Of a DNA stretch of 64,000 bases, positions 1-64,000 are shown piece after piece. This stretch comes from Candidatus Aenigmatarchaeota archaeon (GTDB lineage Archaea > EX4484-52). The position numbers were made by a program, and so were the translations under genes. The DNA lies in assembly GCA_023137195.1 (NCBI GenBank), contig JAGLPV010000001.1, positions 42,242 through 106,241 of the forward strand. The letters are read 5' to 3'. The notes under the pieces were generated by a model. It saw nothing but the letters and a program-made list of their open reading frames with translations, was not told where the DNA came from and ran no database searches. Positions within the stretch are counted from its first letter, which is position 1, and each line of letters opens with the position of its first letter.

Positions 1-48
1 CTGATATCCTCTTCAAGTGCGTATTCAATTAATTGATCTACATCCATA

Positions 49-972
49 TTATTTGCTGATTTCAAGCATTTTGTCCAGTGCTTTTTTTGCATTTTTCATT
101 ATTGTCTCATCAATAGAAATACTGTATTTTTCATTTTCCAGCGCGTCAAGGACTTTGGCAAGAGTAATTTTTTGCATGCCTTCGCAGACTCCGCCTGCAT
201 TGATATAAGTGTTGCCCGGGCATTCTAAAATCAGTCGATTCAGCATGTTTTGTTCTGTTGCGATTATGAATTCCTGGTCTTGGAATGTTTTGCAATAGTC
301 CAGCATGCCTTTTGTGCTTGCAACTTCGTCGCATATGTCCAGTACATCCGGGGTGCATTCCGGGTGAGCGACAACCTTTGCGTTAGGGTGCTGTTTTTTT
401 AAGTCATCAATACTTTTTTTAGAAATATGAGTATGGACTGAACAGAAATTATCCGCCAGTATGATTTTTTTGTCGGAATGTTTTTGCACGTATTTGCCGA
501 GATTCTGGTCCGGCGCAAATATTATTTTTTCACATTCAATGGAATTTACGATGCCGATTGCATTTGCTGAGGTACAGCAGGCAGCCGAGATTGCTTTTAG
601 TTCTGCGCTTGAATTGACATAAGTTACCAATGCTGCATCAGGATGCTTTTCTTTTAATTTACGAACCTCGTCAACATCTCCATTTTTAACAAGGGTGCAT
701 CCTGCACTAATATCCGGCAGAAGAACAGTCTTTTGCGGGCTGAGTATTTTGGCGGTTTCTGCCATGAACTTTACCCCGCAAAAAACAATCAGGTTTTTAT
801 CTGTTTTGGATGCAATTTTACTTAACTCGAAAGAATCTCCGATAGAATCAGCGATGCGGTAAATACCGTATTCTTGGTAATTGTGCGCCAGGATCAGGGC
901 ATCTTTTTCTTTCTTTAGGCGCAGTATTTTGGCAATTATTTTCTCGTCTTCCTTTGATATTTTTGGCAACAT
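49..972 (-). CDS. nadA: Quinolinate synthase (NadA)
   Basis: 307-aa ORF. It has the NadA-typical N-terminal LILAHNYQ motif, FCGVKFMAETAKIL, and conserved Cys residues spread over three repeated sub-domains. Confidence 0.9.
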   Translation of the reverse strand: MLPKISKEDEKIIAKILRLKKEKDALILAHNYQEYGIYRIADSIGDSFELSKIASKTDKNLIVFCGVKFMAETAKILSPQKTVLLPDISAGCTLVKNGDVDEVRKLKEKHPDAALVTYVNSSAELKAISAACCTSANAIGIVNSIECEKIIFAPDQNLGKYVQKHSDKKIILADNFCSVHTHISKKSIDDLKKQHPNAKVVAHPECTPDVLDICDEVASTKGMLDYCKTFQDQEFIIATEQNMLNRLILECPGNTYINAGGVCEGMQKITLAKVLDALENEKYSISIDETIMKNAKKALDKMLEISK

Positions 973-985
973 ACTAAATCGGGGT

Positions 986-1930
986 TTAAAAGTTAATAAA
1001 TCTAACTATATATTCCCTGAAAAGGAGGAAAAATAGTATTGTAAAAAAGAATACCGGGGCATATCTCACCCCGTCTTTGACATAGACATATTTTTGCTTT
1101 TTTTGTATTTTCTTGATATCTTCGTTTGTTATGCCTTCATAGCGCGTCCCTTCAATATTTAGGATTTTTTTAATAAATTCAATAATTTTTTGAAACAATG
1201 ATTTGGGTTTGCCTGTTTCTTCTTTTGGTTTTGTTTCTTTAATGACCTCTGCAATCACATCTCCTTCAAGCAGGTCAGATGTTTTTATCTTTTTTTTATA
1301 GACTGATGAATCCGCGAATTTTGCGAATTTCAAAAGAACATAAAACATAGGTATGAGAACCATAAATTCAAGAATCGCGTTTTTTAGCAAATACAATTTT
1401 ATGTAATTAGTATAGCAGCACAGGATAACTCCTATAATAAGAACATAGCTTATTACACGAACCTGTGATTTTTCCTTTAGGAGATATTTACCAAATGCTT
1501 TTGTTTTTTTATTCTTCACCATGATGATTATGCTGAATGCGATGGAATATACGCCGCCTATCGCAAATGAAGCAATAAGAAATATGCCTGCAAAAAGAAG
1601 AGCCTCGTTAAATGTGTTTGGAACAGAGAACAGATAAGGCAGTAAAACTCCAAGGGATGCAAGGATAAGTACATCTGCTTCTCCCCATTGGGAAAGCCAA
1701 AATAGGAGATAACCGATTACTAGAAAAAGACCACATGTTGTAAGAATCGACACAAATGGAAACGCATTTTTATTGAATAAAAAGTCAAAGGCATACAAAA
1801 TAATGCCTGCAATAGAAATCAGGATAGGAACTTCATCAGGGATTTCACTTGTTTTCAAGTCGAAGTATCCTCCTGCCGCGCTCCCAATTAATGCAACAGT
1901 GGCAAAAAGGAATAATAGGGAAAAAGACAT
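986..1930 (-). CDS. A24-family prepilin/preflagellin aspartyl peptidase (FlaK/PibD/EppA-like) with a Lys-rich cytoplasmic insert
   Basis: 314-aa polytopic membrane protein. The first Asp context is YFDLKTSEIPDEV and the second is WGEADVLILASLG (GxGD-like), as in archaeal type IV prepilin peptidases. Confidence 0.7.
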   Translation of the reverse strand: MSFSLLFLFATVALIGSAAGGYFDLKTSEIPDEVPILISIAGIILYAFDFLFNKNAFPFVSILTTCGLFLVIGYLLFWLSQWGEADVLILASLGVLLPYLFSVPNTFNEALLFAGIFLIASFAIGGVYSIAFSIIIMVKNKKTKAFGKYLLKEKSQVRVISYVLIIGVILCCYTNYIKLYLLKNAILEFMVLIPMFYVLLKFAKFADSSVYKKKIKTSDLLEGDVIAEVIKETKPKEETGKPKSLFQKIIEFIKKILNIEGTRYEGITNEDIKKIQKKQKYVYVKDGVRYAPVFFFTILFFLLFREYIVRFINF

Positions 1931-1955
1931 ATTTTATCAACAAAGCAAAAATATG

Positions 1956-3026
1956 TTATTCCTCGCTATTTTCGTCTGCGTACACATTTTCCTTTGGTTC
2001 TTCCTCTACAGACATATTTTGATTTAGCTGACTTGATTTGAATTTTGAAATTATTTTCTTTCTTCTTCTCTTTTTTGGAAAGCCGGGGATTTCTTCTTCA
2101 TTTGCATCTTCTTCAGTTGATATTTTTTCTATCTGGTCCTCGATTCCAAGGGATTTTATGAGGTCTTTATACCTGTTTCTTATTGTGACTTCTGTGACTC
2201 CTACAATATCGGCGATATCTCTTTGAGTTTGTTTCCTGCCTTCCAGAACTGCTGCAATATATATTGCTGCTGCGGCAACGCCAGTTGGACCTTTTCCTGA
2301 AATTATTTTTGAATCTTTTGTTTTTTCAACAATGTCCTTTGCTCTTGCTTCTACTTTCCCGTCAAGACCCAATAGTGATACAAACCTGGGGATGTATTGT
2401 TTTGATGTAGCAGGAAGAATTTTCAGGCTAAGTTGTCTTGAAATATACCTATATGCCCTTCCGATCTCTCTTTTTTCAATACCGGATGCTGCCGAGAGTT
2501 CTGAAATTGTTCTTGGAACACCGTAGCTTCTTGCGACGGCATATATTAAAGCAGTAATTATGGATTCTATTGATCTTCCTCTTACAACGCCTTTTTTTAC
2601 TGCTTTTTCATATAGACGTGCAACTTCTTCATGTATTGCCTTTGGGAGCATTAGGTAAGAGACCTGTCTTTCCAGTTCAGCGAGAGAATAGTTAAGGTTT
2701 CTTTCCTTTGAATTCATTATTCTCTTGTTCCATTTTCTTAACCTGTAGTACTGGTTTCTTTTTTTGGATGTTAATTTATACATCTCTGCATTTCCTTTAC
2801 CGATTTCAGTTGAGATTCCCTTGTTGTGCTTTGTAAATGTTATTGGAGCCCCAGTTCTTGTTCTGGAGGTTTGTTGTTCAGAACTGAAAGAGCGCCATTC
2901 TGCCTGGGTGTCAATTTCATTTTCTTCTATTATAGCACCGCATTTGGTGCAATATATTATTCCGCGTGAGCCGTCTGTCTTTAATTCATCATTTCCGCAA
3001 TATTTGCATTTTTTTTTCTCAATCAT
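1956..3026 (-). CDS. tfb: Transcription initiation factor IIB (TFB) with a charged C-terminal extension
   Basis: N-terminal zinc ribbon CKYCG...CTKCG, followed by two cyclin-like repeats (GRSIESIITALIYAVAR..., GPTGVAAAAIYIAAV...). A ~60-aa K/E-rich tail follows the core. Confidence 0.92.
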   Translation of the reverse strand: MIEKKKCKYCGNDELKTDGSRGIIYCTKCGAIIEENEIDTQAEWRSFSSEQQTSRTRTGAPITFTKHNKGISTEIGKGNAEMYKLTSKKRNQYYRLRKWNKRIMNSKERNLNYSLAELERQVSYLMLPKAIHEEVARLYEKAVKKGVVRGRSIESIITALIYAVARSYGVPRTISELSAASGIEKREIGRAYRYISRQLSLKILPATSKQYIPRFVSLLGLDGKVEARAKDIVEKTKDSKIISGKGPTGVAAAAIYIAAVLEGRKQTQRDIADIVGVTEVTIRNRYKDLIKSLGIEDQIEKISTEEDANEEEIPGFPKKRRRKKIISKFKSSQLNQNMSVEEEPKENVYADENSEE

Positions 3027-3136
3027 AATTTTACCTGCTAAAAACCATAGTTTTTTAAATATTTACTAATAATGATGGTAAAGCTTATAAAGATTTTGTT
3101 TTTTCGAACTCCTTTTATTAAATGAGTTAGGTAGCA

Positions 3137-5296
3137 TTATGTGGTTGAAAGACCGCCAACAATACCTTCTATCAATGGATTAAACATGGCACCCAGTATG
3201 ATGTAGACCAATACATACATTCCTAATCCTATAAGCAAAAAATGCCAGCATAATACATTTTCTTTTATCTCATCTTCGCCGGTATCTATTCTTACAGTAA
3301 ATTTTGCCATTAAAATCAATGTTTCAATAATATAGATGCCGACAATCAATTGCAGGAGTTCCGGGGGCACTGCATTTGGTGAGATGATGTTCATCATTCC
3401 AAAATTTCCACCGACTCCCATTTCAGAAACAGCTGTTGCTTCTCCTATTTTTTCAAGTTGTTTTGTCAGGATAAATACAATTGTCATCATCAGTTTTGAG
3501 ACAGCGACAACTACTCCAGAGATTAAGGGAATAAGGATGTAGCTTTGGAATTTTAGGGAAGATATTGTCGGTGCCATTAATTCATCAATTGTTGATTGCG
3601 TATTTTTTAGGGAGTGCAAATAGCTGGCTATAGTAAGGGTCGTAAGAGAGGCGGATTTTGTTCCTTTTTTTATTGCAGAAGAGATTGCCTGCATAATGGT
3701 TTTTATCAATTTTGATGGATAATACCGCAATGCGCCTCTTTCCTTGTCAAAAAGAGCTTTGCTAAATGGCATAGACATTTGATTTATATTCTGCAGTATT
3801 TTTAAGAAAAGGCTCGTTATGCTTAATTGCTGTGTGTCTCTTTGGGCTTCGGCAATTGCTGATTCGATAGGCGTTCCGCCACTCATCCGGTTTCCAAGAG
3901 CAAAAAGGGCATCTTCAAATTCATTTTCAATGAAATCTATTTCTTCGGTTAAATGGATTTTCTGGAAACTTGACAGATAAAAGTACAGTATTGTTGAAAA
4001 ACCCACAGCAATGATTATTGAAAGGGACATTATTGTTGAAAAAAAATTAGTTTCCAGTTGTTCACCAGTTATAGGATTAGTATAGAAAAAATTACTTTGC
4101 AGCATAAATAAAACGCCTGGAAGTGCTAATACAACCAAGACAAAAAGTGCAATGGGTAATACGGGAAGTTCCATTTTTTTATTTCCCAAACCAACAACAA
4201 TGTTTTTTTCAGAGGTGTAATCAGGGTGTTCTGTTATGTCTACTTTTGAATGAGTGACGGGTCTTCCTTCCATGATATTTTTCATAAAAATAAAGACAAA
4301 GAAGGGGAGAATTATATCATAACCTATGAACATATAAAAAACCAGATTACCGATAGCATCTCCCATAAAAATAGCCATGAGTGGAAACATTAGCATTGCA
4401 AGAACGGGGAGTAAAATACCCAGCCCGTGCAGAACTGCGATAGGCATGCTTAGGTTTCTTACATATTTTTTCATTTTTTCCTGCGACCCTTCAAGTATGA
4501 TAGATACGGATTTATCCAGTAGTGTTTCTCTCCTGTATGGATTAGACTCCAGCATAGATTCACGGATAAGATGTATTGATTCAATGAAATCCCTGTTGTA
4601 GTTGTGCCATTGATTGAGATAATCATCCAGTGCATCATACATGTTGCTGAATTTTCCGATTTCAACTTTCCACATCAATAATTTAAAATCTTTTGATATT
4701 TTTCCGCTCATGTTCTTGGCAGTGAACCGGATGGCACCTTCAAGATTAGGCGTTGTTTTCATATAGATTATCAGGTATAGTATTGCCATTACGAGGTCTC
4801 CTCCAACCTTCATACGCAGCATGTTTGCTTTTTTTTGTATGTATGTAGAAAAAGAATAGTATATGACAAGGGGCAGAAAAATAAATGCAATCATAAGGAT
4901 TTTTGGTATTGGCAATCCTGCTGTGGCAAGAGAGAAAGGGAGTATTGCAAGAGGCAGTGAAAGAAGAGCCGCAAGATAGGTCATACTAAATGTTTCTTCT
5001 ATTGTCACTTTATAGTCCAGAAAATTTATTGCCTGTCTTAGGTCATTGTATTCGTCTTCTTTTGGAGGTGCTATATTAAATACTTTTTGCGCGAATTTTG
5101 CTCCCTGTTCATACCAATTTAATTTTTTTTGCGCTTCATCTTCACTACGGTATTGTTCAAATTCTTTTGAAACACCTATTTCTTCATCATATTTAGTATC
5201 TGGTGTTTCGTCAGCATAACCGTATTTTTTGAGTATCTTATTCAATGCCTTTTTATCTATTTTTCCCTTTTTCCCTTTTTCGTTTGTTTGGCTCAT
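3137..5296 (-). CDS. Large polytopic membrane protein, function unknown; possibly a distant FlaJ/TadC/T2SF-like platform protein
   Basis: The track ORF 3137..5581 is trimmed to the internal ATG at 5296 (MSQTNEKGKK...), which removes its overlap with the divergent EndoQ gene. It has many TM segments and two soluble helical segments loosely resembling T2SF repeats (e.g. FEDALFALGNRMSGGTPIESAI...). The family call is weak. Confidence 0.6.
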   Translation of the reverse strand: MSQTNEKGKKGKIDKKALNKILKKYGYADETPDTKYDEEIGVSKEFEQYRSEDEAQKKLNWYEQGAKFAQKVFNIAPPKEDEYNDLRQAINFLDYKVTIEETFSMTYLAALLSLPLAILPFSLATAGLPIPKILMIAFIFLPLVIYYSFSTYIQKKANMLRMKVGGDLVMAILYLIIYMKTTPNLEGAIRFTAKNMSGKISKDFKLLMWKVEIGKFSNMYDALDDYLNQWHNYNRDFIESIHLIRESMLESNPYRRETLLDKSVSIILEGSQEKMKKYVRNLSMPIAVLHGLGILLPVLAMLMFPLMAIFMGDAIGNLVFYMFIGYDIILPFFVFIFMKNIMEGRPVTHSKVDITEHPDYTSEKNIVVGLGNKKMELPVLPIALFVLVVLALPGVLFMLQSNFFYTNPITGEQLETNFFSTIMSLSIIIAVGFSTILYFYLSSFQKIHLTEEIDFIENEFEDALFALGNRMSGGTPIESAIAEAQRDTQQLSITSLFLKILQNINQMSMPFSKALFDKERGALRYYPSKLIKTIMQAISSAIKKGTKSASLTTLTIASYLHSLKNTQSTIDELMAPTISSLKFQSYILIPLISGVVVAVSKLMMTIVFILTKQLEKIGEATAVSEMGVGGNFGMMNIISPNAVPPELLQLIVGIYIIETLILMAKFTVRIDTGEDEIKENVLCWHFLLIGLGMYVLVYIILGAMFNPLIEGIVGGLSTT

Positions 5297-5347
5297 TAAT
5301 ACTATTTTATTGACAAAATATATAAAGAATACTGTGTTTATCATTAA

Positions 5348-6619
5348 ATGAAATATTTTTGTGACCTCCATATACATTCGAGATATTCGCGCGGTACAAG
5401 CAAAAACATTACGATTGAAAACCTTGCTAAATATGCCAAAATAAAGGGATTGAATATTATTGGGACTGGTGATTTTACGCATCATGAGTGGTTTGCTGAA
5501 TTGAAAGAGAAACTTCAGGAAAAGAACAATAAGGGAATATATTATTTTAAGAAAGATACATCCCAGAGTAGTCTTCTTCAATATTCTGATTTGTCGGGTG
5601 GGCAGGAAGAGGAGAAGGAAGTTGGGTTTGTTTTCCAGACAGAGATTTCTTTAATGTATTCTGATGAGGAAAAATCGAGAAAAGTTCACATAGTATTGTT
5701 GTCGCCGAATATTGAAGTGACAGAGCAGATAAACAAATACCTTGCATCAAAGGGAAGGATGGATTATGATGGCAGACCGATATTCGGGCATCTTCCATGC
5801 CATCAGCTGACTGCTGATTTAAAAAAAATATCCGATGATATCGAGATTATTCCTGCGCATGTGTGGACCCCGTGGTTTGGCTTGTTTGGTTCCAAGTCTG
5901 GTTTTGACAGGATAGAGGATGCTTTTTTGGATCAGACAAAACATATTTACGGGCTTGAGACAGGACTTTCAAGCGACCCAAAAATGAATTACCATCTGAG
6001 TTGTCTTGATAGGTTTGTTATGATAAGCAGCAGTGATGCGCATTCTTATTATCCGTGGCGATTGGGCAGGGAGGCGACGATATTTGATTTTGAGAAAGAA
6101 ATATCTTATGATGATTTGATTGGTGCAATAAGGCAAAAAAATAAAGGGTATTCTGGTACCATTGAAGTTGATCCGCGTTATGGAAAATATTACTTTGACG
6201 GGCACAGGGACTGTAACATTAGTATATCTCCTACAGAGGCAATAGAAAAGTATCACAACATCTGTCCTGTCTGTAAAAAGCCGTTGACAATAGGTGTTTT
6301 TCATCGTGTAATGGAACTTGCAGACAGGAAGGAAGAATATGTCGCCGCGGACAAGCCATCTTATTATACTTTGCTTCCTCTTTTTGAAATAATTTCTGCT
6401 GTGAAGAATATCTCGACACTACAGTCTAAGACGATATGGGGTATTTATAACAGGATGATAAAACAGTTCGGGAATGAATATAATATTTTGATTAATGTTC
6501 CGGAAGAGGAGTTGTCTAAGATTGTGGATGAAAAAATAGCAAAAGAGATAGTAAATATAAGAAATAAGCAATACCTCATTGAAGAAGGAAGCGATGGGGT
6601 TTACGGTAAATTAAAATAG
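5348..6619 (+). CDS. Endonuclease Q (PHP-domain endonuclease acting 5' of deaminated bases)
   Basis: 423 aa. N-terminal PHP motif DLHIHSRYSRG..GTGDFTHHEW, mid SSSDAHS..RLGRE, zinc finger CPVCKKPLTIGVFHRVMELADR, and C-terminal GSDGVYGKLK. Length and order are collinear with my recollection of Pyrococcus EndoQ. Confidence 0.85.
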   Translation: MKYFCDLHIHSRYSRGTSKNITIENLAKYAKIKGLNIIGTGDFTHHEWFAELKEKLQEKNNKGIYYFKKDTSQSSLLQYSDLSGGQEEEKEVGFVFQTEISLMYSDEEKSRKVHIVLLSPNIEVTEQINKYLASKGRMDYDGRPIFGHLPCHQLTADLKKISDDIEIIPAHVWTPWFGLFGSKSGFDRIEDAFLDQTKHIYGLETGLSSDPKMNYHLSCLDRFVMISSSDAHSYYPWRLGREATIFDFEKEISYDDLIGAIRQKNKGYSGTIEVDPRYGKYYFDGHRDCNISISPTEAIEKYHNICPVCKKPLTIGVFHRVMELADRKEEYVAADKPSYYTLLPLFEIISAVKNISTLQSKTIWGIYNRMIKQFGNEYNILINVPEEELSKIVDEKIAKEIVNIRNKQYLIEEGSDGVYGKLK

Positions 6620-6626
6620 GTTTAAG

Positions 6627-6700
6627 GGCGAGAGCCGGGACTCGAACCCGGGACAGAGGAGCCACAATCCTCTAGGCTAACCAACTACCCTACTCCCGTC
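6627..6700 (-). tRNA. tRNA-His (anticodon GTG), G-1 encoded, no encoded CCA
   Basis: Hand-folded cloverleaf. The T arm is CCGGG/TTCGAGT/CCCGG. The anticodon arm is GAGGA/TTGTGGC/TCCTC, with GTG at 6663-6665 (minus strand). The acceptor has 6 of 7 pairs plus G(-1, 6700) opposite C73 (6627), the tRNA-His signature. Confidence 0.85.
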
Positions 6701-6749
6701 ATTTTTTGGATTAAAGATATATATTTAAATATTAAAATTTAAAAAGGGT

Positions 6750-7880
6750 ATGGACTTGTTGAACATATTGCTGCATTTTAACCGGGAGACTATTCTTGAA
6801 TGGTTGCCCGCGGTGATTTGGACACTATCAACAATAATAATATACAAGATATATTCTTTCTACGGCAAAGAGATTAGGGACCATATAATAAAATTCGCAG
6901 TCTACAAGTTGAAGATAAAGCGCGCAAAAAAGACCATATGCGAATTGCACAGGTATACTGCTATCCTAGTATTGCTTCTGGGAGGGTTGTATGTTATTGA
7001 TATAGCTCCATTTACTGTTGAAAAGGCAACAGCGTTATCTAATGTATTCAAGACCCTTCTTATACTTGTCCTGGCAAACCACACAATAATTCTTCTAAAG
7101 CAATTTTTGACCCCACTGTTATTGAATCTAGAACAGGACAGGGAAATAGAAGAGATGTCCAAGGATTATGCAGAAATTATAAAAAAAACAATATTTGTTT
7201 TTGTTTTTTTCTCTGCTCTTCTTGCAATAATGCAGTTGTGGAGTATTGATATAACCTGGCTTGTTACCTCTACCGCAGTCATAGGTCTTGTCCTGGGTCT
7301 TGCTGCGCAGAGTACCCTGTCTAATTTAATCGGGGGGTTTGCGATATGCGCGGATAAGGCATACCAGGAAGGGGATTTATTGAAATTGGAAGACAATACA
7401 ATAGCGACAGTAAAAAAAATAGGAATAAAATCAACATGGCTTGAGACATATTCTGCTTCAACCATTATCATCCCTAATTCAGTGATGTCCAATACAAGAA
7501 TTGAAAATTTAAGTCTTCCATACAACAAAAATCTTGCAAGGATAAAAGTGAATGTATCTTATGACAGTGATGTAGCACAGGTAAAGCGCGTTTTAATAGA
7601 TATTGCAAAGAATACAAAAAAAGTGCTGAAACATCCAAGACCATTTGTTTACCTGCTTGAACTTGGAGATTATGCTCTTAATTTTATATTGGTTTGTCCT
7701 ATACCAAATATGAAACACAGGCTGGAAATAATTGAAAAGATACATTGCACCATAATAAAAAGGTTCCGCGAGGAGAATATAAAAATTCCATTCCCTACTC
7801 AAATCAGCCATGTTGAGTTTACACAGGGCAAGTACAGTGAATTGAAAGAGGAAGTGTGCAGAAATGAGATAAAAAGATAA
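6750..7880 (+). CDS. Small-conductance mechanosensitive channel (MscS family)
   Basis: N-terminal TM helices are followed by the MscS core LSNLIGGFAICADKAYQEGDLLKLEDNTIATVKKIGIKSTWLETYSASTIIIPNS and a C-terminal alpha/beta domain. Confidence 0.85.
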   Translation: MDLLNILLHFNRETILEWLPAVIWTLSTIIIYKIYSFYGKEIRDHIIKFAVYKLKIKRAKKTICELHRYTAILVLLLGGLYVIDIAPFTVEKATALSNVFKTLLILVLANHTIILLKQFLTPLLLNLEQDREIEEMSKDYAEIIKKTIFVFVFFSALLAIMQLWSIDITWLVTSTAVIGLVLGLAAQSTLSNLIGGFAICADKAYQEGDLLKLEDNTIATVKKIGIKSTWLETYSASTIIIPNSVMSNTRIENLSLPYNKNLARIKVNVSYDSDVAQVKRVLIDIAKNTKKVLKHPRPFVYLLELGDYALNFILVCPIPNMKHRLEIIEKIHCTIIKRFREENIKIPFPTQISHVEFTQGKYSELKEEVCRNEIKR

Positions 7881-7917
7881 GAAATATAGTTTTTAAGCTT
7901 TTGTTGAGTTTAGGATT

Positions 7918-9279
7918 ATGTACATTAATAACATAAAAAAGACAGGAAAAATGAGAGTTCCTGCTGTTGCTTATGCTTCAGATAAGCTATTTTCTTTAAT
8001 GGAGCAGGATAAAACACTCGAACAGCTCAAAAATATAGCCACCATGCCCGGAATAGTGAAGCATGCTCTTGCAATGCCTGATGCTCATCAAGGATATGGT
8101 TTTCCTATTGGTGGTGTTGCGGCATTTGATTTGGAGGAAGGGGTTGTAAGTCCCGGCGGTGTTGGATTCGATATTAGTTGCGGTGTGGAATACATAAAGA
8201 CAGATATTCCAATAAATGAGTTGGAAAAAAACAGGCAGCAGTTGTTGGATTCTCTTGCGAAGCATGTTCCTGCTGGTTTGGGCAGTTCGTGCGATGTTTT
8301 GGAAAAAGATGCGTTGGAAGAAGTATTGTTCCAAGGCGCAAAATACAGCGTTAGACAGGGTTTTTTGAAGAAGAAGGAATTAAAATATTTTGATGATGAT
8401 GGATGTATTGATATAGATGAAGACCATGTAAGCGACAGGGCAAAAAAGAGAGGTAAGAACCAGCTTGGTTCTCTGGGTTCGGGAAATCATTTTTGTGAGG
8501 TGCAGTATGTTGATAAGATATTCGACCAAAAGACTGCTGATTTGTCCGGGTTGTCTGAAGGGAAGGTTGGTATAATGATTCATTGCGGATCCCGTGGTCT
8601 TGGTCACCAAGTTGCAACAGATTATATCAAAAAAATGGAAAATGAGATAAAATACGATGATTTGGTTGATAGGGAATTGGTCTGGGCGCCACTAGAAAGC
8701 CAGACAGGACAGGAATATTTATGCGCGATGCACCAGGCAGTCAATTATGCTTATGCAAACCGGAGTTTTATGTATCATCATATTAAAGAAGCATTTGAAG
8801 AGGTTTTTGATAATTCTGCAGATGCTCTTGGAATAGGGCTTGTAAGGGATATATCTCATAATATTGCAAGAATTGAAAAGCACAAGATAGATGACAGAGT
8901 AGAAAAAGTATGTGTTCACAGGAAAGGGGCTACTTTTTTAAGGGATACTCTTCCTGCCATAATTCCGGGGTCCATGGGGACGGCAAGTTACCTGCTTTCA
9001 AAAGGAAAAAACGCGGAAGAACTGTCTTTTTCTTCTACCGCCCATGGAGCAGGAAGGGTTATGAGCAGGACAAAGGCAAAGAAAACATTAAACCAGGAGA
9101 AAATAACAGAGGAATTGAACAAAAAAAACATTTCTGTGCATTGTGAGTCGAGATTTGGGTTTGTCGAGGAAGCCCCGGAGGTTTACAAGGATATTGAAGA
9201 GGTAATTAAAGTGTCATGCGGGCTTGGGCTTACAGGGAAAGTTGCAAGACTAAAGCCTGTTTTGTGTTTGAAAGGGTAA
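7918..9279 (+). CDS. rtcB: RNA-splicing ligase RtcB
   Basis: Motifs MPDAHQGYGFPIGGV, GFDISCG, GSGNHFCEVQ, HCGSRGLGHQ and STAHGAGR. No intein-sized insert. Confidence 0.93.
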   Translation: MYINNIKKTGKMRVPAVAYASDKLFSLMEQDKTLEQLKNIATMPGIVKHALAMPDAHQGYGFPIGGVAAFDLEEGVVSPGGVGFDISCGVEYIKTDIPINELEKNRQQLLDSLAKHVPAGLGSSCDVLEKDALEEVLFQGAKYSVRQGFLKKKELKYFDDDGCIDIDEDHVSDRAKKRGKNQLGSLGSGNHFCEVQYVDKIFDQKTADLSGLSEGKVGIMIHCGSRGLGHQVATDYIKKMENEIKYDDLVDRELVWAPLESQTGQEYLCAMHQAVNYAYANRSFMYHHIKEAFEEVFDNSADALGIGLVRDISHNIARIEKHKIDDRVEKVCVHRKGATFLRDTLPAIIPGSMGTASYLLSKGKNAEELSFSSTAHGAGRVMSRTKAKKTLNQEKITEELNKKNISVHCESRFGFVEEAPEVYKDIEEVIKVSCGLGLTGKVARLKPVLCLKG

Positions 9280-9280
9280 A

Positions 9281-9919
9281 TTAATTTTTTTCCAGTACAG
9301 AATAAAATTCATCCCAGTCCAGAACAGTGTTTACGCATCCGTCTTTTAGTAAGAGAACTCCGTATGTAGGGATGTTGTGTTTTGCGCACAATTCAAGTCC
9401 TTCTTTTATTTCATATATGCACCCTACTCCAATTATTGCCTTTGGCTTGTACTTTTTGATAAGGCGTTTTATGACCGATCCACCAGTCGCTATAAAAAAA
9501 TTACATCCTGCTTTTTCTGATTTTTTCTTTGCTTCGCCCACAGGACATTGACCACAGTTGATACAGGATACAAGCCCACCAAATGATTTTGCAGGGCATT
9601 TTTCTGAACGCAGGCACTGGGGCATAAATATGCATATGTCCTTGTACGGAGTTTTCTTTACTTTCTCTTTGTTCATTTCGTTTTGGACATGGATGTATGT
9701 CTGGTCGACAATTTTATCATCAATCCTGAAAAAACGAAATACTGCTTTTAACATGCCGTAAAACAATACTATGAGCGAAGAAAACAACCTAGGAAACAAT
9801 ATTTTTTTTGTTGCGATGTTGAATGCTATGATTGAAGATAAGAATGCAATAATAATAATCGTAAGAAAGAAGACCAACACAGATAGCTTTCCCAGTATTA
9901 AAAAAATAGTTTCATACAT
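9281..9919 (-). CDS. DUF116-like Cys-rich membrane-anchored protein
   Basis: Two N-terminal TM helices, then CIFMPQCLRSEKCPAK...CINCGQCPVG...IIGVGCIYEI...GVLLLKDGCVNT. This pattern matches what I recall of DUF116/COG1852. Confidence 0.6.
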   Translation of the reverse strand: MYETIFLILGKLSVLVFFLTIIIIAFLSSIIAFNIATKKILFPRLFSSLIVLFYGMLKAVFRFFRIDDKIVDQTYIHVQNEMNKEKVKKTPYKDICIFMPQCLRSEKCPAKSFGGLVSCINCGQCPVGEAKKKSEKAGCNFFIATGGSVIKRLIKKYKPKAIIGVGCIYEIKEGLELCAKHNIPTYGVLLLKDGCVNTVLDWDEFYSVLEKN

Positions 9920-9921
9920 AT

Positions 9922-11121
9922 TTATTTATGTAAATTAATACTGATGGCTCCTATTTTATATGCCCCGCTGGTTTCAATAGAGATTTGATTCATTCCCATC
10001 ACAAATGCAGAAACATTCAGGGGGATAGAATAAGTGTCCGGGTTTGGGTTGTTCAATTGTGTTTTAAATTTATTTAAGATTAATTTAACGGGACGCTTCA
10101 TTGTTGTTTCATCTATTGTAACATTCATTTCCACTTTGTTTTTTCTCATTAATTTTATGTCGCTTTCATGCAGGTAAAAAGAATATTTCTTGTTTGAAAC
10201 AGTGTCTGTATCATAGTATTTTACTGATAGATGGACATTATTTAGAATATAGCCGGAATCTTTGTTGGTGGAAAAAATAACAATATTTTCTTTCGGCATC
10301 ATCTGCGCTTCCAGGTTGGAGAAGGTTTCTTCATATTTTTCCAGGGGGAGCGGCTTTTGGCTATATATTATGTTGTTGTTGATTATTACCTGCAGAGGGC
10401 TGTTTCTCACTGCATCTTCAACAACAAAATCAAGTACACCTACATTCCAACCGTCTATTTCATAATTTTCCAAAGGGATAGGGAATGTTTTTTCTATGGT
10501 GTCTTTTTGGGCAGATATCCTGAAATTCTCAATAACATACTCTGTTTTGCCTATGATATTTTCTGATTTACCGGCACTTATTTCTATTTCATGCGTATTT
10601 GTTAAATTCATGTATTCTATTGGTATTGAAAAACTGACCGGTCCGCCTTTTTTGGAGGAATATGCTGTATTGTTGTTGACACTAATTGTTAAGTCACCCA
10701 TAGAATGATATTTTGCATTTAAATCAAATTCAATGAAAATATCCTTGTATTTGGCGGGCGTTACGAAAGATATCTTTCTTGTTTGTTCTGAAAGTAAGTT
10801 GTTTTTGATTGTAATTTCTTCTTTTATCTCTTTTATTGTTTTTCTTTCCTGGATGTCTTCTGAAGTAAGTTTTATTCCTTCTTCGCCGCCGAGGTTAAAT
10901 ATCCTTCTTGCCGGCTTTACAGAGCCCAGAGTACCTACATCCCTGGAGAAAAAGACGGTTTTTTTTGATCCGAATAAGAAACTAAAAAATCCGCCATTGC
11001 TACTACTATAAGAAGCAGAAGTATCTGATGAAATTCCGCCCCCTCCATTGGACGAGGCTATGAGTACAAAGGCACAATAAGCCAATACCATGCCCATTAT
11101 TGCTTTTGAAAACAAATCCAT
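9922..11121 (-). CDS. Membrane-anchored/secreted protein, unknown function
   Basis: 399-aa ORF with an N-terminal hydrophobic anchor, a Gly/Ser-rich linker, then a beta-rich-looking Asn/Ile/Lys-rich body. It lies 2 nt upstream of the DUF116-like gene. No recognisable motif. Confidence 0.6.
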   Translation of the reverse strand: MDLFSKAIMGMVLAYCAFVLIASSNGGGGISSDTSASYSSSNGGFFSFLFGSKKTVFFSRDVGTLGSVKPARRIFNLGGEEGIKLTSEDIQERKTIKEIKEEITIKNNLLSEQTRKISFVTPAKYKDIFIEFDLNAKYHSMGDLTISVNNNTAYSSKKGGPVSFSIPIEYMNLTNTHEIEISAGKSENIIGKTEYVIENFRISAQKDTIEKTFPIPLENYEIDGWNVGVLDFVVEDAVRNSPLQVIINNNIIYSQKPLPLEKYEETFSNLEAQMMPKENIVIFSTNKDSGYILNNVHLSVKYYDTDTVSNKKYSFYLHESDIKLMRKNKVEMNVTIDETTMKRPVKLILNKFKTQLNNPNPDTYSIPLNVSAFVMGMNQISIETSGAYKIGAISINLHK

Positions 11122-11223
11122 ATTTAAGAATAGAGCGTTTAATTATTTAAATGTTGTTTAATTTTCTTCTAATTTCTTTTTATTTTAGAATTTCAGGAGG
11201 ATAATTATCCGAGTTTGCAGTTT

Positions 11224-11805
11224 TTAGGATTTCTTTTCTTCTGGTTGCTCTTCTTTTTTGGTTTCTTTTGGCTTTTCTTCCTTCTTGGTTTCCGGTGTTT
11301 TTTTTGCTTTAGAATTTTTTGTTTTTTCAACAGGAGTAGTTGTTTCTTTTATCTCTTCTTTTTTGCCGGTTTTTTCATCTTTTGGTTCTGCTGCCGGTGC
11401 TTCTTTGGTTTCCTCTTTTTTCTGTTCTTCTTCCTGTTTTTGGGCTTCTTTTTTCTGTTCTTCCTTCTTTAATTTTGTTTTATCTTCCCTTTGTTTTACC
11501 TGCCCTTCAATATCTATGTTTGTGAGATTTGCAATTACAACTTTTTCTTTTTTATACATCTGAATTTTAATGGTTCTTGGTGGGTTTTTTATCCCGTGTT
11601 TCCATATAAATTCATTTAGTTCTACGCCGATTTTTATGTTCTTTACATCTGCTTTTGCATGTCTTGAGGCGTATTTTCTTATAAGTGCGATGCTTTTTTT
11701 TGCCCTTATTGTGTATTTTCCTTTGTTGTAGGCATCTTTGAGTGGAACGATTGCTGTTTTAATCTGCTGTTTGCTTGTTGCTTTTTCCTGTTTCATGTTA
11801 ATCAT
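11224..11805 (-). CDS. rpl31e: Ribosomal protein L31e with a ~100-aa Lys/Glu-rich C-terminal tail
   Basis: The N-terminal ~90 aa match the L31e pattern (AIVPLKDAY...RAKKSIALIRKYASRHAKADVKNIKIGVELNEFIWKHGIKNPPRTIKIQM). The remainder is low-complexity K/E/T/P sequence. Confidence 0.85.
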   Translation of the reverse strand: MINMKQEKATSKQQIKTAIVPLKDAYNKGKYTIRAKKSIALIRKYASRHAKADVKNIKIGVELNEFIWKHGIKNPPRTIKIQMYKKEKVVIANLTNIDIEGQVKQREDKTKLKKEEQKKEAQKQEEEQKKEETKEAPAAEPKDEKTGKKEEIKETTTPVEKTKNSKAKKTPETKKEEKPKETKKEEQPEEKKS

Positions 11806-11975
11806 ATTTTTAATTTAGAACTACGTCTCCAGTGTCTGCTCCTGAATCGTTTAAGACTTCTGAACCTTGCTTTTTGCAGACCATAAACTTTTATGTCAAT
11901 CCATCGTGGTGACGGATCTGCTTTTCTGTGAGCCACTGCCAATTTTATTTTCCTTCCAAGTGTTTTTTTACCCAT
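11802..11975 (-). CDS. rpl39e: Ribosomal protein L39e (below the ORF-track length cutoff)
   Basis: Hand translation gives MGKKTLGRKIKLAVAHRKADPSPRWIDIKVYGLQKARFRSLKRFRSRHWRRSSKLKI. It has the L39e-like basic composition and an RHWRR.KLK C-terminus. Its TGA overlaps the L31e ATG (ATGA). Confidence 0.8.
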   Translation of the reverse strand: MGKKTLGRKIKLAVAHRKADPSPRWIDIKVYGLQKARFRSLKRFRSRHWRRSSKLKI

Positions 11976-12052
11976 ATTGCGTTAAGTTTACTGTTTTCTT
12001 TACTTTATATACAATAGAATAAAATAAAAGCTTTAAATAGTTAAAACAAGTT

Positions 12053-14401
12053 TTATCCATAATTTGTTAAATTTTCTGCCTGTAGGTTTTTTGTTTTGTT
12101 CACTGTTTTTTCAAATGATTTTATCTCTTCAGGACTGATTGAAGGCTTGAATGTTTCCAGGGTTTTCAAGAAATCATCGTGAGTGACTATTTTTGCCTTC
12201 TCATCCTTTCTCAATACACCAAGGGACGTTTCCCTGCATAAGTTTTCAATATCTGCTCCGACAAAGTTTTTTGTTTTTTCAACTAACTCGTCAAGATTTA
12301 CGTTATTGTCCAATGGCATTTTTTTGGTGTTTAGTTCAAATATTTTTTTTCTTGATTTATCGTCAGGTAGAGGGACATAGATGTGCCTGTCGAATCTCCC
12401 GTTTCTTATGAATGCAGTATCTACTAAGTCAGGACGGTTTGTTGCTGCAATCAATACAACTCCTTTCAGACCTTCAATACCATCTATTTCTGTCAAAAAT
12501 TGTGTTATTATGCTTTCTGTTGGTTCAGAGCCCATTCCTCTTTTCTTGAAGATGGCGTCAATTTCATCTATAAATATTATGCATGGAGATACCTGTCTTG
12601 CTTTCTTGAATATGTCCTTTATGTATTTTTCGCTCTCTCCCAGCCATTTGCTCAATATATCGCTTGCTTTGATTGAGATAAAATTGCTTTGGGCCTCGTG
12701 CGCAATTGCCTTTACAAGAAGCGTTTTTCCAACTCCCGGAACGCCATACAACAATATGCCCTGTGGTGGACGGATGCCCATTTTCTTAAACAGGTGAGGG
12801 CGTTTAATCGGCCATTCAATAACTTCCTTTAATTTTTGTTTTATGTCATCGAGTCCGCCAATGTCGTCCCAAGTAGTTTTCGGTATGTCAATCATGACTT
12901 CTCTCATAGCAGATGGTTCAATGACATGTATTGCTTTCTTAAAATCTGATTTAGAAATAGACATTTTTTCCAGTTCGTCTTTAGTCAATTCATCTTCCTT
13001 TAAATCAAGTTCAGGAAGTGTTCTTTTAAGACATACCAGGGCCGCTTCTTTACATAATCCTTCTAAATCAGCGCCGGAATATCCGCATGTTTCATTTGCT
13101 ATTATTTTCGGGTCAACATCCTTTTCAATAGGCATGAACCTTGTGTGTATCTGGAGTATTTCTTCTCTTGCTTTTGTGTTAGGCGGGCTTATTTCTATTT
13201 CCCTGTCAAACCTTCCCGGGCGCCTTAAAGCATTGTCTATTGCATTAGGACGGTTTGTGGCTGCAAGTACTATTACCTGTTTCCTGGCAGTAAGTCCATC
13301 CATGCATGCTAAAATCTGTGCAACTACCTTTCTGTCAACCACCTCGGAATAAATGTCATCTCTTTTTGGAGCAATGGCATCAATCTCATCTATAAATATA
13401 ATACAAGGCGCATTATCCTGGGCTTCTTTAAATAGTTGTCTTATCTTTTTTTCACTGTCTCCCACCCATTTGCTCATTATTTCAGAGCCATTAACTGCTT
13501 TAAAACTCGCCCTGCTCTCATTTGCGATAGCTTTTGCAATCAAGGTCTTTCCACAGCCGGGAGGACCATAGAGTAGAATTCCTTTTGGGGGAGAGATTCC
13601 CAGTTTGGAAAAGATTTCCGGGTGGTTCAAAGGGATATCTATGATTTCCCTTATTTTTTTTAATTCTTCTTTCAGACCACCTACATCCTCGTAACTGTAA
13701 ACTTCCAGTCCATATTTTTTTAGTCCCTTGTTGCTTATCTCAACAATCGTGTTTTTTGTAATCTTTAAAAATTCTGATTCCGGTTTTGTTTCTGTTACTT
13801 GGAAAACCATATTCTGAAAACTTACGGACAATGCTTCGGCAACATCGAGCCCGGCAGTTTCTTCTACAGCATCAACTAATTCCTGTTGTTTTGGGCTTAT
13901 TGGAGAAATCAAATCTTTCTTTGTGACTATCCTTCCGAAAAAAAGAGAATATGCATCTTTTTTTGAAACATCCAAAACTACACTTTTATTGAGTGGCTTT
14001 AATTTAATAACTTTTGCTTCAGGAACTTCTTTAAGCGGTTTTAAAACCACTTTATCTCCCACAGTAATTCCCAGGTTTTTCCTGGTAATCCCGTCAATCC
14101 GGATAATATCTAAGTTCAGATCAGAAGGATATGCCCTTACAGCAAGAACTGCACTTTTTTTTCGTCCATTTAGTTCTATTGCGTCTCCTTCACGTATACC
14201 TAAGGTAGACATATATTTATAATCAATTCTTCCGATGCCGATACCAATCTCGCTTTGTGCAAAAGAAGGAATCTCACCAACGGTGAGTACGCATTCACTC
14301 AATCTTTTTGCGACTTTTTTTTCTGTATCTGTAGAATGATTAGCAGTAGTGGGCGTGATAGCATTATTTTGACCAGATGTATTTTCGACAGGATTGTCCA
14401 T
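12053..14401 (-). CDS. cdc48: Cdc48/VCP-like AAA+ ATPase (two AAA domains)
   Basis: N-terminal double-psi-barrel-like domain. D1 has Walker A GPPGCGKT and Walker [10 protein letters not shown]; D2 has GVPGVGKT and IIFIDEIDA. The start is trimmed to the ATG at 14401 (MDNPVENTS) to avoid overlap with the upstream RNase J stop. Confidence 0.92.
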
Positions 14402-14450
14402 ATTATAAGAATATACAGCAGAGATTTTATAAATTTTTAGGAAATCTGGT

Positions 14451-15764
14451 TTATTTAATCTCAATCATCCCGCCATTTGCCATTATATGAAACGTTTTGC
14501 CCAAAACATAGCCTTCTTCGCTTGCAAGGGAGGCAAAACTTGCCAGTTTCTCCATGTTGCCGTGACTAGGTATTATGTTTTTTGGTTTAAGCAGTCTTAT
14601 CATATCTCTATGGTCTTCTCTTTTTGCATGTCCTGAAACATGGACATTGTTTATTACACGGGCTCCTTTTTTCCTGAGCAATATTTCCATATTATGCTTG
14701 TTTGCCTTATTTATCGGGCTGGGAATAGTGAAAGAAGAAAAGATTACTTCATCTTCTTTTTGGAATTTGTAGTCCAAATCATCTTTTGCCATGGAAGCCA
14801 GCACAGAGTTTGGTTCTCCCTGGTTTCCTGTAACAACCATAAGATATTTTTCCGGGTTCTGCGCAACTTTTTGCAGGACAGATCCGCTTTGATTTTTACT
14901 GGAACAAATTATAACTTCGCTCAAATCAATTAAATTCAACTTTGCCGCGGCTTTCATGTAAGTGGACATAGATCTTCCTATGCATATTATCTTTCGCCTG
15001 CCTTCATTTGCTTTAATGATGTTTCTCATCCGGGCAATGTGCGATGCGAATGTTGTTATTACAACAGCTTTTCCAGACTGGTATGCGCGGTTTAGGGCAT
15101 CATGCACCATAATCTGTGCGATGTATTCTGATGCTGTTCTTTCAGACTCTTCAATTCTTACACTTTCTTCGATATGCACTTTTATGCCCATCTTGGCAAG
15201 CTGTTCCATCCTTGCGTAGTCTGGTTTCTTGCCCATTGTCGGGGTGTTGTCGAGTTTATAATCATTCAGGTAAGTTACGATTCCCTCTTTTGTGTGGATA
15301 GCAATAAGTGTTGCCTGTGGGATACTGTGGGTTATGTGCACAAGTTCGATTTTTATATCCTGTGTTGCCTTAAGAATAGACCCGGTATTTAGGGGCATCA
15401 AATTGCCGAGCAATGATCTTTTTTTCTTGTCCTTTACTATGTGCTTGATTATTTCGATAGTGTAGGGAGTCCCTATTATAGGACACTTGTATCTTTCTGC
15501 CAATACGGGGATTGCTCCTATGTGGTCCAGATGTGCGTGAGATGCTACTATGGCCACAACTTTTTTGTTGTGGAGAATAGAATCATCCGGGACTGCGCCT
15601 TCCTTGATTAAAACATCATCGGGCACGTCATTCGTCTCTTCCTGTAGAGGAATTATTTTTTCCATGAAAAAGCCCATATCGCATATTACGACTTCTCCAT
15701 TCACTTCAATAGCGGTCATGTTTTTGCCTACTTCATTATATCCGCCTATAGAATAAATTTTCAT
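14451..15764 (-). CDS. rnj: Archaeal beta-CASP ribonuclease (RNase J-like)
   Basis: Metallo-beta-lactamase motif SHAHLDHIGA, the beta-CASP region and C-terminal HVSGHA. 437 aa and no KH domains, so it is RNase J-like rather than aCPSF1. Confidence 0.85.
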   Translation of the reverse strand: MKIYSIGGYNEVGKNMTAIEVNGEVVICDMGFFMEKIIPLQEETNDVPDDVLIKEGAVPDDSILHNKKVVAIVASHAHLDHIGAIPVLAERYKCPIIGTPYTIEIIKHIVKDKKKRSLLGNLMPLNTGSILKATQDIKIELVHITHSIPQATLIAIHTKEGIVTYLNDYKLDNTPTMGKKPDYARMEQLAKMGIKVHIEESVRIEESERTASEYIAQIMVHDALNRAYQSGKAVVITTFASHIARMRNIIKANEGRRKIICIGRSMSTYMKAAAKLNLIDLSEVIICSSKNQSGSVLQKVAQNPEKYLMVVTGNQGEPNSVLASMAKDDLDYKFQKEDEVIFSSFTIPSPINKANKHNMEILLRKKGARVINNVHVSGHAKREDHRDMIRLLKPKNIIPSHGNMEKLASFASLASEEGYVLGKTFHIMANGGMIEIK

Positions 15765-15868
15765 ATTATCACAATTATATTATTTTATATTATTTAAAAG
15801 AATATTAGAAAAATTAATTATTAAACTAATATTTTTTTTCTTTATTTCGTCTATTTTCATTTTATATT

Positions 15869-15918
15869 AAAAAAACAATATTTATTGCGCATCTATTAAA
15901 AATAAAATACGCAATAAA
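15869..15918 (-). terminator. Putative terminator downstream of the P1 gene
   Basis: Perfect 9-bp stem (15881-15889 tttattgcg / 15910-15918 cgcaataaa). On the minus strand it is followed by TATTG and a T7 run (15869-15875). It lies just 3' of the P1 stop. Confidence 0.35.
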
Positions 15919-15924
15919 AAAGAT

Positions 15925-16239
15925 TTATCCAAACAATGCTCCCAGTCCTGCAGCTGCTTCTTCCTCTTTCTTTGCTTCTTCTGCTGCAGATGGTTTTTCT
16001 TCCTTTTTTTCTGATCCTGCCTTTTCTGCCGGTGCTGCCGCTGCTACGGGTGCCGCTGCTACTGCAACGCTTTTGTTCATTGCTTCTTCTATATCAACAT
16101 CTTTTAATGCTGCTGTAAGTGCTTTTATTCGTGCTTCATCTGGTTTTACACCAACACTTGTCAATATCTTTTTTATATTTTCTTCATTTATATCTTTTCC
16201 TACTTTGTGCAAAATCATTGCGCTGTAAATATATTCCAT
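15925..16239 (-). CDS. rpl12: Ribosomal stalk protein P1 (archaeal L12)
   Basis: [26 protein letters not shown]..., an Ala-rich hinge, and the conserved stalk tail [13 protein letters not shown]. The start is trimmed to the ATG at 16239. Confidence 0.9.
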
Positions 16240-16256
16240 TTTTTTCACCTATTTAT

Positions 16257-16802
16257 TTATAGTTTATTATCCTTTATTTTTTTTGCTAGATTCTCTGTTG
16301 CTCTTTCTATTTCACTTTCGCTTCTGGCGCCTGTACATACGATTCTGCCTGAATTGAAGAGAAGAAAGACCACGTGAGGATCATTTAATCTTAATATTAG
16401 CCCTGGGAATGATTCCGGTTCGTATTCGCATCCGTCTAATGCAAATGCGATTTTGTCCAGTACTAATGTCCGGTTTAATGTGCCTGATGCAACCATGTTT
16501 ACGATTTCTTCGTCCGGTTCCTGATCAATTGTTATACCTTGATTTCTTAATATGTCCATCAGGAATCTTGTCGCTTCCTGCGCTAGTTTAAATGATTTTG
16601 TTCCTGAGCATATTATCTTTCCTGTTGAAAAGATTAGATAATTTGCTTTTGGGTCCTTTGTCCTGTAAACAAGTCCGGGAAATACTTCCGGCTCATATTC
16701 TGCATCGTCCAGATTGTTTGCGAGTTTCTCTAAAGGAACTTCGCAGTGCAAATCTGTCGACACGACAACATTATGTACTTTTAAATCATATTCTCCTGCC
16801 AT
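16257..16802 (-). CDS. tbp: TATA-box binding protein
   Basis: Two direct TBP repeats (NVVVSTDL...EYEPEVFPGLVYR...FSTGKIICSG and NMVASGTL...EYEPESFPGLILR...FNSGRIVCTG). Confidence 0.93.
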   Translation of the reverse strand: MAGEYDLKVHNVVVSTDLHCEVPLEKLANNLDDAEYEPEVFPGLVYRTKDPKANYLIFSTGKIICSGTKSFKLAQEATRFLMDILRNQGITIDQEPDEEIVNMVASGTLNRTLVLDKIAFALDGCEYEPESFPGLILRLNDPHVVFLLFNSGRIVCTGARSESEIERATENLAKKIKDNKL

Positions 16803-16899
16803 AATATTAGTTAGTTTAAAAGGAAGGTTTAAAAAGGTTTAGTCATTTTTCTCCGTTTTAGGGTTACGTAGCTCTAAACGGCATTTTATTTTCTATAGA

Positions 16900-17595
16900 T
16901 TATTTGCTAAGATAATGTTTTCGTTTCGTTTCGTCGAATTTTTCTATTGAATACCTTAGCATTGTCCTCGGCATTGTTTTGTGATGTTTTTCAAGGAAGT
17001 TCTCTTCTTCGTTTTGGTTTCTTTTGCCGATTTCCCTGAGCATCCAGCCGACTGCTTTGTGTATTAGGTCGTGGTCGTCATTTAGAAGTAGTTTGGATAT
17101 TTTTAACGCATCATTGAATTTGTTGTTTTTTATGAAATGAAATGTCGACATTATTGATATTCTTCTTTCCCACAGGTTTTCTGATTTTGCCATTTGGTAT
17201 AAAATAGACTTGTCTTTTTCGAGCAGATAAGTTCCCAAAATATGCTCTGCAGATGAGTCGACCAGATCCCAGTTGTTTATGTTTTTTGTATTGGTTAAGT
17301 AAAAATCAAATATTTCTTTTTTTTCCTGTTCATCTGCTTTTCTGTATTTTAGGATCAGTATGAATAAGGCGGTTAATCTCTCTTCATGTATCTTGCTCCA
17401 AAGTAGTTTTTGTATGTTTTCTATTGATAAATTAGGATATTTTTTTGCTATTTTTCTCTGGTCCGGGACTGAGACGCCCAAAAATATATCGCCCTCTCCA
17501 TATTGTCCTTTTCCTGTCTTAAAAAAACCCCGCATGATTTCTGCTTTTTGCGGGTTTTTTAGGTTTAGTAGATTCTTTTTTAGTTGGGTTAGCAT
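16900..17595 (-). CDS. DNA alkylation repair protein (AlkD-like HEAT-repeat family)
   Basis: 231 aa. The N-terminus NPQKAEIMRGFFKTGKGQYGEGDIFLGVSVPDQRKIAKKY and WERRISIMSTF...HDLIHKAVGWMLRE are typical of the DNA alkylation repair enzyme family. Confidence 0.8.
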   Translation of the reverse strand: MLTQLKKNLLNLKNPQKAEIMRGFFKTGKGQYGEGDIFLGVSVPDQRKIAKKYPNLSIENIQKLLWSKIHEERLTALFILILKYRKADEQEKKEIFDFYLTNTKNINNWDLVDSSAEHILGTYLLEKDKSILYQMAKSENLWERRISIMSTFHFIKNNKFNDALKISKLLLNDDHDLIHKAVGWMLREIGKRNQNEEENFLEKHHKTMPRTMLRYSIEKFDETKRKHYLSK

Positions 17596-17639
17596 GAAGG
17601 TATATGAGTTTTAGAAAATATAAGTGTGATGTTTTTACT

Positions 17640-18686
17640 TTAATAGCCTTCTTTGAACTCTACGTCAAATTCTTCTAAAATGATTCCGTTTTCATTGACT
17701 GCTTCTCCTATAATAGAAGCTTTGATTCCCTGTTTTTTTAGCACATCAATAATTTTATCGGCTTCTTTTGCGATAATCACGAAGCCAACGCCCATGTTGA
17801 AAGTTCTGAACATTTCTTTGTTGTCGACATTGCCTTTTTCCTGCATTGTTTTAAATATGGGTGGTATCTCTACCCACTTGTCTATTTTGTATCCGATTTT
17901 GTCATTTAACCGGGCAATGTTTAATATTCCGCCGCCTGTGATGTTTGCCAGCCCGGTAATGTCATTAAAGCATTTGTCCAACACATCCAGGACGGGCTTT
18001 ACATATATTGTTGTGGGGGTTAATATTTGCGGGGCGTATTTTTCAATATCTTCTTTGTTGCCGAGCAATACTTTTCTTGCCAGGGTTATGCCGTTTGTGT
18101 GGATGCCTGAACTTGCCAGTCCGATTATTTTATCTCCTGCCTTTATTTTATCTCCAAGAACGACTTTGTCTTTATCTACAGTTCCCAGGACTGCACCGGC
18201 TAAATCAAAACCTTTGTCGTCAATCCCGTTTATCACTTCTTTTAATGTTGCGGTCTCCCCGCCGACAATTGCAATTTCTGCCTGCCTTGCTCCTTCGCAT
18301 AATCCTTTGCCGAGTTCTAATGCCTGTTTTTGTGAATTTTTCCCGTCTGTTTTTGTCATTGCGAGGTAATCTACTAAGCTTATGGGTTCTGCGCCGAGGC
18401 ATATTACGTCATTTACGCACATTGCAATCATGTCTATGCCGACTGTGTCGTATTTGTCAATGAGTTGTGCTACAAGCACTTTTGAGCCCACTCCGTCTGT
18501 TGAAAGGACGAGGTACTTGTCGCCGAATTCTATTAAATTTGCAAAGTGTCCTATTTTTGACTTTACTGCTCCTACTTTGTTGTTTCGGAATTCCAGGGTT
18601 TTGCTGACTGCTGATACAAGGGATTTAATTGTGTCGGCTTCTTCATTAAAATTGACTCCTGCTTTTGCGTATGTCATTTGTTCCAT
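17640..18686 (-). CDS. purM: Phosphoribosylformylglycinamidine cyclo-ligase (AIR synthetase, PurM)
   Basis: YAKAGVN..., DGVGSKV, DMIAMCVNDV and GGETA motifs. 348 aa. Confidence 0.93.
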   Translation of the reverse strand: MEQMTYAKAGVNFNEEADTIKSLVSAVSKTLEFRNNKVGAVKSKIGHFANLIEFGDKYLVLSTDGVGSKVLVAQLIDKYDTVGIDMIAMCVNDVICLGAEPISLVDYLAMTKTDGKNSQKQALELGKGLCEGARQAEIAIVGGETATLKEVINGIDDKGFDLAGAVLGTVDKDKVVLGDKIKAGDKIIGLASSGIHTNGITLARKVLLGNKEDIEKYAPQILTPTTIYVKPVLDVLDKCFNDITGLANITGGGILNIARLNDKIGYKIDKWVEIPPIFKTMQEKGNVDNKEMFRTFNMGVGFVIIAKEADKIIDVLKKQGIKASIIGEAVNENGIILEEFDVEFKEGY

Positions 18687-18739
18687 AACATTAATCTATT
18701 TAGATGGTTTTTTATTTTTATCTAATAATTGATTATAAT

Positions 18740-18885
18740 TCAATTAGTCCGACAGTATCTCACTAATTGGTTTTTTTGTCCTTCAAATCCTTCGGGAATT
18801 TCAACTAAAAAGGAGGGTGGCATTTTGCCCCCATCCTTCTGCAAAGCTCTTATCTCTTTACCGGTGGTTTTTTAAATATCTTTCG
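18740..18885 (-). pseudogene. Decayed Bro-N/DinD-like gene fragment (repeat copy 1)
   Basis: The minus-strand reading is ...YLKNHR*RDKSFAEGWGQNATLLFS*, which parallels YLKDMRRRDESFAEGWGQIATPLSVE of the Bro-N ORF at 21.3 kb. It contains an in-frame stop and a 1-nt indel. Confidence 0.55.
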
Positions 18886-19274
18886 GCTACCAACGCCTCG
18901 GAAAATTTGCCGCTGGCAACTGCTTTGATGAAATTAAGCTCCATGTTAACAAAATCCATCTCTGTCTTGTCTTCGGCTTCTACATGCTTTCTTAATTCTT
19001 CCTTGCTGGATGTCCCCTCATCTGCAGATAATTTGAAATATTCCGGCACGCTGGTCTCCAGACGCCACAATACTATCTTTTTGATTTCCTCGTCAAGTTT
19101 TTTATCATTTGTCATATTATCCCCGTTCTCCAGCATTTTTATGATTTTTTCGCCAAGTTCAGAATTGTTTTTTACTTCAATCATTGCCGCATTCCATGCG
19201 TATGGTTCATCATCAATCACCACAATCACATCCTCTTTGCGGATTTTTTCAAGAAGGTTAGCATATATTCTCAT
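18858..19274 (-). CDS. Hypothetical protein (138 aa), possibly the 5' part of a disrupted chimeric gene
   Basis: Intact ORF with an acidic helical composition. Only its last codons (YLKNHR) and the 3' flank are homologous to the Bro-N gene. No other motif was recognised. Confidence 0.45.
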   Translation of the reverse strand: MRIYANLLEKIRKEDVIVVIDDEPYAWNAAMIEVKNNSELGEKIIKMLENGDNMTNDKKLDEEIKKIVLWRLETSVPEYFKLSADEGTSSKEELRKHVEAEDKTEMDFVNMELNFIKAVASGKFSEALVAERYLKNHR

Positions 19275-19359
19275 GAACTTTGCTTTTTTTGTCTTCCATG
19301 TATGATTTATACGTGCAGAATATTTAACTGTTTAACGCGCGCGCTATTTGAAAAATCAT

Positions 19360-19435
19360 TTATTTTCTTTCTCTAATTTTTTTCGTATTTTCCTTTAAAT
19401 CCAGATAATTATCCGGTGAAACTATATTTTTCCTA
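19360..19435 (-). pseudogene. Relic of a DinD/Bro-N-like gene C-terminus
   Basis: The minus-strand reading is ...NIVSPDNYLDLKENTKKIRERK*, which parallels IVSQDNYLDLKENRKKLEEKS* at 20574-20640. The ~60-nt stretch 19369-19430 is a near repeat of 20586-20645. The open frame (19360-19578) has no ATG. Confidence 0.5.
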
Positions 19436-19675
19436 TTTTGTGTCTTCAGTTTCAACCGTCGACAAATTGTCGATAACTCAATTTCGCTTGGTTCTGATTC
19501 TCTTTTTTCACAATATGCCAACGATTTTAGTTGTACGATTTTATCGTACGGTTCAAATCCTTCTTCTTTGAGTTTTATTTATTGTGGGGTTTAATGCCCT
19601 GTTGCTTGTGGTGGAATGTTATATTTTGTCTGAATTGATACTCTGAAGCTCTGTTTAGGGTTATTTATTGAGAAT

Positions 19676-19870
19676 TTATGAACTTTTAGATGCATTTTGT
19701 AAATTATTCAAATCAACATATTCAGATTCTGGAGTTTGTCTTGTTTCTTTTAATTCTTTTTTGGCATGGTCGCTTAATTCGTAATCCTCTTTAAGCGTGT
19801 TTTTGATAAATTCTATATCTATCTTCATTTCAAGCAGTTCCTGATGGAGTGTTTCAATTGAGATTGCCAT
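19676..19870 (-). CDS. Small hypothetical protein (64 aa, helical/charged)
   Basis: The track ORF is trimmed to the ATG at 19870 (MAISIETLHQELLEMKIDIEF...). Repeat copy 2 lies immediately upstream. Possibly antitoxin-like, but no motif supports that. Confidence 0.4.
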   Translation of the reverse strand: MAISIETLHQELLEMKIDIEFIKNTLKEDYELSDHAKKELKETRQTPESEYVDLNNLQNASKSS

Positions 19871-19911
19871 ATGGAGTATAATGGACGATAAAATTATATG
19901 GTTATGTTGCA

Positions 19912-19952
19912 GTTCAACTAAAAAGGAGGGCGGCAATTTGCCTCCACCCTTC
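19912..19952 (-). repeat. Bro-N core repeat, copy 2 (gene relic)
   Basis: gttcaactaaaaaggagggcggcaatttgcctccacccttc. The minus strand reads SEGWRQIAALLFS*. Homologous to 18799-18845 and 21268-21313. Confidence 0.6.
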
Positions 19953-19992
19953 GCTAAAATTATTGTAGATTTTCATGACATAAAAATAGAAA

Positions 19993-20199
19993 CTAAACGC
20001 TTAAAACCTCGATAGGGGTGCTTTTGTTTGCGTGTTTTAAAACATTGAGTTTTTCAAATCCAATTATGTTATTATTTTTGTCTTTTTTTAGTATTACTTC
20101 CTCTCCTGTTTCTTCGCAAATAAACTCTTTTTTTGCGTCATCAAACCATACATCTAAAGTATTTGTTTGGGTGTTTAATATGACTTTTATTTTTTCCAT
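19993..20199 (-). CDS. DUF2283-like small protein (putative antitoxin-type partner)
   Basis: 68 aa. MEKIKVILNTQTNTLDVWFDD...EETGEEVILKKDKNNNIIGFEKLNV matches the DUF2283 (YuzE-like) pattern. It overlaps the upstream gene by 13 nt. Confidence 0.65.
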   Translation of the reverse strand: MEKIKVILNTQTNTLDVWFDDAKKEFICEETGEEVILKKDKNNNIIGFEKLNVLKHANKSTPIEVLSV

Positions 20200-20522
20200 A
20201 TTTCTTCTCCTTCTTTTATTTTGTCTGTAATATATGTGGTTATGAGTATTTTTTTGATTTTATTTACAACCACGCATATATAACGCGGCTTATTATTATA
20301 AACTATTCTCCTGTAAATTAAATATACATTCTCGTCTGTTTTGCTTTGCCTTATTATTTCAGGGTCTTCTAATGTTTTTATGATGTCTTTTTCTTTGTTT
20401 TTCATCATAGGGTGTTTAATTGTGATAATATAATCCCAATAGCTTTCTGAAAGAGAGATGCTGGTATTCAAACGAGTCATTATCTCAAATTTTATTGTTT
20501 TTTTAACTGGCTTATTTTCCAT
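20187..20522 (-). CDS. Putative toxin-like protein (DUF4258/RelE-barnase-like layout)
   Basis: 111 aa. ...HPMMKNKEKDIIKTLEDPEIIRQSKTDENVYLIYRR...YICVVVNKIKKILITTYITDKIKEGEEIW resembles small toxins found paired with DUF2283. Assigned by pattern and pairing only. Confidence 0.5.
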   Translation of the reverse strand: MENKPVKKTIKFEIMTRLNTSISLSESYWDYIITIKHPMMKNKEKDIIKTLEDPEIIRQSKTDENVYLIYRRIVYNNKPRYICVVVNKIKKILITTYITDKIKEGEEIWKK

Positions 20523-20573
20523 ATTATGATTTTATTGTTTTCTTTTTACTGATTATTATAAATCCAATATTTT

Positions 20574-21474
20574 TCAACTTTTTTCCTCTAATTTCTTCCT
20601 ATTTTCCTTTAAATCCAGATAATTATCCTGGGAGACTATTTTTATTCCAAAACTCTTTTCTGCATCAATTCTTGCCCTTCCTGCGACTTTTCCGCCTTCT
20701 ATTGCTGTATCTTTGTTTTGGATAAAGCCCTGCGCATCTTTCTTTCGTGTTGCTTCTGTTGTTAATTTCTCGCCCAGCATTGAAAAGATAAGCTCTAAAT
20801 CAGCCATCCTAAAAAACCCGAAGGGGTTTTTGGGACACCAAAAATCTATGATTTTTGCGTGTGTGATCCCTTAAATTCTGGTTTTTGAATTTTGGGTCGA
20901 GTCCTTTAATTTGTTTGTGCGCTTTAATAGGGACTCCGAAAGTGGCTTTGGAGATTTCATTTGTCAGGATTGCGTAATCTCTTTTTTCTTCTATTCCTCT
21001 GTTTTTCCACTCTTCTGTTAATTCCTGTCTTATGGCGATTCCTCTTAAGCGTTTGTCAATCCAGTCTTTTGGGTATCCTTTTAATTCGTAGTATTCTTTT
21101 GCCCTGTCCTGTGCGAGTTCAGGGTTTTGAATTTCCTGTATTCTTTCGTATCCGACTTTTGCGAGCCATTGCTTGAATGGTTCTGCTTTGAGGGAAGGGA
21201 TTGATTGGATAAGACGAAAAGCTCCTTTCGTGGAGACGCAATTGAGCTTCTGAAGACCTCCGGCAGTTTCAACTGAAAGGGGGGTGGCAATTTGCCCCCA
21301 TCCTTCTGCAAAACTTTCGTCTCTTCGTCTCATGTCCTTTAAATATCCTTTTGGGTCTTTGCTGTCAGTGAGGATGGCAATGATGTCTGCGGCAACAAAC
21401 CACCATTCGTCATTAAACCATGTTCTTCTGATTTTTTGTCCCTCGAATATTGCAAGTGAGTTGGTTTGGTTCAT
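20574..21474 (-). pseudogene. Bro-N / DinD-like (DNA-damage-inducible protein D family) gene split by a 55-nt insert
   Basis: The 5' ORF (20809-21474) has the Bro-N core FAEGWGQIATPLSVETAGGLQKLNCVSTKGAFRLIQSIPSLKAEPFKQWLAKVGYERI. It reads ...NLRDH, then runs into 17 junk codons and a stop. The 3' ORF (20574-20807) starts MADLELIFSMLGEK..., which is the expected continuation. The insert at 20808-20862 forms two hairpins. Confidence 0.7.
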
Positions 21475-21477
21475 ATT

Positions 21478-22794
21478 TTACCTAAATTTAGTCCAATTAA
21501 AGCCTTTATCATGGCTTTTTTCAAGATATATTCCTTTATATCCGAGTATTTCTAACATAAATCTTTCAAAAATATTTAATGCTAAATAATATGCTTTTGT
21601 AGTTTTTTTAAAAGTTATTTTTTTAATTGGATTTTTTGATTTTCCTTCATGAATAACTAAATTTCTAATATCTATTAGAAGTTTCAAATTTTTTTCAGAG
21701 TATCTAAATTTTTCTAGATTAAAAATTTCTTCTAAAATTTCTTTAAAACTTTTTTTAATTCGCTTTCCTTTTTTATTTTTTATATAATTTCCTTTATTAT
21801 CTCTTTTATGTTCGTCAATCAAACAACTTTTAATATATCTTTCTTTCAATGCTTCAAACAAGATTGCAATTAGTGCAAATTTTGCCTCTAATGTAACGCA
21901 ACGAAAAGATTCTATGTAAAATTCAATTAAATCGTGAAAGTCATTGATTTTATTTAAAATCGCTTCAAAATTTGGATATGTTTTTTCAATAACATCAGAA
22001 ATAGGATTTGAATAACTAAATCGAAGAATGCCATCATTTTCCGAATAAGGATATTTTTTATCATCAAAATAAATTCTCTTTAAGGCATTATCTTGTACAA
22101 TTTCAATTTTTTCTAAAGAAACATAGTTTGCAGTATAGAATGACAATAAATACAACAACTGATGTATAGTTTTTGTTTTATTAGAAATATAAATAGAATT
22201 AGTTTCGAATCGAATAATAGCAGTAGTCTGACATATTCCATAATACTCTAAAAGATCTTTAGAATTTTTATCATAATAGTATGGACATACCCTATATTTT
22301 TGTTTGTCAATAAAAAAATCCCTTTTGTAAACACTTATTTTTCCAAGATTCATATTATTCAAATAATATCTTACTTCTTTTTTGCCTCTAATAAATTTGC
22401 CTTCTTTTATTTCTAAATCACATGGAAGAAATTTCCATATTTGACGCCCTTCTGACCCACATAGAATATTTTTTTTAATTACAATTTTCTCTTCATTTTC
22501 ACTTATGCCTTCAAATCGGAATATTTTTTTTGATATTTTTTCGTCTATATCTAGAAAAATATTATTATCCGAATATAAAAAAAACTCTTTAACTCCATTA
22601 GAATAAATAATTAATCGAAAATTACCAGATATTACCAAACCCTTTTTATTAATTGTTTTGCCTTTGCCAGAATATTCTTCAGATTTTTTAATTTGCTTTT
22701 TTTGTTCCGCACATGTTTTTTTTAGTTCTTCGTTTTCTTTTCTTAATTTTTCATTTTCTTCCACAAGATTATTATTTTCTTCTATTTTACTCAT
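21478..22794 (-). CDS. Coiled-coil protein with a C-terminal HEPN-like Rx4H motif (candidate ApeA-like abortive-infection RNase)
   Basis: 438-439 aa. N-terminal heptad-like EENEKLRKENEELKK. The C-terminal helical region contains LEAKFALIAILFEALKERY and IDIRNLVIHEG (RNLVIH at 21649-21666). Its ATG at 22794 overlaps the TGA of the upstream 34-codon ORF. Coding status is solid; the function is hypothesis. Confidence 0.75.
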   Translation of the reverse strand: MSKIEENNNLVEENEKLRKENEELKKTCAEQKKQIKKSEEYSGKGKTINKKGLVISGNFRLIIYSNGVKEFFLYSDNNIFLDIDEKISKKIFRFEGISENEEKIVIKKNILCGSEGRQIWKFLPCDLEIKEGKFIRGKKEVRYYLNNMNLGKISVYKRDFFIDKQKYRVCPYYYDKNSKDLLEYYGICQTTAIIRFETNSIYISNKTKTIHQLLYLLSFYTANYVSLEKIEIVQDNALKRIYFDDKKYPYSENDGILRFSYSNPISDVIEKTYPNFEAILNKINDFHDLIEFYIESFRCVTLEAKFALIAILFEALKERYIKSCLIDEHKRDNKGNYIKNKKGKRIKKSFKEILEEIFNLEKFRYSEKNLKLLIDIRNLVIHEGKSKNPIKKITFKKTTKAYYLALNIFERFMLEILGYKGIYLEKSHDKGFNWTKFR

Positions 22795-22898
22795 CACAAC
22801 CCTCCTTCAACAACTTTAATCTCATCATCATTTAGCTCATACAACAGATAAACCATTCTGTCAATTTCCTTGTCGGTTTCATCTATTTTTTCTTCCAT
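22794..22898 (-). pseudogene. 34-codon relic/mini-ORF duplicating the C-terminal tail of a type IIG methyltransferase
   Basis: MEEKIDETDKEIDRMVYLLYELNDDEIKVVEGGL* compares with the RM C-terminus LKEKIDETDREIDKMVYKLYGLSNEEIGIVEGL* (23551-23655). A ~45-nt nucleotide core is nearly identical. Confidence 0.55.
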
Positions 22899-22933
22899 CT
22901 CATCACAATAATTTTTTTGTTATTTTCATACTT

Positions 22934-23554
22934 TTAATATATGTTGAATCGTTCTCTCAATATGCATCTTGTTTGCTCTAAACTATAAAGCAATCCTTTT
23001 TTATCAGAATTGTCATTTATTATATCCATTATTTTTAAATGATAATAATTGTAAATTTTATCTTTTAAAATAAAATCATATCTTTTGTTTTTGGAGTTTA
23101 TGAAAACATTAAAAGAATCTTGTATTTTTATCATCATGAAATTGATAATGCGGGATTTATCTTCTATTCGATTTATGTATTTTTTTAAATCATTTGTTGA
23201 TCTTTTATCAATTTCATAATCGAGAATACGATAATACAACGATTCATTAGGTAATGGTAATAAATAAAAGGGAATGGATTGTTTTTTATAAGATTCTATC
23301 ATTTTTTCAATTTCATCAATCTTATATTTTAGTGTCCTTAATTGAGCTTTTTGATTTTTATCATGTTCTGATTTTTTAATCCATTCAGCTCCAATAAAAA
23401 TCATGATTGCAAACACTATAGAAATTATTGTAACCGACCCTGCGTGTTTGTCAAAAACTTCAATTAAATAATGAAAGTTACTATATATTAGAGTTAATAA
23501 TATTCCTAAAAAGAGTCCAAATAGGAAATAAATATAATTCTTTTTTTCCATCAT
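22934..23554 (-). CDS. Two-TM membrane protein with a helical cytoplasmic domain, unknown function, coupled to the RM gene
   Basis: 206 aa with hydrophobic segments YIYFLFGLFLGILLTLIY and VTIISIVFAIMIFIGAEW. Its ATG overlaps the RM stop (ATGA at 23551-23554). Confidence 0.7.
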   Translation of the reverse strand: MMEKKNYIYFLFGLFLGILLTLIYSNFHYLIEVFDKHAGSVTIISIVFAIMIFIGAEWIKKSEHDKNQKAQLRTLKYKIDEIEKMIESYKKQSIPFYLLPLPNESLYYRILDYEIDKRSTNDLKKYINRIEDKSRIINFMMIKIQDSFNVFINSKNKRYDFILKDKIYNYYHLKIMDIINDNSDKKGLLYSLEQTRCILRERFNIY

Positions 23555-26500
23555 AATCCCTCAACAATCCCAATTTCTTCATTACTCAATCCATACAATT
23601 TATAAACCATTTTGTCAATTTCCCTATCCGTTTCATCTATTTTTTCTTTCAGTTCTATTAATTCCTTTTTTCGCTCTTCAAAATACCCATCCCATTCATC
23701 CTGCTGTTTTAGAGACAGATTTATTTTTTGCTTTTTCAATTCGCCCAAAAAATCGGCAAAATTCAGATTAAAGAATTTATCTAATTTTTTTGTAATTTTT
23801 TCTAAATTTAAATTCTGCTTTAGTCGGCTTAAAAATTTGTTTTTCTTATTGTAAAAGTCCTTATTTAAATCAAGCATTATATCTGCTTTTTCTATGAATA
23901 GAGTTTGTTTTTCAATATCTATTTTTTTAATCGGAAATTTCCTCAAATCATTTAAAATTATTTTTGGAAACATTTTTCTAACAGATTTAGCCGTACTCTT
24001 TAAGAAATAATAAGACATTAAACTACTATTGAGTATAACCAATATATATTTCAAAGAAATATTTGTTCCTTCTTTTTCTATGATGGCAATATTGCTCCGA
24101 TTGAATAAATATAATTCATCACTAAATGTTGATATAATAGATTTCGGGAATGTTCCTGTAATTTCTCGTATAATTAGTTTAGATCCAGAAAATATATTAA
24201 ATGTTCTGGGGGCGGCAAGATGCTCGCCATATTTTAAATATAAATCACGCCAATTCAAATAATATCTTCCTACATCTTTTCCGTCCAAATATTTATGCGT
24301 GTCTTTATCATATTTGTAATTGAAATCATATGGTCTCTTTTTCACATCTTCTGCTGTTTGTTTGGGATTTCCTTTTCCATCTTCGTATGCTTGTAAACCT
24401 GCTTTTATGGTTGTTAAATCATTCAAGATACTTGAATTTGCTTTTAGTTTATTTAATAGTTTTTTGCTGTTATCATCAAAAAATACTTTAAATTCAAAAT
24501 CATCATCATTCTTAAAATCTTCTTGATTTTTTGAATGCGAGAATTCAAATAGTTTTCCTCTGCTCATTAAAATATTTATTTTATTAGTTTTTGTGTTTTG
24601 TTTTTTTGCATTAAAAATTATGGTTTCTACATTTACTCCTTCAAATGAATAACCAGATAAATTTATTATCTCTTTGATTTCGGAGGTTTTTAATATATAT
24701 TCTCTTAATTTCTTTGCAGAATTTACCATTAGCCAAGCATTTGGGACAATTAATCCATAATTCCCAGAATTCTTTAATAGAGCTATAGATTTCTCGATAA
24801 ATAATACATAAGTATTTACTTGATATTGGGCAGAATCATAATTGGACGAGTAATAATTTTTCTCTTCTTCGGATATTTTTTCTCTGGCAAAAATGTAAGG
24901 CGGATTCCCCACAACAACATCAAACCCGCCTTTCTCAAAAATCTCTTTAAACTCATCTCCCCACTTAAACGCCTTTTTCCCGGCAACTGCCTCATCATCA
25001 ATCAATGAATTTCCGCATTTGATATTTTCAGACAAACTGATTAATTTCTTGTTTTTTCTGGCAATTTTCAAAAACAGGGACAATTTTGTAATTTCAACAG
25101 ATTCTTCATTCAAATCCACGCCGAAAATATTATTCTGGATTATTTCCTTTGCCTCTTCCTCTTCGCTCCATTTTTTAAGCATTAATTGATTTTTTCCTTT
25201 GCTAAATGATGTGTATTGTCCGCTGTCCTGCTTGAACAGCCCGATTTCCCTGTGGATTTCCAGAAGAACATCAACTGCTTTTATCAAAAAAGCACCACTG
25301 CCGCAGGCAGGGTCAAGTATTTTTATATTGGCAAATTTTTCCTCAAGTTCTCTCATATTGCCGGAATATTCCAGAACCAGCTCTTTTGGAGTTTTGGCGG
25401 ATTTCTTTGACAAATAAGGGATGATGGTATTCCTGCAAATATAGTCTGTGATATATTCAGGAGTGTAAAATATGCCTTCCTTTTTTCTTTTTGAAATTTT
25501 GGATTCTTTCAGCGCATCTATATCGCTGAGGGACTGCTCGAAAATATGCCCGAGTATATTGACGCTGACCTCTGTCTTAAAGTCAAAAGAAGCCATCAAT
25601 AAAATGTTTTTCACTATCGGGTTTATTTTCCCGCTGTATTTGTCAATTGACTTTTGGGTGATTTCATCCAGATTTGCATCCTTTGCAAGACTGGAATTCT
25701 GGTAAATTTCAGAAAAAAAGCCCTTGTCCCGCATATCCTTAAAATAGATTTTCCGGGGTATCGGCATCCTGAAAAATTCCCCATTGAATCCGAATATTTT
25801 TATAGGGGTCGAAGCCCCTTTGTCAAGAGATAAAAACAAATCCGTTATTGAATCGCAGATGTAATGAGAATGCTCTGATATTGGCGTTGATTCCACTATA
25901 TTTACGACCCTGTCTTCAAAAATCCTTTTAGGAAGTTTGTCTGTGTCTTCTGCAAAAAAGATAAACATCAGGCGATTCAAAAATATCTGCGCAAAATGAA
26001 TGGGAGTATTTACTTTGTCGTGAAGCTCCTCGTTTTCTGCAAATTCCTTTATCAGCATCAGGCGGGTTTCATGAAACAATTTGTAAAATTCCTTTGTAAA
26101 GTTCTTTTCCTCTTTGATTGATTCATTTTCTGCTTTTTGGACAAAACCGCTTTCAATGCTTTTTTTGCCAAAAACAGCAATAAATTCCTTTAGTTTGCTG
26201 TCGCTGTTTTTGATGTCGAGAAAATCAAATATATGGTATTTGTCGTAGCTTTTGCCTCTATCGAACAAAACAAAATGCCTGTAATTTGTAAGAATGCCGT
26301 AAGGTATTTCGTATTTGCTCAAATAATCCCATATCTGGTTTACAGGCGTTGCTCTTGTTTTTGTATCTCTGCCCTGATATGCCCATAAATCTTTTGTTTT
26401 TGCGCCTTTTGCCTCAAAGCAAACCAATTTTTTTGAGTTTGAATCATTGAAAAGAAATTCAATATTGTGCCTTTCAAAATCAAAGTTTTTTGTGTTGTAG

Positions 26501-26679
26501 TCCAGTAAATTGTTTAATATTGTATCTGCAAACCTGAAATAATTTTTCTTCTCATCCTCTAATTTGTTATTTTCCAGCAATTCAATCCATTTTTTAGCAG
26601 CTTTTTTTTGCGATGCAGACGGCAAAGTATCAGAGCAAAGTTTTTCAAGAGTTTTTGGCTTGAACAAATTAGTTTCCAT
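23551..26679 (-). CDS. Type IIG (single-chain, Eco57I/MmeI-like) restriction endonuclease / N6-adenine DNA methyltransferase
   Basis: The N-terminus has a PD-(D/E)xK-like VCFEAKGAKT plus GILTNYRHFVLFD. The AdoMet motif ILDPACGSGAFL is at 25288-25317. The catalytic GNPPY has its NPPY at 24895-24906. A long C-terminal target-recognition region ends in the MVYKLYGLSNEEI tail. The start is probably METNLFK at 26679; the track start is 26697. Confidence 0.85.
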   Translation of the reverse strand: METNLFKPKTLEKLCSDTLPSASQKKAAKKWIELLENNKLEDEKKNYFRFADTILNNLLDYNTKNFDFERHNIEFLFNDSNSKKLVCFEAKGAKTKDLWAYQGRDTKTRATPVNQIWDYLSKYEIPYGILTNYRHFVLFDRGKSYDKYHIFDFLDIKNSDSKLKEFIAVFGKKSIESGFVQKAENESIKEEKNFTKEFYKLFHETRLMLIKEFAENEELHDKVNTPIHFAQIFLNRLMFIFFAEDTDKLPKRIFEDRVVNIVESTPISEHSHYICDSITDLFLSLDKGASTPIKIFGFNGEFFRMPIPRKIYFKDMRDKGFFSEIYQNSSLAKDANLDEITQKSIDKYSGKINPIVKNILLMASFDFKTEVSVNILGHIFEQSLSDIDALKESKISKRKKEGIFYTPEYITDYICRNTIIPYLSKKSAKTPKELVLEYSGNMRELEEKFANIKILDPACGSGAFLIKAVDVLLEIHREIGLFKQDSGQYTSFSKGKNQLMLKKWSEEEEAKEIIQNNIFGVDLNEESVEITKLSLFLKIARKNKKLISLSENIKCGNSLIDDEAVAGKKAFKWGDEFKEIFEKGGFDVVVGNPPYIFAREKISEEEKNYYSSNYDSAQYQVNTYVLFIEKSIALLKNSGNYGLIVPNAWLMVNSAKKLREYILKTSEIKEIINLSGYSFEGVNVETIIFNAKKQNTKTNKINILMSRGKLFEFSHSKNQEDFKNDDDFEFKVFFDDNSKKLLNKLKANSSILNDLTTIKAGLQAYEDGKGNPKQTAEDVKKRPYDFNYKYDKDTHKYLDGKDVGRYYLNWRDLYLKYGEHLAAPRTFNIFSGSKLIIREITGTFPKSIISTFSDELYLFNRSNIAIIEKEGTNISLKYILVILNSSLMSYYFLKSTAKSVRKMFPKIILNDLRKFPIKKIDIEKQTLFIEKADIMLDLNKDFYNKKNKFLSRLKQNLNLEKITKKLDKFFNLNFADFLGELKKQKINLSLKQQDEWDGYFEERKKELIELKEKIDETDREIDKMVYKLYGLSNEEIGIVEGL

Positions 26680-26729
26680 TAGTATAAATACTCTCAAATC
26701 TTATAAATTTATTCAATATGCAAACGATT

Positions 26730-28082
26730 TTAAAACACCTCTAATTGCTCCCTATACAACTCAACATAATAATAAACTGCCTGCTTTATATCCCCGTATT
26801 TTGTTCCCCTTATATGCGAGTAGTATTTCTCCTTCATGTCATTATAAAATATTATTGGAAAATACCCATGCTTGATTAATATAAAGTTAAACAGCAATCG
26901 TGCAACTCTTCCGTTGCCATCGTCGAAAGGGTGAATATAAACAAATTGATTATGAACCACCAAAGCAAGCACTAATGGATGAAGTGTGTTGTTGTTTTTA
27001 TTATACCAATCGACCAATAACCTGACTCTTTCATCGACAAACTCAGGGGGAGTGGTATTATCAACAAGAATTCCTGAATCATTAATAACGCAATTATCCT
27101 CTATTTTATAATTGCCCGCAGATTCCCCGATACCCTGTTGAGTAGCTAAGTTTAGCTTTTTTATGAATTCAACAGTAAGCTCATTTGACGTATCAAAGAT
27201 ATTATCCAATGCAGTTCTTGAATTTGTAGTTTCCAATATTGCTTTTTTATCTTTTTTTACAAGCTCATTTCCTATGGTAAGAATAGTTCTTACATCCTGC
27301 ATAGTAAGAATGTTTCCTTCTATTTTATCAGTATTGTAAATATATTTTATTTTCCAATCTGTTATTCGTCTTTCTATCTCAAAAATATTTGAATAAAATT
27401 CTTTTCTCTTTTTCTCTGTTAGTACATCTATTACAGTAATAAGGGGAAAATCAGTTTCCCTTAATTTACTTAAGATAAAATCTTTCCCGTCTAAATAATG
27501 TTTTATGTTGAGTTCTGCTAATTCTTTAGATTGATCATCAGGGAGATGTTCTTTTTTTGCAGTAGTTGCTGAAAAAAATTTTATTACATCATGTCTATAC
27601 TCTTCCTCATCAAATTTTAAATCGATATCAAAAAAGTCTAATAACATTTTTGTTGGTTCTTCCCATGACCTAATAAGATAAATGACACTATTTCCTTTAT
27701 GAATAGAGTATATTATTCTTGTCTTTCTTGCGATGTCTTTAACTACTCTTAAATTATGATATGGAAGTTCATGTGATTTTAATGTTGGTTCAACACTAAA
27801 CCTTTGTAATATATTTTTTACATGAGTCGTGAATAATGATTCCGCATCCTGTTTGAAAATAGCAGTAATTGCTTCTATGATTTTTACTTTTGCGTTCATT
27901 TTATTTAGCGAATAAACACCTTTGCCCTCTTTTGTAATGTAATTCAAATTTTGTAATTTTCTTAAATACGGATGAATCCCGGAGTGATATTTTAGATTCA
28001 TTAAAATCGCTAATTCTTCCGAAGTATAACTTTCTTTATTGCCTAAACACATTTTTATTAATATTTTTATTTCTTTATTCAT
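26730..28082 (-). CDS. Fic-domain protein (putative AMPylase) with an N-terminal winged-helix domain
   Basis: The Fic motif HPFDDGNGRVAR is at 26898-26933. An intramolecular inhibitory-helix-type motif TDKIEG ([S/T]xxxE[G/N]) is at 27315-27332. The N-terminus is MarR-like wHTH (ELAILMNLKYHSGIHPYLRKLQNLNYITKEGKGVYSL). Confidence 0.88.
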   Translation of the reverse strand: MNKEIKILIKMCLGNKESYTSEELAILMNLKYHSGIHPYLRKLQNLNYITKEGKGVYSLNKMNAKVKIIEAITAIFKQDAESLFTTHVKNILQRFSVEPTLKSHELPYHNLRVVKDIARKTRIIYSIHKGNSVIYLIRSWEEPTKMLLDFFDIDLKFDEEEYRHDVIKFFSATTAKKEHLPDDQSKELAELNIKHYLDGKDFILSKLRETDFPLITVIDVLTEKKRKEFYSNIFEIERRITDWKIKYIYNTDKIEGNILTMQDVRTILTIGNELVKKDKKAILETTNSRTALDNIFDTSNELTVEFIKKLNLATQQGIGESAGNYKIEDNCVINDSGILVDNTTPPEFVDERVRLLVDWYNKNNNTLHPLVLALVVHNQFVYIHPFDDGNGRVARLLFNFILIKHGYFPIIFYNDMKEKYYSHIRGTKYGDIKQAVYYYVELYREQLEVF

Positions 28083-28221
28083 AATACCGTTATATATGAC
28101 CTTAAATTTATAAATGTGTGTGTATTTTTTAATAAATTAATAAATTTAATAATAATAAGAGTTAACATGTGTTAACAAATTAATAAAAATAATTATTCCC
28201 GTTCGGGTTTAATACATCAAT

Positions 28222-28998
28222 TCAAAACTCCTCTTCAACATACTTCACAGCATTCTCAAATATCGCCAGCCCTGAAGTCGAACCCACAGACTCATCCGAA
28301 GCCCGCTCTGGGTGAGGCATCATCCCAAGAATCGTCCCTGTCGAGTTGCATATCCCTGCAATATCATACACCGAACCATTAGGATTAAACGGATATTTCC
28401 CGTTTGCAGGTCTTGCTTTATCATCCCCGTAAATAAAGACAATCTGGTCATTTTCAATCAATTTCATCAGCAGTTCCTGAGATATCTTGAAATTTCCTTC
28501 CCCGTGAGCGATAGGCATCTTTAAAGTGCGGTCATAAGGAATTCCTTTTGCAAATATGCATTTCCCCCTGCTGGCATTAATCAAATTAACGCTCCTGCTC
28601 TCGAACGTCAGTTTTTCATTTGTTGCAAGAGCCGCCTGCTGTGTTTTGCTTATGCCGTCAATTCCCGGCAAAAGTCCTGCTTCGACCAATATCTGGAACC
28701 CATTGCAGATTCCGATTATCGGCTTTTTTGCATTTACAAATTCTTCAACATCGGCAGAAAGTTCCTTCATCAGTTTCTTTGCAAATACTACTCCTGAGCG
28801 GATATGGTCTGAATTTGAAAACCCGCCGGGAAATACCAAAATATGAAAGTCATTTAGTTTTTCTTCTTTTGACAGGAATTTGTTTAAGTGAATTACTCTT
28901 GAGTTTGCCCCGAGTTTATTGAAAATGTAGTTTGTCTCCCTGTCGCAGTTTGTGCCGGGTTCGCGCAGGACGCAGACTTTTATTTTATTTTTTTCCAT
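28222..28998 (-). CDS. purQ: Phosphoribosylformylglycinamidine synthase, glutaminase subunit (PurQ)
   Basis: Class I glutamine amidotransferase with nucleophile context GICNGFQIL and MPHPER near the C-terminus. Confidence 0.92.
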   Translation of the reverse strand: MEKNKIKVCVLREPGTNCDRETNYIFNKLGANSRVIHLNKFLSKEEKLNDFHILVFPGGFSNSDHIRSGVVFAKKLMKELSADVEEFVNAKKPIIGICNGFQILVEAGLLPGIDGISKTQQAALATNEKLTFESRSVNLINASRGKCIFAKGIPYDRTLKMPIAHGEGNFKISQELLMKLIENDQIVFIYGDDKARPANGKYPFNPNGSVYDIAGICNSTGTILGMMPHPERASDESVGSTSGLAIFENAVKYVEEEF

Positions 28999-29000
28999 AT

Positions 29001-31391
29001 TTATTTTAGACCTCCAAGCCAGCTTTGCTTTAATGTACCAATATCTTCATCTATTATGGTTTTTTCTTTTTCGCCTGTTTTAATTATCACTTTTTCTTCT
29101 TCAATTGTTTTTCCGACTAGAGATGCAAAGTCTCCCAGTTCCTGCTCAAACTTTTTTGCATTTCCTTTTTCAACTTCAACCAAAAACCTGCTGTTTGATT
29201 CTGAAAAGAGAATCTGGTAATCTTTGAGCGGTCTGTTGCATATTGCTTTTGACAAATCAATTTCTGCTCCGATGCCGTCAAAGCACATTTCCGAAAGGGC
29301 AACTGCAAGACCCCCTTCAGACAGGTCATGGCAGGTCAAGACAAGATTGCCATCCATTGCATTAATGAGCAGGTCGTATATTTTTTTTGCATGTTTTGTC
29401 CTGACTTTCGGGACATTTGCACCCAAAAATCCTTTAATTTTGTAAAAATGAGAACCGCCAAGTTCATTGCATGTTGTTCCAATTAGGTAAATATTGTTGC
29501 CGGGTTTTTTGAAATTCATAGATACTTTATTTTGAGCATCAGGGATTAACCCTATTGCAGTAATCACAAGTGTCGGAGTAACGGGACCTTCTTCAGACTG
29601 GTTGTACAGGCTGTCCTTTCCGCTGATGAAAGGAGTCTTGTATTCCATTGCTGTGTCGTAGCATGCCTGCGAGGCACGGACAAGACCGCCAAGATTTTGC
29701 GGTATCTGGGGATTGCCCCAAGAGTAATTATCCAATAGTGCAATTCTTCTTCCGCCGACAGCAGTGTTGTTCCTTACAGCTTCATCTATTGCTGAAGTTG
29801 CCATGTGATAAGGGTCGATTTTTCCGTATTCCGGGTTAAATCCGCATGATATTACAACGCCTTTTTTGCTCTTCAATAATGGTTTTACAACGCTTGCGTC
29901 TCCCGGGGAGTCTTCTTTTTTCCCGTGCAGAGGACCGAGGGCTGTTCCTGCCCTCACGGTTGAATCATAACTGTGGATTACTTTTTCCTTGCTTGCAACA
30001 TTCGGGGAAGACAATATTTTAGCTAACTCCTTATTGTAATTGTCGGATTCAACAATTTTTGGTTCTGATAAATCAGGTTTTTTCCATTCTGCTTTTTTGT
30101 AAGTATTTGGAACGGCGTTAAATAAAAAGTCAATATCTATGCTTGCGACTTCATCCCCCGCGTATTTCAGGACAAGATTTTTTTCTTCTGTGAATTCGCC
30201 TATTTTGACGACTTCAACATCTTCTGCTTCAAATATTTTGGCTACTTTTTCGTAATTTTCTTTTGGAACTAAAATAAGCATCCTTTCCTGTGATTCGCTT
30301 ATCCATATTTCCCATGGCTTTAATCCCTTGTATTTTAGAGGGACTTTGTCTAAATCCACAATTGTTCCCAGATCATAAGTATGGCACATTTCACCTACTG
30401 CTGAAGAAAGTCCGCCTCCGCCGAGGTCTGTTATGCCGGAGCCAAGGTTTTTTGCGCTAACTTCCATTATTCCTCTCATCACTTTTTCCTCTTCTATGGG
30501 GTCGCCTATCTGGACAGCAGAGCCGTTTATCTCTTCTGATTCTGTGCTTAAATTAGCAGATGCAAAAGATACGCCGTGTATGCCGTCTTTTCCGGTTCTT
30601 CCACCGACAAGAACCAGATAATCTCCGTTTTTTGCTTCTCTTACATATTTGCTTTTTTCCAACAGTCCGAAGCATCCGCAGAAGACAAGAGGGTTAGTAG
30701 TATAAGATTTGTCAAAATAAATTGCGCCGTTTACTGTGGGGATTCCCATCTTGTTGCCGTAATCTCCGATTCCCCGGACAACGCCTTTGAATAAATATTT
30801 TGGGTGTTTTGTGCCTTTTGGCAGGTTCTCATAACTCATGTCAGTATCTCCGAAGCAAAGTACATTTGTATTTGCAAATGGCTCTGCCCATACTCCTAAG
30901 ACATCACGGATGCATCCGCCAACGCCTGTTGCCGCTCCGCCAAATGGTTCTAAGGCAGAAGGATGGTTGTGCGTTTCAACTTTTACTGCAATGACATAAT
31001 CATCAACAAAATCCACCATGCCTGCATTGTCGTCAAACACGCTGAAGCACCAGGATCTGTCTAATTCTTTTGTTGCGCGCATGATTGTCTGCTTTAGCAT
31101 ATTTTTTAGTTTGCCTTCTTTGTCTAAAGTAATACTGTCTGTTTCCAAAACGTTTTTATCCATGTAAATGTCATGTCGGAATGTTTTGTGTATGCAGTGT
31201 TCTGACCAGGACTGGTTGAAAATTTCTATCTCAACATCTGTCGGGTTTCTCTGCTCTTTTGAAAAGTATTTCTGTATTTCAAGGAGTTCATCCTTGTTTA
31301 ATGCAAGGTTTCTTTGGGTGTTTATTTTGTTGAGTTCTTCTTCTGTCTTGCCTTGCATTTCTATTTCTCTGATGTCTTTGTTGTATTTCAT
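29001..31391 (-). CDS. purL: Phosphoribosylformylglycinamidine synthase II (PurL)
   Basis: 796 aa. ETHNHPSALEPFGGAATGVGG, duplicated PurM-like domains, and GGLSSAVGEM. Confidence 0.95.
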   Translation of the reverse strand: MKYNKDIREIEMQGKTEEELNKINTQRNLALNKDELLEIQKYFSKEQRNPTDVEIEIFNQSWSEHCIHKTFRHDIYMDKNVLETDSITLDKEGKLKNMLKQTIMRATKELDRSWCFSVFDDNAGMVDFVDDYVIAVKVETHNHPSALEPFGGAATGVGGCIRDVLGVWAEPFANTNVLCFGDTDMSYENLPKGTKHPKYLFKGVVRGIGDYGNKMGIPTVNGAIYFDKSYTTNPLVFCGCFGLLEKSKYVREAKNGDYLVLVGGRTGKDGIHGVSFASANLSTESEEINGSAVQIGDPIEEEKVMRGIMEVSAKNLGSGITDLGGGGLSSAVGEMCHTYDLGTIVDLDKVPLKYKGLKPWEIWISESQERMLILVPKENYEKVAKIFEAEDVEVVKIGEFTEEKNLVLKYAGDEVASIDIDFLFNAVPNTYKKAEWKKPDLSEPKIVESDNYNKELAKILSSPNVASKEKVIHSYDSTVRAGTALGPLHGKKEDSPGDASVVKPLLKSKKGVVISCGFNPEYGKIDPYHMATSAIDEAVRNNTAVGGRRIALLDNYSWGNPQIPQNLGGLVRASQACYDTAMEYKTPFISGKDSLYNQSEEGPVTPTLVITAIGLIPDAQNKVSMNFKKPGNNIYLIGTTCNELGGSHFYKIKGFLGANVPKVRTKHAKKIYDLLINAMDGNLVLTCHDLSEGGLAVALSEMCFDGIGAEIDLSKAICNRPLKDYQILFSESNSRFLVEVEKGNAKKFEQELGDFASLVGKTIEEEKVIIKTGEKEKTIIDEDIGTLKQSWLGGLK

Positions 31392-31846
31392 AGTATGGAG
31401 TATTCTTCTGTAATTGGATTGGAGAGCAATTCTTTTGCTATTTTTTCAAGCAATTCTTTATCCAGAGACTCTCCTTTCAATAAATATATTTTTGATGTTT
31501 TGATGCTCTTTGTTTTATATCCTAAATCAGCGAAAGTGGAGGATGTTGAATTTCCCAACGGGTCGCTTAGCTTTCCTTTTATTTCAATTGTGCTGTAATC
31601 TCCAAAGTCCTGTTTTTCCCCGGTTTTCTGGATTTGGTATTCATTTATTACTGGGTTTACTATTGTTTTTTTTGCGATAGTTTCTATCTGGTTTTTGTCG
31701 GATATGTCGATGTCAATAATATAAGAAGTTGCTGTTTTTACAGTGGTTATTTGAGTATAGCCTAGTTTTTTTAGGGTTTTGAGAACCGTGTTTGCCTGGC
31801 TGTCAAGAACGCCCGGGAGAAAACCGACTGTTATTTTGTATTGCAT
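31388..31846 (-). CDS. purS: Tandem PurS-PurS fusion (FGAM synthase PurS component)
   Basis: 152 aa made of two ~75-aa PurS-like halves (KITVGFLPGVLDSQANTVLKTLKKLGY...NPVINEYQI and IEIKGKLSDPLGNSTSSTFADLGY...NPITEEYSI). It overlaps purL by 4 nt. Confidence 0.75.
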   Translation of the reverse strand: MQYKITVGFLPGVLDSQANTVLKTLKKLGYTQITTVKTATSYIIDIDISDKNQIETIAKKTIVNPVINEYQIQKTGEKQDFGDYSTIEIKGKLSDPLGNSTSSTFADLGYKTKSIKTSKIYLLKGESLDKELLEKIAKELLSNPITEEYSIL

Positions 31847-31896
31847 AAAAAAATATATGACAGGAATTTTAAAAGTATATGGCTGGTGTCTTATTT

Positions 31897-33369
31897 TTAA
31901 ATAAAGGAAAATGCTGTTAGCGGGATATAAATTATATTTTCATCCATTGTTATTTTTTGTGTGTCTGATATTACAATTCCGTATTCAGATTTGTATTTCA
32001 TAATGGCTCTTTTTATTTGCCTTTTGTTCTTTTTCCCGATGCCTACTTCTATTGGAATTATTTTTCCTTCTATGTCCTCGAGCAGAAAATCAACGCCTTC
32101 TTTATCTGCATCGTAAAATATCCCTATTGGAACTTTTAGCGTTTCTTTTATCCTGAAAAAATATGAAGCAACCAGAGTTTCTGCCAATATTCCGAGCATT
32201 TCTCTGTCTGTATTGTTGTATAAGCCAAGTTTGTATCTTAAGGATGCATTTATCGAGGGAGATAAAAAATAATATTTCCATGGCTTTCTTACAATTTTTC
32301 CTGCTCCACCGTATGGCTTTACACTGAAAATCAAGTGTGTTTTTTCAAGGACATCAAGTATGCTCCTTACTAGGGTTGGAGACACAGAGAGTCTCTCTGA
32401 AAGTTTTGCATCAGAAGTGCCCCCTGGGTTTTGCATGGCAAGGAAATATATGATTCTTGTAATGTGATTTCTTGTGTCTGTGCTAAAGGACTGAAGAGAG
32501 AATACATCCATTTCTATTACTCGGTCAGTCATCTTGGCTAATTTCTCGTGCACCTCAAACTCCTTTAATGAAAGACTAAACGGAAAACCACCGTAACACA
32601 AAAAATTCTCCAATTCTCTCTTCAAATCAACCCCTGCACCAATCGCCTTCATTATAATTTTATGCTCTATTTCAGCAGCATTTTCCACAGCTTTTTTATT
32701 CCCGGTGAAAATGATTTTTATTATCTCTGATGAAAAATTTTCTGAAAGGTCAATTCCGTATTTTAAATGCAGATGCTCCTCAAAACTCAATGGAAAAATT
32801 CGTATTTCTGATGCCCTTCTGGCAGCATCGACATTTAATTCCAAATCCAATGCTGAGGATCCGGTAAATACAATAAAGATTTTTCTGCTTTGGTCAAAGA
32901 AGATTTTTCCTGTCATAGACCAGTCCTTGTCGTAGTGTGCTTCATCAACAAAGATTATTAATGGCTCGTCAAGCTCTACTGCTGTAGTTCTGTGGACTTT
33001 CTGGATAAATGCATCAATTACATGCAATATATTTTCTCCAATATAACCCTTCATTTCGTCTGTAGAAAAATACAGCACGCGGTTTTTGTCTATTTTTTTT
33101 TTATCTATCAGGTAATCGTAAATTTGGAATAATATTGTTGTTTTTCCCATACTCCTTAATCCGGGCATGATTATAAACCTGTTTTCTAAATTCTTTCCCG
33201 AGAGAAAGTCATCGATATATTTTTTTATTTCCCAATAAGCACGCCTGTATTTAAGTCGAATGTGGTTTTTATGAGTATATTTTTGTGCCAGCAATGGCGT
33301 ACTTGTTAATTTTGCAAATACATAGTTTGGTATTGTATCTTTGTCATCAATTGCTGTTTTTCCTGCCAT
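31897..33369 (-). CDS. AAA-family ATPase with a DUF4143-like C-terminal domain (COG1373-type)
   Basis: Walker A GLRSMGKTT and Walker B IIFVDEAHY. The C-terminal segment (ETLVASYF...GVDFLLED...IPIEVGIGKK) is typical of AAA_14 + DUF4143 proteins. Confidence 0.8.
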   Translation of the reverse strand: MAGKTAIDDKDTIPNYVFAKLTSTPLLAQKYTHKNHIRLKYRRAYWEIKKYIDDFLSGKNLENRFIIMPGLRSMGKTTILFQIYDYLIDKKKIDKNRVLYFSTDEMKGYIGENILHVIDAFIQKVHRTTAVELDEPLIIFVDEAHYDKDWSMTGKIFFDQSRKIFIVFTGSSALDLELNVDAARRASEIRIFPLSFEEHLHLKYGIDLSENFSSEIIKIIFTGNKKAVENAAEIEHKIIMKAIGAGVDLKRELENFLCYGGFPFSLSLKEFEVHEKLAKMTDRVIEMDVFSLQSFSTDTRNHITRIIYFLAMQNPGGTSDAKLSERLSVSPTLVRSILDVLEKTHLIFSVKPYGGAGKIVRKPWKYYFLSPSINASLRYKLGLYNNTDREMLGILAETLVASYFFRIKETLKVPIGIFYDADKEGVDFLLEDIEGKIIPIEVGIGKKNKRQIKRAIMKYKSEYGIVISDTQKITMDENIIYIPLTAFSFI

Positions 33370-33837
33370 ATTTCTTATACATATATATGTATAAAGCTTT
33401 ATAAAGGCTTATACATTTGAGTGTATAAAGAGTTTAGAGAAACTATGTTTGAATATGCGAAGTTAAATCTTTGATTTAATTTGAGTGAAGCGTAGCGAAA
33501 CCGTATATTCTGTGTTCCGGGAAGTTTTTTCTGAAAGAAAAAATTTGGGCGCAACCATAGGACTCGTTTTTATCGTCTAATTTCACAATCAAGTTATCTG
33601 ATTTCCTAGATATTCTATCACATGCACAATACGCTATTTTCCTGTTGTGGTTGGTGCATATAGCAATAATATATTGGTTATAGAATTTATAAATACTTTG
33701 TTTTTAGAAAATAAACTATCTTGTTTTTATCGTAAAACGATTCAAATTTTTGTTGTTGTTTTTTATCGTCAAGCCCTTTATAATGCCATATTTCGGCATT
33801 TAAGGTATATAAAGATCCAATCGTACTAATAGATAAT

Positions 33838-34665
33838 ATGGAAATAAATTATTCGGAGCAGGTCTCCGGGACATTAAACCCAGGAATAAAAAAGACGCAT
33901 GGAGTGATTAAAATGGTTGTAAAACAATTGTATAATGGCTTAGTTAAACAAAAAAGTATTTTGGCTATGCTTGTTTTTGCAGGACTTTTTTTATTTTGCA
34001 TTCAAGTTAATGTTGGCTATGCAGAAGAAGAACAATTTAGGATTTCTTTAGATTGTTATAACTCTTGTGATGGCAAGGAGGATGTTAATTATTCTGAAGA
34101 GATTATGTTTGTGTTAACAATCCAGAATAAGTTAGAGTATTGGATTTCTGTTGGAGGAGAAACGGGCGTAGATTTGTATATAACTGTAGAAAACGCTAAG
34201 TTATATGATGGAAAAAACGAAGAGACGTACAAGAATGTTTTAGGAAAGAATTTTTTCTTAGAGCCCGATTCAATACGTAAAATATATATTCCTTTTAATA
34301 TTTATAATCGCATTGAAGAAGAAAATAGTAGATTGGGTGACTGGAAAATAACTCCAGAATTGAAAATCAAGGAAGTCTTATATTATAAAAATCCATTTGA
34401 AACAAAAAATATCCAAACATACAATAATAAGCAATTAGCAATTCCTCGTTTAGTTAAGGGTAATGTTTTGAAATTTGAGGTAATAAAACCTGGTATTGAG
34501 CGTTTAGAAGATAAAGTCAGACTTTCAGACAATTTTTTGGAAAAACCACTTAATAAAGAGTTTATTATTCCTGTTGGCGTAGAGGTTTTTGCAAAATTAA
34601 TATGGGCATTACCACTATTAATATATGGAGTATATAGATATTTTAAAAAAAAGAAACGGAGATAA
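33838..34665 (+). CDS. Membrane-anchored extracellular protein, unknown function
   Basis: It has a signal/anchor (ILAMLVFAGLFLFCIQVNVGYA), a beta-rich body, a C-terminal TM and a KKKKRR tail. The alternative start MVVKQ is at 33913. Confidence 0.6.
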   Translation: MEINYSEQVSGTLNPGIKKTHGVIKMVVKQLYNGLVKQKSILAMLVFAGLFLFCIQVNVGYAEEEQFRISLDCYNSCDGKEDVNYSEEIMFVLTIQNKLEYWISVGGETGVDLYITVENAKLYDGKNEETYKNVLGKNFFLEPDSIRKIYIPFNIYNRIEEENSRLGDWKITPELKIKEVLYYKNPFETKNIQTYNNKQLAIPRLVKGNVLKFEVIKPGIERLEDKVRLSDNFLEKPLNKEFIIPVGVEVFAKLIWALPLLIYGVYRYFKKKKRR

Positions 34666-34830
34666 ATTATTGAGTTAAAAATCATTAGGAAAAACAACAA
34701 CTCAAAAAAAGTCATCTCAAAAAAATTAATTAAAAAGAGGCTTTTGCACTCCTCTACTCAAAAATAATAATTTATTGGTACGGGTTAAACTAAGACCACA
34801 TTACCAAATAGTACTCTAAAAGAATCAAGA

Positions 34831-35133
34831 TTATTCTTTACTGTCTTTTTCTTCTTTGCTGACATCTTCTTCACTAGCTTCGTCTTTGCTGTCTTCTTCA
34901 CTAGCTTCTTCCTCGTTAGCTTCTTCTTTGTTGTCTTCGTCTTTGCCGATACTAACATTAACTGCTTTTGGTCCTCTGTCTCCTTCTTCAACATCAAAAG
35001 CAACTGAATCTCCTTCTTTTATTGTTACATTTTCTTTTAATCCTGTTGAATGGACAAAATATTCTTTTCCATCTTCACCAGCTATAAATCCAAAGTTTTT
35101 CATGTCGTTAAAAAATTTTACACTTCCTTTCAT
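34831..35133 (-). CDS. Cold-shock domain protein (CspA-like) with a ~35-aa acidic tail
   Basis: MKGSVKFFNDMKNFGFI (RNP1-like) and EYFVHS (RNP2-like), followed by the EE/SEED-rich tail EEANEEEASEEDSKDEASEEDVSKEE. Confidence 0.9.
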   Translation of the reverse strand: MKGSVKFFNDMKNFGFIAGEDGKEYFVHSTGLKENVTIKEGDSVAFDVEEGDRGPKAVNVSIGKDEDNKEEANEEEASEEDSKDEASEEDVSKEEKDSKE

Positions 35134-35314
35134 TTTATTCCCCTCCCAATTTTCATTGTATTATATTACCTATTGCTTATTTACTTGTTTTTTGCAATAA
35201 TACGCTAAAAACAACACATTCTTTTTAAATGTTCTTATTTTTCATTGCGAATTACCAGTTTTAAATCCTCAAAATAATAATAAATATAAAAAAATAACTT
35301 TCCTCTAAACAACT

Positions 35315-36625
35315 ATGTTAGACATAAACCTAATCCGGAACAACAAAGAAGTAATTCTTAATGACCTGAAAAAAAGAGGAGACAAAGATCTTGTAAAGAC
35401 ACTGGATGAAATCATAGAACTGGACAAACGCCACAATGCGTTAAAAAAGCAGTTAGATGGATTAAAACATAAAAGAAACACCTCCTCCAGGGAAATATCA
35501 GAATTAATAAAACAAAAAAAAACAGCAGAAGCCCAAAACCTGAAAAAAGAAGTCAAAACATTGAGCGAGGAAATTAAGGAGAAAGACAAAGAGGAGCTTG
35601 AGCAGAGCCAGGAATTAAGGCAGTTGATGCTTCTGCTTCCAAATGTTTTACATAAAAGTGTCCCGACAGGCAAAGACGACAGTGAGAACTTAGAGATAAG
35701 AAAATGGGGCAAAATCAAAAAATATGACTTTCCTCTTTTGAGCCATATTGAATTAGGAGAACATCTTGATTTATTCGACCTTGAACGTGCAGCAAAGGTT
35801 GCAGGCGCGAGGTTTTATTACCTCAAAAACGATGCAGTGAAACTTGAATTTGCGCTTATTTCTTTTGCAATTGATTTTTTGAAAAAAAAAGGATTTACCC
35901 TGATGACGACTCCGATGCTTATCAAGAAAGAAGTGCTGGAAGGTGCAGGTTTTCTTCCTTCAGGGGCAGAAGAAGTATACAAAGTAGAAGGAGAAGACAA
36001 ATACCTTGTGGGTACAAGTGAGCAGGCATTGTGCGGTTATTATTCAGATGAAACCCTGCTTGAAAAGGATTTGCCTGTTAAGATATGCGGGTATTCAAGT
36101 TGTTTCAGGACCGAGGCAGGAAGCCATGGTAAGGATACAAAAGGTATATTCCGGGTGCACCAGTTTGAAAAGATAGAGATGTTTATATTCTGCCATCCGG
36201 ACAAGTCATGGGAAGAGCATGAAAAGCTGATAAACACAGCAGAGGAAATTACACAGTTACTGGAGATTCCATATCATGTAGTAAACATATGCACCGGAGA
36301 TATCGGTGTGGTCGCCGCTAAAAAGTATGATATAGAAGCATGGTTTCCTTCACAGAATGCGTACAGGGAAATTGTCTCGTGTAGCAACTGTACAGATTAC
36401 CAGGCGAGGAGGACGAACATAAAGTACAGGAAAGAAGAGGGAACTGCTCCTCTTGGGGTTGTGCATACATTGAATAGTACTTCTATTGCAGTTAGTAGGA
36501 TAATCGTTGCAATATTGGAAAACTATCAGCAGAAAGACAAGTCAATCAAGATTCCAAAGGTTCTCCAGAAATATTTTGGAGCAGATAAAATTGAGAAAGA
36601 GACATATAAGAGAGTATGCCGATAA
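35315..36625 (+). CDS. serS: Seryl-tRNA synthetase
   Basis: N-terminal coiled-coil arm plus class II motifs (FYYLKNDAVKLEFALI, CFRTEAGSHGKDTKGIFRVHQFEKIE, GARFYYL, TLNSTSIAVSR). Confidence 0.95.
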   Translation: MLDINLIRNNKEVILNDLKKRGDKDLVKTLDEIIELDKRHNALKKQLDGLKHKRNTSSREISELIKQKKTAEAQNLKKEVKTLSEEIKEKDKEELEQSQELRQLMLLLPNVLHKSVPTGKDDSENLEIRKWGKIKKYDFPLLSHIELGEHLDLFDLERAAKVAGARFYYLKNDAVKLEFALISFAIDFLKKKGFTLMTTPMLIKKEVLEGAGFLPSGAEEVYKVEGEDKYLVGTSEQALCGYYSDETLLEKDLPVKICGYSSCFRTEAGSHGKDTKGIFRVHQFEKIEMFIFCHPDKSWEEHEKLINTAEEITQLLEIPYHVVNICTGDIGVVAAKKYDIEAWFPSQNAYREIVSCSNCTDYQARRTNIKYRKEEGTAPLGVVHTLNSTSIAVSRIIVAILENYQQKDKSIKIPKVLQKYFGADKIEKETYKRVCR

Positions 36626-37824
36626 TATTGCTTCTTGATATTCTTATTTGTTGTTTTTTGGGCATTGTTGGGGGTATTTTTACCGGGCTTTTGCCGGCTG
36701 TACATATTAATCTTGTTGCGATAATCATCTTGTCTGCTTTTAGTGCTTCAAATTTTAACCCGGTTCTTTTGGCTGTTTTTATTTGTTCTATGGCGATTGC
36801 CCATTCTTTCCTGGATTTTATCCCGTCTCTTGTTTTCGGGATGCCGTCCGGCGATACTGCTCTTGCTATGCTTCCGGGGCATAGGCTGCTCAAAAAGGGA
36901 AGAGGGAAAGAAGCAATTTTTTTGAGCGCATGCGGCGGTCTGATTGCGTACATAATGTTTGTTTTGTTTTTTGTGTTTTCATTGTATAAACTCATTCCAT
37001 TGGTTTATTCGGTTATTGCAGAGCATATTGCATGGATTCTTATTTTGTGCGTCGGGGCGATTATTTTTTTGTCCAAAAACAGGGTTGCATCATCGTTTTG
37101 TTTTATTCTGGCCGGTATTTATGGGATTGCGTGTTTTGATTCTCCTGTAAGCAGCAGTCACATAATGCTTCCAATGCTGTCGGGATTGTTTGGGTTCAGT
37201 AATCTTATACTAAGTATATCACAAAAAGCAAAGATTCCAAAGCAAAAGACAACCATTCCATTGCTGGATAAAATGAAATTGATAAAATCAAGTTTTACCG
37301 GGCTGGTTGCGGGCATTGTTGCCGGATTTCTGCCGGGTTTCGGGAGCAGTCAGTCTGGGTTTCTTGTTGAAAAATTCGCTTCAAAAAATAACTCAAAATA
37401 TTTTATCTCGACATTGGGGGCAATAAATACTATTGATTTGATTATGTCGATTATGTGTATTTATCTGATTTCAAGGGCAAGGAGCGGCAGTGCTATTGCA
37501 ATTGAAAAACTCGTCGGGATGATTGAATATAGCCACGTTGTTTTATTTATTGGAGTCGGTGCAATAAGTGCGACTGTTTCGTTTTTTCTTGTGATGAAGG
37601 CAGGCGATTTGGCATTGAAATATGTTAGTAGGATAAATTATACTTTGTTTAATGTATCAATGCTTGTGTTTGCAGGTTCTGTGGTTTTGTATTTTACAGG
37701 GGGTTATGGATTGTTTATTTGTTTTACAGGTACTGCTCTTGGGATATACACGAGAATTTCTAATGTGAGATTGAGTATTTTGATGGGGTGTTTGATTATT
37801 CCTGTGATTTTGGCAGGGCTGTGA
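36616..37824 (+). CDS. Polytopic membrane protein, TctA/DUF112-like
   Basis: 402 aa with about 10 or more TM segments. GMPSGDTALAMLPGHRLLKKG resembles the DUF112 signature. It overlaps the serS stop by 10 nt. Confidence 0.55.
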   Translation: MPIILLLDILICCFLGIVGGIFTGLLPAVHINLVAIIILSAFSASNFNPVLLAVFICSMAIAHSFLDFIPSLVFGMPSGDTALAMLPGHRLLKKGRGKEAIFLSACGGLIAYIMFVLFFVFSLYKLIPLVYSVIAEHIAWILILCVGAIIFLSKNRVASSFCFILAGIYGIACFDSPVSSSHIMLPMLSGLFGFSNLILSISQKAKIPKQKTTIPLLDKMKLIKSSFTGLVAGIVAGFLPGFGSSQSGFLVEKFASKNNSKYFISTLGAINTIDLIMSIMCIYLISRARSGSAIAIEKLVGMIEYSHVVLFIGVGAISATVSFFLVMKAGDLALKYVSRINYTLFNVSMLVFAGSVVLYFTGGYGLFICFTGTALGIYTRISNVRLSILMGCLIIPVILAGL

Positions 37825-39003
37825 TTATTTTACTTTTATTAGCCATACGACATCGTAGTAGGGAGGTAATGATGAAGCACTACTAGTTCTCATATGAGGT
37901 CTGTTGGAATTACTACCCCAATTAAAGGCTATGGATCCTGCTGCGGATGAACCTCCACCATACCCCCATGTGGCCTTTAAGTGATGACCATCACCACCAA
38001 ATACTACAGGAGATAGATGACTATGTGATGCTGAACCACCCGTTCCACCAGAAGTATCTGCCCCTCGAAGGAACTGGTTCTGTCCATTTAAATTAGGCGT
38101 TGTTGTTATTACAGCGCCGATTAGTCCCTGTGCTGCCGGCGTTGTCCCGTCACAAAAAGCCCATCCGTCTGCCTGCAATTCTGCAAGTGCTGCTGCACCA
38201 GCATAATCTTTCAGGAAAGAGATAACAGTTCCTATGGGAACTCCACCCCCACTACCTAAAGAATCAACATAATTTTTTGTTACTGCATCTGAGTCAGCTG
38301 TTGGCGTTGCCAGGTTTTCTATCTTATTGTTGTTCATGTCTATATTTCCACTTATACTTGCACTATTCATTTCACAAACAGCATCTGCACTGCAGGATTC
38401 GGCATTGCTTGCAGAACCTCCTTCAGAAGACGAAACAGCCCAACTGAACTGGACTTTAGATGCAGTTACTGCATCATCTCGTATATCTGTCGTATCAATG
38501 CATGTGGTGCAACTTAAATCATTTACTGAGTCAATATCTCTGCTACTCATATCTAAATTCCCGTTTTCTATTTTTACACCGAGATTTCCTATGGGACCAG
38601 AAAAATGACCAGAATATCCATTTTGTGCCCATCCTTTTACTCCGTAAGAATCTGCTCCTCCTGTAGCTCTTCCGCTTATGGCGGCAGAACCCACAGCAGC
38701 ACTGGTTTCTCCATAAACACCTGAAGCAGAATCGCTTGTTGTGACACCCATCACTCCATCTCCGGCAGAACTTGTTCCCTGTATGGCACTTCCTGAAGTT
38801 ACAGTAGAATCAAAAGTTTTGAATGAATAAATCATGGTCTTTGTGACATTAAAGTAATCCCATGTGTCTTCCCATGCACCTGCTGTCAGGCTTATTTCAT
38901 CCCATCCGAAGAATTGCAGGGGCGCAATCCTACCTGCATTAGCATTGAAAGAAAAAAGAACAAGGCATATTAGAGATATCAAAATAATGTTTTTCGTTTT
39001 CAT
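37825..39003 (-). CDS. Secreted Gly/Ser/Ala-rich protein with a C-terminal phage tail-collar-like domain
   Basis: Signal peptide (LISLICLVLFSFNANA). Repeats of the GV.GV/GVYGETS type. The C-terminus is PIGTVISFLKDYAG...GWAFCDGT...TPNLNGQNQFLRGADTSGGTGGSASHSH, matching the tail-collar (MdpB-like) pattern G.I..F......GW..CDG......PNL.G.F.RG. Confidence 0.7.
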   Translation of the reverse strand: MKTKNIILISLICLVLFSFNANAGRIAPLQFFGWDEISLTAGAWEDTWDYFNVTKTMIYSFKTFDSTVTSGSAIQGTSSAGDGVMGVTTSDSASGVYGETSAAVGSAAISGRATGGADSYGVKGWAQNGYSGHFSGPIGNLGVKIENGNLDMSSRDIDSVNDLSCTTCIDTTDIRDDAVTASKVQFSWAVSSSEGGSASNAESCSADAVCEMNSASISGNIDMNNNKIENLATPTADSDAVTKNYVDSLGSGGGVPIGTVISFLKDYAGAAALAELQADGWAFCDGTTPAAQGLIGAVITTTPNLNGQNQFLRGADTSGGTGGSASHSHLSPVVFGGDGHHLKATWGYGGGSSAAGSIAFNWGSNSNRPHMRTSSASSLPPYYDVVWLIKVK

Positions 39004-39101
39004 ATCGTATTGTATACGCCATACATTTATATATATTTTATTTTAATCAATTAAAAGTAAAGAAATATAAGGTTTATGTATCCATTTTTGATAAGAGGAT
39101 A

Positions 39102-40919
39102 ATGATGAAAATTAATGAATGGTTTGAAAAAAACAGATTCAAAGCCACCAGTTTCTCTAACATAAAGCGTCTTTTGGGTTTAAAGAAGGAGAAGGGCGTG
39201 ACCATTAGTCTTTGTATACCAACAATGAATGAAGCGGAGACGATAGGGAAGGTTATAGATGTTATTAAGCCAAAGCTCATGGATAAATACGGGCTTCTGG
39301 ACGAAATCATCGTGTTGGATGGTGGCTCAACAGATGCAACAAAAGAAATTGTGGAAAAAAAAGGAGTCAAATTTTTTTATGATTATGAGATACTAAAAAG
39401 ATACAGGACTGTGGGTGGTAAAGGAGATGCTCTTTGGAAAGCTTTGTATGTTTCAAAAGGAGATATTATTGTTTATGTTGATGCAGATATAAAAAATATC
39501 CATACTAGATTTGTATATGGTCTTGTCGGGCCGCTTCTTTCAAACGATAAGATTGGGTTTGTCAAGGCATTTTACAGGAGACCAATAAAGGTAGGAGGAC
39601 AGATAATGCCATTGGGTGGCGGTAGGGTGACGGAACTTTTGATTAGACCTCTTTTCAATATGTATTTTCCACGCCTTAGTGCATTCATACAGCCGCTTTC
39701 AGGAGAGTATGCGGGCAGAAGAGAAATTCTTGAGAAAGTCTCTTTCTTTACAGGATATGGGGTTGAGACAGGGCTTTTAATTGATATAAATAAGAAGTTC
39801 GGGCTGAAGAGCATGGCACAGGCAAACCTTAAAAAAAGGGTTCACAGGAACCAGAGTCTTGCTTCTTTGAGCAACATGTCTTTTGGTATATTACAGGTAT
39901 TTGCCAAGAGAGCAAATACACTGGGAAAATTGATTCAGGTAAAAAATATAAGGCGTAGTTACAAGGTCATAGAAAGATACAGCGATGAAAACAATAAGAT
40001 GGATTACCAAATAAAACCCAAGATAATAAAAGAAAAGCAGAGGCCACCCATGATAACAATCAGCGAGTATAGAAAGAAGTTTAAAAAAGAGGCGGATCCC
40101 GTGTGGGAAACTTACAATATGCAAAAAATAGTTTATACTGATCTTGACGGGACGTTGATTAATCATCATACTTATTCTTATGAGGATTCTCTTGAGGCAA
40201 TAAATCTCTTAAAAAAGAACAAGGTGCCTATTGTGATATGCACAAGCAAGACACGCGTAGAAATTGAAAGATTCCGGGAGGAATTAAATATAACAGATCC
40301 TTTTATTTCTGAAAATGGAGGAGCTATTTTCATTCCAAAGGACTATTTTAACTTTGATTTCAATTACGATAAAGAGACTCCAGAGTATAAAATAATTGAG
40401 CTCGGGACATCGATAAATTTCCTTTTAAAGTCCTTGGACAAAATCAAAAAGAAAGGATATAAGATAGTTAATTTTTCGGGTATGTCTGCAGAAGAACTTT
40501 CAAAAGATTCAGGATTGGATTTGGAAGCTGCGAAAGGAGCTAAGATGAGAGAGTATGATGAGGCTTTTAAGATAGAGGATGAGAGTCAAAAAGATGAAAT
40601 TCTTGAGTTGATTGAAAAAGAAGGGTATAACTATACTGCAGGAGGAAGATATTATCATCTCTTAAGAGGAAATGACAAGGGAAAAGCGGTTTTGTTATTA
40701 AAAGATTTGTTCAGGAAAAAATACGCGGAAGAGGAGAAAAATATAAAGACCATAGGATTGGGAGATGGCTTAAATGACATACCTATGCTGGGTGCGGTAG
40801 ACATACCTATTCTCGTAAAAAATCCAGCTCACCCTAAAATAGCCATCAATTTTAATGTAAAGAGAACAAGACTTGTCGGACCAAAAGGGTGGAACAAGGC
40901 AATAAAAGAATTATTCTAG
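39102..40919 (+). CDS. Fusion of a glucosyl-3-phosphoglycerate synthase-like glycosyltransferase with a HAD-IIB (mannosyl/glucosyl-3-phosphoglycerate phosphatase-like) domain
   Basis: The N-terminal ~330 aa contain SLCIPTMNEAETIGKVI, GGKGDALWKAL, VDADI and GEYAGRREIL (GpgS-like). The C-terminus has HAD motif I YTDLDGT (DLD at 40140-40148), CTSKT, and motif IV GDGLND. Confidence 0.8.
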   Translation: MMKINEWFEKNRFKATSFSNIKRLLGLKKEKGVTISLCIPTMNEAETIGKVIDVIKPKLMDKYGLLDEIIVLDGGSTDATKEIVEKKGVKFFYDYEILKRYRTVGGKGDALWKALYVSKGDIIVYVDADIKNIHTRFVYGLVGPLLSNDKIGFVKAFYRRPIKVGGQIMPLGGGRVTELLIRPLFNMYFPRLSAFIQPLSGEYAGRREILEKVSFFTGYGVETGLLIDINKKFGLKSMAQANLKKRVHRNQSLASLSNMSFGILQVFAKRANTLGKLIQVKNIRRSYKVIERYSDENNKMDYQIKPKIIKEKQRPPMITISEYRKKFKKEADPVWETYNMQKIVYTDLDGTLINHHTYSYEDSLEAINLLKKNKVPIVICTSKTRVEIERFREELNITDPFISENGGAIFIPKDYFNFDFNYDKETPEYKIIELGTSINFLLKSLDKIKKKGYKIVNFSGMSAEELSKDSGLDLEAAKGAKMREYDEAFKIEDESQKDEILELIEKEGYNYTAGGRYYHLLRGNDKGKAVLLLKDLFRKKYAEEEKNIKTIGLGDGLNDIPMLGAVDIPILVKNPAHPKIAINFNVKRTRLVGPKGWNKAIKELF

Positions 40920-42103
40920 ACAAGTTTTTTTTCTTTCAGCTTAAGATATGCAAGCATGTATTCGGTGTGAGCCCATGTAAGGGGTATAACCCAATAAGCC
41001 ACATCGTTTTTTTTGAAATCTACAGAACGCATAACTTTTTCGGCTTCTTTTCTTCGTCCGCTTTTATAATACCTGCCGACTTCTTTTGCTTCATTTTGCC
41101 ATATTAAAAAGTCTTCTTTTGTGGAGACATGTTCTGGTATAAGCCCGCCTTTGTTGTATTTCATGAACCAGTCAAAATACTTTTTTGCGTTTTTTAGGTC
41201 TCCTTCATCCAGGTAATACTGCGCCATCCATCCGGTGTACATGCCATATGGACCGTATCCCCCATTATTCCTGCCGGGTTTTCCGTGTTTTCTCATGTGT
41301 CTGCGTATGCCGCCCAGTTTTTTGTCATAAAGTTCTTTTTCGATATACTCTGCGGTATTTTTTATAATCCTGTTGTTTGGAGGCAGCAACTCAAGAATAT
41401 ACATGCCTAACTCAGATATATCAGCATCATATATATTTTTGTTGTTTGTCAACTTGATGAAATGCCCGTCCTTTACTAATTTCTTCATGATGGCGTCTTT
41501 GAGTTCTTCTTCGATTTCCATCCATTTGCGTTTATCTTCGTGCTCTCCAAGTAGTTCTGCAATCTCCCGGCTTGCCTTGAAGCCGGCGCAAGCGCATGAA
41601 TTTGCCCATATCTCAAATCCTGCTTCCATGGGAGGCCATTCATGTATAGAATTCATTGAATATACAAGTCGCTCTTCCTTTATGAAATGCTCTTCTAAAA
41701 AACGCGTTCCCAGATAAATGGCGTTCCAATGTTTTTTTAGGAAATCTATGTCTTTGGTGTGGTCGTAATATTTTTTTATCATGTAAAGGACCAGCCCATT
41801 ACAGTCGACCTGGGATGGTCTGTAGCTTGCAGGTTTACCGTCAGGAGTATATCTTTGGTGCCATTCGCCTGTTTCTCCTACAAGACCTAAAACAAATTTA
41901 AGCGTTTTTTTTACCTTTCTGTATTGACCTGCTTCAAGCATGGTTCGAAGTATCAGCATGCAATCCCGAGGATAAAGATACGGGTATCTTCTGTCTTTTG
42001 GACTTGCAAGAATCGCACCATTTTTCATGGTCACCGAATCTATAACTTCCAGACTCTTCAAATATATATTTTCAAGTTCTTTCTTTTCATTTTCATCAAA
42101 CAT
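40916..42103 (-). CDS. Glycoside hydrolase, GH15 (glucoamylase/glucodextranase-like) catalytic domain
   Basis: GAILASPKDRRYPYLYPRDCMLILRTMLEAGQY is typical of the GH15 (alpha/alpha)6 barrel. Convergent with the previous gene, with stop codons overlapping in TCTAGA. Confidence 0.7.
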   Translation of the reverse strand: MFDENEKKELENIYLKSLEVIDSVTMKNGAILASPKDRRYPYLYPRDCMLILRTMLEAGQYRKVKKTLKFVLGLVGETGEWHQRYTPDGKPASYRPSQVDCNGLVLYMIKKYYDHTKDIDFLKKHWNAIYLGTRFLEEHFIKEERLVYSMNSIHEWPPMEAGFEIWANSCACAGFKASREIAELLGEHEDKRKWMEIEEELKDAIMKKLVKDGHFIKLTNNKNIYDADISELGMYILELLPPNNRIIKNTAEYIEKELYDKKLGGIRRHMRKHGKPGRNNGGYGPYGMYTGWMAQYYLDEGDLKNAKKYFDWFMKYNKGGLIPEHVSTKEDFLIWQNEAKEVGRYYKSGRRKEAEKVMRSVDFKKNDVAYWVIPLTWAHTEYMLAYLKLKEKKLV

Positions 42104-42325
42104 ATCAGCACCCTATAAATCGTTAAATAAGCATAATCTCTCAGTTTTTCCTTTTTCCATAAGAACACATTTTCATATAATATTTTTTTATATGTATTTA
42201 TTAATATATAAGCTTTTCGCTTATTTTAACTTGATGTAATATCCTAATATTATTGCATGGTGAATTTAATTTAAATCAAAAAGTCTAATAAATTAGATTT
42301 TTAATATGATTCTTTTTATAATTTT

Positions 42326-43009
42326 ATGAGAATAGGAGCATTGCTTTCAGGGGGGAAGGACTCTTTGTTTGCACTTTATTTAATGAAGCAAAAAAAGCAT
42401 GACATTTCATGTGTCATGACAATGAAGCCCGTGTCGGATGAGAGTTATATGTTTCATTATCCAAATATCGATCTTGTAAAGACACAGGCAAAGCTCATGG
42501 ACATTCCTTATATTGAAAATACAACAAAGGGCGAAAAAGAGAAAGAATTATCTGACTTAGAAGCACTCATAAAAGAAGCAAAAGAAAAATACAACTTTGA
42601 TGGCATCTGTACTGGAGCGATAAATAGCAATTACCAGAAATCAAGAATTGATGCAATTGCAGGAAAACTTGAATTAAAGTCATTTGCTCCTTTGTGGGAA
42701 AGAGACCCGGAATCTTTGCTTAAAGAGATGTTTGACAGCAATTTTGAAATCATCATCACCAATGTTGCGGCAGAGGGGCTGGATGAGAGTTATCTGGGCA
42801 AGAATTTAAAGGATGTTTTTGAGCATTTGAAAGAATTAAATCAAAAATATGCCCTTCATATGGCAGGAGAGGGTGGAGAGTATGAGACTCTGGTATTGTA
42901 CTGCCCTCTTTTCAGCAAGAAAATCTCTGTATTGGAGAGTAAAAAAATCACTGATAAAAAAACAGGCAGCGCTATGCTGTTGATTGAGAAAATAGCTCAA
43001 AATGAATAA
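42326..43009 (+). CDS. N-type ATP pyrophosphatase, DUF71 / diphthine-ammonia ligase (Dph6)-like
   Basis: MRIGALLSGGKDSLFAL PP-loop and GEGGEYETLVL near the C-terminus. Confidence 0.8.
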   Translation: MRIGALLSGGKDSLFALYLMKQKKHDISCVMTMKPVSDESYMFHYPNIDLVKTQAKLMDIPYIENTTKGEKEKELSDLEALIKEAKEKYNFDGICTGAINSNYQKSRIDAIAGKLELKSFAPLWERDPESLLKEMFDSNFEIIITNVAAEGLDESYLGKNLKDVFEHLKELNQKYALHMAGEGGEYETLVLYCPLFSKKISVLESKKITDKKTGSAMLLIEKIAQNE

Positions 43010-43132
43010 AAAACATCTAAAATCACTTCTGGATGCTTAAATAAGGGGTTATAATAGTAAAGCGATAAAAAACCAGCTTTTTAAGCACCAAAACATTTAT
43101 AAATATCAGATTGCTAAAATTATAAACTAAAA

Positions 43133-43621
43133 GTGATAAATATGAATTTCAATACAATGATATCAAATATGCAAAACCTTGGCTTTTACGACTTTGTACT
43201 GCCTTGGTTGTTGTTTTTGTGCATAATATATGTAATAATGCTAAAAGCACCGTTCTTACAGGACAGAGAAGTAGATAAAAAGAGAGTGTCCATTTTAATA
43301 GCCGCAATAATTTCCTTCTTTATAATAAACTATCCGGTTGCAGGGTCTTCTTTTGGAGTGTACTTGACCGTATTGTTTGGAAATACAGGTATGTATATTG
43401 CAGCAGGTCTGGTATTGATAATACTACTGGGAATGTTTGGAATAAATATAGGTGATTTAGGAGAAAAAAAATACATTGGTTGGACTATATTGCTTGCAGT
43501 AATAATACTATTCCTTTATGGTGGATCTACTATAGGTACAATGGCAATATCATCATCTATGTTATCTGTAGTATTTGTGGTATTACTAATGCTGGCAGCA
43601 ATGTATTTCATTAGTGGATAA
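43133..43621 (+). CDS. Small polytopic membrane protein, unknown function
   Basis: 162 aa with four or five hydrophobic segments. It overlaps the next gene by 8 nt. Confidence 0.55.
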   Translation: MINMNFNTMISNMQNLGFYDFVLPWLLFLCIIYVIMLKAPFLQDREVDKKRVSILIAAIISFFIINYPVAGSSFGVYLTVLFGNTGMYIAAGLVLIILLGMFGINIGDLGEKKYIGWTILLAVIILFLYGGSTIGTMAISSSMLSVVFVVLLMLAAMYFISG

Positions 43622-44756
43622 ATCTAACAAGACATTTTCTTTTTTTATGTCTTTTTTTTCTTATTTTAAAAATATTTTTTGTTTTGAAAATAAAAGGTCT
43701 TTTTCTGTTGAAGAGCAGGTACAGGAGTATTTGAATAAAGAGCAAAGGCAGGTCGTAGAAGAAATAAAGGAGATTTTTAGCGAAAAGGATAATTTTGTTT
43801 TGTTCGTACATAAAAATGCTGACCCGGACTCTTTATGCAGTGCAATTGTTCTTGCATCTGTATTAAAGGGATTAGGCAAGAAGGCAAGAGTTGTTGCATT
43901 GGAAAGAATAAACAGCCAGTCCAAAAAGATCATATCACATTACCCATATCCTGTTTCATATGACTATGATTTTAACAATGAAGAAAGTGACGATGTGTAT
44001 TTGATTTTGGATGCCCCTGATTTTTCTTCCATACGTCCCGACATTAAAATCCCGGAACATAAAAAAATAATAATTATAGATCATCACAATCCCTCCAAAA
44101 AAAAGTACAAGAGTGAAGTAAAATTTATAGATTCAAATGCATCATCGACAGCAGTTCTTGTTTATATGCTGGTAAAATTCATCGATTATAGGATTACAAG
44201 AGAGATTGCGGTATTTTTGCTTCTGGGGATTGTTGCAGACACGGGATTTTTAAAGCGGACAAATAACATAGATTTTATTGCTCTTTTTGAACTAACACAG
44301 TATGAGTGCATAAATAATATTTCTACTTTGTTAAAGAAAGAAAAAGACATGAACGAACGTCTGGAGAACTTAAAAGCATTATCGAGATTGAAAATATATC
44401 AATTTGGTGATGATCTGTTGGTAGGATATACTTATGCTGGTTCTTATGGAGCATCCATTGCATTGTCGCACATGTATGCAGGTTGCGATGTCATATTTGT
44501 TGAAACAAGAGGTAAGAATAATATGTCATTGAGTGCCAGATCAAGAAGGCATCTTGAAAATAGACTTAATCTTGCGACATTAATACATAATATTGCCAGA
44601 AAATACAGAGATTATAAGGGTACTGGTGGAGGTCATAGGACAGCTGCTTCCATGCAACTGATGGTGTCTAACAAAATTTCTATAAATTTAGAGGGGCAAA
44701 TAATACACTCTCTTGAGAAATCACTGGATAAAAAGTCCAAAGTCATAAAAATATAG
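43614..44756 (+). CDS. DHH/DHHA1 phosphoesterase (NrnA/RecJ-like)
   Basis: DHH motifs HKNADPDSLCSA, LDAPD, IIIDHHN and GIVADTGF, plus the DHHA1 motif GGGHRTAAS. The true start may be an internal Met. Confidence 0.85.
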   Translation: MDKSNKTFSFFMSFFSYFKNIFCFENKRSFSVEEQVQEYLNKEQRQVVEEIKEIFSEKDNFVLFVHKNADPDSLCSAIVLASVLKGLGKKARVVALERINSQSKKIISHYPYPVSYDYDFNNEESDDVYLILDAPDFSSIRPDIKIPEHKKIIIIDHHNPSKKKYKSEVKFIDSNASSTAVLVYMLVKFIDYRITREIAVFLLLGIVADTGFLKRTNNIDFIALFELTQYECINNISTLLKKEKDMNERLENLKALSRLKIYQFGDDLLVGYTYAGSYGASIALSHMYAGCDVIFVETRGKNNMSLSARSRRHLENRLNLATLIHNIARKYRDYKGTGGGHRTAASMQLMVSNKISINLEGQIIHSLEKSLDKKSKVIKI

Positions 44757-44879
44757 AATAGATTGAAAAACAGTAAAAACAGTCGCACAAAATGAATTTT
44801 TGTGTCGTAAATGTAGTTCTATGCTGGTTTATATTGCAGCTAAAACATTTTTATATAATTAATATACACTTAATTTATA

Positions 44880-45740
44880 ATGGAAAAAAAAACTGGTTTT
44901 TTAAAAGATAAGAATAAGCGGAATTTTGTTTATGTTTTAATGGCGAGTTTATTTTCAGCGGTGATTTTGCAGATAATAAAATTTTATTTTATTGATATTT
45001 TAACCAAAACTGTTTCCTCCCTGTTTGATGTTTTTTCTGTTTTTGTTCTTGTCGTTCCAATTTCAGTCCTGATTTATAATGCCAGAAAAAGAGAAAAAGA
45101 AAGAGAAAGGATATTTCCTATATTTTTAAAGGACATAGTCGAGGGGATACGAGGGGGCATGAGCCTTCCTCTTGCCATAGACAATACATCCCTCAATAAT
45201 TATGGTGTTTTGACAGAAGATGTAAAAAAACTGGCGTCGAAAATATCCTGGGGAATTCCATTTGAGCGGGCGTTTCTTGATTTTTCAAGAAATACAAAAA
45301 GCAAAGTTATAAGACGTTCTATTGCCACAATAATTGAAGTTTACAGGAGTGGTGGAAAAATAGCAGATGTGTTGGACTCTGTGGGAAATTCTGCTTTTGA
45401 AATAGAGTTCCTGAGAAAGGAGCGGGAGTCAACAATCTCTTCGCAGGTAATAAGAGGTTATCTGATTTTTTTTATTTTTGTCCTTGTGCTGGTCGGGATG
45501 TTGAAATTTCTTGTGCCTGTTTTATCGGTTCCGATGTCGACAGGCATAGAGGTATCCACCGACACTCCCCCCATAGATACTTCAAAGTATAATGTTATTT
45601 TTCTGCATATTGCAATAATAGAAGGTATTTTTACAGGGTTGTCTGTTGGAAAACTCGCAGGGGGGTCTATGAATGATGGTGTTTATCATGCTGTAATTTT
45701 AGGTCTGTCCGGGTATATAATGTTAATATTTTTTATATGA
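44880..45740 (+). CDS. T2SF-domain membrane protein (TadC/FlaJ-like pilus assembly platform)
   Basis: LKDIVEGIRGGMSLPLAIDN...WGIPFERAFLDFSRNTKSKVIRRSIATIIEVYRSGGKIADVLDSV, flanked by TM helices. Confidence 0.7.
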   Translation: MEKKTGFLKDKNKRNFVYVLMASLFSAVILQIIKFYFIDILTKTVSSLFDVFSVFVLVVPISVLIYNARKREKERERIFPIFLKDIVEGIRGGMSLPLAIDNTSLNNYGVLTEDVKKLASKISWGIPFERAFLDFSRNTKSKVIRRSIATIIEVYRSGGKIADVLDSVGNSAFEIEFLRKERESTISSQVIRGYLIFFIFVLVLVGMLKFLVPVLSVPMSTGIEVSTDTPPIDTSKYNVIFLHIAIIEGIFTGLSVGKLAGGSMNDGVYHAVILGLSGYIMLIFFI

Positions 45741-45826
45741 ATTTATATTTTTTGCATATGGGCGTAAATAAGGATAAATATTTTCGCATCTTGTGAATTA
45801 AATAAGTTCTAAATAAATTTTTCAAC

Positions 45827-45850
45827 TATATCGCGGCACAAAAGTAATGC
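45827..45850. repeat. 24-nt element shared in inverted orientation with 58325-58348
   Basis: tatatcgcggcacaaaagtaatgc. Its reverse complement matches gcattacttttgtgccgtgatata at 23/24 positions. It is part of an imperfect palindrome. Confidence 0.7.
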
Positions 45851-46001
45851 GGCGTTATATAATCTCAAACACAATATTGAGAGTATACCAATTGCGTCTT
45901 TGAATATATTTGCCTGCTTAACTTTCGAATTTTATTCGTAGTCAAATATACCAGAAGAACACATAAATGCTATCAACTATCAATTGTATTTTTTTGCATT
46001 A

Positions 46002-46033
46002 TTTTCTGCTGTGTATAAATGGTAAGCAGAAAA
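46002..46033. repeat. Perfect 9-bp-stem hairpin in a noncoding gap
   Basis: ttttctgct (46002-46010) pairs with agcagaaaa (46025-46033). The 14-nt loop contains tgtataaat. Confidence 0.6.
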
Positions 46034-46063
46034 TAAGCTTAAAATTAGTATTTTACGCAAGGA

Positions 46064-46105
46064 TTTTGTTATTGTTGTATAAATTTCAAGGATACAATAA
46101 CAAAA
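46064..46105. repeat. Perfect 12-bp-stem hairpin in a noncoding gap
   Basis: ttttgttattgt (46064-46075) pairs with acaataacaaaa (46094-46105). The 18-nt loop also contains tgtataaat. Confidence 0.6.
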
Positions 46106-46178
46106 CATTGGAAGTAGTAAATGGTGTAAGGAAACATCCATTGAACTTTTATGATTATTTGTGTGTTCTGCTATAAAA

Positions 46179-46787
<609 letters not shown>

Positions 46788-46791
46788 TTAA

Positions 46792-47214
46792 TTATTTTTT
46801 CTTTATTTTTCCTTTCAATAAGGCATCCAAGGATTGTCCGTTGATTTTGATGACTCTCCATTTTACTGATGCCAAAGACCCTACTGGTCCGTTGTTTGAA
46901 CCACCCTGTCCTGCGATGGTTACTTCATCCTGTTCTTTTATGAATCCCATCGCGCCTGTTCCAGGACAGAATACAGTTATCTGTTTGCCATTCTTTATTA
47001 ACTGTACTCTAACGCATTTAATTAAACCTGAATGTGGCTGTTTTTGTTCTATCTGCCTTTTTTCAAGAACTATTCCTTTTGCCTGCGGACATCCTTCAAG
47101 AGGATCTGATTTAGCTCTCAGGCGGAGAGTTCTGGTGACATATGTTTTGCTCTTCCATTTTTTGGCTTTTATGTGCTTTTTTATGTCTCTTCCAGCGTAT
47201 AATCCTTTTGCCAT
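46792..47214 (-). CDS. rps12: Ribosomal protein S12 (uS12)
   Basis: DPLEGCPQAKGIVLEK..IEQKQPHSGLIKCVRVQLIKNGKQITVFCPG. Confidence 0.95.
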   Translation of the reverse strand: MAKGLYAGRDIKKHIKAKKWKSKTYVTRTLRLRAKSDPLEGCPQAKGIVLEKRQIEQKQPHSGLIKCVRVQLIKNGKQITVFCPGTGAMGFIKEQDEVTIAGQGGSNNGPVGSLASVKWRVIKINGQSLDALLKGKIKKK

Positions 47215-47302
47215 AATCTATATTAAGAATACAGTAATATTAAAAATGTTTATATGTTGAGGTTGCATAAGGTTTTTAAAGATTTTTTAGTTTGCATATG
47301 TT

Positions 47303-47794
47303 ATGACAGCAGCAAACGGTCGCAAAAAGTGCGAAAAGCAAAGGGCATCAAGAACTCACGGATGGGGTTCTCCAAAAAAGCACAGAGGTGCAGGAAGTAG
47401 AGGAGGACGTGGAAATGCCGGAAGAGGTAAGAAAGGACAGCAGAAAATGAGTTTGTTGAATTCGCTTCATGTTAGGAATATTGGAAAACACGGTTTTGTC
47501 AACAAGACAAAGAAGAACGTTGTTTCAATAAATCTTGGCGTTTTATGCTCTAAAATAGAATTATTAAAGGAACTGGAACTGGTAGAGAAAAAAGATAGCA
47601 GTTATGTGATTGACATGGATGCAATTGGTTATGATAAATTGCTTGGTGGAGGTCAGATTCCGGACTTTAAAGAAAAAATCATTATCAAAACATCTTCATG
47701 CACTCCTATTGCAAAGGAAAAGATAGAAAAGCATCCAAATTTGAGTTTGGTGGATGCTGTAGTAGGAGAGAAGGAAGTTGAGCAGAGTGCTTAA
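47303..47794 (+). CDS. rpl15: Ribosomal protein L15 (uL15)
   Basis: SRTHGWGSPKKHRGAGSRGGRGNAGRGKKGQQ glycine/arginine-rich N-terminus and KLLGGGQI. Confidence 0.9.
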   Translation: MTAANGRKKCEKQRASRTHGWGSPKKHRGAGSRGGRGNAGRGKKGQQKMSLLNSLHVRNIGKHGFVNKTKKNVVSINLGVLCSKIELLKELELVEKKDSSYVIDMDAIGYDKLLGGGQIPDFKEKIIIKTSSCTPIAKEKIEKHPNLSLVDAVVGEKEVEQSA

Positions 47795-47796
47795 TT

Positions 47797-50385
47797 TTAA
47801 AGAATATTTTTCAGCCAACCGACAAGACTATCGATTAACCCTTTCTTTTTTACGTGAATTGTTCTTCCGGTTATTGTGTTTTCGTTTTGCTTTGTAGATA
47901 GATTGTTTGTAAAAGAGTTTTCATCTGCGTTAAAAATACTTGTTTCAATTGTTTTATTGGTCAGAACAGAACATGCAGTGTACTTTTTTACATTGTCAAA
48001 GTTATATTCTGCAATAAAAAACACTTCCGAATCTGAATTTATAGAGTTAAAATAAAGTGTTTTCTGTCTTTTAATAGAATATGTTTTTTCTTTTTCTGTT
48101 AAGCCAAAACTATGCAATGTGAAATTGATTTCTTCTTTGTGTTTGTTTTTTATCACTACTTTTATTTTTTCATCTGCATTTGAGCAGGATAATTCTGCTC
48201 CTGTATTGGAGCTTTTTTGCTCTTTTGCGTTGTCGCTAGAGGTTCCATTCCATTCTAAGATTCCTTTGATTTCAATACCAGAAGTACTATCTGTTTTTTT
48301 GCCGGTTGTCCAATCAGTAACCCTTATCCTGTAATTGTAAAACCCTTCTTCAATATCTTCCTTTATTGTATTTTCCAGAATGATTTTTTTGGACCCGTAT
48401 GCGCCAAGATGGATTTCTTTTTCATTTGGGATCCATCCACCTGTGTTTGCAATTTTTTGTGACGAATAAATATATGATTTTACCTTGCAGATTTTTGTTT
48501 TGGATTCGGTGTTTTTTAGGGTAAATGATATATTGATTTTTTCATTGCGTTTTGCGATTTTTTGGAGATTAACATTTTCAATGTCATAGGAGCCATATGT
48601 TGGAGTGGCTGAATTGCCTGTGCCGTATGTTTTGGTAATCGTTTTGATAGGGCATTCATTTTGCCCGCTTATTTCTATCTGGGTTTCTTCCCTGAAATCA
48701 GAATAATCCTCCCATTTACATTCTGCCTTATTGTATCTGCATATGCGGCAGGACAGGGCGTATTCGCCGGTATCATAGTACTGGTCGCAGTTAGGATACG
48801 CAAATATAGGAATAAAGACATCGTAATTTTCCCCTCTTTCTGTACTTATCTGGATTGCTGTATTTTGTGAGCAGTAGTTGCTGGTTATTTTGCTGCCAAC
48901 AAAATCAGCCAAAATGCCTTTCCTGTTGTAGCCGTTGCAGACAAATTTCAGGTCCTGACCGCAATTGCCTGAAAAATATTCTGTATGCACAACTGCAAAA
49001 GAGTTGAACAGAAGTGACAGTTGTGTTGTTTTTATAGCAAAGGTCGGCTCTCCTAAATCTTCCAGACCGGAGATGTTTATCTTTTCTTCTTCTCCTGATT
49101 TTTCAATGAGTTCTTCTCCGATGCTGAAAATTATTTTCGGATATATTTTTGAGGTTTGGGTTATTGAATCATGTGGGACTGTCCAGTTGCAGTTTATAAT
49201 ATTGCTTGAGTTGTTTAGTATTTCTGCCATATTGCAATATAGTATTTCATCAGAGTCTCCACCGGTTGCTGTTTTTAATTTTTCAATGATTAAATATGCG
49301 CTTACATTGTATTGTTTTGATTCATTGTTTGTTATACTCATACTTATATTTAATGTATCATTTATCTTCAGATTTAATCCAGAACTATTCCACGAATCTA
49401 TAAAGATATTTCCTATGCCGGCATAATTAAAAAAAGCAGTAGATGTAATGTATGATTTGCCTGTCTTGTTTTTAGAAGACTTGTCGAGGTTAAATCTTGC
49501 ATAGCATTTGTATTCTCCCGCAAGAGCATTTTCCGGGATGTTCCATGTTAAGTTGTTGGTAAGGTTGCTTAGGTTTGTTACATCAATAGGGATATTAATA
49601 TTTTGTTCGATGATAATCCAGTCTTGTGGGTATTCTTCCATGTCAATGCGTTTGAATTTTATGGATAAAGTTCCGTTTATGGTTGAATTGAATGAGTTGG
49701 TTATGTTTCCTGTGAGAATTACTTCTTCCCCGATATCAAAATTATTTTTATTTATTCCTATATTTAGGTTCAATTCATTATTTGTTTTTGGTTCATTTTC
49801 ATCGGGAGAGGAGCAATTGTTTTTCGTTCCCGGCGTTGGGATTGCAGAGCACCAGTTGTTCATGTCTGAAGAATTTCCTGTTGAATTGATTTTTTGCAGT
49901 GAATTTCCGTTTTTTGCTTCCGGCCATCCTGTAGATTTGTTATAATTAACAAAATCTGCACAAGTGCTTTTATTGTTTAAGATAATTATCTCTCCTGAAT
50001 CAGACAGTCCTCCACATAAGCTGCTTACATCAACATGCAGTGCCAAAGAAGTATCAGAAATATTAAAATAGCTGTAAACTAATGTTCCACTTCCTCCGTC
50101 AGTGATAATTGCATATTGTTTTGGCAGAAGGACCATTGTATTGTTGGCATAAATGTTTTTGTCTGTCTCGTTTACATATCCTGCCAGCAAATTCTTTTGG
50201 CAAAGTTGCCATTGAGTTAAATCAACAGATTCGTTTGAAGGATTATGGAGTTCTATCCATTCACAATGAGATGCCGAACATTGATCTGGACTATACATCA
50301 CTTCATTAATCACAACCTGCCCAAAACACGGAAGAGCTAAGAATAGAACAAAAAACAAAAACATGTATTTTGTTGAATTATACAT
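47797..50385 (-). CDS. Large secreted surface protein with an N-terminal lamin-tail domain (LTD) and Asn-rich beta repeats
   Basis: Signal peptide, then VINEVMYSPDQCSASHCEWIELHNPSNESVDLTQWQL (LTD signature). It has many NxS/T sequons and Cys pairs. 862 aa. Confidence 0.8.
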   Translation of the reverse strand: MYNSTKYMFLFFVLFLALPCFGQVVINEVMYSPDQCSASHCEWIELHNPSNESVDLTQWQLCQKNLLAGYVNETDKNIYANNTMVLLPKQYAIITDGGSGTLVYSYFNISDTSLALHVDVSSLCGGLSDSGEIIILNNKSTCADFVNYNKSTGWPEAKNGNSLQKINSTGNSSDMNNWCSAIPTPGTKNNCSSPDENEPKTNNELNLNIGINKNNFDIGEEVILTGNITNSFNSTINGTLSIKFKRIDMEEYPQDWIIIEQNINIPIDVTNLSNLTNNLTWNIPENALAGEYKCYARFNLDKSSKNKTGKSYITSTAFFNYAGIGNIFIDSWNSSGLNLKINDTLNISMSITNNESKQYNVSAYLIIEKLKTATGGDSDEILYCNMAEILNNSSNIINCNWTVPHDSITQTSKIYPKIIFSIGEELIEKSGEEEKINISGLEDLGEPTFAIKTTQLSLLFNSFAVVHTEYFSGNCGQDLKFVCNGYNRKGILADFVGSKITSNYCSQNTAIQISTERGENYDVFIPIFAYPNCDQYYDTGEYALSCRICRYNKAECKWEDYSDFREETQIEISGQNECPIKTITKTYGTGNSATPTYGSYDIENVNLQKIAKRNEKINISFTLKNTESKTKICKVKSYIYSSQKIANTGGWIPNEKEIHLGAYGSKKIILENTIKEDIEEGFYNYRIRVTDWTTGKKTDSTSGIEIKGILEWNGTSSDNAKEQKSSNTGAELSCSNADEKIKVVIKNKHKEEINFTLHSFGLTEKEKTYSIKRQKTLYFNSINSDSEVFFIAEYNFDNVKKYTACSVLTNKTIETSIFNADENSFTNNLSTKQNENTITGRTIHVKKKGLIDSLVGWLKNIL

Positions 50386-50537
50386 ACCTGATTTTGAATA
50401 AGAATTTTAAATAGATTTATATTTTGTCTATATACTCCCTTGTTGTTGGTCTTTGGATGAGGTAGGATTATTTAAAAAAAATAAGATGCAATAAAAGAAA
50501 ACTTTAAATATATTAATTGATTAATTGATAATGTACT

Positions 50538-50921
50538 ATGGAAAAAATAAAGATAATGGCGGTAGATGATAATAGAGATGTTTTATTTAGCATAAAAGAA
50601 GGGCTAAGTTCCATATCCAGTTACGAGGTGCAGACAGTAAGTTCTGGAGAAAAGTGCATAAGCGCGTTAGAGAGCGGCGATGTTCCTAATTTGATTTTAA
50701 TGGATATTATGATGCCTGAAATGGATGGATGGGAGCTTACAACTAAAATAAAACGGAACGGGGACTGGAAAGATATACCTATTATATTTCTTACGGCAAA
50801 AACAGATGATTTGAGTAAAGGACTTGGGTCGCTGACAAGCGAGGATTATATTGAGAAACCTTTTGAAATACTTGATTTAAAGGAAAGAATAGATGTAGTA
50901 TTAAAAAAATTGATTAAATAA
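50538..50921 (+). CDS. Stand-alone response-regulator receiver domain (CheY-like)
   Basis: KIMAVDDN, phospho-acceptor context LILMDIMMPEMDG, IIFLTAK, and KPF. Confidence 0.9.
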   Translation: MEKIKIMAVDDNRDVLFSIKEGLSSISSYEVQTVSSGEKCISALESGDVPNLILMDIMMPEMDGWELTTKIKRNGDWKDIPIIFLTAKTDDLSKGLGSLTSEDYIEKPFEILDLKERIDVVLKKLIK

Positions 50922-51065
50922 ATATTTGTTATCTGGGTCTTAGAGAAGCAATAATATTCTTTAAAAATTATTAAATTATTTATTGATACGATATTCGTTT
51001 TTGAAGCAGTTGCTTGTTTGAGAAAATCCAGTTAAAATAGAACTGATTACAAGAACATTGAGATT

Positions 51066-52073
51066 TTATCCAAACAAAGCACCTAAACCCGCAGCAGCTT
51101 CTTCATCTTTCTTTTCAGCTTCTTCTGCAGATGGTTTTTCTTCCTTTTTTGCTTCTTCTGCTGGTTTTGCATCTTCTTTTTTCTCTTCTATTTTTATATC
51201 TCCTGTTGCTTCTTTTGGAAGAGCGGAACATAAACCGAGTGCTTTTGAATTCAAATTGGACATTATGGCTCCAACGGTATCTTTAGTTACGATATTTGCT
51301 TCTATTGCAATATTTTTTGCCTGCTGTGTTGCTTCGCCTATCTTGAATTCAACAACTTCTGAAGTTGGATAATCTATATTGTATGCTAAATTAAATGCAT
51401 TATTGTGAACATTGCATATATTGTTTTTATATTCGTCTAAATCTATTGTGAGTATTGATTTATCATAAATAATGCCGTTCTCGTAGCATTTTTTTAACTC
51501 AAGAGTTATTTTCATTGGTTTTACTTCCAGCTTCATCAACATTTCTGCTGTTTTACTGTCAATTTCTTTTCCTGCATCTACAAGGGTTTTATCTTCCATT
51601 ATTACAATTTTTGGTCCCTGTATAGATGCTTTTATTTTCAGGTTTTTCAAATCAGATATTGCCGGTCCCGGTGGAAGTTTTGTATCTCCTTTTGGAACTA
51701 CAATGTCGTCTGTTGCAATATCTCCTGATTTTGCAAAAATGCTTGATTTTTCGTTGTTTATCTTTTTCTGGAGTTCAAAAGGGTCTATATCAGAATAAAT
51801 AAGAGCAGGGATTTTAGCGTCTTTTGCTTTATCCTCTTCGCTTTGAAGCAATAGTTTCTCTATTCCTTTTTTTTCATTCTTTACCTTTTCCAGTGATTTA
51901 ATTATGATTTTCTTGCCGTACATCTTTATTTTTGCGATATTCCTTAATCCTTGTCTGATTGACTGGGTCTGCGCTCCCGGCAATTTGTAAAAGTCAACTA
52001 TGCCGACTAATTTTGCATCTCTTATTTCCTGGCACAATTGCTCCTGTTTTTTTATCTTTAGTTCTGAAACCAT
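51066..52073 (-). CDS. rplP0: Ribosomal stalk protein P0 (uL10)
   Basis: The track ORF is trimmed to the ATG at 52073 (MVSELKIKKQEQL...). Beyond the uL10 core it has the archaeal P0 extension and the stalk tail [12 protein letters not shown]. Confidence 0.9.
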   Translation of the reverse strand: MVSELKIKKQEQLCQEIRDAKLVGIVDFYKLPGAQTQSIRQGLRNIAKIKMYGKKIIIKSLEKVKNEKKGIEKLLLQSEEDKAKDAKIPALIYSDIDPFELQKKINNEKSSIFAKSGDIATDDIVVPKGDTKLPPGPAISDLKNLKIKASIQGPKIVIMEDKTLVDAGKEIDSKTAEMLMKLEVKPMKITLELKKCYENGIIYDKSILTIDLDEYKNNICNVHNNAFNLAYNIDYPTSEVVEFKIGEATQQAKNIAIEANIVTKDTVGAIMSNLNSKALGLCSALPKEATGDIKIEEKKEDAKPAEEAKKEEKPSAEEAEKKDEEAAAGLGALFG

Positions 52074-52126
52074 ACTTACGACTTTTATTAAAATAAGCAA
52101 AAAGTTTTTAAGGGTATTGCCAAAAT

Positions 52127-54499
52127 TCAATCTTTTTCTTCTAAATACAAGTCCAGAATTGAAATTGCTGCCATTGCTTCTGCTATTGGTGGAACTCTTA
52201 TTGCAATGCATGGGTCGTGCCTTCCACCCACAGTGATTTTTGTATTTTGGTAGGTCGATAGATTTACTGTTCGCTGTTCTTTAGAAATAGATGCTGTGGG
52301 CTTTATTGCGACTCTGAACACTACAGGCATTGAATTTGTGATTCCACCCAGTATGCCTCCTGCGTTGTTTGTGTATGTATGTATCGTGTTGTCCTTGTCA
52401 AAATAAAATTCATCGTTGTGTTTGCTACCCTGCAGGGTTGCTGCATTGAAGCCGGAGCCGAATTCTATTGCCTTTACTGCGGGAATAGAGAATATTGCAT
52501 GAGATATTATGCTTTCAACGGAGTCAAATAATGGTTCGCCCAAGCCAACGGGCAGTCCTGATATTATGCACTCTACTATGCCGCCTACAGAGTCGTTGTT
52601 GTTTTTGGTTTCCTCTATTTTTTCAGTCATTTTTTTTGCAATGGTCTGGTCCGGGCATCTTACGAGATTAGAATAGGTGTTTTTTTGAATTTCCTCAAAG
52701 TTAGGTTGTTCGTCTAGTATTACGTCTCCAATCTGCTTGGTATAGGCGCATATTTGGATTCCTTTGTTGTTTAGAATCTTTTTTGCAACTGCGCCTGCCG
52801 CAACCAGGCATGCTGTTAGTCTTCCGGATGCAAAACCTCCGCCATTGTAGTCAAATATGCTTGCGTATTTTTCCCTTGCAGTAAAATCTGCGTGTCCCGG
52901 GCGAGGAGTGTGTTTTATGCTTTCGTATGAGCCGGAATGAACATTCTTGTTGAAAATCTCTATTTTTATTGCATCACCGGTTGTGGATTCATCTTTAATT
53001 CCTGAAATTACGTGGATTTTGTCTTCTTCTGTCCTTGCAGTAGAGAGGTGGCTTATGCTTCTGCGTTTGTCCACTTCTTTTTGTATGTCTTCATCTGCGA
53101 TTTTGATGTTTTTTGGTATGCCCTCGAGCAGGAATCCTATTTTTCTGCCGTGGGAGTCACCGTAAATTGAAAGCTTTATTTTTTTGCCAAGTGGAGCGCA
53201 AAGAGGCATTATGTTTGCGCCCAGCTTTCTCATGTCGTCGTAAAATACAGGATATGATTTTTTTATGCAGATGGGGTTCTGGATGATTGTATCTCCTTCT
53301 GCAATAAATCCTGCGATACTGCATGCCATGGCAATCCTGTGGTCGTTATGCGAGTCTATTTCTGCTCCCCTGAGTGTGGTTGGTCCGGTTATTTCAAGAC
53401 TGTTTTTATTTTCAACAATGTCTGCGCCCATTTTTTTTAACTGGGATGTTATTGCTGCTGCGCGGTCGGATTCCTTTATCCTGAGCCGCTCTATGTTTTC
53501 TATTATTGTCTTTCCATGTGCCTGTGATGCTATGACAGCAAGAGTCGGTACCATGTCGGGAATATCTTTTGCATCTATTTTTATTGCTTTTAGCTTGCTT
53601 TTTTTTACACTGAATTCATTTTGAGAAAAAGAGAGGTCTGCGCCCATTTGCTTTAGGATATCTGTGATTCTTCCATCTCCCTGGAGGGATGGGTAGTTGA
53701 TTCCTTTTATGGTCAGTCCTTTTGGGCTTGCAAGGACTCCTGAGGCAAATAAAAATGCGCTTGAAGAGCAATCTCCCTCGACGATATACTTGTCTGTTGG
53801 TGTGTATTTTTGATTACCTTCTATAATATATTCTCTTAAATCTTCAGATGCCTTTATTTTGATTCCGAATTTCCTTAAAATATCGAGGGTTATCAATATG
53901 TAATTTTTTGACTCCATTTCTGTTGTAATGATAATTTTGCTTTGTTTTTCCAGGAGAGGCAGAATGAATAATAATCCTGTTATGTACTGGGAACTTACAT
54001 TGCCTGCAATTTCTATGACTGATGGTTTTAGTGTGCTTTTTTTAATTTCGACAGGTGGTAGTTTGCCATTAGAGGTGATATTGGCATTCATTTGCTTCAA
54101 TACATCGACCACATGGAAGACCGGGCGCTTTAGGAGTCCTTCGTCGCCGGTAATTTTGGCAGAGTCGCATAAAAGAGAGGCTATTGGAATTATGAATCGC
54201 ATTGTGGAGCCGGACTGCCTGCAATTTAGTGTGCATGAGGATGGTTTTTTTGTGTTTATGTTGTTGCCAACGCCTTTGACTTCAATAAATCCATCCCTGA
54301 ATTCTATTTTCGCGCCTAAGATTTTAAATGCTTCGATGGTGGCTATTGTGTCTTCGCATATTAATGGGTTGTATATCTTTGATGTTCCCTGGGCAAGAGC
54401 AGCGCAGATTATTGCCCTGTGGGTGAAACTCTTCGAGGGAGGGACTTCTACTGTACCTTCAATATCGCTTTTGTTTAGTATTAAGTTAATTTGTGACAT
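52127..54499 (-). CDS. Bifunctional EPSP synthase (AroA) - chorismate synthase (AroC) fusion
   Basis: aa 1-~430 are AroA (PPSKSFTHRAI, LNCRQSGSTMRF, IKESDRAAA, DHRIAMA). aa ~440-790 are AroC (YGDSHG, RPGHADF, GRHDPC). The junction is near 53190-53210. Confidence 0.88.
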   Translation of the reverse strand: MSQINLILNKSDIEGTVEVPPSKSFTHRAIICAALAQGTSKIYNPLICEDTIATIEAFKILGAKIEFRDGFIEVKGVGNNINTKKPSSCTLNCRQSGSTMRFIIPIASLLCDSAKITGDEGLLKRPVFHVVDVLKQMNANITSNGKLPPVEIKKSTLKPSVIEIAGNVSSQYITGLLFILPLLEKQSKIIITTEMESKNYILITLDILRKFGIKIKASEDLREYIIEGNQKYTPTDKYIVEGDCSSSAFLFASGVLASPKGLTIKGINYPSLQGDGRITDILKQMGADLSFSQNEFSVKKSKLKAIKIDAKDIPDMVPTLAVIASQAHGKTIIENIERLRIKESDRAAAITSQLKKMGADIVENKNSLEITGPTTLRGAEIDSHNDHRIAMACSIAGFIAEGDTIIQNPICIKKSYPVFYDDMRKLGANIMPLCAPLGKKIKLSIYGDSHGRKIGFLLEGIPKNIKIADEDIQKEVDKRRSISHLSTARTEEDKIHVISGIKDESTTGDAIKIEIFNKNVHSGSYESIKHTPRPGHADFTAREKYASIFDYNGGGFASGRLTACLVAAGAVAKKILNNKGIQICAYTKQIGDVILDEQPNFEEIQKNTYSNLVRCPDQTIAKKMTEKIEETKNNNDSVGGIVECIISGLPVGLGEPLFDSVESIISHAIFSIPAVKAIEFGSGFNAATLQGSKHNDEFYFDKDNTIHTYTNNAGGILGGITNSMPVVFRVAIKPTASISKEQRTVNLSTYQNTKITVGGRHDPCIAIRVPPIAEAMAAISILDLYLEEKD

Positions 54500-56393
54500 A
54501 ATCGTTATTTATTGATTCAATTATTTTTCTAGCTATTTCTTTCGGAATACAATTATCTGTATTAATTGAATAATCAGCAACATCATTATAAAAATATTGC
54601 CTTTCATCCAAAATCTGTTTTATTTTGTTAATTTTTTCTTCATTATTCAGTTTCAACAGCGGTCGGTCATTATCTTCTTTCAATCTCTCTGCAATTGTTT
54701 CCGGCTTTGCCTTCAGCAAGACAACGAGGTAGGATTTTAATAAATTCCTGTTTTTTTCGTCCAAAACAATACCGCCACCACAGGAGATAACCTGCCTGTT
54801 TTTACTCAATGTTTTTTTAAGCATGTTCTTTTCCAGTTTCCTGAAATGTGCTTCTCCATATTTTTCGAAAATTTCAGTTATGGATAATTTAGCTTCTCTT
54901 TCAATCTCTTTGTCCAGATCAATGAAAGTCCTGTTCATATTTTCCGCCAGTCTCTTTCCAACGCTTGTTTTTCCGGTTCCCATGAATCCCACTAAGGCGA
55001 TGTTGGGTAGAATCTTAGCCAGCACGGCATCCGTCATTGTCGGAATATTTGCATCCAGTCCAGTCCATATCTTAAATGACTGTGCTCCCTGGTATGCAAG
55101 CATTTTGTATCCCAAAATAACAGGACATCCTATAGATTCGGCATCTTTTGCCAGCCTGGTCTTAATTGGAGTGTAGACGATATCAAAAACAACCATTTCT
55201 TTTTTTAGGTATTCTTTCGGGACAATGGATTCGTTTGAATTCATTCCCACCGGAGTGCAGTTAATTAAGACATCTGCATTTTCCAGTTGAGTTTTTAAAT
55301 TCCTGTCATCGAGTTTAATGCATTTTCCTATTTTGCTTCCCTTTTCTTCGTTTCGTGCAAGAATAAGGACATCTGCCTTGTGTTTTTTGAGCGTAAAATA
55401 TATGCCTCTTGCCGCTCCGCCCGAGCCGAGAATAATGATTTTTTTTCCTTCTGTGTTTTTCATTTTTTCTTTTATTGCCAGCATGGCTCCGTAGCCGTCC
55501 GTATTGTATCCGATAAGTTTTCCGTCTTTGTTTAGAATGGTATTTACTGCGCCAATCTCTTCTGCCAAAGGGTCTATTTCATCCAGATATTTCATCACTT
55601 CTACTTTGTGAGGGATTGTGACATTGATGCCGGAAAGTCCTCTTGAAATAACTGTATTCATGTATCTTTCCAGATTAGTTACCTGAACGCCAACATATCC
55701 TGCGTTAATATTTAACGATTTAAAATTTGCATTATGCATAACAGGGCTTAAAGAATGCGCAATTGGGTTTCCGATTACGCAATATAATTTTTTCTTTTTT
55801 GCCTGCTCTAAACTGATTTGCCCGGGAGCAGTCTTGTTTTTGTCCACGCTGCAATAAGTCCATAATGCACCGTGAGCAAGACAGTCTAGTCTTGTTTGCA
55901 TTCCTGTTTTTCCCATGCCGAATGCGATTAAAGGAAAATCTGTTTTGCTGTAAAGAGATAAAAGGACTGTATTGTCGTATTGTGATTGTGGGGTTGCGAT
56001 TATTTTTGCGATGTCTGCTCCTTTTTGCTGAATGGTTTTTGAAATGTTTAATAATTCTTTTTCCGGAGGAGTATCTTCATAATTATGGTAAGATAATATG
56101 ACTTTAATTTCTTTTTTTTTGGCGAAAGCCAGCACTTGTGTGTTGATTTCGTTAATATCCATGTCTATATACTTCACACCGTGGTTTATCGCATCAATTA
56201 GAATTTTTTGGTCTCCTTTCCTGTTCGTTGCAATGATGGGCAAAGGACATGAAGAAATTATTTTCTTCAATCCCTCTTTTTTGATAAGATAATCAATTCT
56301 TAATTCGATTAGATTAGCACCGTCTGCTTGTGCTTTTTTTATTGTGCTTATGCACTTTTGAATAGTCTTTCCTGCAATACATCCACAAAACAT
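54486..56393 (-). CDS. Trifunctional type I 3-dehydroquinate dehydratase (AroD) - shikimate dehydrogenase (AroE) - P-loop shikimate kinase (AroK) fusion
   Basis: aa 1-~200 are AroD-like (IELRIDYL, SYHNYEDTP, AKIIATP). aa ~203-460 are AroE (GNPIAHSLSPVMHN, NVTIPHK, GYNTDG, GSGGAARG). aa ~465-635 are AroK (Walker A GFMGTGKT, with GTGKT at 54966-54980, then DLD). It overlaps the AroA-AroC gene by 14 nt. Confidence 0.88.
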   Translation of the reverse strand: MFCGCIAGKTIQKCISTIKKAQADGANLIELRIDYLIKKEGLKKIISSCPLPIIATNRKGDQKILIDAINHGVKYIDMDINEINTQVLAFAKKKEIKVILSYHNYEDTPPEKELLNISKTIQQKGADIAKIIATPQSQYDNTVLLSLYSKTDFPLIAFGMGKTGMQTRLDCLAHGALWTYCSVDKNKTAPGQISLEQAKKKKLYCVIGNPIAHSLSPVMHNANFKSLNINAGYVGVQVTNLERYMNTVISRGLSGINVTIPHKVEVMKYLDEIDPLAEEIGAVNTILNKDGKLIGYNTDGYGAMLAIKEKMKNTEGKKIIILGSGGAARGIYFTLKKHKADVLILARNEEKGSKIGKCIKLDDRNLKTQLENADVLINCTPVGMNSNESIVPKEYLKKEMVVFDIVYTPIKTRLAKDAESIGCPVILGYKMLAYQGAQSFKIWTGLDANIPTMTDAVLAKILPNIALVGFMGTGKTSVGKRLAENMNRTFIDLDKEIEREAKLSITEIFEKYGEAHFRKLEKNMLKKTLSKNRQVISCGGGIVLDEKNRNLLKSYLVVLLKAKPETIAERLKEDNDRPLLKLNNEEKINKIKQILDERQYFYNDVADYSINTDNCIPKEIARKIIESINNDYVTN

Positions 56394-56404
56394 ATTTGAT
56401 TATT

Positions 56405-56965
56405 TTATTTGATGTTAATAGAGCCAATAATATTATTTAAATCCTGGGTAAAATTCGCATTAGGAGTATTGATGTAATAATATAGAAGAATTAATATAAG
56501 GATTATAATGAAAAACGAAATTCCTCCTCTATTATTCTTGTTTTTTGGTTCTTGTTTAGGAATATTGTTATTTATCGAAGAATCATTACTTTCTGTTTTT
56601 GGATTGATGGATTCTGTGTTTTTTAATAAAACCGTTTCGTTGGATGAAATAGGGTTGGAGTTTAATTGGACTAGGATTTCATCAATTGTTGTTCCCGGAG
56701 AGAAAGTGATATTTTTCCCGTATGTCAAATTATCGGCAAAACGCAAAGCAATTCCAGTCACCAAATAGTTTAAATCAGGCAGGTTTTTATTTATGTATCT
56801 TACTAGTCCTACTCCTGGATTGGATTGTACGGGAGAATAAGGGATTTTTGTTATTTTACCTCCTTTTTCTACTTTTATTAAAAACTGCACATCTGCTATG
56901 TGCTCGGGCAATATGTCTTTTTCATTTCCTTTTTTTGCTACAATAATAGTATATTTTTCTGTCAT
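56405..56965 (-). CDS. Hypothetical protein with a C-terminal TM anchor
   Basis: 186 aa with a soluble N-terminal domain, an Asn/Ser-rich linker and a TM segment (ISFFIIILILILLYYYI). No motif recognised. Confidence 0.5.
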   Translation of the reverse strand: MTEKYTIIVAKKGNEKDILPEHIADVQFLIKVEKGGKITKIPYSPVQSNPGVGLVRYINKNLPDLNYLVTGIALRFADNLTYGKNITFSPGTTIDEILVQLNSNPISSNETVLLKNTESINPKTESNDSSINNNIPKQEPKNKNNRGGISFFIIILILILLYYYINTPNANFTQDLNNIIGSINIK

Positions 56966-57043
56966 AATTATCTCTATCTGAAAACTATTTATACATTCCT
57001 TTTAATCAATAAGTATAAATAATTATTTCGCTCTTTTTATACT

Positions 57044-57787
57044 ATGTCGTTTGGAGAACTTTTTAGAGATGGACTGGGAGAAGACTTTAAATACAACACA
57101 TATAATTTTATATTCAGAGATATTCTGCGGTTTGATACAAACAATGTGGATTTGGGCGGAACATTATCCAGTGGGGAAATTAATGATTTTACTGGTAGTT
57201 TTGGAGGAAATGCAATTCACGGGACTACGGGAAATATGGATTCGTGGCTTTATGGACTGTTTTTTAGGAATGATGTTCCTATATTGACCGGTTCTTTACA
57301 GCATGATTTTGTGTTTGGTCTTTTTGTTCCAACCGTTTTCATGTTATTGTTTATCTCGTTTATGGTAACGGATATTTTCAAAACCGGTCCAAAATTAACT
57401 AAGTTGACTTACATGACGTGTTTTGTTGCGGCGATTGTTGGTGGATTCTATCCAATAATTGCAGGTATTGCTTTTTCATTTTTTGGTAAACTTGTTGGTG
57501 GTTTTTTTATATTCCTGTGGATAAAGAATATATACGCCCGGGTCATGGCACCGTACTGGGGGGCTATGAAGACAAGAGAAGAAGTTGGGCTTACTAAGGC
57601 AAATAAATGGAATACATGGATGTCTGTTCTTTATGGAAAGGAAAGTCTTCTTGGAGGTCCGGCAGAGACTCTAAAAGATGTTGCTATTGCGGCTGAAGTA
57701 ATTGATGCTTCCAAGGATAAAATAGATGAAAGAGGCGAAAAAAAGCAGAAGAGAAAAGGAGTGTACATTTATGATTCTAATGAGTAA
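57044..57787 (+). CDS. Polytopic membrane protein, unknown function
   Basis: 247 aa with a soluble N-terminal ~85 aa, three or four TM segments and a charged tail. Confidence 0.55.
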   Translation: MSFGELFRDGLGEDFKYNTYNFIFRDILRFDTNNVDLGGTLSSGEINDFTGSFGGNAIHGTTGNMDSWLYGLFFRNDVPILTGSLQHDFVFGLFVPTVFMLLFISFMVTDIFKTGPKLTKLTYMTCFVAAIVGGFYPIIAGIAFSFFGKLVGGFFIFLWIKNIYARVMAPYWGAMKTREEVGLTKANKWNTWMSVLYGKESLLGGPAETLKDVAIAAEVIDASKDKIDERGEKKQKRKGVYIYDSNE

Positions 57788-57789
57788 AT

Positions 57790-58194
57790 ATGGCGCATGA
57801 AAAAAAAGAAAATGAAATCACGAATGAGATTATAAAACGGCAGAACGATAATATACGCAGAATTCGTGTGCTTGAAGAGACGCTTAGGAACATTGATGTA
57901 AGGATAAACAGCATTGAGCAGAGATACTTAACTGAGACGAAAAAAATATATGGAAAACTCCAGGAAATGGAAGGTCAGTTAAAGGATAATAGTATAGCGC
58001 AAAAGACCCTTGAATTCCAGCAGGATTCATTTAAGAAGAGCGCAAAAAAATATGCGACACAGAATGATTTAAGCCAGATAAAAAATTATATTGAACTGAT
58101 AAATCCAATGATTTCAAAATATGTAACAAAAAAAGAACTGCAATATTACCTAAAAAAAGAAAAGACCGAAGAACAAGAAGATTTTGAGGAATAA
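57790..58194 (+). CDS. Coiled-coil protein, unknown function
   Basis: 134 aa, heptad-rich (IRRIRVLEETLRNIDVRINSIEQRY...). It starts 2 nt after the previous stop. Confidence 0.5.
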   Translation: MAHEKKENEITNEIIKRQNDNIRRIRVLEETLRNIDVRINSIEQRYLTETKKIYGKLQEMEGQLKDNSIAQKTLEFQQDSFKKSAKKYATQNDLSQIKNYIELINPMISKYVTKKELQYYLKKEKTEEQEDFEE

Positions 58195-58305
58195 CTGCGA
58201 CAAAAATATAAAATTAATTTACCATTAAAAAGTAATATAGCAAAACACATAAATAATACAAAGATATAATATCTGTATTTAGATAGCATTTATGTATTTT
58301 GCTAG

Positions 58306-58348
58306 TATATCGCGCCACATACTTGCATTACTTTTGTGCCGTGATATA
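58306..58348. repeat. Imperfect palindrome upstream of the RPA gene, related to 45827-45850
   Basis: The left arm tatatcgcgccaca (58306-58319) and the right arm tgtgccgtgatata (58335-58348) are inverted repeats. The right part, 58325-58348, is 23/24 identical to the reverse complement of 45827-45850. Confidence 0.7.
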
Positions 58349-58365
58349 ATTAATTTAAAGAGGGG

Positions 58366-59352
58366 ATGAATATGACTGGTGAAAAAGATAAAATTTTAGA
58401 AGAGATTGGGAAGAAAAGTTCCCTGAGCAGGGAAGAGTTGGAAAAAAAGATTATAGCGAAGCAGGAGGAATTAGACAATATAGTTTCTTTTGAGGGTGCG
58501 GCTTATTTAATCGCGGATGAGTTGAATGTTTCTGTTGTGAAAAAACAAGATAATTTCGTGAAAATAAAGGATATAAAAAAAATAATGCCTGATTTTAATA
58601 TCTGGGGGAAAATTATACAAATGTTTGATGTCAATGAGTTTGAAAACGAGAGAGGTTCCGGCAAGGTTCAGAATGTTATTGTTGCAGATGAGTCCGGGTC
58701 TATTGGATTATCTTTGTGGAATGAAGTTGTAGATTTAAATTCCGGTCTGAAAATCGGAGATGTTGTTAAAGTAGAGAATTCCCGCGTCAGGGAGAATAAT
58801 TTTGGAAATCTGGAACTGAGATGCTTTAACAAGGAGAATGTATGTGTGGATAATGAAAAAAAGATAGATGTTGCTGTTTCTGGTACTATGCAAGCCAGTC
58901 AGCCAGTGCAGTCAAACAGTATTGAAGGAGATTATTATCTGATTTCACTGAGGAAAAAACCGATTGTCTATTATTTGTGCCCACAGTGTAGGAAAAAGAT
59001 TACTGATGGCGTCTGCCAGACGCATGGAAAAGTAGAAGGTAATTTGTTTATGGTTATGAGCGGGATAATCGACAACGGAGTGGACCGGGTTGATGCTGTT
59101 TTTTTCAATACAATCGTATCTGATCTTTTAGGTATAGAGGATGTAGAAAAAATCAGGCAAATAGAAAAACTTCCTAATTATCTTAACTTGTCCTGTATGG
59201 GTAATTTTTATCATATAAGCGGGACGGTTAAGGAAAATAGTTTTACGAAAGAGGATGAGATAACAGTGCGGAAAATCGAACTGGTTGATATTGCAGGGAA
59301 AACAAAAGAACTGGAAGAGAAATTTAGTGAAATTAAAAGTGCCGGAGAGTGA
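58366..59352 (+). CDS. rpa: Replication protein A-like ssDNA-binding protein (OB folds plus zinc finger)
   Basis: OB-fold segment IWGKIIQMFDVNEFENERGSGKVQNVIVADESGSIGLSLWNE...VKVENSRV and zinc ribbon CPQCRKKITDGVCQTHG. An SD-like GAGGGGA fits the alternative ATG at 58372 better. Confidence 0.85.
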   Translation: MNMTGEKDKILEEIGKKSSLSREELEKKIIAKQEELDNIVSFEGAAYLIADELNVSVVKKQDNFVKIKDIKKIMPDFNIWGKIIQMFDVNEFENERGSGKVQNVIVADESGSIGLSLWNEVVDLNSGLKIGDVVKVENSRVRENNFGNLELRCFNKENVCVDNEKKIDVAVSGTMQASQPVQSNSIEGDYYLISLRKKPIVYYLCPQCRKKITDGVCQTHGKVEGNLFMVMSGIIDNGVDRVDAVFFNTIVSDLLGIEDVEKIRQIEKLPNYLNLSCMGNFYHISGTVKENSFTKEDEITVRKIELVDIAGKTKELEEKFSEIKSAGE

Positions 59353-59397
59353 GTGTCAACCAGGTGCAAGAGCATAAAAACAAACAAATTCAAAAAT

Positions 59398-60366
59398 ATG
59401 GTTAATCAAGAAGAAGAAAATAATCAAATCATTATTTATAATACTGTGGATGGACGGACAAAAATTGAGGTCAAAGTAGAGAAGGATACGGTTTGGCTTT
59501 CTCAAAAACAAATGGCGGAGCTTTTTGATAAAGATGTTAGGACTGTTAATGAACATATAAAAAATGTGTTCTTTGAGGGAGAATTAGCGGAAAATTCAGT
59601 TATCCGGAAATTCCGGACAACTGCTTCTGATGGTAAAATGTATGATACTAATTTCTATAATCTGGATGTTATTATCTCTGTTGGTTATAGGGTGAAATCG
59701 CTTCGCGGTACGCAATTTAGAATATGGGCGACGCAAAAATTAAGGGATTATATTATCAAGGGTTTTGCTATGGATGACGAACGATTGGCGGAAGGTCGGG
59801 TTGCAAAGACATATTTTGAAGAATGGGAGGGACGAATCCGGACAATCAGAACCTCTGAAGCAAATTTTTATCAAAAGGTCAGGGATGTTTTTGCGACCAG
59901 TGCAGATTATAATCCTCAAACCAATTACGCCAAGCAATTTTTTGCAATAGTGCAGAATAAATTCCATTTTGCTATTACTGGCTTGACTGCGGCTGAAATC
60001 GTCAACAATAGAGTGGATGGCCGGAAAGAAAATTTAGGACTCACAAATTGGAAGGGAGATATTATCACTCGTAAACAAGTTCAAATCGCCAAAAATTATT
60101 TGGAAGAGCTGGAACTAAAAAGATTAAATTTATTGGTGGAGCAGTTTTTATCTTTTGCTGAATTACAGAGTGTGGAGCAGAGAGTAATGCATATGAAAGA
60201 TTGGATTAGAAAATTGGATGGCTTTTTGATTTTAAATGACAAAGAAATTCTCCAAAACACAGGAAATGTTTCTCATTCAAAAATGGAAAAGAAAGTTAGA
60301 GAGCAATTGAAAAAATACAATGAACAAAAACTTTTATCAGAAAGAATTAAAAAAAGTAAAGATTAG
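59398..60366 (+). CDS. RhuM-family protein
   Basis: IIIYNTVDGRTKIEVKVEKDTVWLSQKQMAELFDKDVRTVNEHIKNVF.EGEL......IRKFRTTASDGKMYDTNFYNLDVIISVGYRVKSLRGTQFRIWAT matches the RhuM pattern. The start is trimmed from the GTG at 59353 to the ATG at 59398. Confidence 0.85.
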   Translation: MVNQEEENNQIIIYNTVDGRTKIEVKVEKDTVWLSQKQMAELFDKDVRTVNEHIKNVFFEGELAENSVIRKFRTTASDGKMYDTNFYNLDVIISVGYRVKSLRGTQFRIWATQKLRDYIIKGFAMDDERLAEGRVAKTYFEEWEGRIRTIRTSEANFYQKVRDVFATSADYNPQTNYAKQFFAIVQNKFHFAITGLTAAEIVNNRVDGRKENLGLTNWKGDIITRKQVQIAKNYLEELELKRLNLLVEQFLSFAELQSVEQRVMHMKDWIRKLDGFLILNDKEILQNTGNVSHSKMEKKVREQLKKYNEQKLLSERIKKSKD

Positions 60367-60374
60367 ATATAAAT

Positions 60375-61382
60375 ATGAAATCAATAAAAATCGCAACATT
60401 CGGCAGTCATACAGCACTCCAAATTTTAAAAGGGGCAAAAGATGAAGGATTCAAGACAATAGCGATTTGTGAAAAGGGGAGGACAGCGCCTTACAAAATG
60501 TTTAATGTTGCGGATGAGATTATTGAAATTCCTTCTTTTGGAGATTATGAAAAATACGAACATCTGTTAATAGAAAAAAATGCAGTCTTTATTCCTCATG
60601 GGAGTTTTGTAAGCTATTATAGTCTGGATAAAATAAAGAAAAGCAAGGTTATGTATTATGGATGTAAGAACATATTGAAATGGGAATCTGACAGAAATCT
60701 CGAGAGGCAATGGCTCCAAAAAGCAGGACTGAAACTGCCAATGGTTTTTGAATCATCTGAGGATATAGACAGACCGGTAATTGTAAAAGAACACGGTGCT
60801 AAAGGCGGAAGTGGTTATTTTCTCGCGCAAGACAAAAAAGATTTTGAAGAAAAAATAAAAACAAAAAAAATAGGGAAATACCAGATTCAGGAATTTGTTG
60901 TAGGAGCACCTGTTTACATCCATTATTTTTATTCTCCTTTGGACGGCAAGCTGGAGATTATGAGCATGGATAAAAGATATGAGTCAAATGCAGATTCTCT
61001 TGGAAGAATAAATACAAATGATCAGGTGGCTCTTAATATAAATACAAGTTATACTGTTGTCGGGAATTTTCCGATTGTTGTTCGGGAATCTCTGCTTCAT
61101 GAACTTATCGAGATGGGTGAAAATGTTGTCAAGGCTTCAAGGAAAATAGAAGAACCTAAGGGGACATGGGGTCCATTTTGTCTCGAGACGATTTTGACAG
61201 ACAAACTGGAATTTTATGTATTTGAGATATCTGCGAGGATTGTTGCGGGGACAAACCCGTTCATTGATGGCTCTCCTTATAGTTATTTGAATTATGATGT
61301 GCCTATGAGTACAGGCAGGAGAATCGCACGGGAGATAAAAAATGCAGTTAATTCAAACAGGCTAAATGAGATTGTTGAATAA
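60375..61382 (+). CDS. purP: 5-formaminoimidazole-4-carboxamide ribonucleotide (FAICAR) synthetase PurP
   Basis: IATFGSHTALQILKGAKDEGFKTIAIC, an ATP-grasp core, and the C-terminus MSTGRRIAREIK. This is the archaeal PurP layout. Confidence 0.9.
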   Translation: MKSIKIATFGSHTALQILKGAKDEGFKTIAICEKGRTAPYKMFNVADEIIEIPSFGDYEKYEHLLIEKNAVFIPHGSFVSYYSLDKIKKSKVMYYGCKNILKWESDRNLERQWLQKAGLKLPMVFESSEDIDRPVIVKEHGAKGGSGYFLAQDKKDFEEKIKTKKIGKYQIQEFVVGAPVYIHYFYSPLDGKLEIMSMDKRYESNADSLGRINTNDQVALNINTSYTVVGNFPIVVRESLLHELIEMGENVVKASRKIEEPKGTWGPFCLETILTDKLEFYVFEISARIVAGTNPFIDGSPYSYLNYDVPMSTGRRIAREIKNAVNSNRLNEIVE

Positions 61383-61433
61383 CCCCATTCCTTGTTTGCA
61401 AACACATATAAATTCTTTTATTGGTTTTATCTC

Positions 61434-62285
61434 ATGGGTTATCTTGAAGACATAATAAAAAAAGCATATTCTTCAATAAAAGAAAATCCTTATATTGTGC
61501 TTCCGGCAACGCTGATCTGGATTCCTTCTTCGTTACTGGGCATAATATTCTTTTTGGGAATAAAAAAAATAAGTGAAAATTATAATCTTTTGTCTATTAT
61601 TGAATCTTTTGAATCCGATCCAAAAATACTTTTTTACTCGTTAGAGAATATTGCGCATAATCATATTGTTTATTTTTTTGCTGTGATTATTGTAATTGTT
61701 CTTTTGCATTATTATATTATGGCGACATATACTCTTATTGCAAAAGCCCTGTATCGGGATGAACGGGTCTCTATTTCCAAAGCGCTTTGTGAATCCAAAA
61801 ATAGAATATTTGCGCTTGTAATGACAGATATATTGATGTTATTCCTGATTTTGGTGACGATAGCTGTAATGGGCATTGTGCTCTATATATCTATGCCATT
61901 AGGATTAATTGGAGTTGGATTAATGTTGATTATTGATATTGTTTTGTTTTTTATGGGTGTAATTTATCTGGGTCCTGTTTATGTTGTATTGGGCAGTATA
62001 GTTGTATTAAACAAAAAAAGCGGTTTTGGTGCAATAAAAGAAGCATACATGCTAATTAAAGGTAATATATTGGATTCGTGGCTTTTAGTCCTTGTTGTCA
62101 TTGTGATAAGTTCAATATATCTTTTTGTTGTCTCTTTAGTTGTGGGACTATTGTCTTTGTTGATTGGATCTTACTCATCTCTTCTCCAGGCAGTTCTTTC
62201 TATTTTCCTTCTTGTGTTCGGATGCATCTGCAACACATTGTTTTATTTTTACCTGAAAGAGAAGATTGACGAATCTGTATTTTAG
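61434..62285 (+). CDS. Polytopic membrane protein, unknown function
   Basis: About 6 TM segments. The start is trimmed from the TTG at 61392 to the ATG at 61434 (MGYLEDIIKK). Confidence 0.55.
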   Translation: MGYLEDIIKKAYSSIKENPYIVLPATLIWIPSSLLGIIFFLGIKKISENYNLLSIIESFESDPKILFYSLENIAHNHIVYFFAVIIVIVLLHYYIMATYTLIAKALYRDERVSISKALCESKNRIFALVMTDILMLFLILVTIAVMGIVLYISMPLGLIGVGLMLIIDIVLFFMGVIYLGPVYVVLGSIVVLNKKSGFGAIKEAYMLIKGNILDSWLLVLVVIVISSIYLFVVSLVVGLLSLLIGSYSSLLQAVLSIFLLVFGCICNTLFYFYLKEKIDESVF

Positions 62286-62698
62286 AGTTTATCGCATACT
62301 ATTTTTAGTTCCTCATTTGAGACAGAAGATTCTTTTGTTTTTGAATAGTCCAAAGATAACATGTAATCAGAGCAGTCATTTATTCTCTTAATGTAAAATT
62401 CTGACATCAAAAGACATATATCTTTGTCTTCTTCATTGTTCAATTCATTGCATGTATTTATGAGGTCTTTTTCATCAAAATCGCTTTCATCCTCTACTAT
62501 CATTTTTTCGCAAAAAGAGACACTTGTTGGCTGGGAAAGAAAATATGTTGAGTTTTCTTCTATGCACGCAACAGGTAGGATGAAGTTCATGTAAAGCGTG
62601 TCGGTTGTGCTTTTGGTGATAAAAACAGAATATGCATTTATCATCAAGCCAATTGCTGCCAATAATAGCAATATTTTTATGGTTTTTTTCTCGTCCAT
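62282..62698 (-). CDS. Small secreted/anchored Cys-containing protein, unknown function
   Basis: 138 aa with an N-terminal hydrophobic segment (ILLLLAAIGLMINAYSVFI) and six Cys in the acidic body. Confidence 0.5.
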   Translation of the reverse strand: MDEKKTIKILLLLAAIGLMINAYSVFITKSTTDTLYMNFILPVACIEENSTYFLSQPTSVSFCEKMIVEDESDFDEKDLINTCNELNNEEDKDICLLMSEFYIKRINDCSDYMLSLDYSKTKESSVSNEELKIVCDKL

Positions 62699-62786
62699 AG
62701 CATTAATATATAATTTATTATTAACAATTATATAAATCTGTTAATTTTTACAAACTATAAAAAAGTAATTGTTCCTATAATAAATT

Positions 62787-63932
62787 ATGATACAAAAAAA
62801 GGATATTGAAAAGATTTTAGATGGTTATGATACCAACAATATAACAATCGGCGTTCTTGGAAGCCACAGTGCCCTTGATGTGTGCCGAGGGGCAAAAGAT
62901 TTAGGGTTTAAGACACTTGTTATTTGTCAGAAGGGAAGAGATAAGACTTATTCGAAATACTACAAGACCTCGCAGAATTTTGGGAAGACAACAGGTGTTG
63001 TGGATGAGGTAATGATTCTGGACAAATTCAGTGATATTTTAAGCAAGGAAGTTACAAAGGAGATGAGAAAGAAGAATGTGATTTTTATCCCTCACCGCTC
63101 ATTTGAAGTCTATGTGAATTTTGACTATGAAAAAATAGAAAACGACTTTTTGATTCCATTGCTGGGGACAAGGAATATTTTGAAGGCAGAGGAAAGGACG
63201 GAGCCGAAAAATCAGTATTATCTGATGGAGAAGGCAGGTATCCGGTTTCCAAGGCAGTTTAAAAGTCATAAGGAGATTGACAGGCTGGTCATTGTGAAAG
63301 CAAATGAGCTGGAGAGAAGCTATGAGAGGGAGTTTTTCCTTGTTGAAAGCCCGGCTGAATTTGAGAGTAAGACAAAAGAAATGATTGAAAAAGGAATAGT
63401 TTCCAAAGAGTCTGTTGAAAATGCGGTTATTGAGGAATATATTGTCGGAGCACAGGTTAATTTCAATTATTTTTATTCACCACTTCGCGGCGAGGTTGAA
63501 CTGCTTGGGACAGATACAAGAAGGCAGACAAATCTGGATGGTATGTTGAGGATTACGGCAGATGAGCAGTTGAAGGTGCTAAAGTATGTAAAGCCGACAC
63601 TGAAGGAAATCGGGCATATTGCGTGCACAACAAAAGAATCTGTTTTGGAGATGATTTTTGATCTCGGGGAAAAGTTTGTGGCTGCTGCAAAGAAAGAATA
63701 TTCTCCTGGTATAATTGGTCCATTTGCGCTCCAGGGGGCGATTGTTCCGGGTCCTCCGAAGGAAGAGGCAGTTATCTTTGATGTTAGTTTAAGGGTTCAG
63801 GGGTCTCCAGGGACTAGGTTTACGCCTTATCCTGGTTATTTTTACAATGAAGAGATGAGTACAGGAAAACGCATTGCACTGGAGATAAAAGAGGCGGTAG
63901 AGAAGAAAAAGCTGATTGATATTGTTACTTAA
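62787..63932 (+). CDS. PurP paralog (ATP-grasp FAICAR synthetase family)
   Basis: ITIGVLGSHSALDVCRGAKDLGFKTLVICQKGR, VNFNYFYSPL, and MSTGKRIALEIKEAV. Collinear with the 60375 gene but 46 aa longer. Confidence 0.88.
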   Translation: MIQKKDIEKILDGYDTNNITIGVLGSHSALDVCRGAKDLGFKTLVICQKGRDKTYSKYYKTSQNFGKTTGVVDEVMILDKFSDILSKEVTKEMRKKNVIFIPHRSFEVYVNFDYEKIENDFLIPLLGTRNILKAEERTEPKNQYYLMEKAGIRFPRQFKSHKEIDRLVIVKANELERSYEREFFLVESPAEFESKTKEMIEKGIVSKESVENAVIEEYIVGAQVNFNYFYSPLRGEVELLGTDTRRQTNLDGMLRITADEQLKVLKYVKPTLKEIGHIACTTKESVLEMIFDLGEKFVAAAKKEYSPGIIGPFALQGAIVPGPPKEEAVIFDVSLRVQGSPGTRFTPYPGYFYNEEMSTGKRIALEIKEAVEKKKLIDIVT

Positions 63933-64000
63933 GATGGGGTGTTTACAATCAGATTGCTCTTACAAGATTCCAATTAACTTATGGTTGGATTATTCCATTT

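Follow-up and report, generated by a model that had tools for sequence, protein, structure and literature searches.

Defence islands, reportedly described by Makarova et al. (2011), are variable regions of the genome in which restriction-modification (RM), abortive-infection and toxin-antitoxin genes are clustered. The concept has been restated (PMC12988326), and DPANN archaea, with their tiny genomes, are thought to hold few restriction systems and mainly compact single-gene defences, their genomes being enriched in SoFic and in single-gene PDC candidates (PMC12988326). On a contig of Candidatus Aenigmarchaeota (DPANN), the 9.5 kb between purQ and purM (18687..28221 of the window, i.e. of the whole 64 kb stretch of DNA that was analysed) consist of defence- or toxin-type genes and gene wreckage. 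This cluster is best read as an ordinary defence island, as opposed to an insertion into an intact purine operon, and adds another example to a kind already known; it is probably a mosaic of defence and accessory genes, assembled piecemeal by recombination at a synteny breakpoint. General views are left unchanged by the locus, which serves as an example of a DPANN genome stocking, swapping and discarding defence genes without visible integration machinery, right beside essential purine genes.

As in described defence islands, a type IIG RM gene, a Fic/SoFic-like gene, a HEPN protein gene, PDC-S13, PDC-S01 and a DUF2283 pair are clustered, and mosaic composition, gene decay and signs of cassette replacement are seen. 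PADLOC returned REase_MTase_IIG (2.9e-79), PDC-S04 (4.8e-30), SoFic (2.4e-27), PDC-S13 (5e-81) and PDC-S01 (7.5e-30), so that, together with the HEPN motif, at least two distinct defence systems or candidates lie within a few kb; furthermore, the content differs between close relatives, and a variant contig is present in the population. The locus departs from the known islands in its host, a reduced DPANN genome with no mobile-element genes close by, in two members that are dead or candidate-only (the PDC families being candidate defence families only), and in the core purine operon standing amid variable DNA.

Base composition and putative working genes

The coordinates, gene identities and co-orientation given in the first-pass annotation were correct throughout in a Pfam and open reading frame check: all parts of the locus lie on the minus strand, including the accessory genes between purQ and purM, of which Fic, RM, Bro-N and DUF2283 were matched to Pfam. 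The region had been called an AT-rich island, with four spot counts of G+C that were reproduced exactly (10, 11, 31 and 32 of 60). Sliding G+C and k-mer plots bear this out overall: the island has 30.5% G+C vs 36.3% in the rest of the window, all of the 25 lowest-G+C 500-nt windows of the 64 kb fall within it, and windows below 28% G+C make up 40% of the island vs 0.6% outside. Uniformity did not hold, the segments ranging from 23% to 41% G+C (o206 23.0%, o439 23.4%, Fic 30%, RM 32%, relic zone 35%, and the Bro-N gene 40.7%, above the genome value). Strongly aberrant G+C is confined to about 21.0-25.5 kb (23% G+C), and a tetranucleotide deviation greater than in all outside windows (z up to 10) is limited to about 20-25.5 kb, with z ≤ 3.3 in the flanking thirds of the island and the 26.5-28.5 kb window barely topping the outside maximum. 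Roughly half of the island, namely 18.7-20 kb together with Fic and the RM core, is host-like in composition and could therefore be old. The earlier description of the region as accessory and foreign is thus borne out for its accessory nature, there being no counterpart at the relatives' sites, and for foreign composition only in part. The foreign DNA, joined in via homologous or illegitimate recombination, would belong to three or more compositional classes.

We infer the biochemical activities of the cluster's proteins from family membership; the proposed working parts would be the type IIG RM enzyme, the class II Fic protein, o439 and the DUF2283 pair, with a PDC-S01 ATPase beyond purSLQ. 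The RM gene (23551..26697) was assigned to the MmeI/Eco57I kind by Pfam and PADLOC, with matches to Eco57I (8e-46), N6_Mtase (1e-20), TaqI_C (3e-19), MmeI_hel and MmeI_Mtase, and its translation shows the methylase motifs DPACGSGAFL and NPPY. Nuclease, methylase and specificity domains are found in one chain, the nuclease end by a weak match (HSDR_N_2, 0.0066). The enzyme shares with MmeI/Eco57I type IIG enzymes the nuclease-like N-terminus, the MmeI helical spacer, the gamma-class N6-adenine methylase and a TaqI_C-type specificity domain, as well as a specificity end that appears exchangeable; on the other hand, the similarity is at profile level only, and the best solved relatives cover the methylase core alone. 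As judged from its domains, it would methylate its own DNA and cut unmodified DNA. The methylase core has 35-38% G+C, compared with 25-28% in the 3' third, which comprises the specificity domain and the tail. The RM stop is overlapped by 4 nt by the start of o206 (22934..23554; 23% G+C), a predicted membrane protein with no family match; a relationship to a 212-aa open reading frame in a type III RM locus (L098) was ruled out, the two being unrelated on comparison.

The gene o439 (21478..22797; 23% G+C) belongs to a rare family, recorded as Pfam YopA_C, with 41 representatives among 1.84 billion proteins. A coiled coil and beta-rich N-terminal domains precede a helical domain at the C-terminus, in which the HEPN motif RNxxxH is invariant: R378 and H383, in the Rx4-6H spacing, are invariant across 24 family members, two members match HEPN_RiboL-PSP in weak profile matches, and the predicted structure (pLDDT 88.5) places helices at 266-417. 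Motif, helical prediction and these weak profile matches together suggest a HEPN protein, so that the earlier label 'HEPN-like' stands by motif, and the protein is probably an RNase-type abortive-infection effector. It resembles the HEPN abortive-infection and toxin RNases (RiboL-PSP-HEPN, AbiD/F-type) in its invariant Rx4H within a helical C-terminal domain and in adjoining RM genes; a 46%-identical homologue likewise lies directly after a type III Mod/Res pair, on a contig of roughly 25% G+C, whereas two other relatives (P0243, P0244) sit on contigs too short to reveal their neighbours. The locus thereby offers a rare HEPN family found directly after RM genes in two cases. It differs from HEPN RNases and Pfam YopA_C in its beta-rich N-terminal domains without significant structural match, in the tiny size of its family and in a still putative RNase role. 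Foldseek with the full-length model gave no significant match in PDB or BFVD (none below E 0.02), and split-barrel/PilZ-like matches (E 0.02-0.3) were distrusted as too weak. The family profile had no match among PDB sequences, and a metagenome scan for o439 relatives with alignment A2 gave 600 pattern matches and 0 true relatives.

The Fic gene (26730..28082; PF02661, 6e-17) encodes a protein with a winged-helix-like N-terminal region, the active-site motif HPFDDGNGRVAR and the inhibitory-helix motif TDKIEG. Both class II signatures, HPFx(D/E)GNGRxxR and the N-terminal (S/T)xxxE(G/N), are thus present, the closest solved relatives are FICD (best PDB match 3e-22), and the PADLOC matches of this protein are PDC-S04 and SoFic. 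The sequence points to a class II AMP-transferase, which would have a built-in inhibitory helix and, at its N-terminus, a DNA-binding-like region. Active-site and inhibitory motifs are shared with class II Fic proteins (FICD/HYPE, the SoFic candidate); the additional ~200 N-terminal residues, winged-helix-looking, are a difference, and the score against NCBIfam SoFic (40 bits) is far under the cut-off of 550. A functional link between Fic and purQ, which loci in Planctomycetales had suggested, was rejected, as the pairing occurs at 2 of 80 loci, both of them related (Planctomycetales) and of a different Fic subfamily. The purQ-Fic spacer (28083..28221) has 18.7% G+C. Immediately past the stop of purQ it forms a hairpin, CCCGAACGGG, with a T-run; it also contains GTTAACA-CA-TGTTAAC, an inverted repeat of 7 bp, and Fic is preceded by a TTTATAAAT box. 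Judged by eye, these are putatively a terminator, an operator and a promoter.

Relics, a proposed gene replacement and a population variant

The proposed dead parts would comprise a PDC-S13/Bro-N gene interrupted by 55 nt, two or three PDC-S13 fragments of greater age and what is left of the 3' end of an RM gene since replaced. The PDC-S13 (Bro-N, DinD-like) gene (20574..21474), recognized by PADLOC and Pfam (Bro-N domain 1e-12), is split into a 221-aa and a 77-aa open reading frame, on which the PDC-S13 profile matches at positions 1-206 (5e-81) and 204-277 (1.7e-17), respectively. The insert (20808..20862), which forms two hairpins, lies precisely where the conserved NLRDH and M(T/A)DLELIF would meet and brings about a frameshift and a stop; the frame is restored once it is removed. 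In place of an intact protein of ~286 aa there are hence two reading frames parted by 55 nt, and on its sequence the gene is a pseudogene or a split gene. Inspected by eye, the insert was rejected as a bulge-helix-bulge intron, its two hairpins being independent and the intron start and 3' exon showing no pairing; it was also rejected as a repeated miniature element, being unique in the window.

The 'graveyard' of repeated fragments described at the left end of the island is real, pieces of both the Bro-N and the RM gene recurring in sequence comparison. A copy of Bro-N residues 14-66 is found at 18968-18810 (E 6e-6), as a relic with an in-frame stop (18796..18968) which extends into the spacer upstream of purM and forms the C-terminal end of o138 (18858..19274), a chimeric reading frame whose N-terminal 100 aa have no family match. 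The C-terminal part of PDC-S13 recurs at 19500-19366 (E 7e-6), where residues 30-76 of o77 (38% identical) make up the relic 19366..19500 with the 78-nt repeat D3. A 58-nt Bro-N piece is present in three copies, at 18796, 19909 and 21263, and the start of the small reading frame o86 (19676..19966) overlaps one of them (19909-19966). Among these remains, the DUF2283 gene (19993..20199; 7e-7, above cut-off) is overlapped by o111 (20187..20522; 111 aa), the pair spanning 19993..20522. No family or structural match was found for o111, whose single-sequence structure prediction is poor (pLDDT 59). A toxin-antitoxin pair is possible on the DUF2283 match, and the label 'TA-like' given to these genes is accordingly half supported.

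A relic of another RM gene's 3' end (22803..22924) abuts the o439 start: at 22901-22803 there is a second copy of the final 33 codons of RM, with 67% amino acid and 72% nucleotide identity to the live RM end. A variant contig (L005) shows four mismatches crowded into the last 46 nt before it diverges completely at 23757; another contig of the same sample begins at 23555. The relic of the RM 3' end and the co-existing variant contig suggest cassette swapping by recombination. The order of events that we infer starts from a pair [RM'-o439], in which o439 would originally have been coupled to the stop codon of the RM gene; RM' would then have been swapped out for the present [RM-o206] cassette, and exchange of the RM 3' end would be ongoing in the population. 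The region shows repeated recombination and decay, in keeping with the earlier idea of serial insertion and deletion at this spot.

The purine genes and the history of the locus

The left flank of the cluster is formed by purM (17640..18686; AIR synthase, AIRS/AIRS_C), and the right flank by the operon purQ-purL-purS (28222..31846), composed of purQ (28222..28998; GATase_5, 1.5e-68), purL (29001..31391) and purS (31388..31846). On the DNA level, purSLQ is homologous to relatives as far as the stop codon of purQ on one side and some 50-65 nt ahead of purS on the other, and homology of purM to its closest relative (L092, 80% amino acid identity) starts at the purM start codon; homology breaks at gene ends, and the flanks differ in every genome compared. 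In the purQ relatives L087 (91% identical), L090 (87%) and L091 (84%), purQ is followed by different, opposite-strand genes in each, and in L092 the neighbours of purM are a peptidase C15 gene and a small open reading frame; none of the cluster's genes is found at these places. L087, too, has ORFan genes of 22-27% G+C on either side of purSLQ. The first-pass annotation had seen an insertion inside a purS-purL-purQ ... purM string, and had named a lineage in which purQ and purM are never adjacent as the finding that would speak against it. The synteny check gave just this result, purQ and purM being non-adjacent in all four close relatives compared (n=4, all on short contigs). The co-orientation extends from 33369 to 9281, a run of about 20 genes and 24 kb, and is hence not specific to the pur genes. 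The cluster probably split no operon; purSLQ and purM merely flank it in this genome. They would be separate conserved modules, each with its own upstream region and presumably its own promoter, that flank the cluster by chance.

One alternative is that an ancestral purS-purL-purQ-purM operon, in which purQ and purM were neighbours, received a single island that was reworked later. This would account for borders placed right at the stop of purQ and the start of purM. Moreover, purM directly follows purQ in several bacteria, in Omnitrophota (L017, L043, L038, L051) and in Planctomycetia (L059), and in Planctomycetales the junction holds Fic (L013), Fic and a TIR-like gene (L030), or a nucleotidyltransferase and other reading frames (L086), so that insertion between purQ and purM happens elsewhere. 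We regard this history as unlikely here, given that purQ is not near purM in any of the four relatives on their short contigs, that purM follows purB in more distant DPANN relatives (the homologues at 60-63% identity lie in purE-purC-purB-purM-guaA), and that the pur genes are not special within the 24 kb run. In addition, the sequence has several compositional sources, not one, and the nearest non-genus homologues, Bathyarchaeia for purQ/purL (49-54%) and DPANN and Altiarchaeota for purM (50-63%), hint at separate histories. Clearly unlikely, too, is an ancestral purSLQ...purE-purC-purB...purM supercluster which lost its middle, the gap being filled by accessory genes. Among Aenigmatarchaeota, purSLQ and purM are clustered in one assembly only, L049, where purS-L-Q is followed by a pair of unrelated genes and then by purE, a reading frame, purC, purB, another reading frame and purM, all within 8.5 kb and co-oriented but for one; a Bathyarchaeia locus (L053) is arranged similarly, and purE, purC and purB are missing from the 64 kb window. 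L049 is distant, however (purQ 40%, purM 43% identical), the close relatives do not show the linkage, and queries with the pur proteins of L093 found no pur pseudogene fragments at 18.7-28.2 kb.

A decayed provirus or plasmid that has lost its integrase is highly unlikely. Viral contigs commonly carry homologues of Bro-N/PDC-S13 (190 confirmed matches, 40-57% identity), the RM, Fic and Bro-N genes have PHROG matches, and the region contains multiple gene relics. Against this, profile, tRNA and repeat searches gave no capsid, terminase, replication, integrase or att signature, a scan of viral contigs with Fic found no relatives, and the content is typical defence cargo from which virus core genes are missing. 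In agreement with the earlier statement that integrase, transposase, tRNA target and flanking repeats are lacking, no integrase or transposase domain was found by Pfam and other profile scans in island reading frames of at least 65 aa on the coding strand, the Rfam scan of the whole window gave tRNA-His (6626-6699) only, and comparison of 18.6-19.1 kb with 27.95-28.35 kb revealed no direct or inverted repeat of at least 12 nt. Classical integrase-borne islands at tRNA genes are therefore matched in the partly aberrant composition and in the absence of the region from relatives, and differ in their integrase, tRNA target and flanking direct repeats, and in a uniform deviation in place of the several sources seen here. 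An assembly or binning chimera, joining two unrelated loci inside the RM gene, could explain the breaks seen between 23555 and 23757 in two per-sample assemblies; it is extremely improbable, since contigs of 97 kb and 172 kb each carry purQ, o439 and purM, the RM frame stays open across the break and has a conserved C-terminal motif, and the broken contigs match the window at 99.9-100% identity in their flanks.

The piecemeal mosaic thus stays the preferred reading, to which a bolder and rather unlikely one may be added: purSLQ with ~65 nt upstream would be a horizontally acquired, relocating module in hypervariable defence DNA, and, independently of this, o439 may represent a new RM-coupled HEPN effector family. 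The acquired module is suggested by the nearest outgroup homologues being Bathyarchaeia, not DPANN; if true, a step of purine synthesis would be cargo of the flexible genome, and o439 would bring with it a new beta-rich sensor domain. Beyond purSLQ and outside 18687-28221, an AAA_14/DUF4143 ATPase gene (31900..33407; PADLOC PDC-S01, 7.5e-30) forms a clean indel of 1.5 kb when compared with L087, lying between two pieces of the purS upstream region. The locus offers both a single-gene indel and an exchange of the RM 3' end caught as a population variant.

Surroundings of purSLQ and purM

The region between purQ and purM (about 18687-28221) is probably a defence island of mosaic make-up, lying at a synteny breakpoint and put together by recombination rather than by site-specific integration. 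Its genes, like purM (17640-18686), purQ (28222-28998), purL (29001-31391) and a double-domain purS (31388-31846), lie on the minus strand, and comprise Fic (26730-28082), a type IIG restriction-modification gene of 1048 aa (RM, 23551-26697), the 206-aa membrane ORF o206, the 439-aa ORF o439, a Bro-N ORF (20809-21474), a 77-aa ORF, a 111-aa ORF that overlaps the gene for a DUF2283 protein, and two more small ORFs; the functions are those predicted from their families. All genes named in the first-pass annotation were recovered at their positions and on this strand. The shared strand itself, which it had noted, carries no evidential weight, since genes continue on this strand all the way from 33369 to 9281. 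Neither could the placement of the island inside a purS-purL-purQ...purM string be upheld for the sampled lineage, because purQ-purM adjacency is absent in the close relatives, a thin sampling of four short contigs.

Whereas PurQ identity reaches at most 54% among GTDB species representatives, the protein collection yielded three PurQ relatives (91, 87 and 84%) and, for PurM, one at 80%. In the closest contig (L087), three genes on the opposite strand, membrane or ORFan and of 23-25% G+C, come after purQ, and two ORFans of 22-27% G+C, one of them weakly HEPN, precede purS. The conserved purSLQ module sits in variable DNA on both sides, here as in the closest relative. The L087 ORFans on the two sides (5459-7012 and 10799-12472; 22-27% G+C) are not related to the ones in the window and found no match in PADLOC. 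In the 87% relative, an ABC transporter and further genes on the opposite strand come next after purQ; in the 84% relative (L091, 823-4137), purQ is followed by genes for a type II secretion F-like protein, PcrB, DHH and a 123-aa ORF, whose orthologues lie about 15 kb off at window 43093-45751 and in the other relative orientation. Gene order here shows a rearrangement with its breakpoint at the purQ stop. The closest purM has a peptidase C15 gene on one side and a small ORF on the other, without purQ and without AlkD, its downstream neighbour in the window. Around purSLQ, DNA homology between window and relatives reaches from 50-65 nt upstream of purS to the purQ stop codon; at purM, it breaks off at the start of the gene.

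Against an insertion into an intact pur operon stand these close relatives without purQ-purM adjacency; such adjacency does occur in Omnitrophota and in one Planctomycetia MAG (L059), where purQ directly adjoins purM, and we regard this origin as improbable. An eroded pur supercluster is likewise doubtful; purSLQ and purM share one cluster only in a distant Aenigmatarchaeota MAG (L049), with purE, purC and purB between them. The PurM relatives at 60-63% are set in purE-purC-purB-purM-guaA. In Planctomycetales, purQ-purM junctions hold Fic (L013, 1248-2291), Fic and a TIR-like gene (L030, 10831-12855), or a nucleotidyltransferase and three ORFs (L086, 10914-13800), an independent case of accessory genes at this junction. 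Outside the genus, the nearest PurQ/PurL homologues bear a Bathyarchaeia label (49-54%; other DPANN 40-44%), and the nearest PurM homologues are from DPANN or Altiarchaeota (50-63%); judged from these labels and identities, PurQ/PurL and PurM may possibly differ in origin.

An assembly chimera has little probability. The contig DAOWDG010000028.1 (MAG GCA_030639115.1), whose proteins are labelled Candidatus Aenigmarchaeota (DPANN archaeon), is identical to the window, and several ZHAN22-2 metagenome assemblies contain near-identical contigs. Two pieces of one NCBI record were also compared: L001 agrees with the window at 100% identity across 7640-28686, and L004 differs by a single-base indel near 35522. 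In a contig of sample SAMN18200497 (L006), purL carries 10 additional nucleotides at about 514 (window 29325) and its call is split into 176 and 112 aa, through a true frameshift variant or an artefact of assembly.

Composition, relics and probable traces of recombination

G+C amounts to 30.5% in the interval against 36.3% in the remaining window, and all of the 25 lowest-G+C 500-nt windows of the 64 kb fall within it. By part, the values are 23% for o439 and o206, 30% for Fic, 35% for the relic zone and 41% for the Bro-N gene; the RM gene drops from 35-38% in its core to 25-28% in its 3' third. The tetranucleotide distance exceeds that of all outside windows only at about 20-25.5 kb (z up to 10). 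The AT-rich island of the first-pass annotation, whose four spot counts proved exact on recount, therefore holds for the overall G+C and not for uniformity, as the deviation is a mosaic (23-41%). Its "graveyard" of repeated fragments is borne out by Bro-N pieces (18810-18968 and 19909-19966, with 19366-19500 from the C-terminal part) and a copy of the 33 3'-terminal codons of an RM gene (22803-22901). As it had reported, there was no integrase or transposase among the island ORFs, no tRNA in the interval and no repeat at the borders, and a decayed mobile element is an unlikely source of the region.

The Bro-N ORF and the 77-aa ORF match positions 1-206 and 204-277 of the 286-position profile of PDC-S13, a PADLOC candidate defence family, and intact viral-contig homologues align over both, in two different frames; by these alignments they are evidently one PDC-S13 gene. 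What breaks it is a 55-nt insert with a two-hairpin fold at 20808-20862, placed precisely between the conserved NLRDH and M(T/A)DLELIF; its deletion restores the frame, and the window holds no further copy. A footprint, a tiny element and something removed from RNA are candidate sources. PDC-S13 fragments of three generations suggest that such genes have arrived and decayed here more than once.

The RM stub (22803-22924) adjoins o439 and shares 72% DNA identity with the end of the live RM gene, which implies that an older gene, RM', probably once formed a pair with o439, and would then have been swapped for RM together with o206. Over 6.25 kb, a contig of SAMN18200490 (L005) is identical to the window. 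Four mismatches follow within 46 nt, and all similarity is lost at window 23757, inside the RM C-terminal region; the contig encodes an RM protein of 981 aa with a different tail, and its 112-nt tail (6305-6416) found no match among the other sequences compared. A second contig of this sample starts at window 23555. The divergence coincides with the G+C drop, and the RM 3' end looks like a site of co-existing alleles in SAMN18200490.

Upstream of purS, an AAA_14/DUF4143 ATPase gene (31900-33407) is a PADLOC PDC-S01 candidate. Compared with L087, this gene is a clean 1.5 kb indel: the L087 sequence of the 30-65 nt before purS falls into two pieces in the window, 33408-33437 and about 31899, one on either side of the gene. 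The word CCTTTAT marks one end of the insert and recurs close to the other.

RM enzyme, Fic and o439

The RM protein has the MmeI/Eco57I architecture (Eco57I, N6_Mtase, MmeI helical spacer, MmeI_Mtase, TaqI_C) with the methylase motifs DPACGSGAFL and NPPY, and matches type IIG in PADLOC (2.9e-79). Fic carries HPFDDGNGRVAR with a TDKIEG inhibitory motif upstream, has FICD as its nearest solved structure (3e-22), and matches PDC-S04 and SoFic in PADLOC. DPANN genomes are enriched in SoFic and single-gene PDC candidates (PMC12988326). The island content is consistent with this enrichment, RM being its less typical component for DPANN. In the purQ-Fic spacer (18.7% G+C; features at 28160-28215), the purQ stop is directly followed by a CCCGAACGGG hairpin and a T-run, and Fic is preceded by a 7-bp inverted repeat, GTTAACA-CA-TGTTAAC; they may represent a putative terminator and operator, respectively.

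A word-based search with o439 returned o439 itself and one other protein, and exhaustive HMMER over 1.84 billion proteins retrieved 41 representatives (E<=1e-3); the family is very small. Only R378, H383 and G422 are invariant in a 24-member alignment, the first two belonging to RNxxxH, the HEPN signature, and two family members gave weak HEPN_RiboL-PSP matches; the precomputed annotation in the protein collection is Pfam YopA_C. The confident AlphaFold model (pLDDT 88.5) combines a coiled coil with beta-rich domains and, at the C-terminus, a helical domain, and had no significant match in PDB or BFVD. On a contig with a G+C of about 25%, a homologue of 46% identity directly follows a type III Mod/Res pair, just as, in the window, the RM-gene stub adjoins the start of o439.

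Follow-up and report, generated by a model that had tools for sequence, protein, structure and literature searches.

The window, by which we mean the whole 64,000-nucleotide stretch of DNA that was analysed, belongs to the chromosome of a Candidatus Aenigmarchaeota archaeon, a small symbiotic member of the DPANN. Between its purM and purQ/purL genes lies a low-GC accessory island in which a type IIG restriction-modification (RM) gene, the ORFs of 206 aa, 34 codons and 439 aa that follow it, and a Bro-N gene are all encoded on the minus strand:

17640-18686: purM, flanking the island
18687-28221: accessory island of about 9.5 kb, low GC, between purM and purQ/purL (ORF lists)
20574-21474, minus strand: Bro-N/PDC-S13-like gene, as 221-aa and 77-aa ORFs in different frames (PADLOC, Pfam)
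21478-22797, minus strand: 439-aa YopA-like protein, 438 aa from its ATG (AF2 model, 43-sequence family)
21649-21666, minus strand: RNLVIH, a catalytic-type Rx4H motif with R378, N379 and H383 (translation, family alignment)
22794-22898, minus strand: orphan ORF of 34 codons that copies a type IIG C-terminal tail (direct repeat, tblastn)
22934-23554, minus strand: 206-aa membrane protein with two N-terminal transmembrane (TM) helices and a conserved soluble domain of about 140 aa
23551-26679, minus strand: type IIG RM enzyme, 1042 aa from the ATG at 26679 (Pfam, PADLOC)
26730-28082, minus strand: Fic/DOC-family protein, SoFic-like, 450 aa, at the upstream island edge (Pfam Fic 6e-17)
28222-31391: purQ/purL, the other flank

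The ORFs, overlaps and duplicated enzyme tail that an earlier note had described here are all present (coordinates, junctions and repeats), and their surroundings are defence-like. The Fic gene matches the PADLOC models SoFic (2e-27) and PDC-S04 (5e-30) and carries HPFDDGNGR in translation. The gene called Bro-N/DinD-like in that note does begin 3 nt past the 439-aa stop, but it is split in two frames, which match PADLOC PDC-S13 (profile length 286) at 5e-81 over profile positions 1-206 and at 2e-17 over 204-277; it also has a Pfam Bro-N match (1e-12) and is probably a pseudogene or an assembly frameshift. A hairpin and a T-run lie at the frame break. The island further holds a DUF4258/DUF2283 pair, extra Bro-N fragments and, from the repeat search, the repeats D2-D4. 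In the small genomes of DPANN archaea little is recognised as defence apart from SoFic, AbiE and candidate PDC genes, and SoFic and PDC candidates are enriched there (PMC12988326).

GC3 is 0.14-0.23 in the genes for the 439-aa and 206-aa proteins and in the 3' part of the RM gene, against 0.38-0.44 in the pur genes. The overlapping stop and start codons from which co-expression had been argued are in place, but they are weak evidence of functional coupling, because tight or overlapping junctions are the norm in this genome (purL and purQ are 2 nt apart, and DUF4258 and DUF2283 overlap by 13 nt).

The type IIG enzyme and the gene behind it

The maximal RM ORF (23551-26697) starts at a TTG at 26697 and encodes 1048 aa; the true start is likely the ATG at 26679, giving 1042 aa, and is preferred because it aligns with M1 of the ortholog at the Woesearchaeota locus L003 and lies about 30 nt after the TATA-like TTTATAAG. 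The protein is laid out as an N-terminal PD-(D/E)xK-like nuclease, an MmeI-type helical spacer, a gamma-class N6-adenine methyltransferase and a TaqI_C target-recognition domain, and ends in a conserved C-terminal helix, EIDxMVYxLYGL. The three signatures first noticed in it are borne out: in translation E95-A-K97 (26407-26415) stands in an E..E95-A-K97 motif, the GSG of motif I (25294-25302) within DPACGSGAF, and the NPPY of motif IV (24895-24906) within GNPPY. Pfam returns Eco57I (8e-46), N6_Mtase (1e-20), MmeI_Mtase (6e-15) and MmeI_hel (2e-6), with Eco57I, MmeI_Mtase and MmeI_hel above cut-off, and TaqI_C at 2.7e-19 over residues 802-923; the nuclease end gives a weak HSDR_N_2 match of 17 bits against a cut-off of 25. 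With a PADLOC REase_MTase_IIG match of 2.9e-79 over residues 82-821 and 49% identity over its full length to the RM enzyme of L003, the 1042/1048-aa gene is, by its domain content, a bona fide type IIG RM enzyme. It has in common with the MmeI/Eco57I-type enzymes a single chain carrying the nuclease, the MmeI-type spacer, the gamma-class N6A methyltransferase (GSG, NPPY) and TaqI_C, and differs from them in being followed by a translationally coupled, conserved 2-TM gene. To our knowledge no described type IIG system includes such a downstream gene, and the literature searched yielded nothing relevant on a type IIG enzyme with a membrane partner. The methyltransferase core also matches PglX of BREX and DrmMI of DISARM, strongly but partially. 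Membership of BREX or DISARM was rejected: the NCBIfam score is 118.9 against a cut-off of 500, and among the island ORFs, every one of which is accounted for (ORF lists, Pfam, PADLOC), there are no PglZ, BrxC, BrxL or DrmA/B/C-type genes.

The ATG of the 206-aa gene overlaps the RM stop (ttATGAtgg), and the hydrophobic segments of its product are centred at residues ~16 and ~48 (hydropathy). No T-run follows the gene. The protein has no match in Pfam, NCBIfam, PHROGs, PADLOC or the PDB, the PDB profile search included, and no relatives in phage genomes or viral contigs; its family, an orphan restricted to DPANN archaea, comprises only 8 clusters among 5.8 billion proteins. The neighbourhood sample is small, with 8 informative loci for this family and about 6 for that of the 439-aa protein. 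In the closest clade the 2-TM gene lies directly after a type IIG gene in all four loci (the window, L003, L006 and L007), from two phyla, and two RM architectures, only 39% identical in the methyltransferase core, precede it; at one shared locus in Woesearchaeota the 2-TM gene is retained even though the RM type varies. The association with type IIG genes looked for in the neighbourhoods thus holds for the closest clade but not for the others (L016, L017/L018, L019, L020/L021), where the gene sits equally tightly behind unrelated small TM-anchored or bPH-domain genes. An integrase gene adjoins it in L017. Our guess would be that the protein is a membrane-anchored accessory or regulator.

The 34-codon tail copy

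The 206-aa ORF is followed, after 35 nt, by the 34-codon ORF that had been described as a relic of the methyltransferase/RM tail, and that description is upheld. A direct repeat (D1) joins 22803-22924 to 23557-23678 over 122 nt at 72% identity, with a core of 47 nt at 91%, and tblastn within the window aligns the relic with the RM tail at 67% over 33 aa (E = 1e-7); at the amino acid level it is 70% identical to the RM tail of the window and 74% identical to that of L003. The duplication of the tail is not due to chance, and the ORF is read as the scar of an earlier or rearranged type IIG gene. Stretches of almost identical nucleotides shared by the tail copies were rejected as independent evidence of recombination, since identical peptides under an AT-biased codon usage would produce them as well. 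The TGA of the relic overlaps the ATG of the 439-aa ORF (gTGATGa), and its 3' end supplies a GGAGG, Shine-Dalgarno-like, 8 nt before the 439-aa start.

L003 carries a similar scar of 88 codons, derived from another RM type than the RM gene upstream of it (52% over 83 aa). In both the window and L003, RM-tail sequences lie on the two sides of the 2-TM gene. This arrangement, together with the tight coupling of the gene to unrelated neighbours in L016, L017/L018, L019 and L020/L021, the integrase beside it in L017, its very low GC3 and its persistence at the Woesearchaeota locus where the RM type differs, would suit a 206-aa gene that is unrelated to restriction, one that hitch-hikes or moves as a "tail" gene among DPANN accessory regions and comes to lie directly behind genes of many kinds, with the RM-tail copies as by-products of its insertion or exchange by recombination. 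We regard this as unlikely, given that the closest clade pairs the gene with a type IIG enzyme in four of four loci and in two phyla, that L006 and L007 have no tail copy downstream of it, and that simple Campbell-type insertion is opposed both by the RM tails, which are not chimeric, and by the foreign RM type of the L003 scar. On the last three of these observations the Campbell-type insertion of a circle bearing the tail and the 2-TM gene was rejected as a general mechanism. It seems quite unlikely, too, that the 2-TM protein is a true functional partner, anchoring or gating restriction at the membrane through which foreign DNA would reach the episymbiotic cell, or acting as a membrane effector released when the RM enzyme is disabled, with the conserved RM tail perhaps serving as a portable homology handle for swapping RM bodies and downstream cassettes (2-TM gene, HEPN gene) between loci and the orphan tail ORFs as its footprints.

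The 439-aa HEPN-like protein

The family of the 439-aa protein has 43 representatives among 1.8 billion proteins. Its AF2 model, from the 43-sequence alignment, has a pLDDT of 90.6 and a pTM of 0.87 (a model from a 2-sequence alignment, with a pLDDT of 39, was discarded). A coiled coil at aa 2-34 is followed by a beta-rich region (aa 38-172), an alpha/beta region (aa 179-243), a helical HEPN-like region (about 262-420) and a terminal beta-hairpin; the label of coiled-coil protein given earlier is right for residues 2-34 only, and this segment is unique to the window copy among its relatives. Residues 266-418 are helical in the model, with RNLVIH in a long helix (368-384). In the family alignment R378 and H383 are each conserved in 42/42 sequences, N379 in 36/42 and an upstream acidic residue, E315 in helix 303-323, in 41/42. 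HEPN RNase sites are defined by an Rx4-6H motif with a polar residue after the R and by an upstream acidic residue (PMC3710099); E315 has the spacing E-x2-K and not the typical Ex3[KR] of the same source.

The family consensus scores 29.8 bits against HEPN_RiboL-PSP, where the Pfam cut-off is 28.4, and 26.1 bits against HEPN_Apea, where it is 24.4 and the match spans profile positions 7-118 of 136. Natural members match the same profiles, 7 of the 43 HEPN_RiboL-PSP and 5 HEPN_Apea, with E-values down to 2e-5, and one member also matches the Csx1/Csm6 HEPN model, while the window protein by itself gets no further than a match below threshold (23.1 bits against 27.6) to DUF3644, which is counted among the HEPN families (PMC3710099). 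A Foldseek search with the full model against the PDB and BFVD returned no HEPN structure and had no hit at E <= 1e-3; its only weak hits concerned the N-terminal domain and were to split barrels, PNPOx-like or PilZ-like. The PDB profile search with the family was empty. The suggestion that the protein is HEPN-like therefore holds by family sequence, in the invariant residues and the two consensus matches, but the fold search does not confirm it. Nothing meaningful was found for the protein in PADLOC (E <= 0.1), NCBIfam or PHROGs; the consensus and nine members had no PADLOC hit at E <= 1, and the family has no BLAST-level match in phage genomes or viral contigs. In the source database the window protein and its relatives carry the tags PF27216 YopA_C and PF26308 YopA_M, some of them marked weak or faint. 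We take the name to come from the YopA protein of the Bacillus prophage SPbeta; the literature searched describes no function for these families. The protein would be a single-protein sensor-effector in which the beta-rich N-terminal region may sense an infection cue.

Among HEPN defence systems, the 439-aa protein is most readily set beside PrrC and ApeA. HEPN toxins with links to RM systems have been on record since 2013. The EcoprrI type Ic RM locus contains the anticodon nuclease PrrC, and RM associations, in many cases with Fic/DOC genes as well, have been described for 16 or more HEPN clades (Anantharaman et al. 2013, PMC3710099). The locus shares with these an HEPN Rx4H protein beside RM genes and a Fic/DOC gene in the same mobile neighbourhood, and can be likened to PrrC/EcoprrI in its layered logic, RM first and RNase after it. 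Unlike PrrC, the 439-aa protein lacks an ABC-ATPase and is beta-rich in its N-terminal region, its gene is separated from the RM gene by another gene and the scar, and members of its family also occur without RM genes; PrrC/RloC-type membership was rejected, there being no ATPase domain in the Pfam and NCBIfam scans or in the AF2 model. The ApeA that has been characterised has a length of about 580 aa, is mostly alpha-helical and consists of N-terminal, Mid and HEPN domains, with the active-site residues in core helix H3 of HEPN (bioRxiv 10.64898/2026.01.26.701840, 10.64898/2026.03.20.713152). The likeness here lies in the predicted union of sensor and HEPN effector in one polypeptide, in the match of the consensus to the Pfam Apea-like HEPN and in the position of the motif in a long helix; unlike ApeA, the protein has 439 aa and a beta-rich, not helical, N-terminal half, and ApeA membership was rejected on this ground and for want of an ApeA PADLOC match in the window protein or its relatives.

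The island as a whole

The interval had been proposed as a composite defence module, and the comparison of 27 loci speaks against it. The trio of RM, 2-TM and 439-aa genes recurs in no other locus: L003 has the RM and 2-TM genes with no 439-aa homolog, and in L001 the closest relative of the 439-aa protein is encoded behind a type III RM (res) gene, with no 2-TM gene there. Other members of the 439-aa family lie in defence or mobile islands free of RM genes, with integrase, ArdC and RlaP genes as neighbours (L009) or beside a DUF4062-STAND protein (L023-27), and the search for a named system of RM enzyme, membrane protein and HEPN protein found no PADLOC model for either the 206-aa or the 439-aa family.

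We therefore consider it reasonably probable that the interval is part of a horizontally acquired island of about 9.5 kb in which independent modules are juxtaposed, with the layered RM and HEPN logic of PrrC/EcoprrI, a mosaic of known kinds of parts with no dedicated three-gene system. In the first module the type IIG enzyme would cut unmethylated incoming DNA and methylate its own; it would be followed by the translationally coupled 2-TM protein, a recurrent type IIG partner in one DPANN clade. In the second, the beta-rich N-terminal region of the 439-aa protein would sense an infection cue, and the C-terminal HEPN domain, probably dimeric, would cleave RNA as an abortive or growth-arrest back-up. 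The scar between them would be a remnant of recombination or deletion, left by a lost type IIG gene that formerly ran, by a stop/start overlap, into the HEPN gene. We infer these activities and the trigger from the gene structures, domain identities, conserved residues and neighbourhoods seen at these loci. The modules would be separable, exchangeable parts, the RM enzyme a first defence and the HEPN RNase a second, because a type III RM gene precedes the closest relative of the 439-aa gene and others are found in integrase/ArdC/RlaP or DUF4062-STAND contexts. As a counter-point, the stop-start coupling of scar and HEPN gene and the type III RM gene beside the closest homolog could reflect a functional dependence on RM.

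That dependence is pressed furthest if the RM enzyme, the 2-TM protein and the HEPN-like protein are taken as one dedicated, co-expressed system in which the RM enzyme guards or triggers membrane and RNase effectors. The genes do lie on a single strand, their junctions overlapping or only 3 nt wide, and the 206-aa gene is not followed by a T-run; a type IIG tail leads by stop/start overlap into the HEPN gene, whose closest homolog comes after a type III res gene, the RM/2-TM pairing recurs and PrrC/EcoprrI offers a precedent. Yet the trio is absent from every other locus compared, the present coupling of the HEPN gene is to nothing but a 34-codon scar and not to the RM gene, tight junctions are general in the genome, GC3 differs between the parts and no PADLOC model matches, and we judge such a system very unlikely; co-transcription, and interaction of the RM enzyme with the 2-TM or the HEPN-like protein, are presumptive. 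A reading in which the 439-aa gene has lost its former RM partner and now decays unexpressed, perhaps together with all of the island downstream, would accord with the adjoining scar, the split Bro-N gene and its fragments nearby and the lack of an identifiable promoter ahead of the gene, but is highly improbable for a 1.3-kb ORF that stays intact in 23% GC sequence, where stops arise easily, keeps all family-invariant residues, gives a confident AF2 model and has a GGAGG 8 nt before its start.

Read as a mosaic of juxtaposed modules, the locus overturns no current idea, because HEPN toxins linked to RM systems are long established. What it would add is, first, a rare family of sensor-HEPN proteins, beta-rich in the N-terminal half, whose genes sit in archaeal and bacterial defence islands; it is a candidate for a one-gene abortive-infection system that the current catalogues do not contain. 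Second, a DPANN-specific membrane protein that repeatedly lies directly after type IIG genes would be a new addition. Third, the tail copies would be footprints of restriction-gene turnover, in which RM genes are replaced at one locus while their neighbours stay. These are testable additions to the defence repertoire of archaea.

The island between purM and purQ/purL

The genes considered here lie in an accessory island of about 9.5 kb, flanked by purM (17640-18686) and purQ/purL (28222-31391). A protein identical to the window's is on record from a Candidatus Aenigmarchaeota MAG. All of the ORFs named in the earlier note are present on the minus strand, and the island reads in the following order, ending in decayed Bro-N fragments.

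26730-28082, minus: Fic/DOC protein, SoFic-like, 450 aa; HPFDDGNGR motif; matches to the PADLOC models SoFic and PDC-S04
23551-26697, minus: type IIG restriction-modification (RM) gene, ORF read from TTG
22934-23554, minus: 206-aa protein with two transmembrane segments (2-TM)
22794-22898, minus: 34-codon ORF copying the RM C-terminal tail
21478-22797, minus: 439-aa YopA-like, HEPN-like protein
20574-21474, minus: Bro-N/PDC-S13 gene, disrupted, with a 221-aa ORF (profile positions 1-206 of 286) and a 77-aa ORF (204-277) that lie in different frames
19993-20522, minus: overlapping genes for DUF4258 (111 aa, weak match) and DUF2283 (68 aa) proteins, which resemble a toxin-antitoxin pair and lie within the island

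The Fic/DOC protein has a long N-terminal extension; RM-HEPN neighbourhoods are known to include such genes as companions (PMC3710099), and DPANN archaea show an enrichment of SoFic (PMC12988326). A GC-rich hairpin and T-run (AAAACCCCTTCGGGTTTTTT) lies exactly at the break in the Bro-N/PDC-S13 gene; a pseudogene, an error in MAG assembly or a small insertion could account for the disruption. One 58-75-nt piece of this gene is found in three copies at 72-79% identity (18796-18883, 19909-19966 and 21263-21350), and its 3' end has a second copy (19352-19429 vs. 20566-20643, 77%). These repeats imply that the island contains two or more additional decayed Bro-N/PDC-S13 genes, pointing to repeated gene turnover.

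Third-position GC content (GC3) is 0.14 in the 439-aa gene and 0.20 in the 206-aa gene, as against 0.38-0.44 in the pur genes, a pattern that fits recent and mosaic acquisition. Along the RM gene (23551-26679, minus) it drops from 0.39 in the 5' nuclease part to 0.29 in the methyltransferase part and 0.23 in the 3' third (TRD and tail); the gene may thus itself be a mosaic, its 3' part having come together with the 2-TM gene.

The earlier note's description of the junctions holds: ttATGAtgg spans the RM stop and the start of the 206-aa gene, 35 nt separate that gene from the 34-codon ORF, the TGA of that ORF overlaps the 439-aa ATG (gTGATGa), and the Bro-N gene starts 3 nt past the 439-aa stop. 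Tight or overlapping junctions are widespread in this compact genome (purL/purQ, DUF4258/DUF2283 and further neighbours), so that alone they carry little information on functional coupling.

The type IIG gene, its membrane partner and its tail scars

That the RM gene encodes a single-chain type IIG enzyme is borne out by Pfam (Eco57I, N6_Mtase, MmeI_Mtase, MmeI_hel, TaqI_C) and PADLOC profiles (REase_MTase_IIG, 2.9e-79) and by its GSG, NPPY (24895-24906) and E..EAK nuclease motifs. Alignment with the orthologue at locus L003 begins at the internal ATG (26679), about 30 nt downstream of a TATA-like TTTATAAG; together these suggest a protein that is probably 1042 aa long, with its own predicted promoter after the Fic gene. 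Identification as PglX or DrmMI was rejected, the matches being limited to the methyltransferase core and far below cut-offs; the island holds no BREX or DISARM partner genes.

The 206-aa protein has no match in Pfam, NCBIfam, PHROGs, PADLOC or PDB, and its family comprises only eight clusters in 5.8 billion proteins; the loci bearing an organism name belong to Woesearchaeota, Nanoarchaeota or the window's Aenigmarchaeota MAG. In the nearest clade (50-55% identity) a type IIG gene always lies immediately upstream. At L003 this is a 1039-aa orthologue of the window RM, with the junction TAGgATG, whereas at L006 and L007 it is a different type IIG enzyme of 870 aa, only 39% identical in the methyltransferase core. 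These three represent one shared Woesearchaeota locus (DUF2779 gene 65-84% identical), with the two type IIG architectures lying upstream of 2-TM genes that are 72-78% identical. The RM has thus been exchanged and the 2-TM gene kept, a natural case of RM replacement in place. In more distant clades the upstream partners, just as tightly coupled, are small unrelated genes with a TM anchor or bPH domain, and an integrase adjoins once (L017). Linkage to type IIG genes is therefore real in one clade, but the 206-aa family is not RM-specific.

The genes upstream of two 2-TM homologues (L016 217-726 and L017 1107-1679) share a 38-aa N-terminal TM anchor, 79% identical, ahead of unrelated C-terminal domains, a layout resembling polymorphic surface or toxin proteins. 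At L016 a cluster resembling type IV pilus genes (T2SSE/T2SSF) follows.

The duplication of the RM tail proved real: the two copies are 72% identical over 122 nt, rising to 91% in a 47-nt core (tblastn within the window, E = 1e-7); the relic is 70-74% identical to tails of the 1040-aa RM type. Such a scar lies downstream of the 2-TM gene at two loci, the window and L003. At L003 it is an intact 88-codon orphan ORF (10766-11032, plus) that comes from the 870-aa RM type (as in L007; 52% over 83 aa), not from its own upstream RM; the L006 and L007 loci have none. On the simplest reading, type IIG genes at these loci were repeatedly replaced or deleted, and the scars are their 3' remnants. The window's remnant shows that a full-length type IIG gene formerly ended in overlap with the start of the HEPN gene; the remnant still provides GGAGG 8 nt ahead of the 439-aa start.

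The 439-aa HEPN-like family

A word-indexed search returned one relative of the 439-aa protein (46% identity); when 1.84 billion representatives were searched exhaustively by HMM, only 43 proteins came up at E <= 1e-3. E315, R378, H383 and G422 are near-invariant in the family alignment, with N379 in 36 of 42. The Rx4H motif, the polar residue after R and the upstream acidic residue are the same as those defining the HEPN RNase site (PMC3710099). Pfam matches among the 43 aligned sequences are to HEPN_RiboL-PSP (seven), HEPN_Apea (five) and DUF3644 (five), the last listed as a HEPN family (PMC3710099); the family consensus lies above the curated cut-offs of the first two, its Apea match extending over profile positions 7-118 of 136.

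The AlphaFold2 model from this alignment is confident (pLDDT 90.6, pTM 0.87), with a coiled coil (2-34) found in the window copy alone, a beta-rich domain (38-172), an alpha/beta subdomain (179-243) and a helical domain (266-418) carrying the Rx4H motif in helix 368-384. Foldseek gave no significant match for the whole chain; its only hits were weak and placed the N-terminal domain with split barrels of the PNPOx or PilZ type, so the HEPN assignment comes from sequence and not from fold comparison. ApeA was ruled out as an identity, characterised ApeA being larger and mostly helical; common to both is one protein serving as sensor and HEPN effector. Family members carry the source-database Pfam tags YopA_M and YopA_C, on which the literature searched yielded nothing, and no PADLOC model matches the family.

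The closest homologue, P0002, lies 67 nt past a type III RM res gene, in the order mod, 212-aa ORF, res. The P0009 island has an integrase, an ArdC-like gene and RlaP, with no RM nearby, and P0042, on a bacterial chromosome, adjoins a DUF4062-STAND protein; the remaining contigs are too short to inform on neighbourhood. The family belongs to defence or mobile islands, and its RM link is occasional, not obligate. At L001 (1487-6713) the type III RM, with an uncharacterised 212-aa ORF inserted between mod and res, stands directly upstream of the 439-aa homologue. At L023 (9888-12956) the STAND-type neighbour of the bacterial YopA-like member is a 1022-aa DUF4062/AAA_16/TPR protein, a defence-island signature.

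Juxtaposed, exchangeable modules as the likelier reading

We lean towards reading the locus as juxtaposed, exchangeable modules. The RM would restrict invading unmethylated DNA, the HEPN protein would be a separate sensor-effector RNase acting as an abortive or growth-arrest back-up, and the 2-TM protein may localise or modulate the RM. Such a back-up parallels PrrC/EcoprrI and many RM-linked HEPN clades, often with Fic/DOC genes present (PMC3710099). A dedicated system of all three genes, in line with the composite module first proposed, is less favoured by the evidence and seems unlikely.

Most components are of known kinds: type IIG RM, RM-associated HEPN toxin, SoFic and PDC-S13. What is new is in the detail: a rare beta-domain/HEPN family, a candidate defence gene absent from catalogues; a DPANN-specific membrane partner of type IIG genes; and the footprints left by RM turnover.

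Follow-up and report, generated by a model that had tools for sequence, protein, structure and literature searches.

A YopA-family protein with a predicted C-terminal HEPN domain behind a type IIG restriction-modification gene in an Aenigmarchaeota genome

HEPN domains have a canonical layout of four up-down helices in which helices 2 and 3 are separated by an insert and helix 3 ends with the catalytic motif, a polar residue (N, D or H) directly after the motif arginine, and a "second conserved acidic residue in helix-2" (PMC3710099). The PrrC/RloC anticodon nucleases are HEPN RNases located in or beside restriction-modification (RM) operons, often together with Fic/Doc-like toxins (PMC3710099). 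[quoted passage not shown] The HEPN family DUF3644 (EC042_2821, including HEC-08 and Ishtar-type proteins) also occurs in RM operons (PMC3710099). It carries the HEPN domain N-terminally, fused to a wHTH, REase or Zn-ribbon, and in HEC-08 the HEPN histidine is required for defence (bioRxiv 10.1101/2024.01.29.577857). ApeA, likewise reported inside RM operons (PMC3710099), is a tRNA anticodon nuclease which forms a doughnut-shaped decamer/dodecamer and is activated by 5'-phosphorylated deoxydinucleotides; the solved structure is built from an N-terminal domain that is mostly alpha-helical, a distinct Mid domain and a split HEPN domain (bioRxiv 10.64898/2026.01.26.701840).

For YopA of Bacillus phage SPbeta, the namesake of the family described here, the literature search found nothing on its function, on YopA together with HEPN, or on the Pfam accessions PF26308 and PF27216, and the 2013 HEPN survey does not mention YopA in its main text. 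Because YopA's own function is unassigned, the family name is mechanistically uninformative. The YopA_M/YopA_C entries, including the SPbeta gene, are all annotated as "hypothetical".

In the window, the whole stretch of 64,000 nucleotides that was analysed, a low-GC island (0.25-0.33 versus 0.36-0.40) is located between purQ and purM. It contains the target gene as well as genes coding for a Fic/SoFic protein, a type IIG RM enzyme and a Bro-N/PDC-S13 homologue, in the following arrangement:

26730-28082, minus strand: Fic-domain protein (SoFic / PDC-S04-like), marking the island's upstream border
23551-26697, minus strand: type IIG (MmeI/Eco57I-like) RM enzyme (Pfam Eco57I 8e-46, MmeI_Mtase, TaqI_C; PADLOC REase_MTase_IIG 3e-79)
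23557-23678, no strand assigned: direct repeat copy 2, with which the type IIG RM gene itself truly ends (3' end)
22934-23554, minus strand: 206-aa ORF, its N-terminus predicted to form two transmembrane helices, between the repeat copies, its start overlapping the RM stop
22803-22924, no strand assigned: direct repeat copy 1, a remnant of the RM 3' end (over its 122 nt, identity to 23557-23678 is 72%)
22794-22898, minus strand: relic ORF of 34 codons (MEEKIDETDKEIDRMVYLLYELNDDEIKVVEGGL, then stop), a copy of the tail with which a type IIG RM enzyme ends C-terminally
22801-22805, minus strand: GGAGG, Shine-Dalgarno-like, 6 nt upstream of the ATG at 22794, read from the sequence
21478-22794, minus strand: complete YopA-family coding sequence, 438 aa, stop codon at 21478-21480
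20574-21474, minus strand: Bro-N / PDC-S13 homologue, beginning 3 nt past the target stop

The target ORF stays open throughout and encodes 438 aa from the ATG at 22794 or 439 aa from the GTG at 22797. Since the GGAGG sequence lies 6 nt upstream of it, the ATG is favoured; the open reading frame of the first-pass annotation is real, and its 439 aa apply to the GTG start only. The TGA of the relic ORF, which is publicly annotated as a 34-aa gene, overlaps the target ATG, and the core of the direct repeat is about 82% identical between the two copies. The 206-aa ORF showed no family match and proved unrelated to the 212-aa ORF that separates mod from res in the neighbourhood of one relative (L001). 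Downstream, a frameshift divides the Bro-N / PDC-S13 gene into two parts, 20809-21474 and 20574-20807, which match PADLOC PDC-S13 with 5e-81 (profile 1-206) and 1.7e-17 (profile 204-277). An identical target protein is encoded on 4 public contigs of the archaeal MAG Candidatus Aenigmarchaeota. Its NCBI name is "DUF667 domain-containing"; homology to CFA20/DUF667 was rejected, as it derives from a local match of 38 aa below threshold.

The target is a member of the YopA family (YopA of Bacillus phage SPbeta; Pfam YopA_M/YopA_C). Word-indexed homologue searches returned 3-6 relatives, and an exhaustive profile search was needed for the full family, which yielded 47 representatives at E<=1e-3, 10 of them at E<=1e-10. 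In hhalign, the 47-member family profile aligned with SPbeta YopA alone at 98.6% (E 6e-16) and with a 21-member YopA-group profile at 99.7% (E 5.7e-27) over 271 columns, corresponding to target residues 140-431. A precomputed Pfam match to YopA_C (PF27216, E<=1e-5) exists for the identical protein; YopA_M (PF26308) is precomputed for the relatives P0010 and P0049 and not for the target itself. SPbeta (SPBc2) YopA and the target, each 438 aa long, show homology that starts near residue 140 and continues as far as the C-terminus, and have the signatures LLSF, ALE, RNxxxH and GYxG in common, but they are only about 19% identical. Unlike SPbeta YopA, the target is archaeal (Aenigmarchaeota MAG), possesses an extra N-terminal coiled coil and has a divergent N-terminal beta domain, which does not align with YopA. 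Searched by tblastn, 50,697 phage records contained no match to the target, and scans of metagenome and viral contigs with profile A1 gave no close relative. The scan of genome contigs with A1 returned two dubious Flavobacteriales matches inside ORFs of about 885 aa.

An AF2 model based on the 47-sequence alignment reached a mean pLDDT of 91.5 and a pTM of 0.88, whereas with 3 sequences the pLDDT was 42 and the model unusable. Together with the alignments it gives the following layout, all on the minus strand:

22687-22794, minus strand: residues 1-36, long N-terminal helix or coiled coil, lineage-specific (AF2 helix 7-34)
22345-22686, minus strand: residues 37-150, variable beta-rich N-domain (AF2 strands 37-146)
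22009-22344, minus strand: residues 151-262, alpha/beta middle domain (YopA_M-like) with conserved LLSF (S218) (hhalign to the YopA group, residues 140-431)
21481-22008, minus strand: residues 263-438, C-terminal HEPN-like domain (Pfam YopA_C; PF27216, DUF3644/HEPN_RiboL-PSP matches, AF2 helices)
21853-21855, minus strand: E314, an acidic residue of helix 2 (ExLK) that is conserved in 45 of 47 sequences
21649-21666, minus strand: R377-N-L-V-I-H382, putative catalytic Rx4H motif at the C-terminal end of helix 3

The coiled-coil N-terminus and the beta-rich region described in the first-pass annotation are both present in the model, the former as the long helix 7-34, the latter as strands from 37 to 171 that lead into the alpha/beta middle part. 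The C-terminus, described there as all-helical over about 140 aa, is mainly helical, but it covers about 175 aa (263-438) and ends with a short beta-hairpin. The coiled coil is missing from the closest homologues (column occupancy 0.23 in the family), and its sole match is a weak, low-complexity one to phrog_3671. The N-domain (37-150) is the least conserved part of the family and often absent; it is a candidate sensor or specificity module. In the middle domain, S218 of the LLSF motif is retained in 43 of the 47 relatives. A reading of "GKGKT" (43-47) as a P-loop was rejected, because the sequence departs from GxxxxGK[ST], close homologues do not retain it, and the model places it within a strand.

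In the C-terminal domain, the DSSP analysis of the AF2 model assigned helices to residues 287-298, 302-322, 367-383 and 395-417, with an insert at 323-366. This secondary structure corresponds to the four-helix HEPN layout, and the Rx4H motif at 377-382 forms the end of helix 367-383, entering the loop to helix 4. The four-helix core, which had been proposed as a check, is seen in the predicted model. Foldseek of the full-length model against PDB and BFVD found no match at E<=0.001, and the top-ranked, non-significant matches (E>0.01) were beta-barrels (PNPOx-like, LolB, GFP, tail-tube) and no HEPN structures. HMMER searches of the PDB sequences with the profiles A1 and A2 and with the relative P0016 also gave no meaningful match (PriL at 0.0028 in two fragments; uL6 and CFA20 as noise).

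The nucleotide position of the RNLVIH motif in the first-pass annotation was exact; its residue numbers 378-383 follow the GTG start and become 377-382 from the ATG. Rx4-6H occurs once in the target, which has only 5 histidines in total. By chance, 0.21 occurrences of Rx4H and 0.64 of Rx4-6H would be expected in this protein, in line with the earlier caution that six residues alone are weak evidence. It is the conservation across the family that makes the motif more than a chance occurrence, as R377 and H382 are invariant among homologues, being present in all 45 representatives that cover the site (16-49% identity). The residue after the arginine is N (N378) in 38 and D in 3 of these 45, and is thus of the polar type found at this position in the HEPN superfamily. 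E314, in helix 302-322, falls inside LEAKFALIAILFEALKERY, a helix that had already been pointed out, and provides the helix-2 acidic residue (Ex3[KR]-like), here with the spacing Ex2K and not Ex3K. Downstream, GYxG is conserved, with G421 in 43 of 45 relatives. In the alignment with the SPbeta YopA group, R377 and H382 coincide with the invariant R375 and H380, and E314 with the invariant E311.

The isolated C-terminal domain was compared with 24,736 Pfam models, of which the best two were DUF3644 (E 5.9e-6, 26.4 bits, GA 27.6) and HEPN_RiboL-PSP (E 6e-4, 20.2 bits, GA 28.4; profile 58-184 of 191), each spanning E314 to H382. Among the 47 relatives, HEPN_RiboL-PSP was matched by 9, HEPN_Apea by 5 and DUF3644 by 4, giving 18 HEPN matches, all below threshold. 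PADLOC matches among the relatives were Cas13-ApeA (2e-6, one relative), Csx1/Csm6 (2e-5) and Cas13a. The recurrent profile matches of target and relatives are to HEPN families only (in Pfam, and of the Cas13/Csm6 type in PADLOC). Every match to a curated HEPN model remains below its gathering score, even the best one, and this counts against the HEPN reading. DUF3644/EC042_2821 provides the best curated profile for the target domain, but membership was rejected owing to the sub-threshold score and the different architecture, since the target HEPN domain is C-terminal, behind the beta-rich and YopA_M parts. HEPN_RiboL-PSP (PF18735), the HEPN profile that matches most family members and also the target domain, differs as well in its N-terminal architectures.

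Placement right after RM genes recurs among the relatives. In L012 the homologue has a 4-nt overlap with the stop of a type IIG gene of the MmeI-like kind and adjoins an OLD-family nuclease, in L001 it comes after a type III res gene, and in L022 Shedu and a type I RM system lie beside it. L005 and L016 are integrase islands. Defence genes are absent in 2 of the 8 informative neighbourhoods, and no antitoxin or partner is conserved among the relatives. With PrrC/RloC the target has the HEPN domain, the RM linkage and Fic-type neighbours in common; however, no ATPase family matches the target, whose N-domain is beta-rich, and membership was rejected, as the RM-linked context alone is shared.

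The proposal of the first-pass annotation, an ApeA-like HEPN RNase, has to be divided. [quoted passage not shown] ApeA and the target are both single proteins in which a large non-catalytic N-terminal region (about 260-300 aa) precedes a C-terminal HEPN domain with Rx4H in helix 3, and RM systems accompany both; among the relatives, the weak HEPN_Apea matches reach 2.4e-5 at best, P0016 aligns to positions 1-120 of the 136 of that profile, and the Cas13-ApeA match points in the same direction. However, the target itself matches neither HEPN_Apea (PF18739), the profile that was to be checked, nor Apea_NTD1 even at E<=10, PADLOC assigns it 0 families, its relatives match HEPN_RiboL-PSP more often than HEPN_Apea, and its strong homology is to YopA. 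Furthermore, the N-terminal two-thirds of its 438 aa are beta-rich, with the 38-aa CFA20 fragment as the only Pfam match in residues 38-261, whereas ApeA is mainly alpha-helical and about 580 aa long (at least 583 aa, since the HEPN region of Ec2ApeA reaches residue 583). By Pfam and PADLOC profiles and the published ApeA structures, ApeA membership is not supported, and a true ApeA that cleaves tRNA anticodons in doughnut-shaped, deoxydinucleotide-activated oligomers is very improbable here. By analogy, the logic of the two proteins is likely alike, a latent RNase with a switch in the sensor region, and the target may function in an ApeA-like way, one protein serving as HEPN defence effector and its N-terminal region as the sensor. 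That the HEPN RNase serves a mobile element or virus, by host shut-off, competitor exclusion or an addiction-like stabilisation of RM, and not host immunity, is unlikely but deserves more weight. The family namesake is encoded by a phage, relatives lie in the integrase-bearing islands, the adjacent Bro-N gene is of a type typical of viruses and mobile elements, and the RM-tail relic and low GC point to mobility of the cassette. In addition, the SPbeta master repressor MrpR binds the promoter of yonX, the gene just upstream of yopA (PMC10516654), so that YopA may belong to the lytic phase of the phage instead of defending lysogens. On the other side stand the empty phage search, the viral contigs without a close relative, and neighbours that are classical defence genes (RM, Fic/SoFic, Shedu, OLD). 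Defence genes are commonly carried by prophages, and the carriage by SPbeta therefore cannot separate a host-defence from an element-serving role.

It is also conceivable, though improbable, that the C-terminal domain is HEPN-like or merely motif-bearing without being a nuclease, acting in ligand or nucleic-acid binding or in regulation with R and H as binding residues. The sub-threshold curated models and the full-length Foldseek result would fit this, and HEPN domains without catalysis exist, but these characteristically lose Rx4-6H (PMC3710099), whereas here the arginine, the polar residue after it, the histidine and the helix-2 glutamate are kept down to 16% identity and across archaeal and Firmicute/phage branches. 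Finally, the motif could have arisen by chance in an AT-rich ORF without particular function, or the ORF could be no real gene; the expected 0.21 Rx4H and an NCBI name which reflects the sub-threshold match only are compatible with this. Its probability is negligible, as it was refuted by the family search at E<=1e-3, the invariance of the motif and the confident AF2 model, and the Shine-Dalgarno-like sequence with its ATG and the overlap of the start with the relic stop speak against it too.

The target is thus best explained, with reasonable probability, as a latent, RM-linked HEPN RNase defence effector of the YopA family. RM-associated HEPN toxins have been known as a class since 2013, which makes this reading plausible rather than surprising to a specialist. 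Family membership, motif invariance, predicted fold topology, island context and RM-adjacent placement were computed here; for the RNase activity and its substrate, dimerisation, trigger and defence phenotype, we infer the following course. The protein would combine four modules, the lineage-specific helix, the variable beta-rich N-domain, the YopA_M alpha/beta domain and the C-terminal HEPN domain (YopA_C), with E314, R377, N378 and H382 as predicted catalytic-type residues. It would be a latent, metal-independent endoribonuclease and, by analogy with other HEPN enzymes, may form a dimer with a composite Rx4H site. As a single-protein defence or abortive-infection effector, it would be coupled genetically, perhaps physically, to RM systems. 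An infection, or the disabling of its RM partner, would cause the N-terminal and middle domains to free the HEPN site, and the cleavage of an essential RNA (tRNA, rRNA or mRNA) would halt both cell and virus.

More tentatively, the YopA-like proteins of SPbeta and of diverse archaea (DPANN, Nitrososphaerota) might form an unrecognised family of RM-coupled HEPN RNase effectors with a new beta-rich sensor and a YopA_M regulatory module. The unit that moves might be a translationally coupled "type IIG RM + HEPN back-up" cassette, which would resemble PrrC-EcoprrI in function while consisting of unrelated parts.

Even if the RNase reading should be wrong, the public annotation "DUF667 domain-containing protein" is corrected and, usefully, ApeA membership is ruled out. 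If it is true, the orphan family YopA_M/YopA_C, including a gene of the well-studied SPbeta, would gain a function, and the defence repertoire, including that of the poorly studied DPANN archaea, would be extended by an RM-linked HEPN effector whose sensor architecture is new. In that case, yopA of B. subtilis would be a tractable model for the coupling of an RNase to a restriction system.

The gene for the YopA-like protein is located on the minus strand (21478..22794) and forms an open reading frame of 438 amino acids from the ATG at 22794, with a GGAGG box read 6 nt upstream of it. The ORF listing also offers a GTG start at 22797, one codon further upstream, which is why the first-pass annotation, correct in its placement of the ORF, gave 439 amino acids and residue numbers shifted by one. 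The sequence RNLVIH lies exactly at the reported nt 21649-21666 (minus strand), corresponding to residues 377-382, and is the sole Rx4-6H motif in a protein with five histidines. Since 0.21 Rx4H motifs are expected by chance from the composition of the protein, the motif on its own proves nothing, and the caution with which these six residues had been put forward was justified.

A word-indexed search returned the identical protein and two relatives only, with 46-48% identity. The identical public protein (P0001) is named 'MAG: DUF667 domain-containing protein [Candidatus Aenigmarchaeota archaeon]' at NCBI. This name derives from a match of 38 residues (217-254) to the eukaryotic ciliary family CFA20 that scores 21-23 bits, short of the cutoff of 24, and it is almost certainly wrong. 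Among 1.84 billion cluster representatives, searched exhaustively with an HMMER profile, 47 proteins reached E<=1e-3, ten of them E<=1e-10. The family alignment comprises the target and 46 relatives that are 16-49% identical to it. Its nearly invariant columns are S218, E314, R377, H382, and G421. R377 and H382, the pair singled out by the first-pass annotation, are kept in all 45 sequences reaching the site, the other two being truncated fragments, and E314 is kept in 45 of the 47. The residue following the arginine is N in 38 sequences and D in three. The N-terminus is the variable part of the alignment: the coiled-coil segment 1-36 is essentially confined to the target, and the first beta domain shows low conservation and is often absent among the relatives.

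Among HEPN families, the full-length protein matched DUF3644 alone (E 6e-5). With the isolated C-terminal domain, DUF3644 (E 5.9e-6, 26.4 bits against a threshold of 27.6) and HEPN_RiboL-PSP (E 6e-4) were the best two of 24,736 models, both covering the region from E314 to H382. DUF3644 corresponds to the HEPN family EC042_2821, which occurs in restriction-modification (RM) operons (PMC3710099); its HEPN histidine is needed for HEC-08 defence (bioRxiv 10.1101/2024.01.29.577857), and the Ishtar proteins, which act against plasmids, contain it as well. Of the Pfam families, only HEPN ones were hit by three or more of the 47 relatives, namely HEPN_RiboL-PSP (9), HEPN_Apea (5), and DUF3644 (4). 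Furthermore, five of the nine PADLOC models matched by relatives contain HEPN domains (Cas13-ApeA, Csx1/Csm6, two Cas13a models, and CARF_HEPN), each matched by one relative only. Every one of these HEPN profile matches is individually under its curated threshold.

AlphaFold2 reached a pLDDT of only 42 from three sequences, and a mean pLDDT of 91.5 with a pTM of 0.88 from the 47-sequence alignment. The latter model predicts the following elements:

Residues 7-34: long helix
Residues 37-171: run of strands
Middle part: alpha/beta, with helix 204-221 bearing the conserved LLSF
Residues 265-282, 287-298, and 302-322: first helices of the helical C-terminal domain, the third bearing E314
Residues 350-360: short helix within an insert following helix 302-322
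Residues 367-383: helix with R377 to H382 at its C-terminal end
Residues 395-417: helix, followed by a terminal beta-hairpin

The canonical HEPN core is a four-helix bundle, frequently with an insert between helices 2 and 3; the Rx4-6H motif is located at the end of helix 3, with a polar residue after the arginine, and helix 2 bears a second conserved acidic residue (PMC3710099). All four features are present in the target, according to the predicted model and the alignment. A Foldseek search of PDB and BFVD with the full-length model found no significant neighbour (best E 0.026), and its top-ranked non-significant matches were beta-barrel proteins. The HEPN reading is supported by conservation, profiles, and predicted topology, and not by structural neighbours. 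Given the concordance of the sub-threshold profile matches with motif and topology, the C-terminal domain is very likely a HEPN domain.

The first-pass annotation had proposed a possible ApeA-like HEPN RNase, of which the HEPN part is supported and the ApeA part is not. With a cutoff as loose as E<=10, the target gave no match to HEPN_Apea or Apea_NTD1, and no PADLOC model recognised it. In addition, ApeA monomers consist mainly of alpha-helices, arranged in N-terminal, Mid, and split-HEPN domains, and the HEPN_ApeA region of Ec2ApeA extends to residue 583 (bioRxiv 10.64898/2026.01.26.701840), whereas the target has 438 amino acids and a predicted beta-rich N-domain. As a statement of membership, the label ApeA is wrong for this protein.

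Precomputed Pfam labels on the homologues are instead YopA_C (PF27216) and YopA_M (PF26308). The eponymous yopA gene of Bacillus phage SPBc2 (AF020713, 69673-70989; 19673-20989 in the SPbeta locus L009) encodes a protein of exactly 438 amino acids, the same length as the archaeal one. In hhalign, the family profile scored 98.6% (E 6e-16) against SPbeta YopA alone and 99.7% (E 5.7e-27, 271 columns) against an alignment of 21 YopA relatives from Firmicutes, in which target residues 140-431 correspond to YopA 123-425. The YopA-group invariant residues E311, R375, N376, H380, and G416 align with E314, R377, N378, H382, and G421. These scores and aligned residues place the target, as judged from sequence comparison, in the YopA superfamily, as a divergent member from an archaeon. 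The members seen all carry the name 'hypothetical protein' or 'YopA central domain-containing protein'. The literature search found no paper on YopA function or on a YopA-HEPN link, and the main text of the 2013 HEPN survey (PMC3710099) does not mention YopA. An annotated stem-loop is located about 180 nt downstream of SPbeta yopA.

That the genome is archaeal is shown by TBP (16257-16802), the ribosomal proteins L31e and P1-like, and CDC48 near the target. The gene itself lies in an island of ~9.5 kb (about 18700-28200) with a GC content of 0.25-0.33, compared to 0.36-0.40 in the flanks. The island splits a purine operon, with purS-purL-purQ (31846-28222) on one side and purM (18686-17640) on the other, and its order is Fic, type IIG RM, 206-aa ORF, target, Bro-N/PDC-S13, and small ORFs:

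28222-28998: purQ, flanking the island
Fic protein, SoFic/PDC-S04-like
Type IIG RM enzyme, 1048 aa, MmeI/Eco57I-like
22934-23554, minus: 206-aa ORF, two predicted N-terminal transmembrane helices, then a Lys/Ile-rich region
22794-22898, minus: 34-codon relic ORF (MEEKIDETDKEIDRMVYLLYELNDDEIKVVEGGL∗), immediately upstream of the target
21478-22794, minus: YopA-like target
20574-21474, minus: Bro-N/PDC-S13 homologue, beginning 3 nt after the target stop
20187-20522, minus: 111-aa ORF without family match
19993-20199, minus: 68-aa ORF, weakly DUF2283-like, overlapping the end of the 111-aa ORF

The overlapping 68-aa and 111-aa ORFs at the island edge could be a small toxin-antitoxin pair. The homologue of Bro-N and the defence candidate PDC-S13 consists of two ORFs (221 and 77 aa) because of a frameshift around nt 20808. 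Another public assembly (L019) calls the second piece as 68 aa, so that the break could reflect a pseudogene, programmed frameshifting or a mistake in the assembly. The start of the 206-aa ORF overlaps the stop codon of the type IIG gene. Its product has no match in Pfam, PADLOC or NCBIfam, is unrelated to the 212-aa ORF within the type III RM operon of locus L001, and could act as a small effector in the membrane or assist the RM system.

The relic ORF repeats, in diverged form, the 33 C-terminal residues of the type IIG enzyme (…EKIDETDREIDKMVYKLYGLSNEEIGIVEGL∗), and its TGA shares one A with the target ATG. This pair of tails makes up a 122-nt direct repeat (22803-22924 and 23557-23678, 72% identity) that flanks the 206-aa ORF on both sides, which suggests cassette exchange via recombination at the conserved RM 3′ end. 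The simplest reading of the sequence is that the YopA-like gene once lay directly behind a type IIG RM gene, its start codon overlapping the stop codon of that gene. Recombination at the conserved RM tail would later have brought in the 206-aa cassette, or a new RM gene in place of the old one.

In locus L012, the stop of an MmeI-like type IIG gene (1131 aa) overlaps the gene of a 436-aa homologue (Rx4H motif RKEFVH) by 4 nt; beside this pair lie an OLD-family ABC-ATPase/TOPRIM nuclease (2185-3921) and a split DDE transposase of an IS element (4759-5581), making this locus a further compact defence island. In L001, the res gene of a type III RM system lies 67 nt upstream of a homologue with 46% identity. 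The L022 homologue, one of whose 90%-cluster mates comes from a Nitrososphaerota archaeon, adjoins an AAA_14/DUF4143 ATPase, a Shedu (SduA_C) gene, and a complete type I RM system. The YopA-like genes of L005 and L016 lie in integrase-bearing islands, and the neighbourhoods L021 and L023 contain no recognisable defence gene. RM systems are thus found in four of the eight informative neighbourhoods, directly upstream in three, and no downstream or antitoxin-like partner is conserved. This RM-linked pattern is the one reported for PrrC/RloC, ApeA, and DUF3644-type HEPN proteins (PMC3710099). The ATPase of L022 (493 aa, 3492-4973) is similar to one of about 490 aa located just past purS in the window (31897-33369, minus strand), which may be due to chance or point to a recurrent neighbour.

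By analogy with characterised HEPN enzymes (PMC3710099; bioRxiv 10.64898/2026.01.26.701840), from which we infer substrate, trigger, oligomeric state, and phenotype alike, two subunits would join through their C-terminal domains, so that R377, N378, H382, and E314 make up a composite RNase site that works without metal. The conserved YopA_M middle domain and the variable beta domain would keep this site off and serve as sensor, until an infection-linked trigger releases RNA cleavage and leads to cell arrest. As an alternative suggested by how closely the genes are coupled, the RNase would be triggered in a PrrC-like manner once the RM partner is lost or inhibited. In a serious rival reading, the RNase would act for a mobile element or phage and not for the host: SPbeta carries YopA, a Bro-N gene adjoins the target, and the SPbeta master repressor MrpR has a binding site at the promoter of yonX, the gene upstream of yopA (PMC10516654), so that expression of yopA might belong to the lytic cycle.

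The most fitting description of the target is a candidate HEPN ribonuclease of the YopA family that is linked to RM systems. HEPN effectors of defence islands are already well known; new here are the family, hitherto uncharacterised, and the architecture of its N-terminus.

Follow-up and report, generated by a model that had tools for sequence, protein, structure and literature searches.

An orphan restriction-modification gene end in a Nanoarchaeota defence island, probably displaced by recombination at a conserved tail

A mini-ORF located in a Nanoarchaeota defence island is confirmed as truly homologous to the final ~100 nt of the type IIG restriction-modification (RM) gene next to it, and it is probably the displaced end of a former type IIG RM gene, marking a recombination event at the conserved tail. 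The features concerned (Table 1) lie within a window of 64,000 nt, i.e., the whole stretch of DNA that was analysed, in which the Fic gene and the RM gene share one accessory island between purQ and purM. The RM gene (REase_MTase_IIG in PADLOC, 3e-79) encodes a protein with >1200 homologues, the C-terminal part showing 60–69% identity. The product of passenger gene X has two predicted membrane helices, both N-terminal, and matches neither a Pfam family above the curated cut-off nor a PADLOC family; other loci, too, have small membrane proteins in this slot. Gene Y combines a weak match to DUF3644 (HEPN) with an invariant RNxxxH motif; a single close homologue of it was recovered (46% identity), located 68 nt behind a type III RM system. 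As for the Bro-N gene, Bro-N passengers are also found behind tails in Flavobacterium (L143 and L147).

Table 1. Features of the island around the two tail copies (positions in the window).
Feature	Position	Strand	Details and evidence
Bro-N domain gene, 3 nt behind gene Y	20809..21474	(-)	Pfam Bro-N 1e-12; PADLOC PDC-S13 5e-81
Downstream gene Y, 438/439 aa, HEPN-like	21478..22797	(-)	Pfam match YopA_C
Repeat copy 2, orphan tail	22780..22897	(-)	blastn, alignment, tail profile
Mini-ORF, MEEKIDETDKEIDRMVYLLYELNDDEIKVVEGGL*, stop overlapping the start of the next gene (TGATG)	22794-22898	(-)	
A/T-rich spacer, 35 nt, between the passenger X stop and the orphan tail	22899..22933	(-)	alignment
Passenger gene X, 206 aa, start overlapping the RM stop	22934..23554	(-)	ORF list, sequence
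Repeat copy 1, working RM tail, LKEKIDETDREIDKMVYKLYGLSNEEIGIVEGL*, plus 13 nt past the stop, TGATG included	23538..23651	(-)	blastn extent
Intact single-chain type IIG RM gene, Eco57I / MmeI_Mtase / TaqI_C subfamily	23551..26697	(-)	1048 aa as listed; Pfam Eco57I 8e-46, N6_Mtase, TaqI_C, MmeI_Mtase
Fic-domain gene, immediately upstream of the RM gene	26730..28082	(-)	Pfam Fic 6e-17; PADLOC SoFic / PDC-S04

Both repeat copies end in TGATG, a stop overlapping a start, which bears out the overlap originally described for the mini-ORF and gene Y; for the 206-aa gene, an alternative start one codon upstream would give an ATGA overlap instead. The sequences and translations of the mini-ORF and of the RM C-terminus are likewise as first described, except that the interval 23551-23655, given for the RM C-terminus, includes one codon more at its start (E-LKEK). 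In the public record, too, the gene caller reports the mini-ORF, as a 34-aa gene. The open frame around it comprises 41 codons only, with in-frame stops 8 and 10 codons upstream of the ATG, and alignment of the region upstream of this ATG revealed no significant identity to the RM gene, the homology ending at the spacer. With such a short frame, and with the 35-nt spacer and an unrelated 206-aa gene upstream, the mini-ORF was rejected as a functional type IIG gene, in which the tail would close an ORF of ~1000 aa with nuclease, methyltransferase and TaqI_C domains. Its intact frame, its ATG and its stop/start overlap are features also expected of a selected coupling ORF.

The likeness of the two tails, which the original prediction held to be genuine, is real. 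Using blastn, the check it had proposed, exactly two copies were recovered from the organism's own genome, 76% identical over 118 nt (E=4e-17), the repeat extending from position -100 to position +13 as counted from the RM stop (23538-23651 vs 22780-22897). In register, 79 of 102 nt and 23 of 34 codons (stop counted) are identical, the mini-ORF having one extra Gly codon compared to the RM tail. When the synonymous codons of both peptides were re-sampled from local codon usage, 69.6 ± 3.0 identical nt were expected (P(≥79) ~0.001), and the excess of nucleotide identity sits in the first 51 nt, 45 of which match. A tail profile built from 34 family tails, with the mini-ORF left out, assigns 57–59 bits to the mini-ORF (E=3e-15 in the whole genome) and 61–70 bits to the RM tail. 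Lys/Glu/Asp codon bias as the source of the likeness is thus ruled out by blastn, codon re-sampling and profile score. Among 74 full-length family tails, the best match of the mini-ORF is the neighbouring RM tail (0.78 identity, compared with 0.67 on average and 0.76 at most), while the protein-level score between the two is 112, for a family maximum of 113.

The mini-ORF diverges from its neighbour in the manner of a working tail. All 12 near-invariant or invariant positions of the family tail (I5, T8, D9, I12, D13, V16, Y17, L19, Y20, L22, E26 and I27) are kept, none of the 11 amino-acid differences between the mini-ORF and the RM tail falling in these columns (hypergeometric P=0.0018), and each deviation is also found in working family members. 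Neutral drift was simulated with 3000 copies, each receiving 23 random substitutions: only 28% of them keep an open frame, and their profile scores (21 ± 9 bits, maximum 55) never reach the 59 bits of the mini-ORF (0/3000). Since the conserved columns are spared and no simulated copy attains this score, the mini-ORF appears to have worked as an RM tail until recently. The original description of a duplicated RM 3′ end holds insofar as the mini-ORF is the closest relative of its neighbour, yet it is neither a recent in-place duplicate nor a drifting copy.

A pair of Flavobacterium orthologues displays both arrangements. In one genome (G198), the RM gene is followed, after a gap of 31 nt, by Flavobacterium gene Y, whereas F. 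micromati (G061) has the order RM gene, passenger X, orphan tail and Flavobacterium gene Y. The two RM proteins share ~92% identity in their first ~590 aa and 25–35% in the specificity region. The orphan of F. micromati shows ~89% nucleotide identity to the working tail of G198, with which it is colinear into Flavobacterium gene Y, but only 78% identity to the tail of its own neighbour; relative to the ancestral-type tail, the orphan stands at ~89% and the upstream copy at 78%. The orphan is the orthologue of the functional RM tail of the sister species, displaced by a new specificity region along with a tail and a passenger gene. Because homology to the ancestral gene ends ~45 nt upstream of the 33-codon tail, and hence outside it, the pair does not demonstrate a crossover inside the tail itself.

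Orphan tails recur in other genomes, both bacterial and archaeal. Among 80 loci surveyed from genome contigs, 54 have at least 2.5 kb of downstream sequence, and six of these contain an orphan tail, to which L099 and L054 bring two more (6–8). The orphans share the strand of the RM gene and lie 1.0–2.1 kb downstream of it, with one passenger ORF in between (two in L041); the recurring order is an intact RM gene, a passenger, an orphan tail and a tightly abutting next gene. The repeats reach just 52–151 nt upstream of the RM stop, and their 3′ limit falls within ~10 nt of this stop or up to 30 nt beyond. Across 301 Flavobacterium genomes, 112 tail matches were obtained: 65 belong to frames no shorter than 800 aa and 35 to frames no longer than 134 aa, roughly a third of the matches in this sample being orphans. 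Most of the 20 Flavobacterium regions fetched feature true internal orphans, several of them serial, and about 10 of 21 orphans keep a tight junction (≤15 nt) to the next gene; behind intact tails, 23 of 63 genes start ≤15 nt from the stop. The proposed survey of alternative genes behind the conserved tail revealed a hypervariable downstream slot (73 singletons among about 85 downstream proteins). The passengers belong to typical RM-linked defence types (Abi_2, Bro-N, RhuM, YhcG, AAA_13, AAA_21, superinfection immunity), and some solo orphans, with no RM gene in the vicinity, remain coupled to a defence-type gene (e.g., L034, with DUF5677). Some loci carry near-identical tail pairs (L142, 98%; L090, 94%), for which in-place duplication or gene conversion is a better explanation than displacement by foreign DNA; these pairs may still be of the target-duplication type.

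For the archaeal locus, the best supported reading is the one originally suggested, according to which the HEPN-like gene once followed a type IIG gene that is now missing. A lost gene of the neighbour's subfamily would have stood directly before the 438-aa gene, with overlapping stop and start, gene Y thus presumably being its original partner. Recombination in or beside the conserved tail-coding segment would then have set upstream of the old tail the 3′ end that the RM gene has today, the incoming block consisting of this 3′ end with its own tail and of the 206-aa membrane-protein gene, while the old tail would have been displaced with its downstream partner still attached and the gene body lost. 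Purifying selection of the tail type and the Flavobacterium pair argue for this history, whereas no orthologue of the 438-aa gene was found behind an intact RM gene among the relatives searched, so that the order of events follows from analogy with Flavobacterium, where the displacement history that would also apply here can be seen. All public copies of the archaeal locus are 100% identical, and consequently carry no population signal. The tail may act as a homology handle for such exchanges, since it provides the only good DNA homology at the 3′ side of the variable RM genes; each exchange could leave the previous tail behind, yielding arrays of tail, gene and tail. The joining step would be homologous recombination, possibly through a circular tail-plus-gene intermediate, and the orphan tail itself would now be devoid of function. 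The earlier idea of the tail as a recombination joint gains circumstantial evidence, namely the recurrent arrays and the hypervariable slot. It is quite possible, and we propose this tentatively, that the tail of type IIG and PglX-like methyltransferase genes serves across Bacteria and Archaea as a recombinase-free docking site, at which circular or linear tail-plus-gene units would integrate and excise by homologous recombination, building integron-like arrays of single defence genes.

At face value, the locus could also derive from a tandem (RM1, the 206-aa gene, RM2, the 438-aa gene) by simple deletion of the RM2 body and without any tail recombination, the RM2 tail being kept solely because the deletion could not extend into the start region of the gene that follows. 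Tandem arrays do exist (three in a row in the Parabeggiatoa contig L081), the relic diverged like a working tail, and decaying full-length pseudogenes occur in L029 and L054. We nonetheless consider this history unlikely: with random end points inside a 3-kb gene, many longer relics would be expected, but the surveyed loci include no RM gene and passenger followed by a full or long partial RM gene, against 7–8 in which a short relic follows, and the relics beside an intact RM gene all measure ≤151 nt, even the young ones (92–98% identity). Moreover, the N-terminal halves of the Flavobacterium RM genes are orthologous, which points to one gene with its 3′ part replaced rather than to two genes.

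There is little chance, in our view, that insertion of the 206-aa gene behind the RM gene duplicated a long target, both copies stemming from one resident tail. In the absence of selection, 23 differences over 102 sites would be very unlikely to leave the conserved positions untouched and the frame intact, and in the Flavobacterium pair it is the upstream copy that is foreign, the specificity region having been replaced along with it; this selection signature and this pair led us to reject a single origin for the archaeal copies, even though the phenomenon is documented (PMC2853133), direct repeats of ~100 nt lie on both sides of a single inserted gene, the closest relative of the orphan is the neighbouring tail, and near-identical pairs occur elsewhere (L142, L090, L141). 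The mini-ORF might instead have been kept as a functional element, either as a leader ORF feeding ribosomes to the start of the 438-aa gene or as a free tail peptide interacting with the RM enzyme. The ATG start, the intact frame, the TGATG overlap and the fully conserved tail residues would suit such a role, as would the fact that about half of the Flavobacterium orphans abut the next gene (≤15 nt), but intact tails have tight junctions equally often, which indicates that these are inherited and not newly selected. Furthermore, no other such short protein was found in a set of 5.8 billion proteins, and many orphans are broken by stops, frameshifts or truncation (L030, L041, L147, L149, G113). 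The ATG of the mini-ORF aligns with a conserved hydrophobic L/I position that is ordinary in the family tail, and so need not be a newly evolved start, while the GGAGG inside the relic is weak evidence for coupling, as Shine-Dalgarno use in this genome is close to background. We consider a functional element improbable.

Regarded as the displaced end of a former RM gene, the mini-ORF is a gene relic that we would advise against annotating as protein-coding without further evidence. As a marker, it suggests an earlier RM gene to which the HEPN-like gene belonged, with the membrane-protein gene and the present 3′ end of the RM gene as later arrivals. The orphan-tail scar is common and located between typical defence passengers, and orphan tails may date the order of cassette acquisition. 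If the tail is truly a homology handle, it would explain how single genes are gained and shuffled in defence islands without a dedicated recombinase, and orphan tails would provide a simple sequence beacon for uncharacterised defence genes.

Our literature search returned no paper describing the orphan RM-tail pattern. Integrons are characterized by a tyrosine-recombinase integrase beside the array and by attC-type sites. The RM-tail loci resemble them in their one-directional arrays, single promoter-less genes, one repeated element per gene and fixed platform gene, but differ in that the repeated element is the platform gene's own protein-coding sequence; an integron was rejected, as no integrase domain was detected by Pfam among the ten island ORFs scanned. 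In a phase-variable RM shufflon, a silent cassette with a specificity domain lies inverted near a recombinase, whereas the orphan is in direct orientation and consists of the tail only, without the TaqI_C region, so that this candidate was rejected as well.

HEPN genes inside RM operons are an established association, and accessory defence genes embedded in such operons include PrrC, RloC, Abi2, RhuM, Fic/Doc and DUF3644-type HEPN (Anantharaman et al. 2013, PMC3710099). The HEPN-like, Fic, Bro-N/RhuM, Abi_2 and AAA_13 genes found beside our RM genes are cargo of the same kind, while that study covers the association and not tail relics as cassette boundaries. The insertion of RM genes accompanied by a long duplication of the target (Nobusato et al. 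2000, as cited in PMC2853133) is similar, to the extent summarized there, in that no recognisable mobile element accompanies the inserted gene, which lies between direct repeats of tens to hundreds of bp; in that summary the repeats derive from one resident target, whereas the RM-tail copies differ in origin, as indicated by the Flavobacterium pair and the archaeal selection signature. Target recognition domains of RM genes move or are substituted through recombination in the short conserved sequences that flank them (Furuta et al. 2010, PMC2853133; Furuta and Kobayashi 2012, PMC3467074), and the Flavobacterium pair likewise swapped a specificity region, its type IIG genes being orthologous elsewhere; the likely recombination site is the adjoining DNA that codes for conserved motifs. 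The swaps reported in these papers are clean and in-frame, without co-transfer of a passenger or a left-over gene end. The closest parallel may be drawn with rhs (and CDI) loci, which form C-terminal displacement arrays with orphan ‘tips’, homologous recombination with circular intermediates having been proposed for rhs (Jackson et al. 2009, PMC2935791). There, the handle is the core upstream of the toxin tip and the cargo a toxin tip with its immunity gene, whereas the RM-tail handle corresponds to the very 3′ end of an RM/methyltransferase gene, the cargo is a separate stand-alone defence gene, the RM enzyme retains a complete new tail, and archaea and bacteria share the pattern. In both cases, a conserved segment of a large gene would serve as the homology handle, a new 3′ module pushing the old one downstream, where it persists as an orphan with a conserved scrap and its own partner gene, and arrays grow in a single orientation; this is the arrangement found here, with an orphan downstream of an intact RM gene, in the same orientation and with a partner gene of its own.

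The 3′ end of the type IIG RM gene does recur as a mini-ORF directly ahead of the 438-aa HEPN-like gene, as the original prediction stated. In its own genome this segment is found in exactly two copies, 76% identical over 118 nt and extending from −100 to +13 relative to the RM stop; in register, 79 of 102 nucleotides and 23 of 34 codons are identical. When synonymous codons for both peptides were drawn from local codon usage, 69.6 ± 3.0 identities were expected, and the observed value was attained in about 0.1% of the draws, the excess being concentrated in the first 51 nt (45 matches). Codon bias and low complexity are thus ruled out as the source of the similarity, and the expectation that it is not mere Lys/Glu/Asp codon bias is upheld. 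Moreover, a tail profile built from 34 family tails, leaving out the mini-ORF, matches it at 57–59 bits (E = 3e-15 for the genome) and finds no further tail relic within the window. Elsewhere in the genome, a third tail-bearing gene (G000:C8:45033-45110; 1223-aa frame) matches profile positions 7–32 only, like the longer 1200–1300-aa class of Flavobacterium.

Gene order around the mini-ORF, in window coordinates
Feature	Position	Strand	Remark
purL	31391-29001	minus	gene order of locus
purQ	28998-28222	minus	gene order of locus
Fic gene	28082-26730	minus	
type IIG RM gene, 1048 aa	26697-23551	minus	Eco57I, N6_Mtase, MmeI_Mtase and TaqI_C domains
206-aa gene, two N-terminal membrane helices	23554-22934	minus	start overlaps RM stop
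spacer, 35 nt	between 206-aa gene and mini-ORF	minus	
mini-ORF, 34 codons	22898-22794	minus	
438/439-aa gene	22797-21478	minus	ATG overlaps mini-ORF stop as TGATG
Bro-N gene	21474-20809	minus	

The host genome is a MAG of 1.42 Mb (85% complete, 35% G+C), and the organism is assigned to the Nanoarchaeota by its named relatives and by nearby genes for TBP, ribosomal P1 and an aCPSF-type protein. Three other public contigs carry the locus, all 100% identical to the window. Between 30060 and 23757 the window has a 99.94% identical counterpart on a second contig (L010), from the same metagenome as L008. At about 23757, some 100 nt short of the tail, this contig departs from the window and encodes a 981-aa RM protein that has no tail. 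The contig's last 112 nt are without a match in the MAG, and the assembly of this sample breaks exactly between the divergence point and the 206-aa gene; the divergence may reflect strain variation, recombination at the RM 3′ end or a chimeric assembly.

The mini-ORF peptide falls in one well-defined subfamily (consensus end LKxxIDxTDKEIDxMVYELYGLTxEEIxIVExS), whose C-terminus almost always lies 13 residues beyond LY. The neighbouring tail is among its best matches at the protein level, without being unique, and ranks first of 74 full-length tails at the nucleotide level. The 12 columns that are invariant or nearly so contain none of the mini-ORF's 11 amino-acid differences (P = 0.0018). In a drift simulation, 28% of the copies remained open after 23 random substitutions, while none of 3000 attained the profile score of the mini-ORF. 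Together, the simulation and the placement of the differences rule out an in-place duplicate decaying neutrally. Rather, the sparing of conserved columns and the simulations suggest that both tails were still serving as gene ends as they diverged, the gene body of the mini-ORF having probably been lost recently. The alternative, for which the same sparing could speak, is that the mini-ORF is still under selection; when its 41-codon open frame was used as a search query for a free-standing family of tail mini-proteins, it matched itself alone, and no solved structure that would indicate a structural role was found to match either the tail profile or the last 299 aa of the RM protein.

A related proposal is that the mini-ORF may act as a translational coupler for the 438-aa gene, with which it overlaps. 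The Shine-Dalgarno argument for keeping the relic is weak: SD-like 4-mers at −18 to −4 precede 8 of the 50 window ORFs of at least 150 aa, against a 9% background, and with such motifs barely above background across the genome, the GGAGG inside the mini-ORF says little. Upstream regions in the window are A/T-rich, and the overall pattern suggests that initiation there is largely SD-independent or leaderless.

Orphan tails are not confined to the window. A scan with a 6-row tail alignment, using one genome per species, yielded 80 loci, mostly from Bacteroidota and Campylobacterota, in which tails were located by six-frame profile searches; all lie on the same strand as the RM gene. Downstream sequence of 2.5 kb or more is available for 54 of these loci, and six of the 54 have an orphan tail 1.0–2.1 kb behind the intact gene; two extra loci (L099 and L054) can be added. 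One passenger gene separates the two tails (two in L041), and those identified are YhcG/DUF1016, an AAA_21/AAA_15 ATPase and four unknown proteins, one matching a PADLOC candidate family. The repeat terminates no more than about 10 nt away from the RM stop or as far as 30 nt beyond it, and reaches only 52–151 nt upstream. In all 7 loci that could be evaluated, the neighbouring tail ranks first or second among the nucleotide matches of the orphan. Solo orphans without a nearby RM gene also exist, such as a 48-residue relic in a Helicobacteraceae MAG, which lies behind housekeeping genes and runs into the start of a DUF5677 gene.

Some loci are more elaborate. In a Brumimicrobium MAG (L099 3230-4006), three tails lie inside 800 nt. 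The third continues in frame into a truncated DUF1016_N (YhcG) domain, and the resulting chimeric ORF of 168 aa has a stop that overlaps the following gene. Three type IIG genes of the subfamily stand head to tail on Candidatus Parabeggiatoa contig NZ_JAUCGK010000159.1 (L081 and L104), with gaps of 33–60 nt and nearly identical tails. A Y1 transposase domain (PF01797, REP-element-mobilising type) occurs in several 1157–1245-aa RM homologues (P0014, P0028, P0030, P0044, P0057, P0063, P0065, P0081) and in the 619-aa P0092; where checked, these proteins keep a normal tail at their end.

Within Flavobacterium, a profile search of 301 genomes found 112 tails spread over 77 genomes, of which 65 fall within frames of at least 800 aa, 12 within intermediate frames and 35 within frames of at most 134 aa; the longer 1200–1300-aa class may be PglX-like. 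The 20 short-frame places retrieved are mostly genuine internal orphans, six of them lying 0.6–1.5 kb behind an intact 1076–1300-aa gene with one passenger between. Several orphans are serial (tail / gene / tail / gene), and about ten stand at most 15 nt from the next gene. Passengers include DUF2971, a superinfection-immunity protein, Abi_2, Bro-N, RhuM and small membrane proteins. The first gene behind intact tails is hypervariable (73 singletons of about 85) and begins at most 15 nt from the stop in 23 of 63 cases. In one locus (L142 4098-4270 and 5550-5790, G343:C16), a unit of about 86 nt, made of the last 28 nt of the gene and some 58 nt downstream, is present in two tandem copies after the intact gene and three after the orphan tail; it holds a GGCGATT / AATCGCC inverted repeat, the 3′ arm of which lies in tail codons.

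The clearest view of such an event comes from Flavobacterium micromati (G061, L048), in which an RM gene (1067 aa) is followed by passenger X (531 aa), an orphan tail and AAA_13 gene Y. In its congener (G198), X is absent and the RM gene (1067 aa) is separated by a 31-nt gap from Y, at 76% identity. The two RM proteins are about 92% identical over their first ~590 residues, 25–35% over residues 600–960 and intermediate at the end. At the nucleotide level, the G061 orphan is about 89% identical to the working tail of G198, with which it shares an unusual IETTEK motif, versus 78% to the tail of its own neighbour. Since it is nearer the G198 tail and colinear with it into Y, the orphan is the former working end of the ancestral gene, ahead of which a block of new specificity region, new tail and X was placed. 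The junction lies about 45 nt upstream of the 33-codon tail, at the point where the conserved C-terminal segment begins (W.D.F motif), and not within the tail.

This pair offers a direct precedent for the idea that the HEPN-like gene once followed another type IIG gene; for the window itself, the idea holds by analogy only. On that analogy, the 438-aa gene would be the coupled partner of an earlier member of the RM subfamily, and the present RM 3′ end and 206-aa gene would be later arrivals. The mosaic profile of the RM gene against its nearest relatives is an even 40–75% identity, with no breakpoint. The 438-aa gene has a precomputed Pfam match to YopA_C and a weak one to DUF3644, and across three homologues its R377, N378 and H382 do not vary. 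A word-based protein search, which scored 8000 candidates and may have missed homologues, returned one at 46% identity, behind a type III RM system, and one at 29%, adjoining an integrase-like gene; neither has a tail relic beside it. Two metagenome scans gave no matches, and none of the relatives found in these searches provides an ortholog of the window's junction. As the sole close homologue found sits behind a type III system, the family follows more than one type of RM system.

The first slot behind Nanoarchaeota RM relatives holds a small membrane protein, for which no homology to the 206-aa protein was found, or else a HEPN gene joined by an ATGA overlap. Small membrane proteins with N-terminal helices recur in this slot (window 22934-23554, L014 8149-8637, L141, L152, L140); the window and L014 proteins, the two compared, show no detectable sequence similarity, and the L141 protein has Imm_superinfect and SHOCT domains. 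A DUF5655 gene accompanied by an ORF of ~50 aa (L005 425-1490; L011-L013 3936-5008) stands ahead of a type III RM system as well as of the Nanoarchaeota type IIG genes, and the two may form a shared upstream module.

As to mechanism, the joining step would be recombination at or beside the conserved tail segment. Three loci (L141, L090 and L142) have tail pairs 92–98% identical, which fit in-place duplication or gene conversion, so that more than one route may feed the tail / gene / tail pattern. For RM genes, the exchange of specificity domains at short conserved flanks is already known (PMC2853133, PMC3467074), and RM operons are known to harbour HEPN, Fic, RhuM and Abi2 genes (PMC3710099); in a literature search of partial coverage, we found no description of tail relics as cassette boundaries. 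The placement of a block ahead of the old tail, as in F. micromati, is the same kind of event as the C-terminal displacement of rhs loci, which Jackson et al. ascribed to homologous recombination with circular intermediates (PMC2935791).
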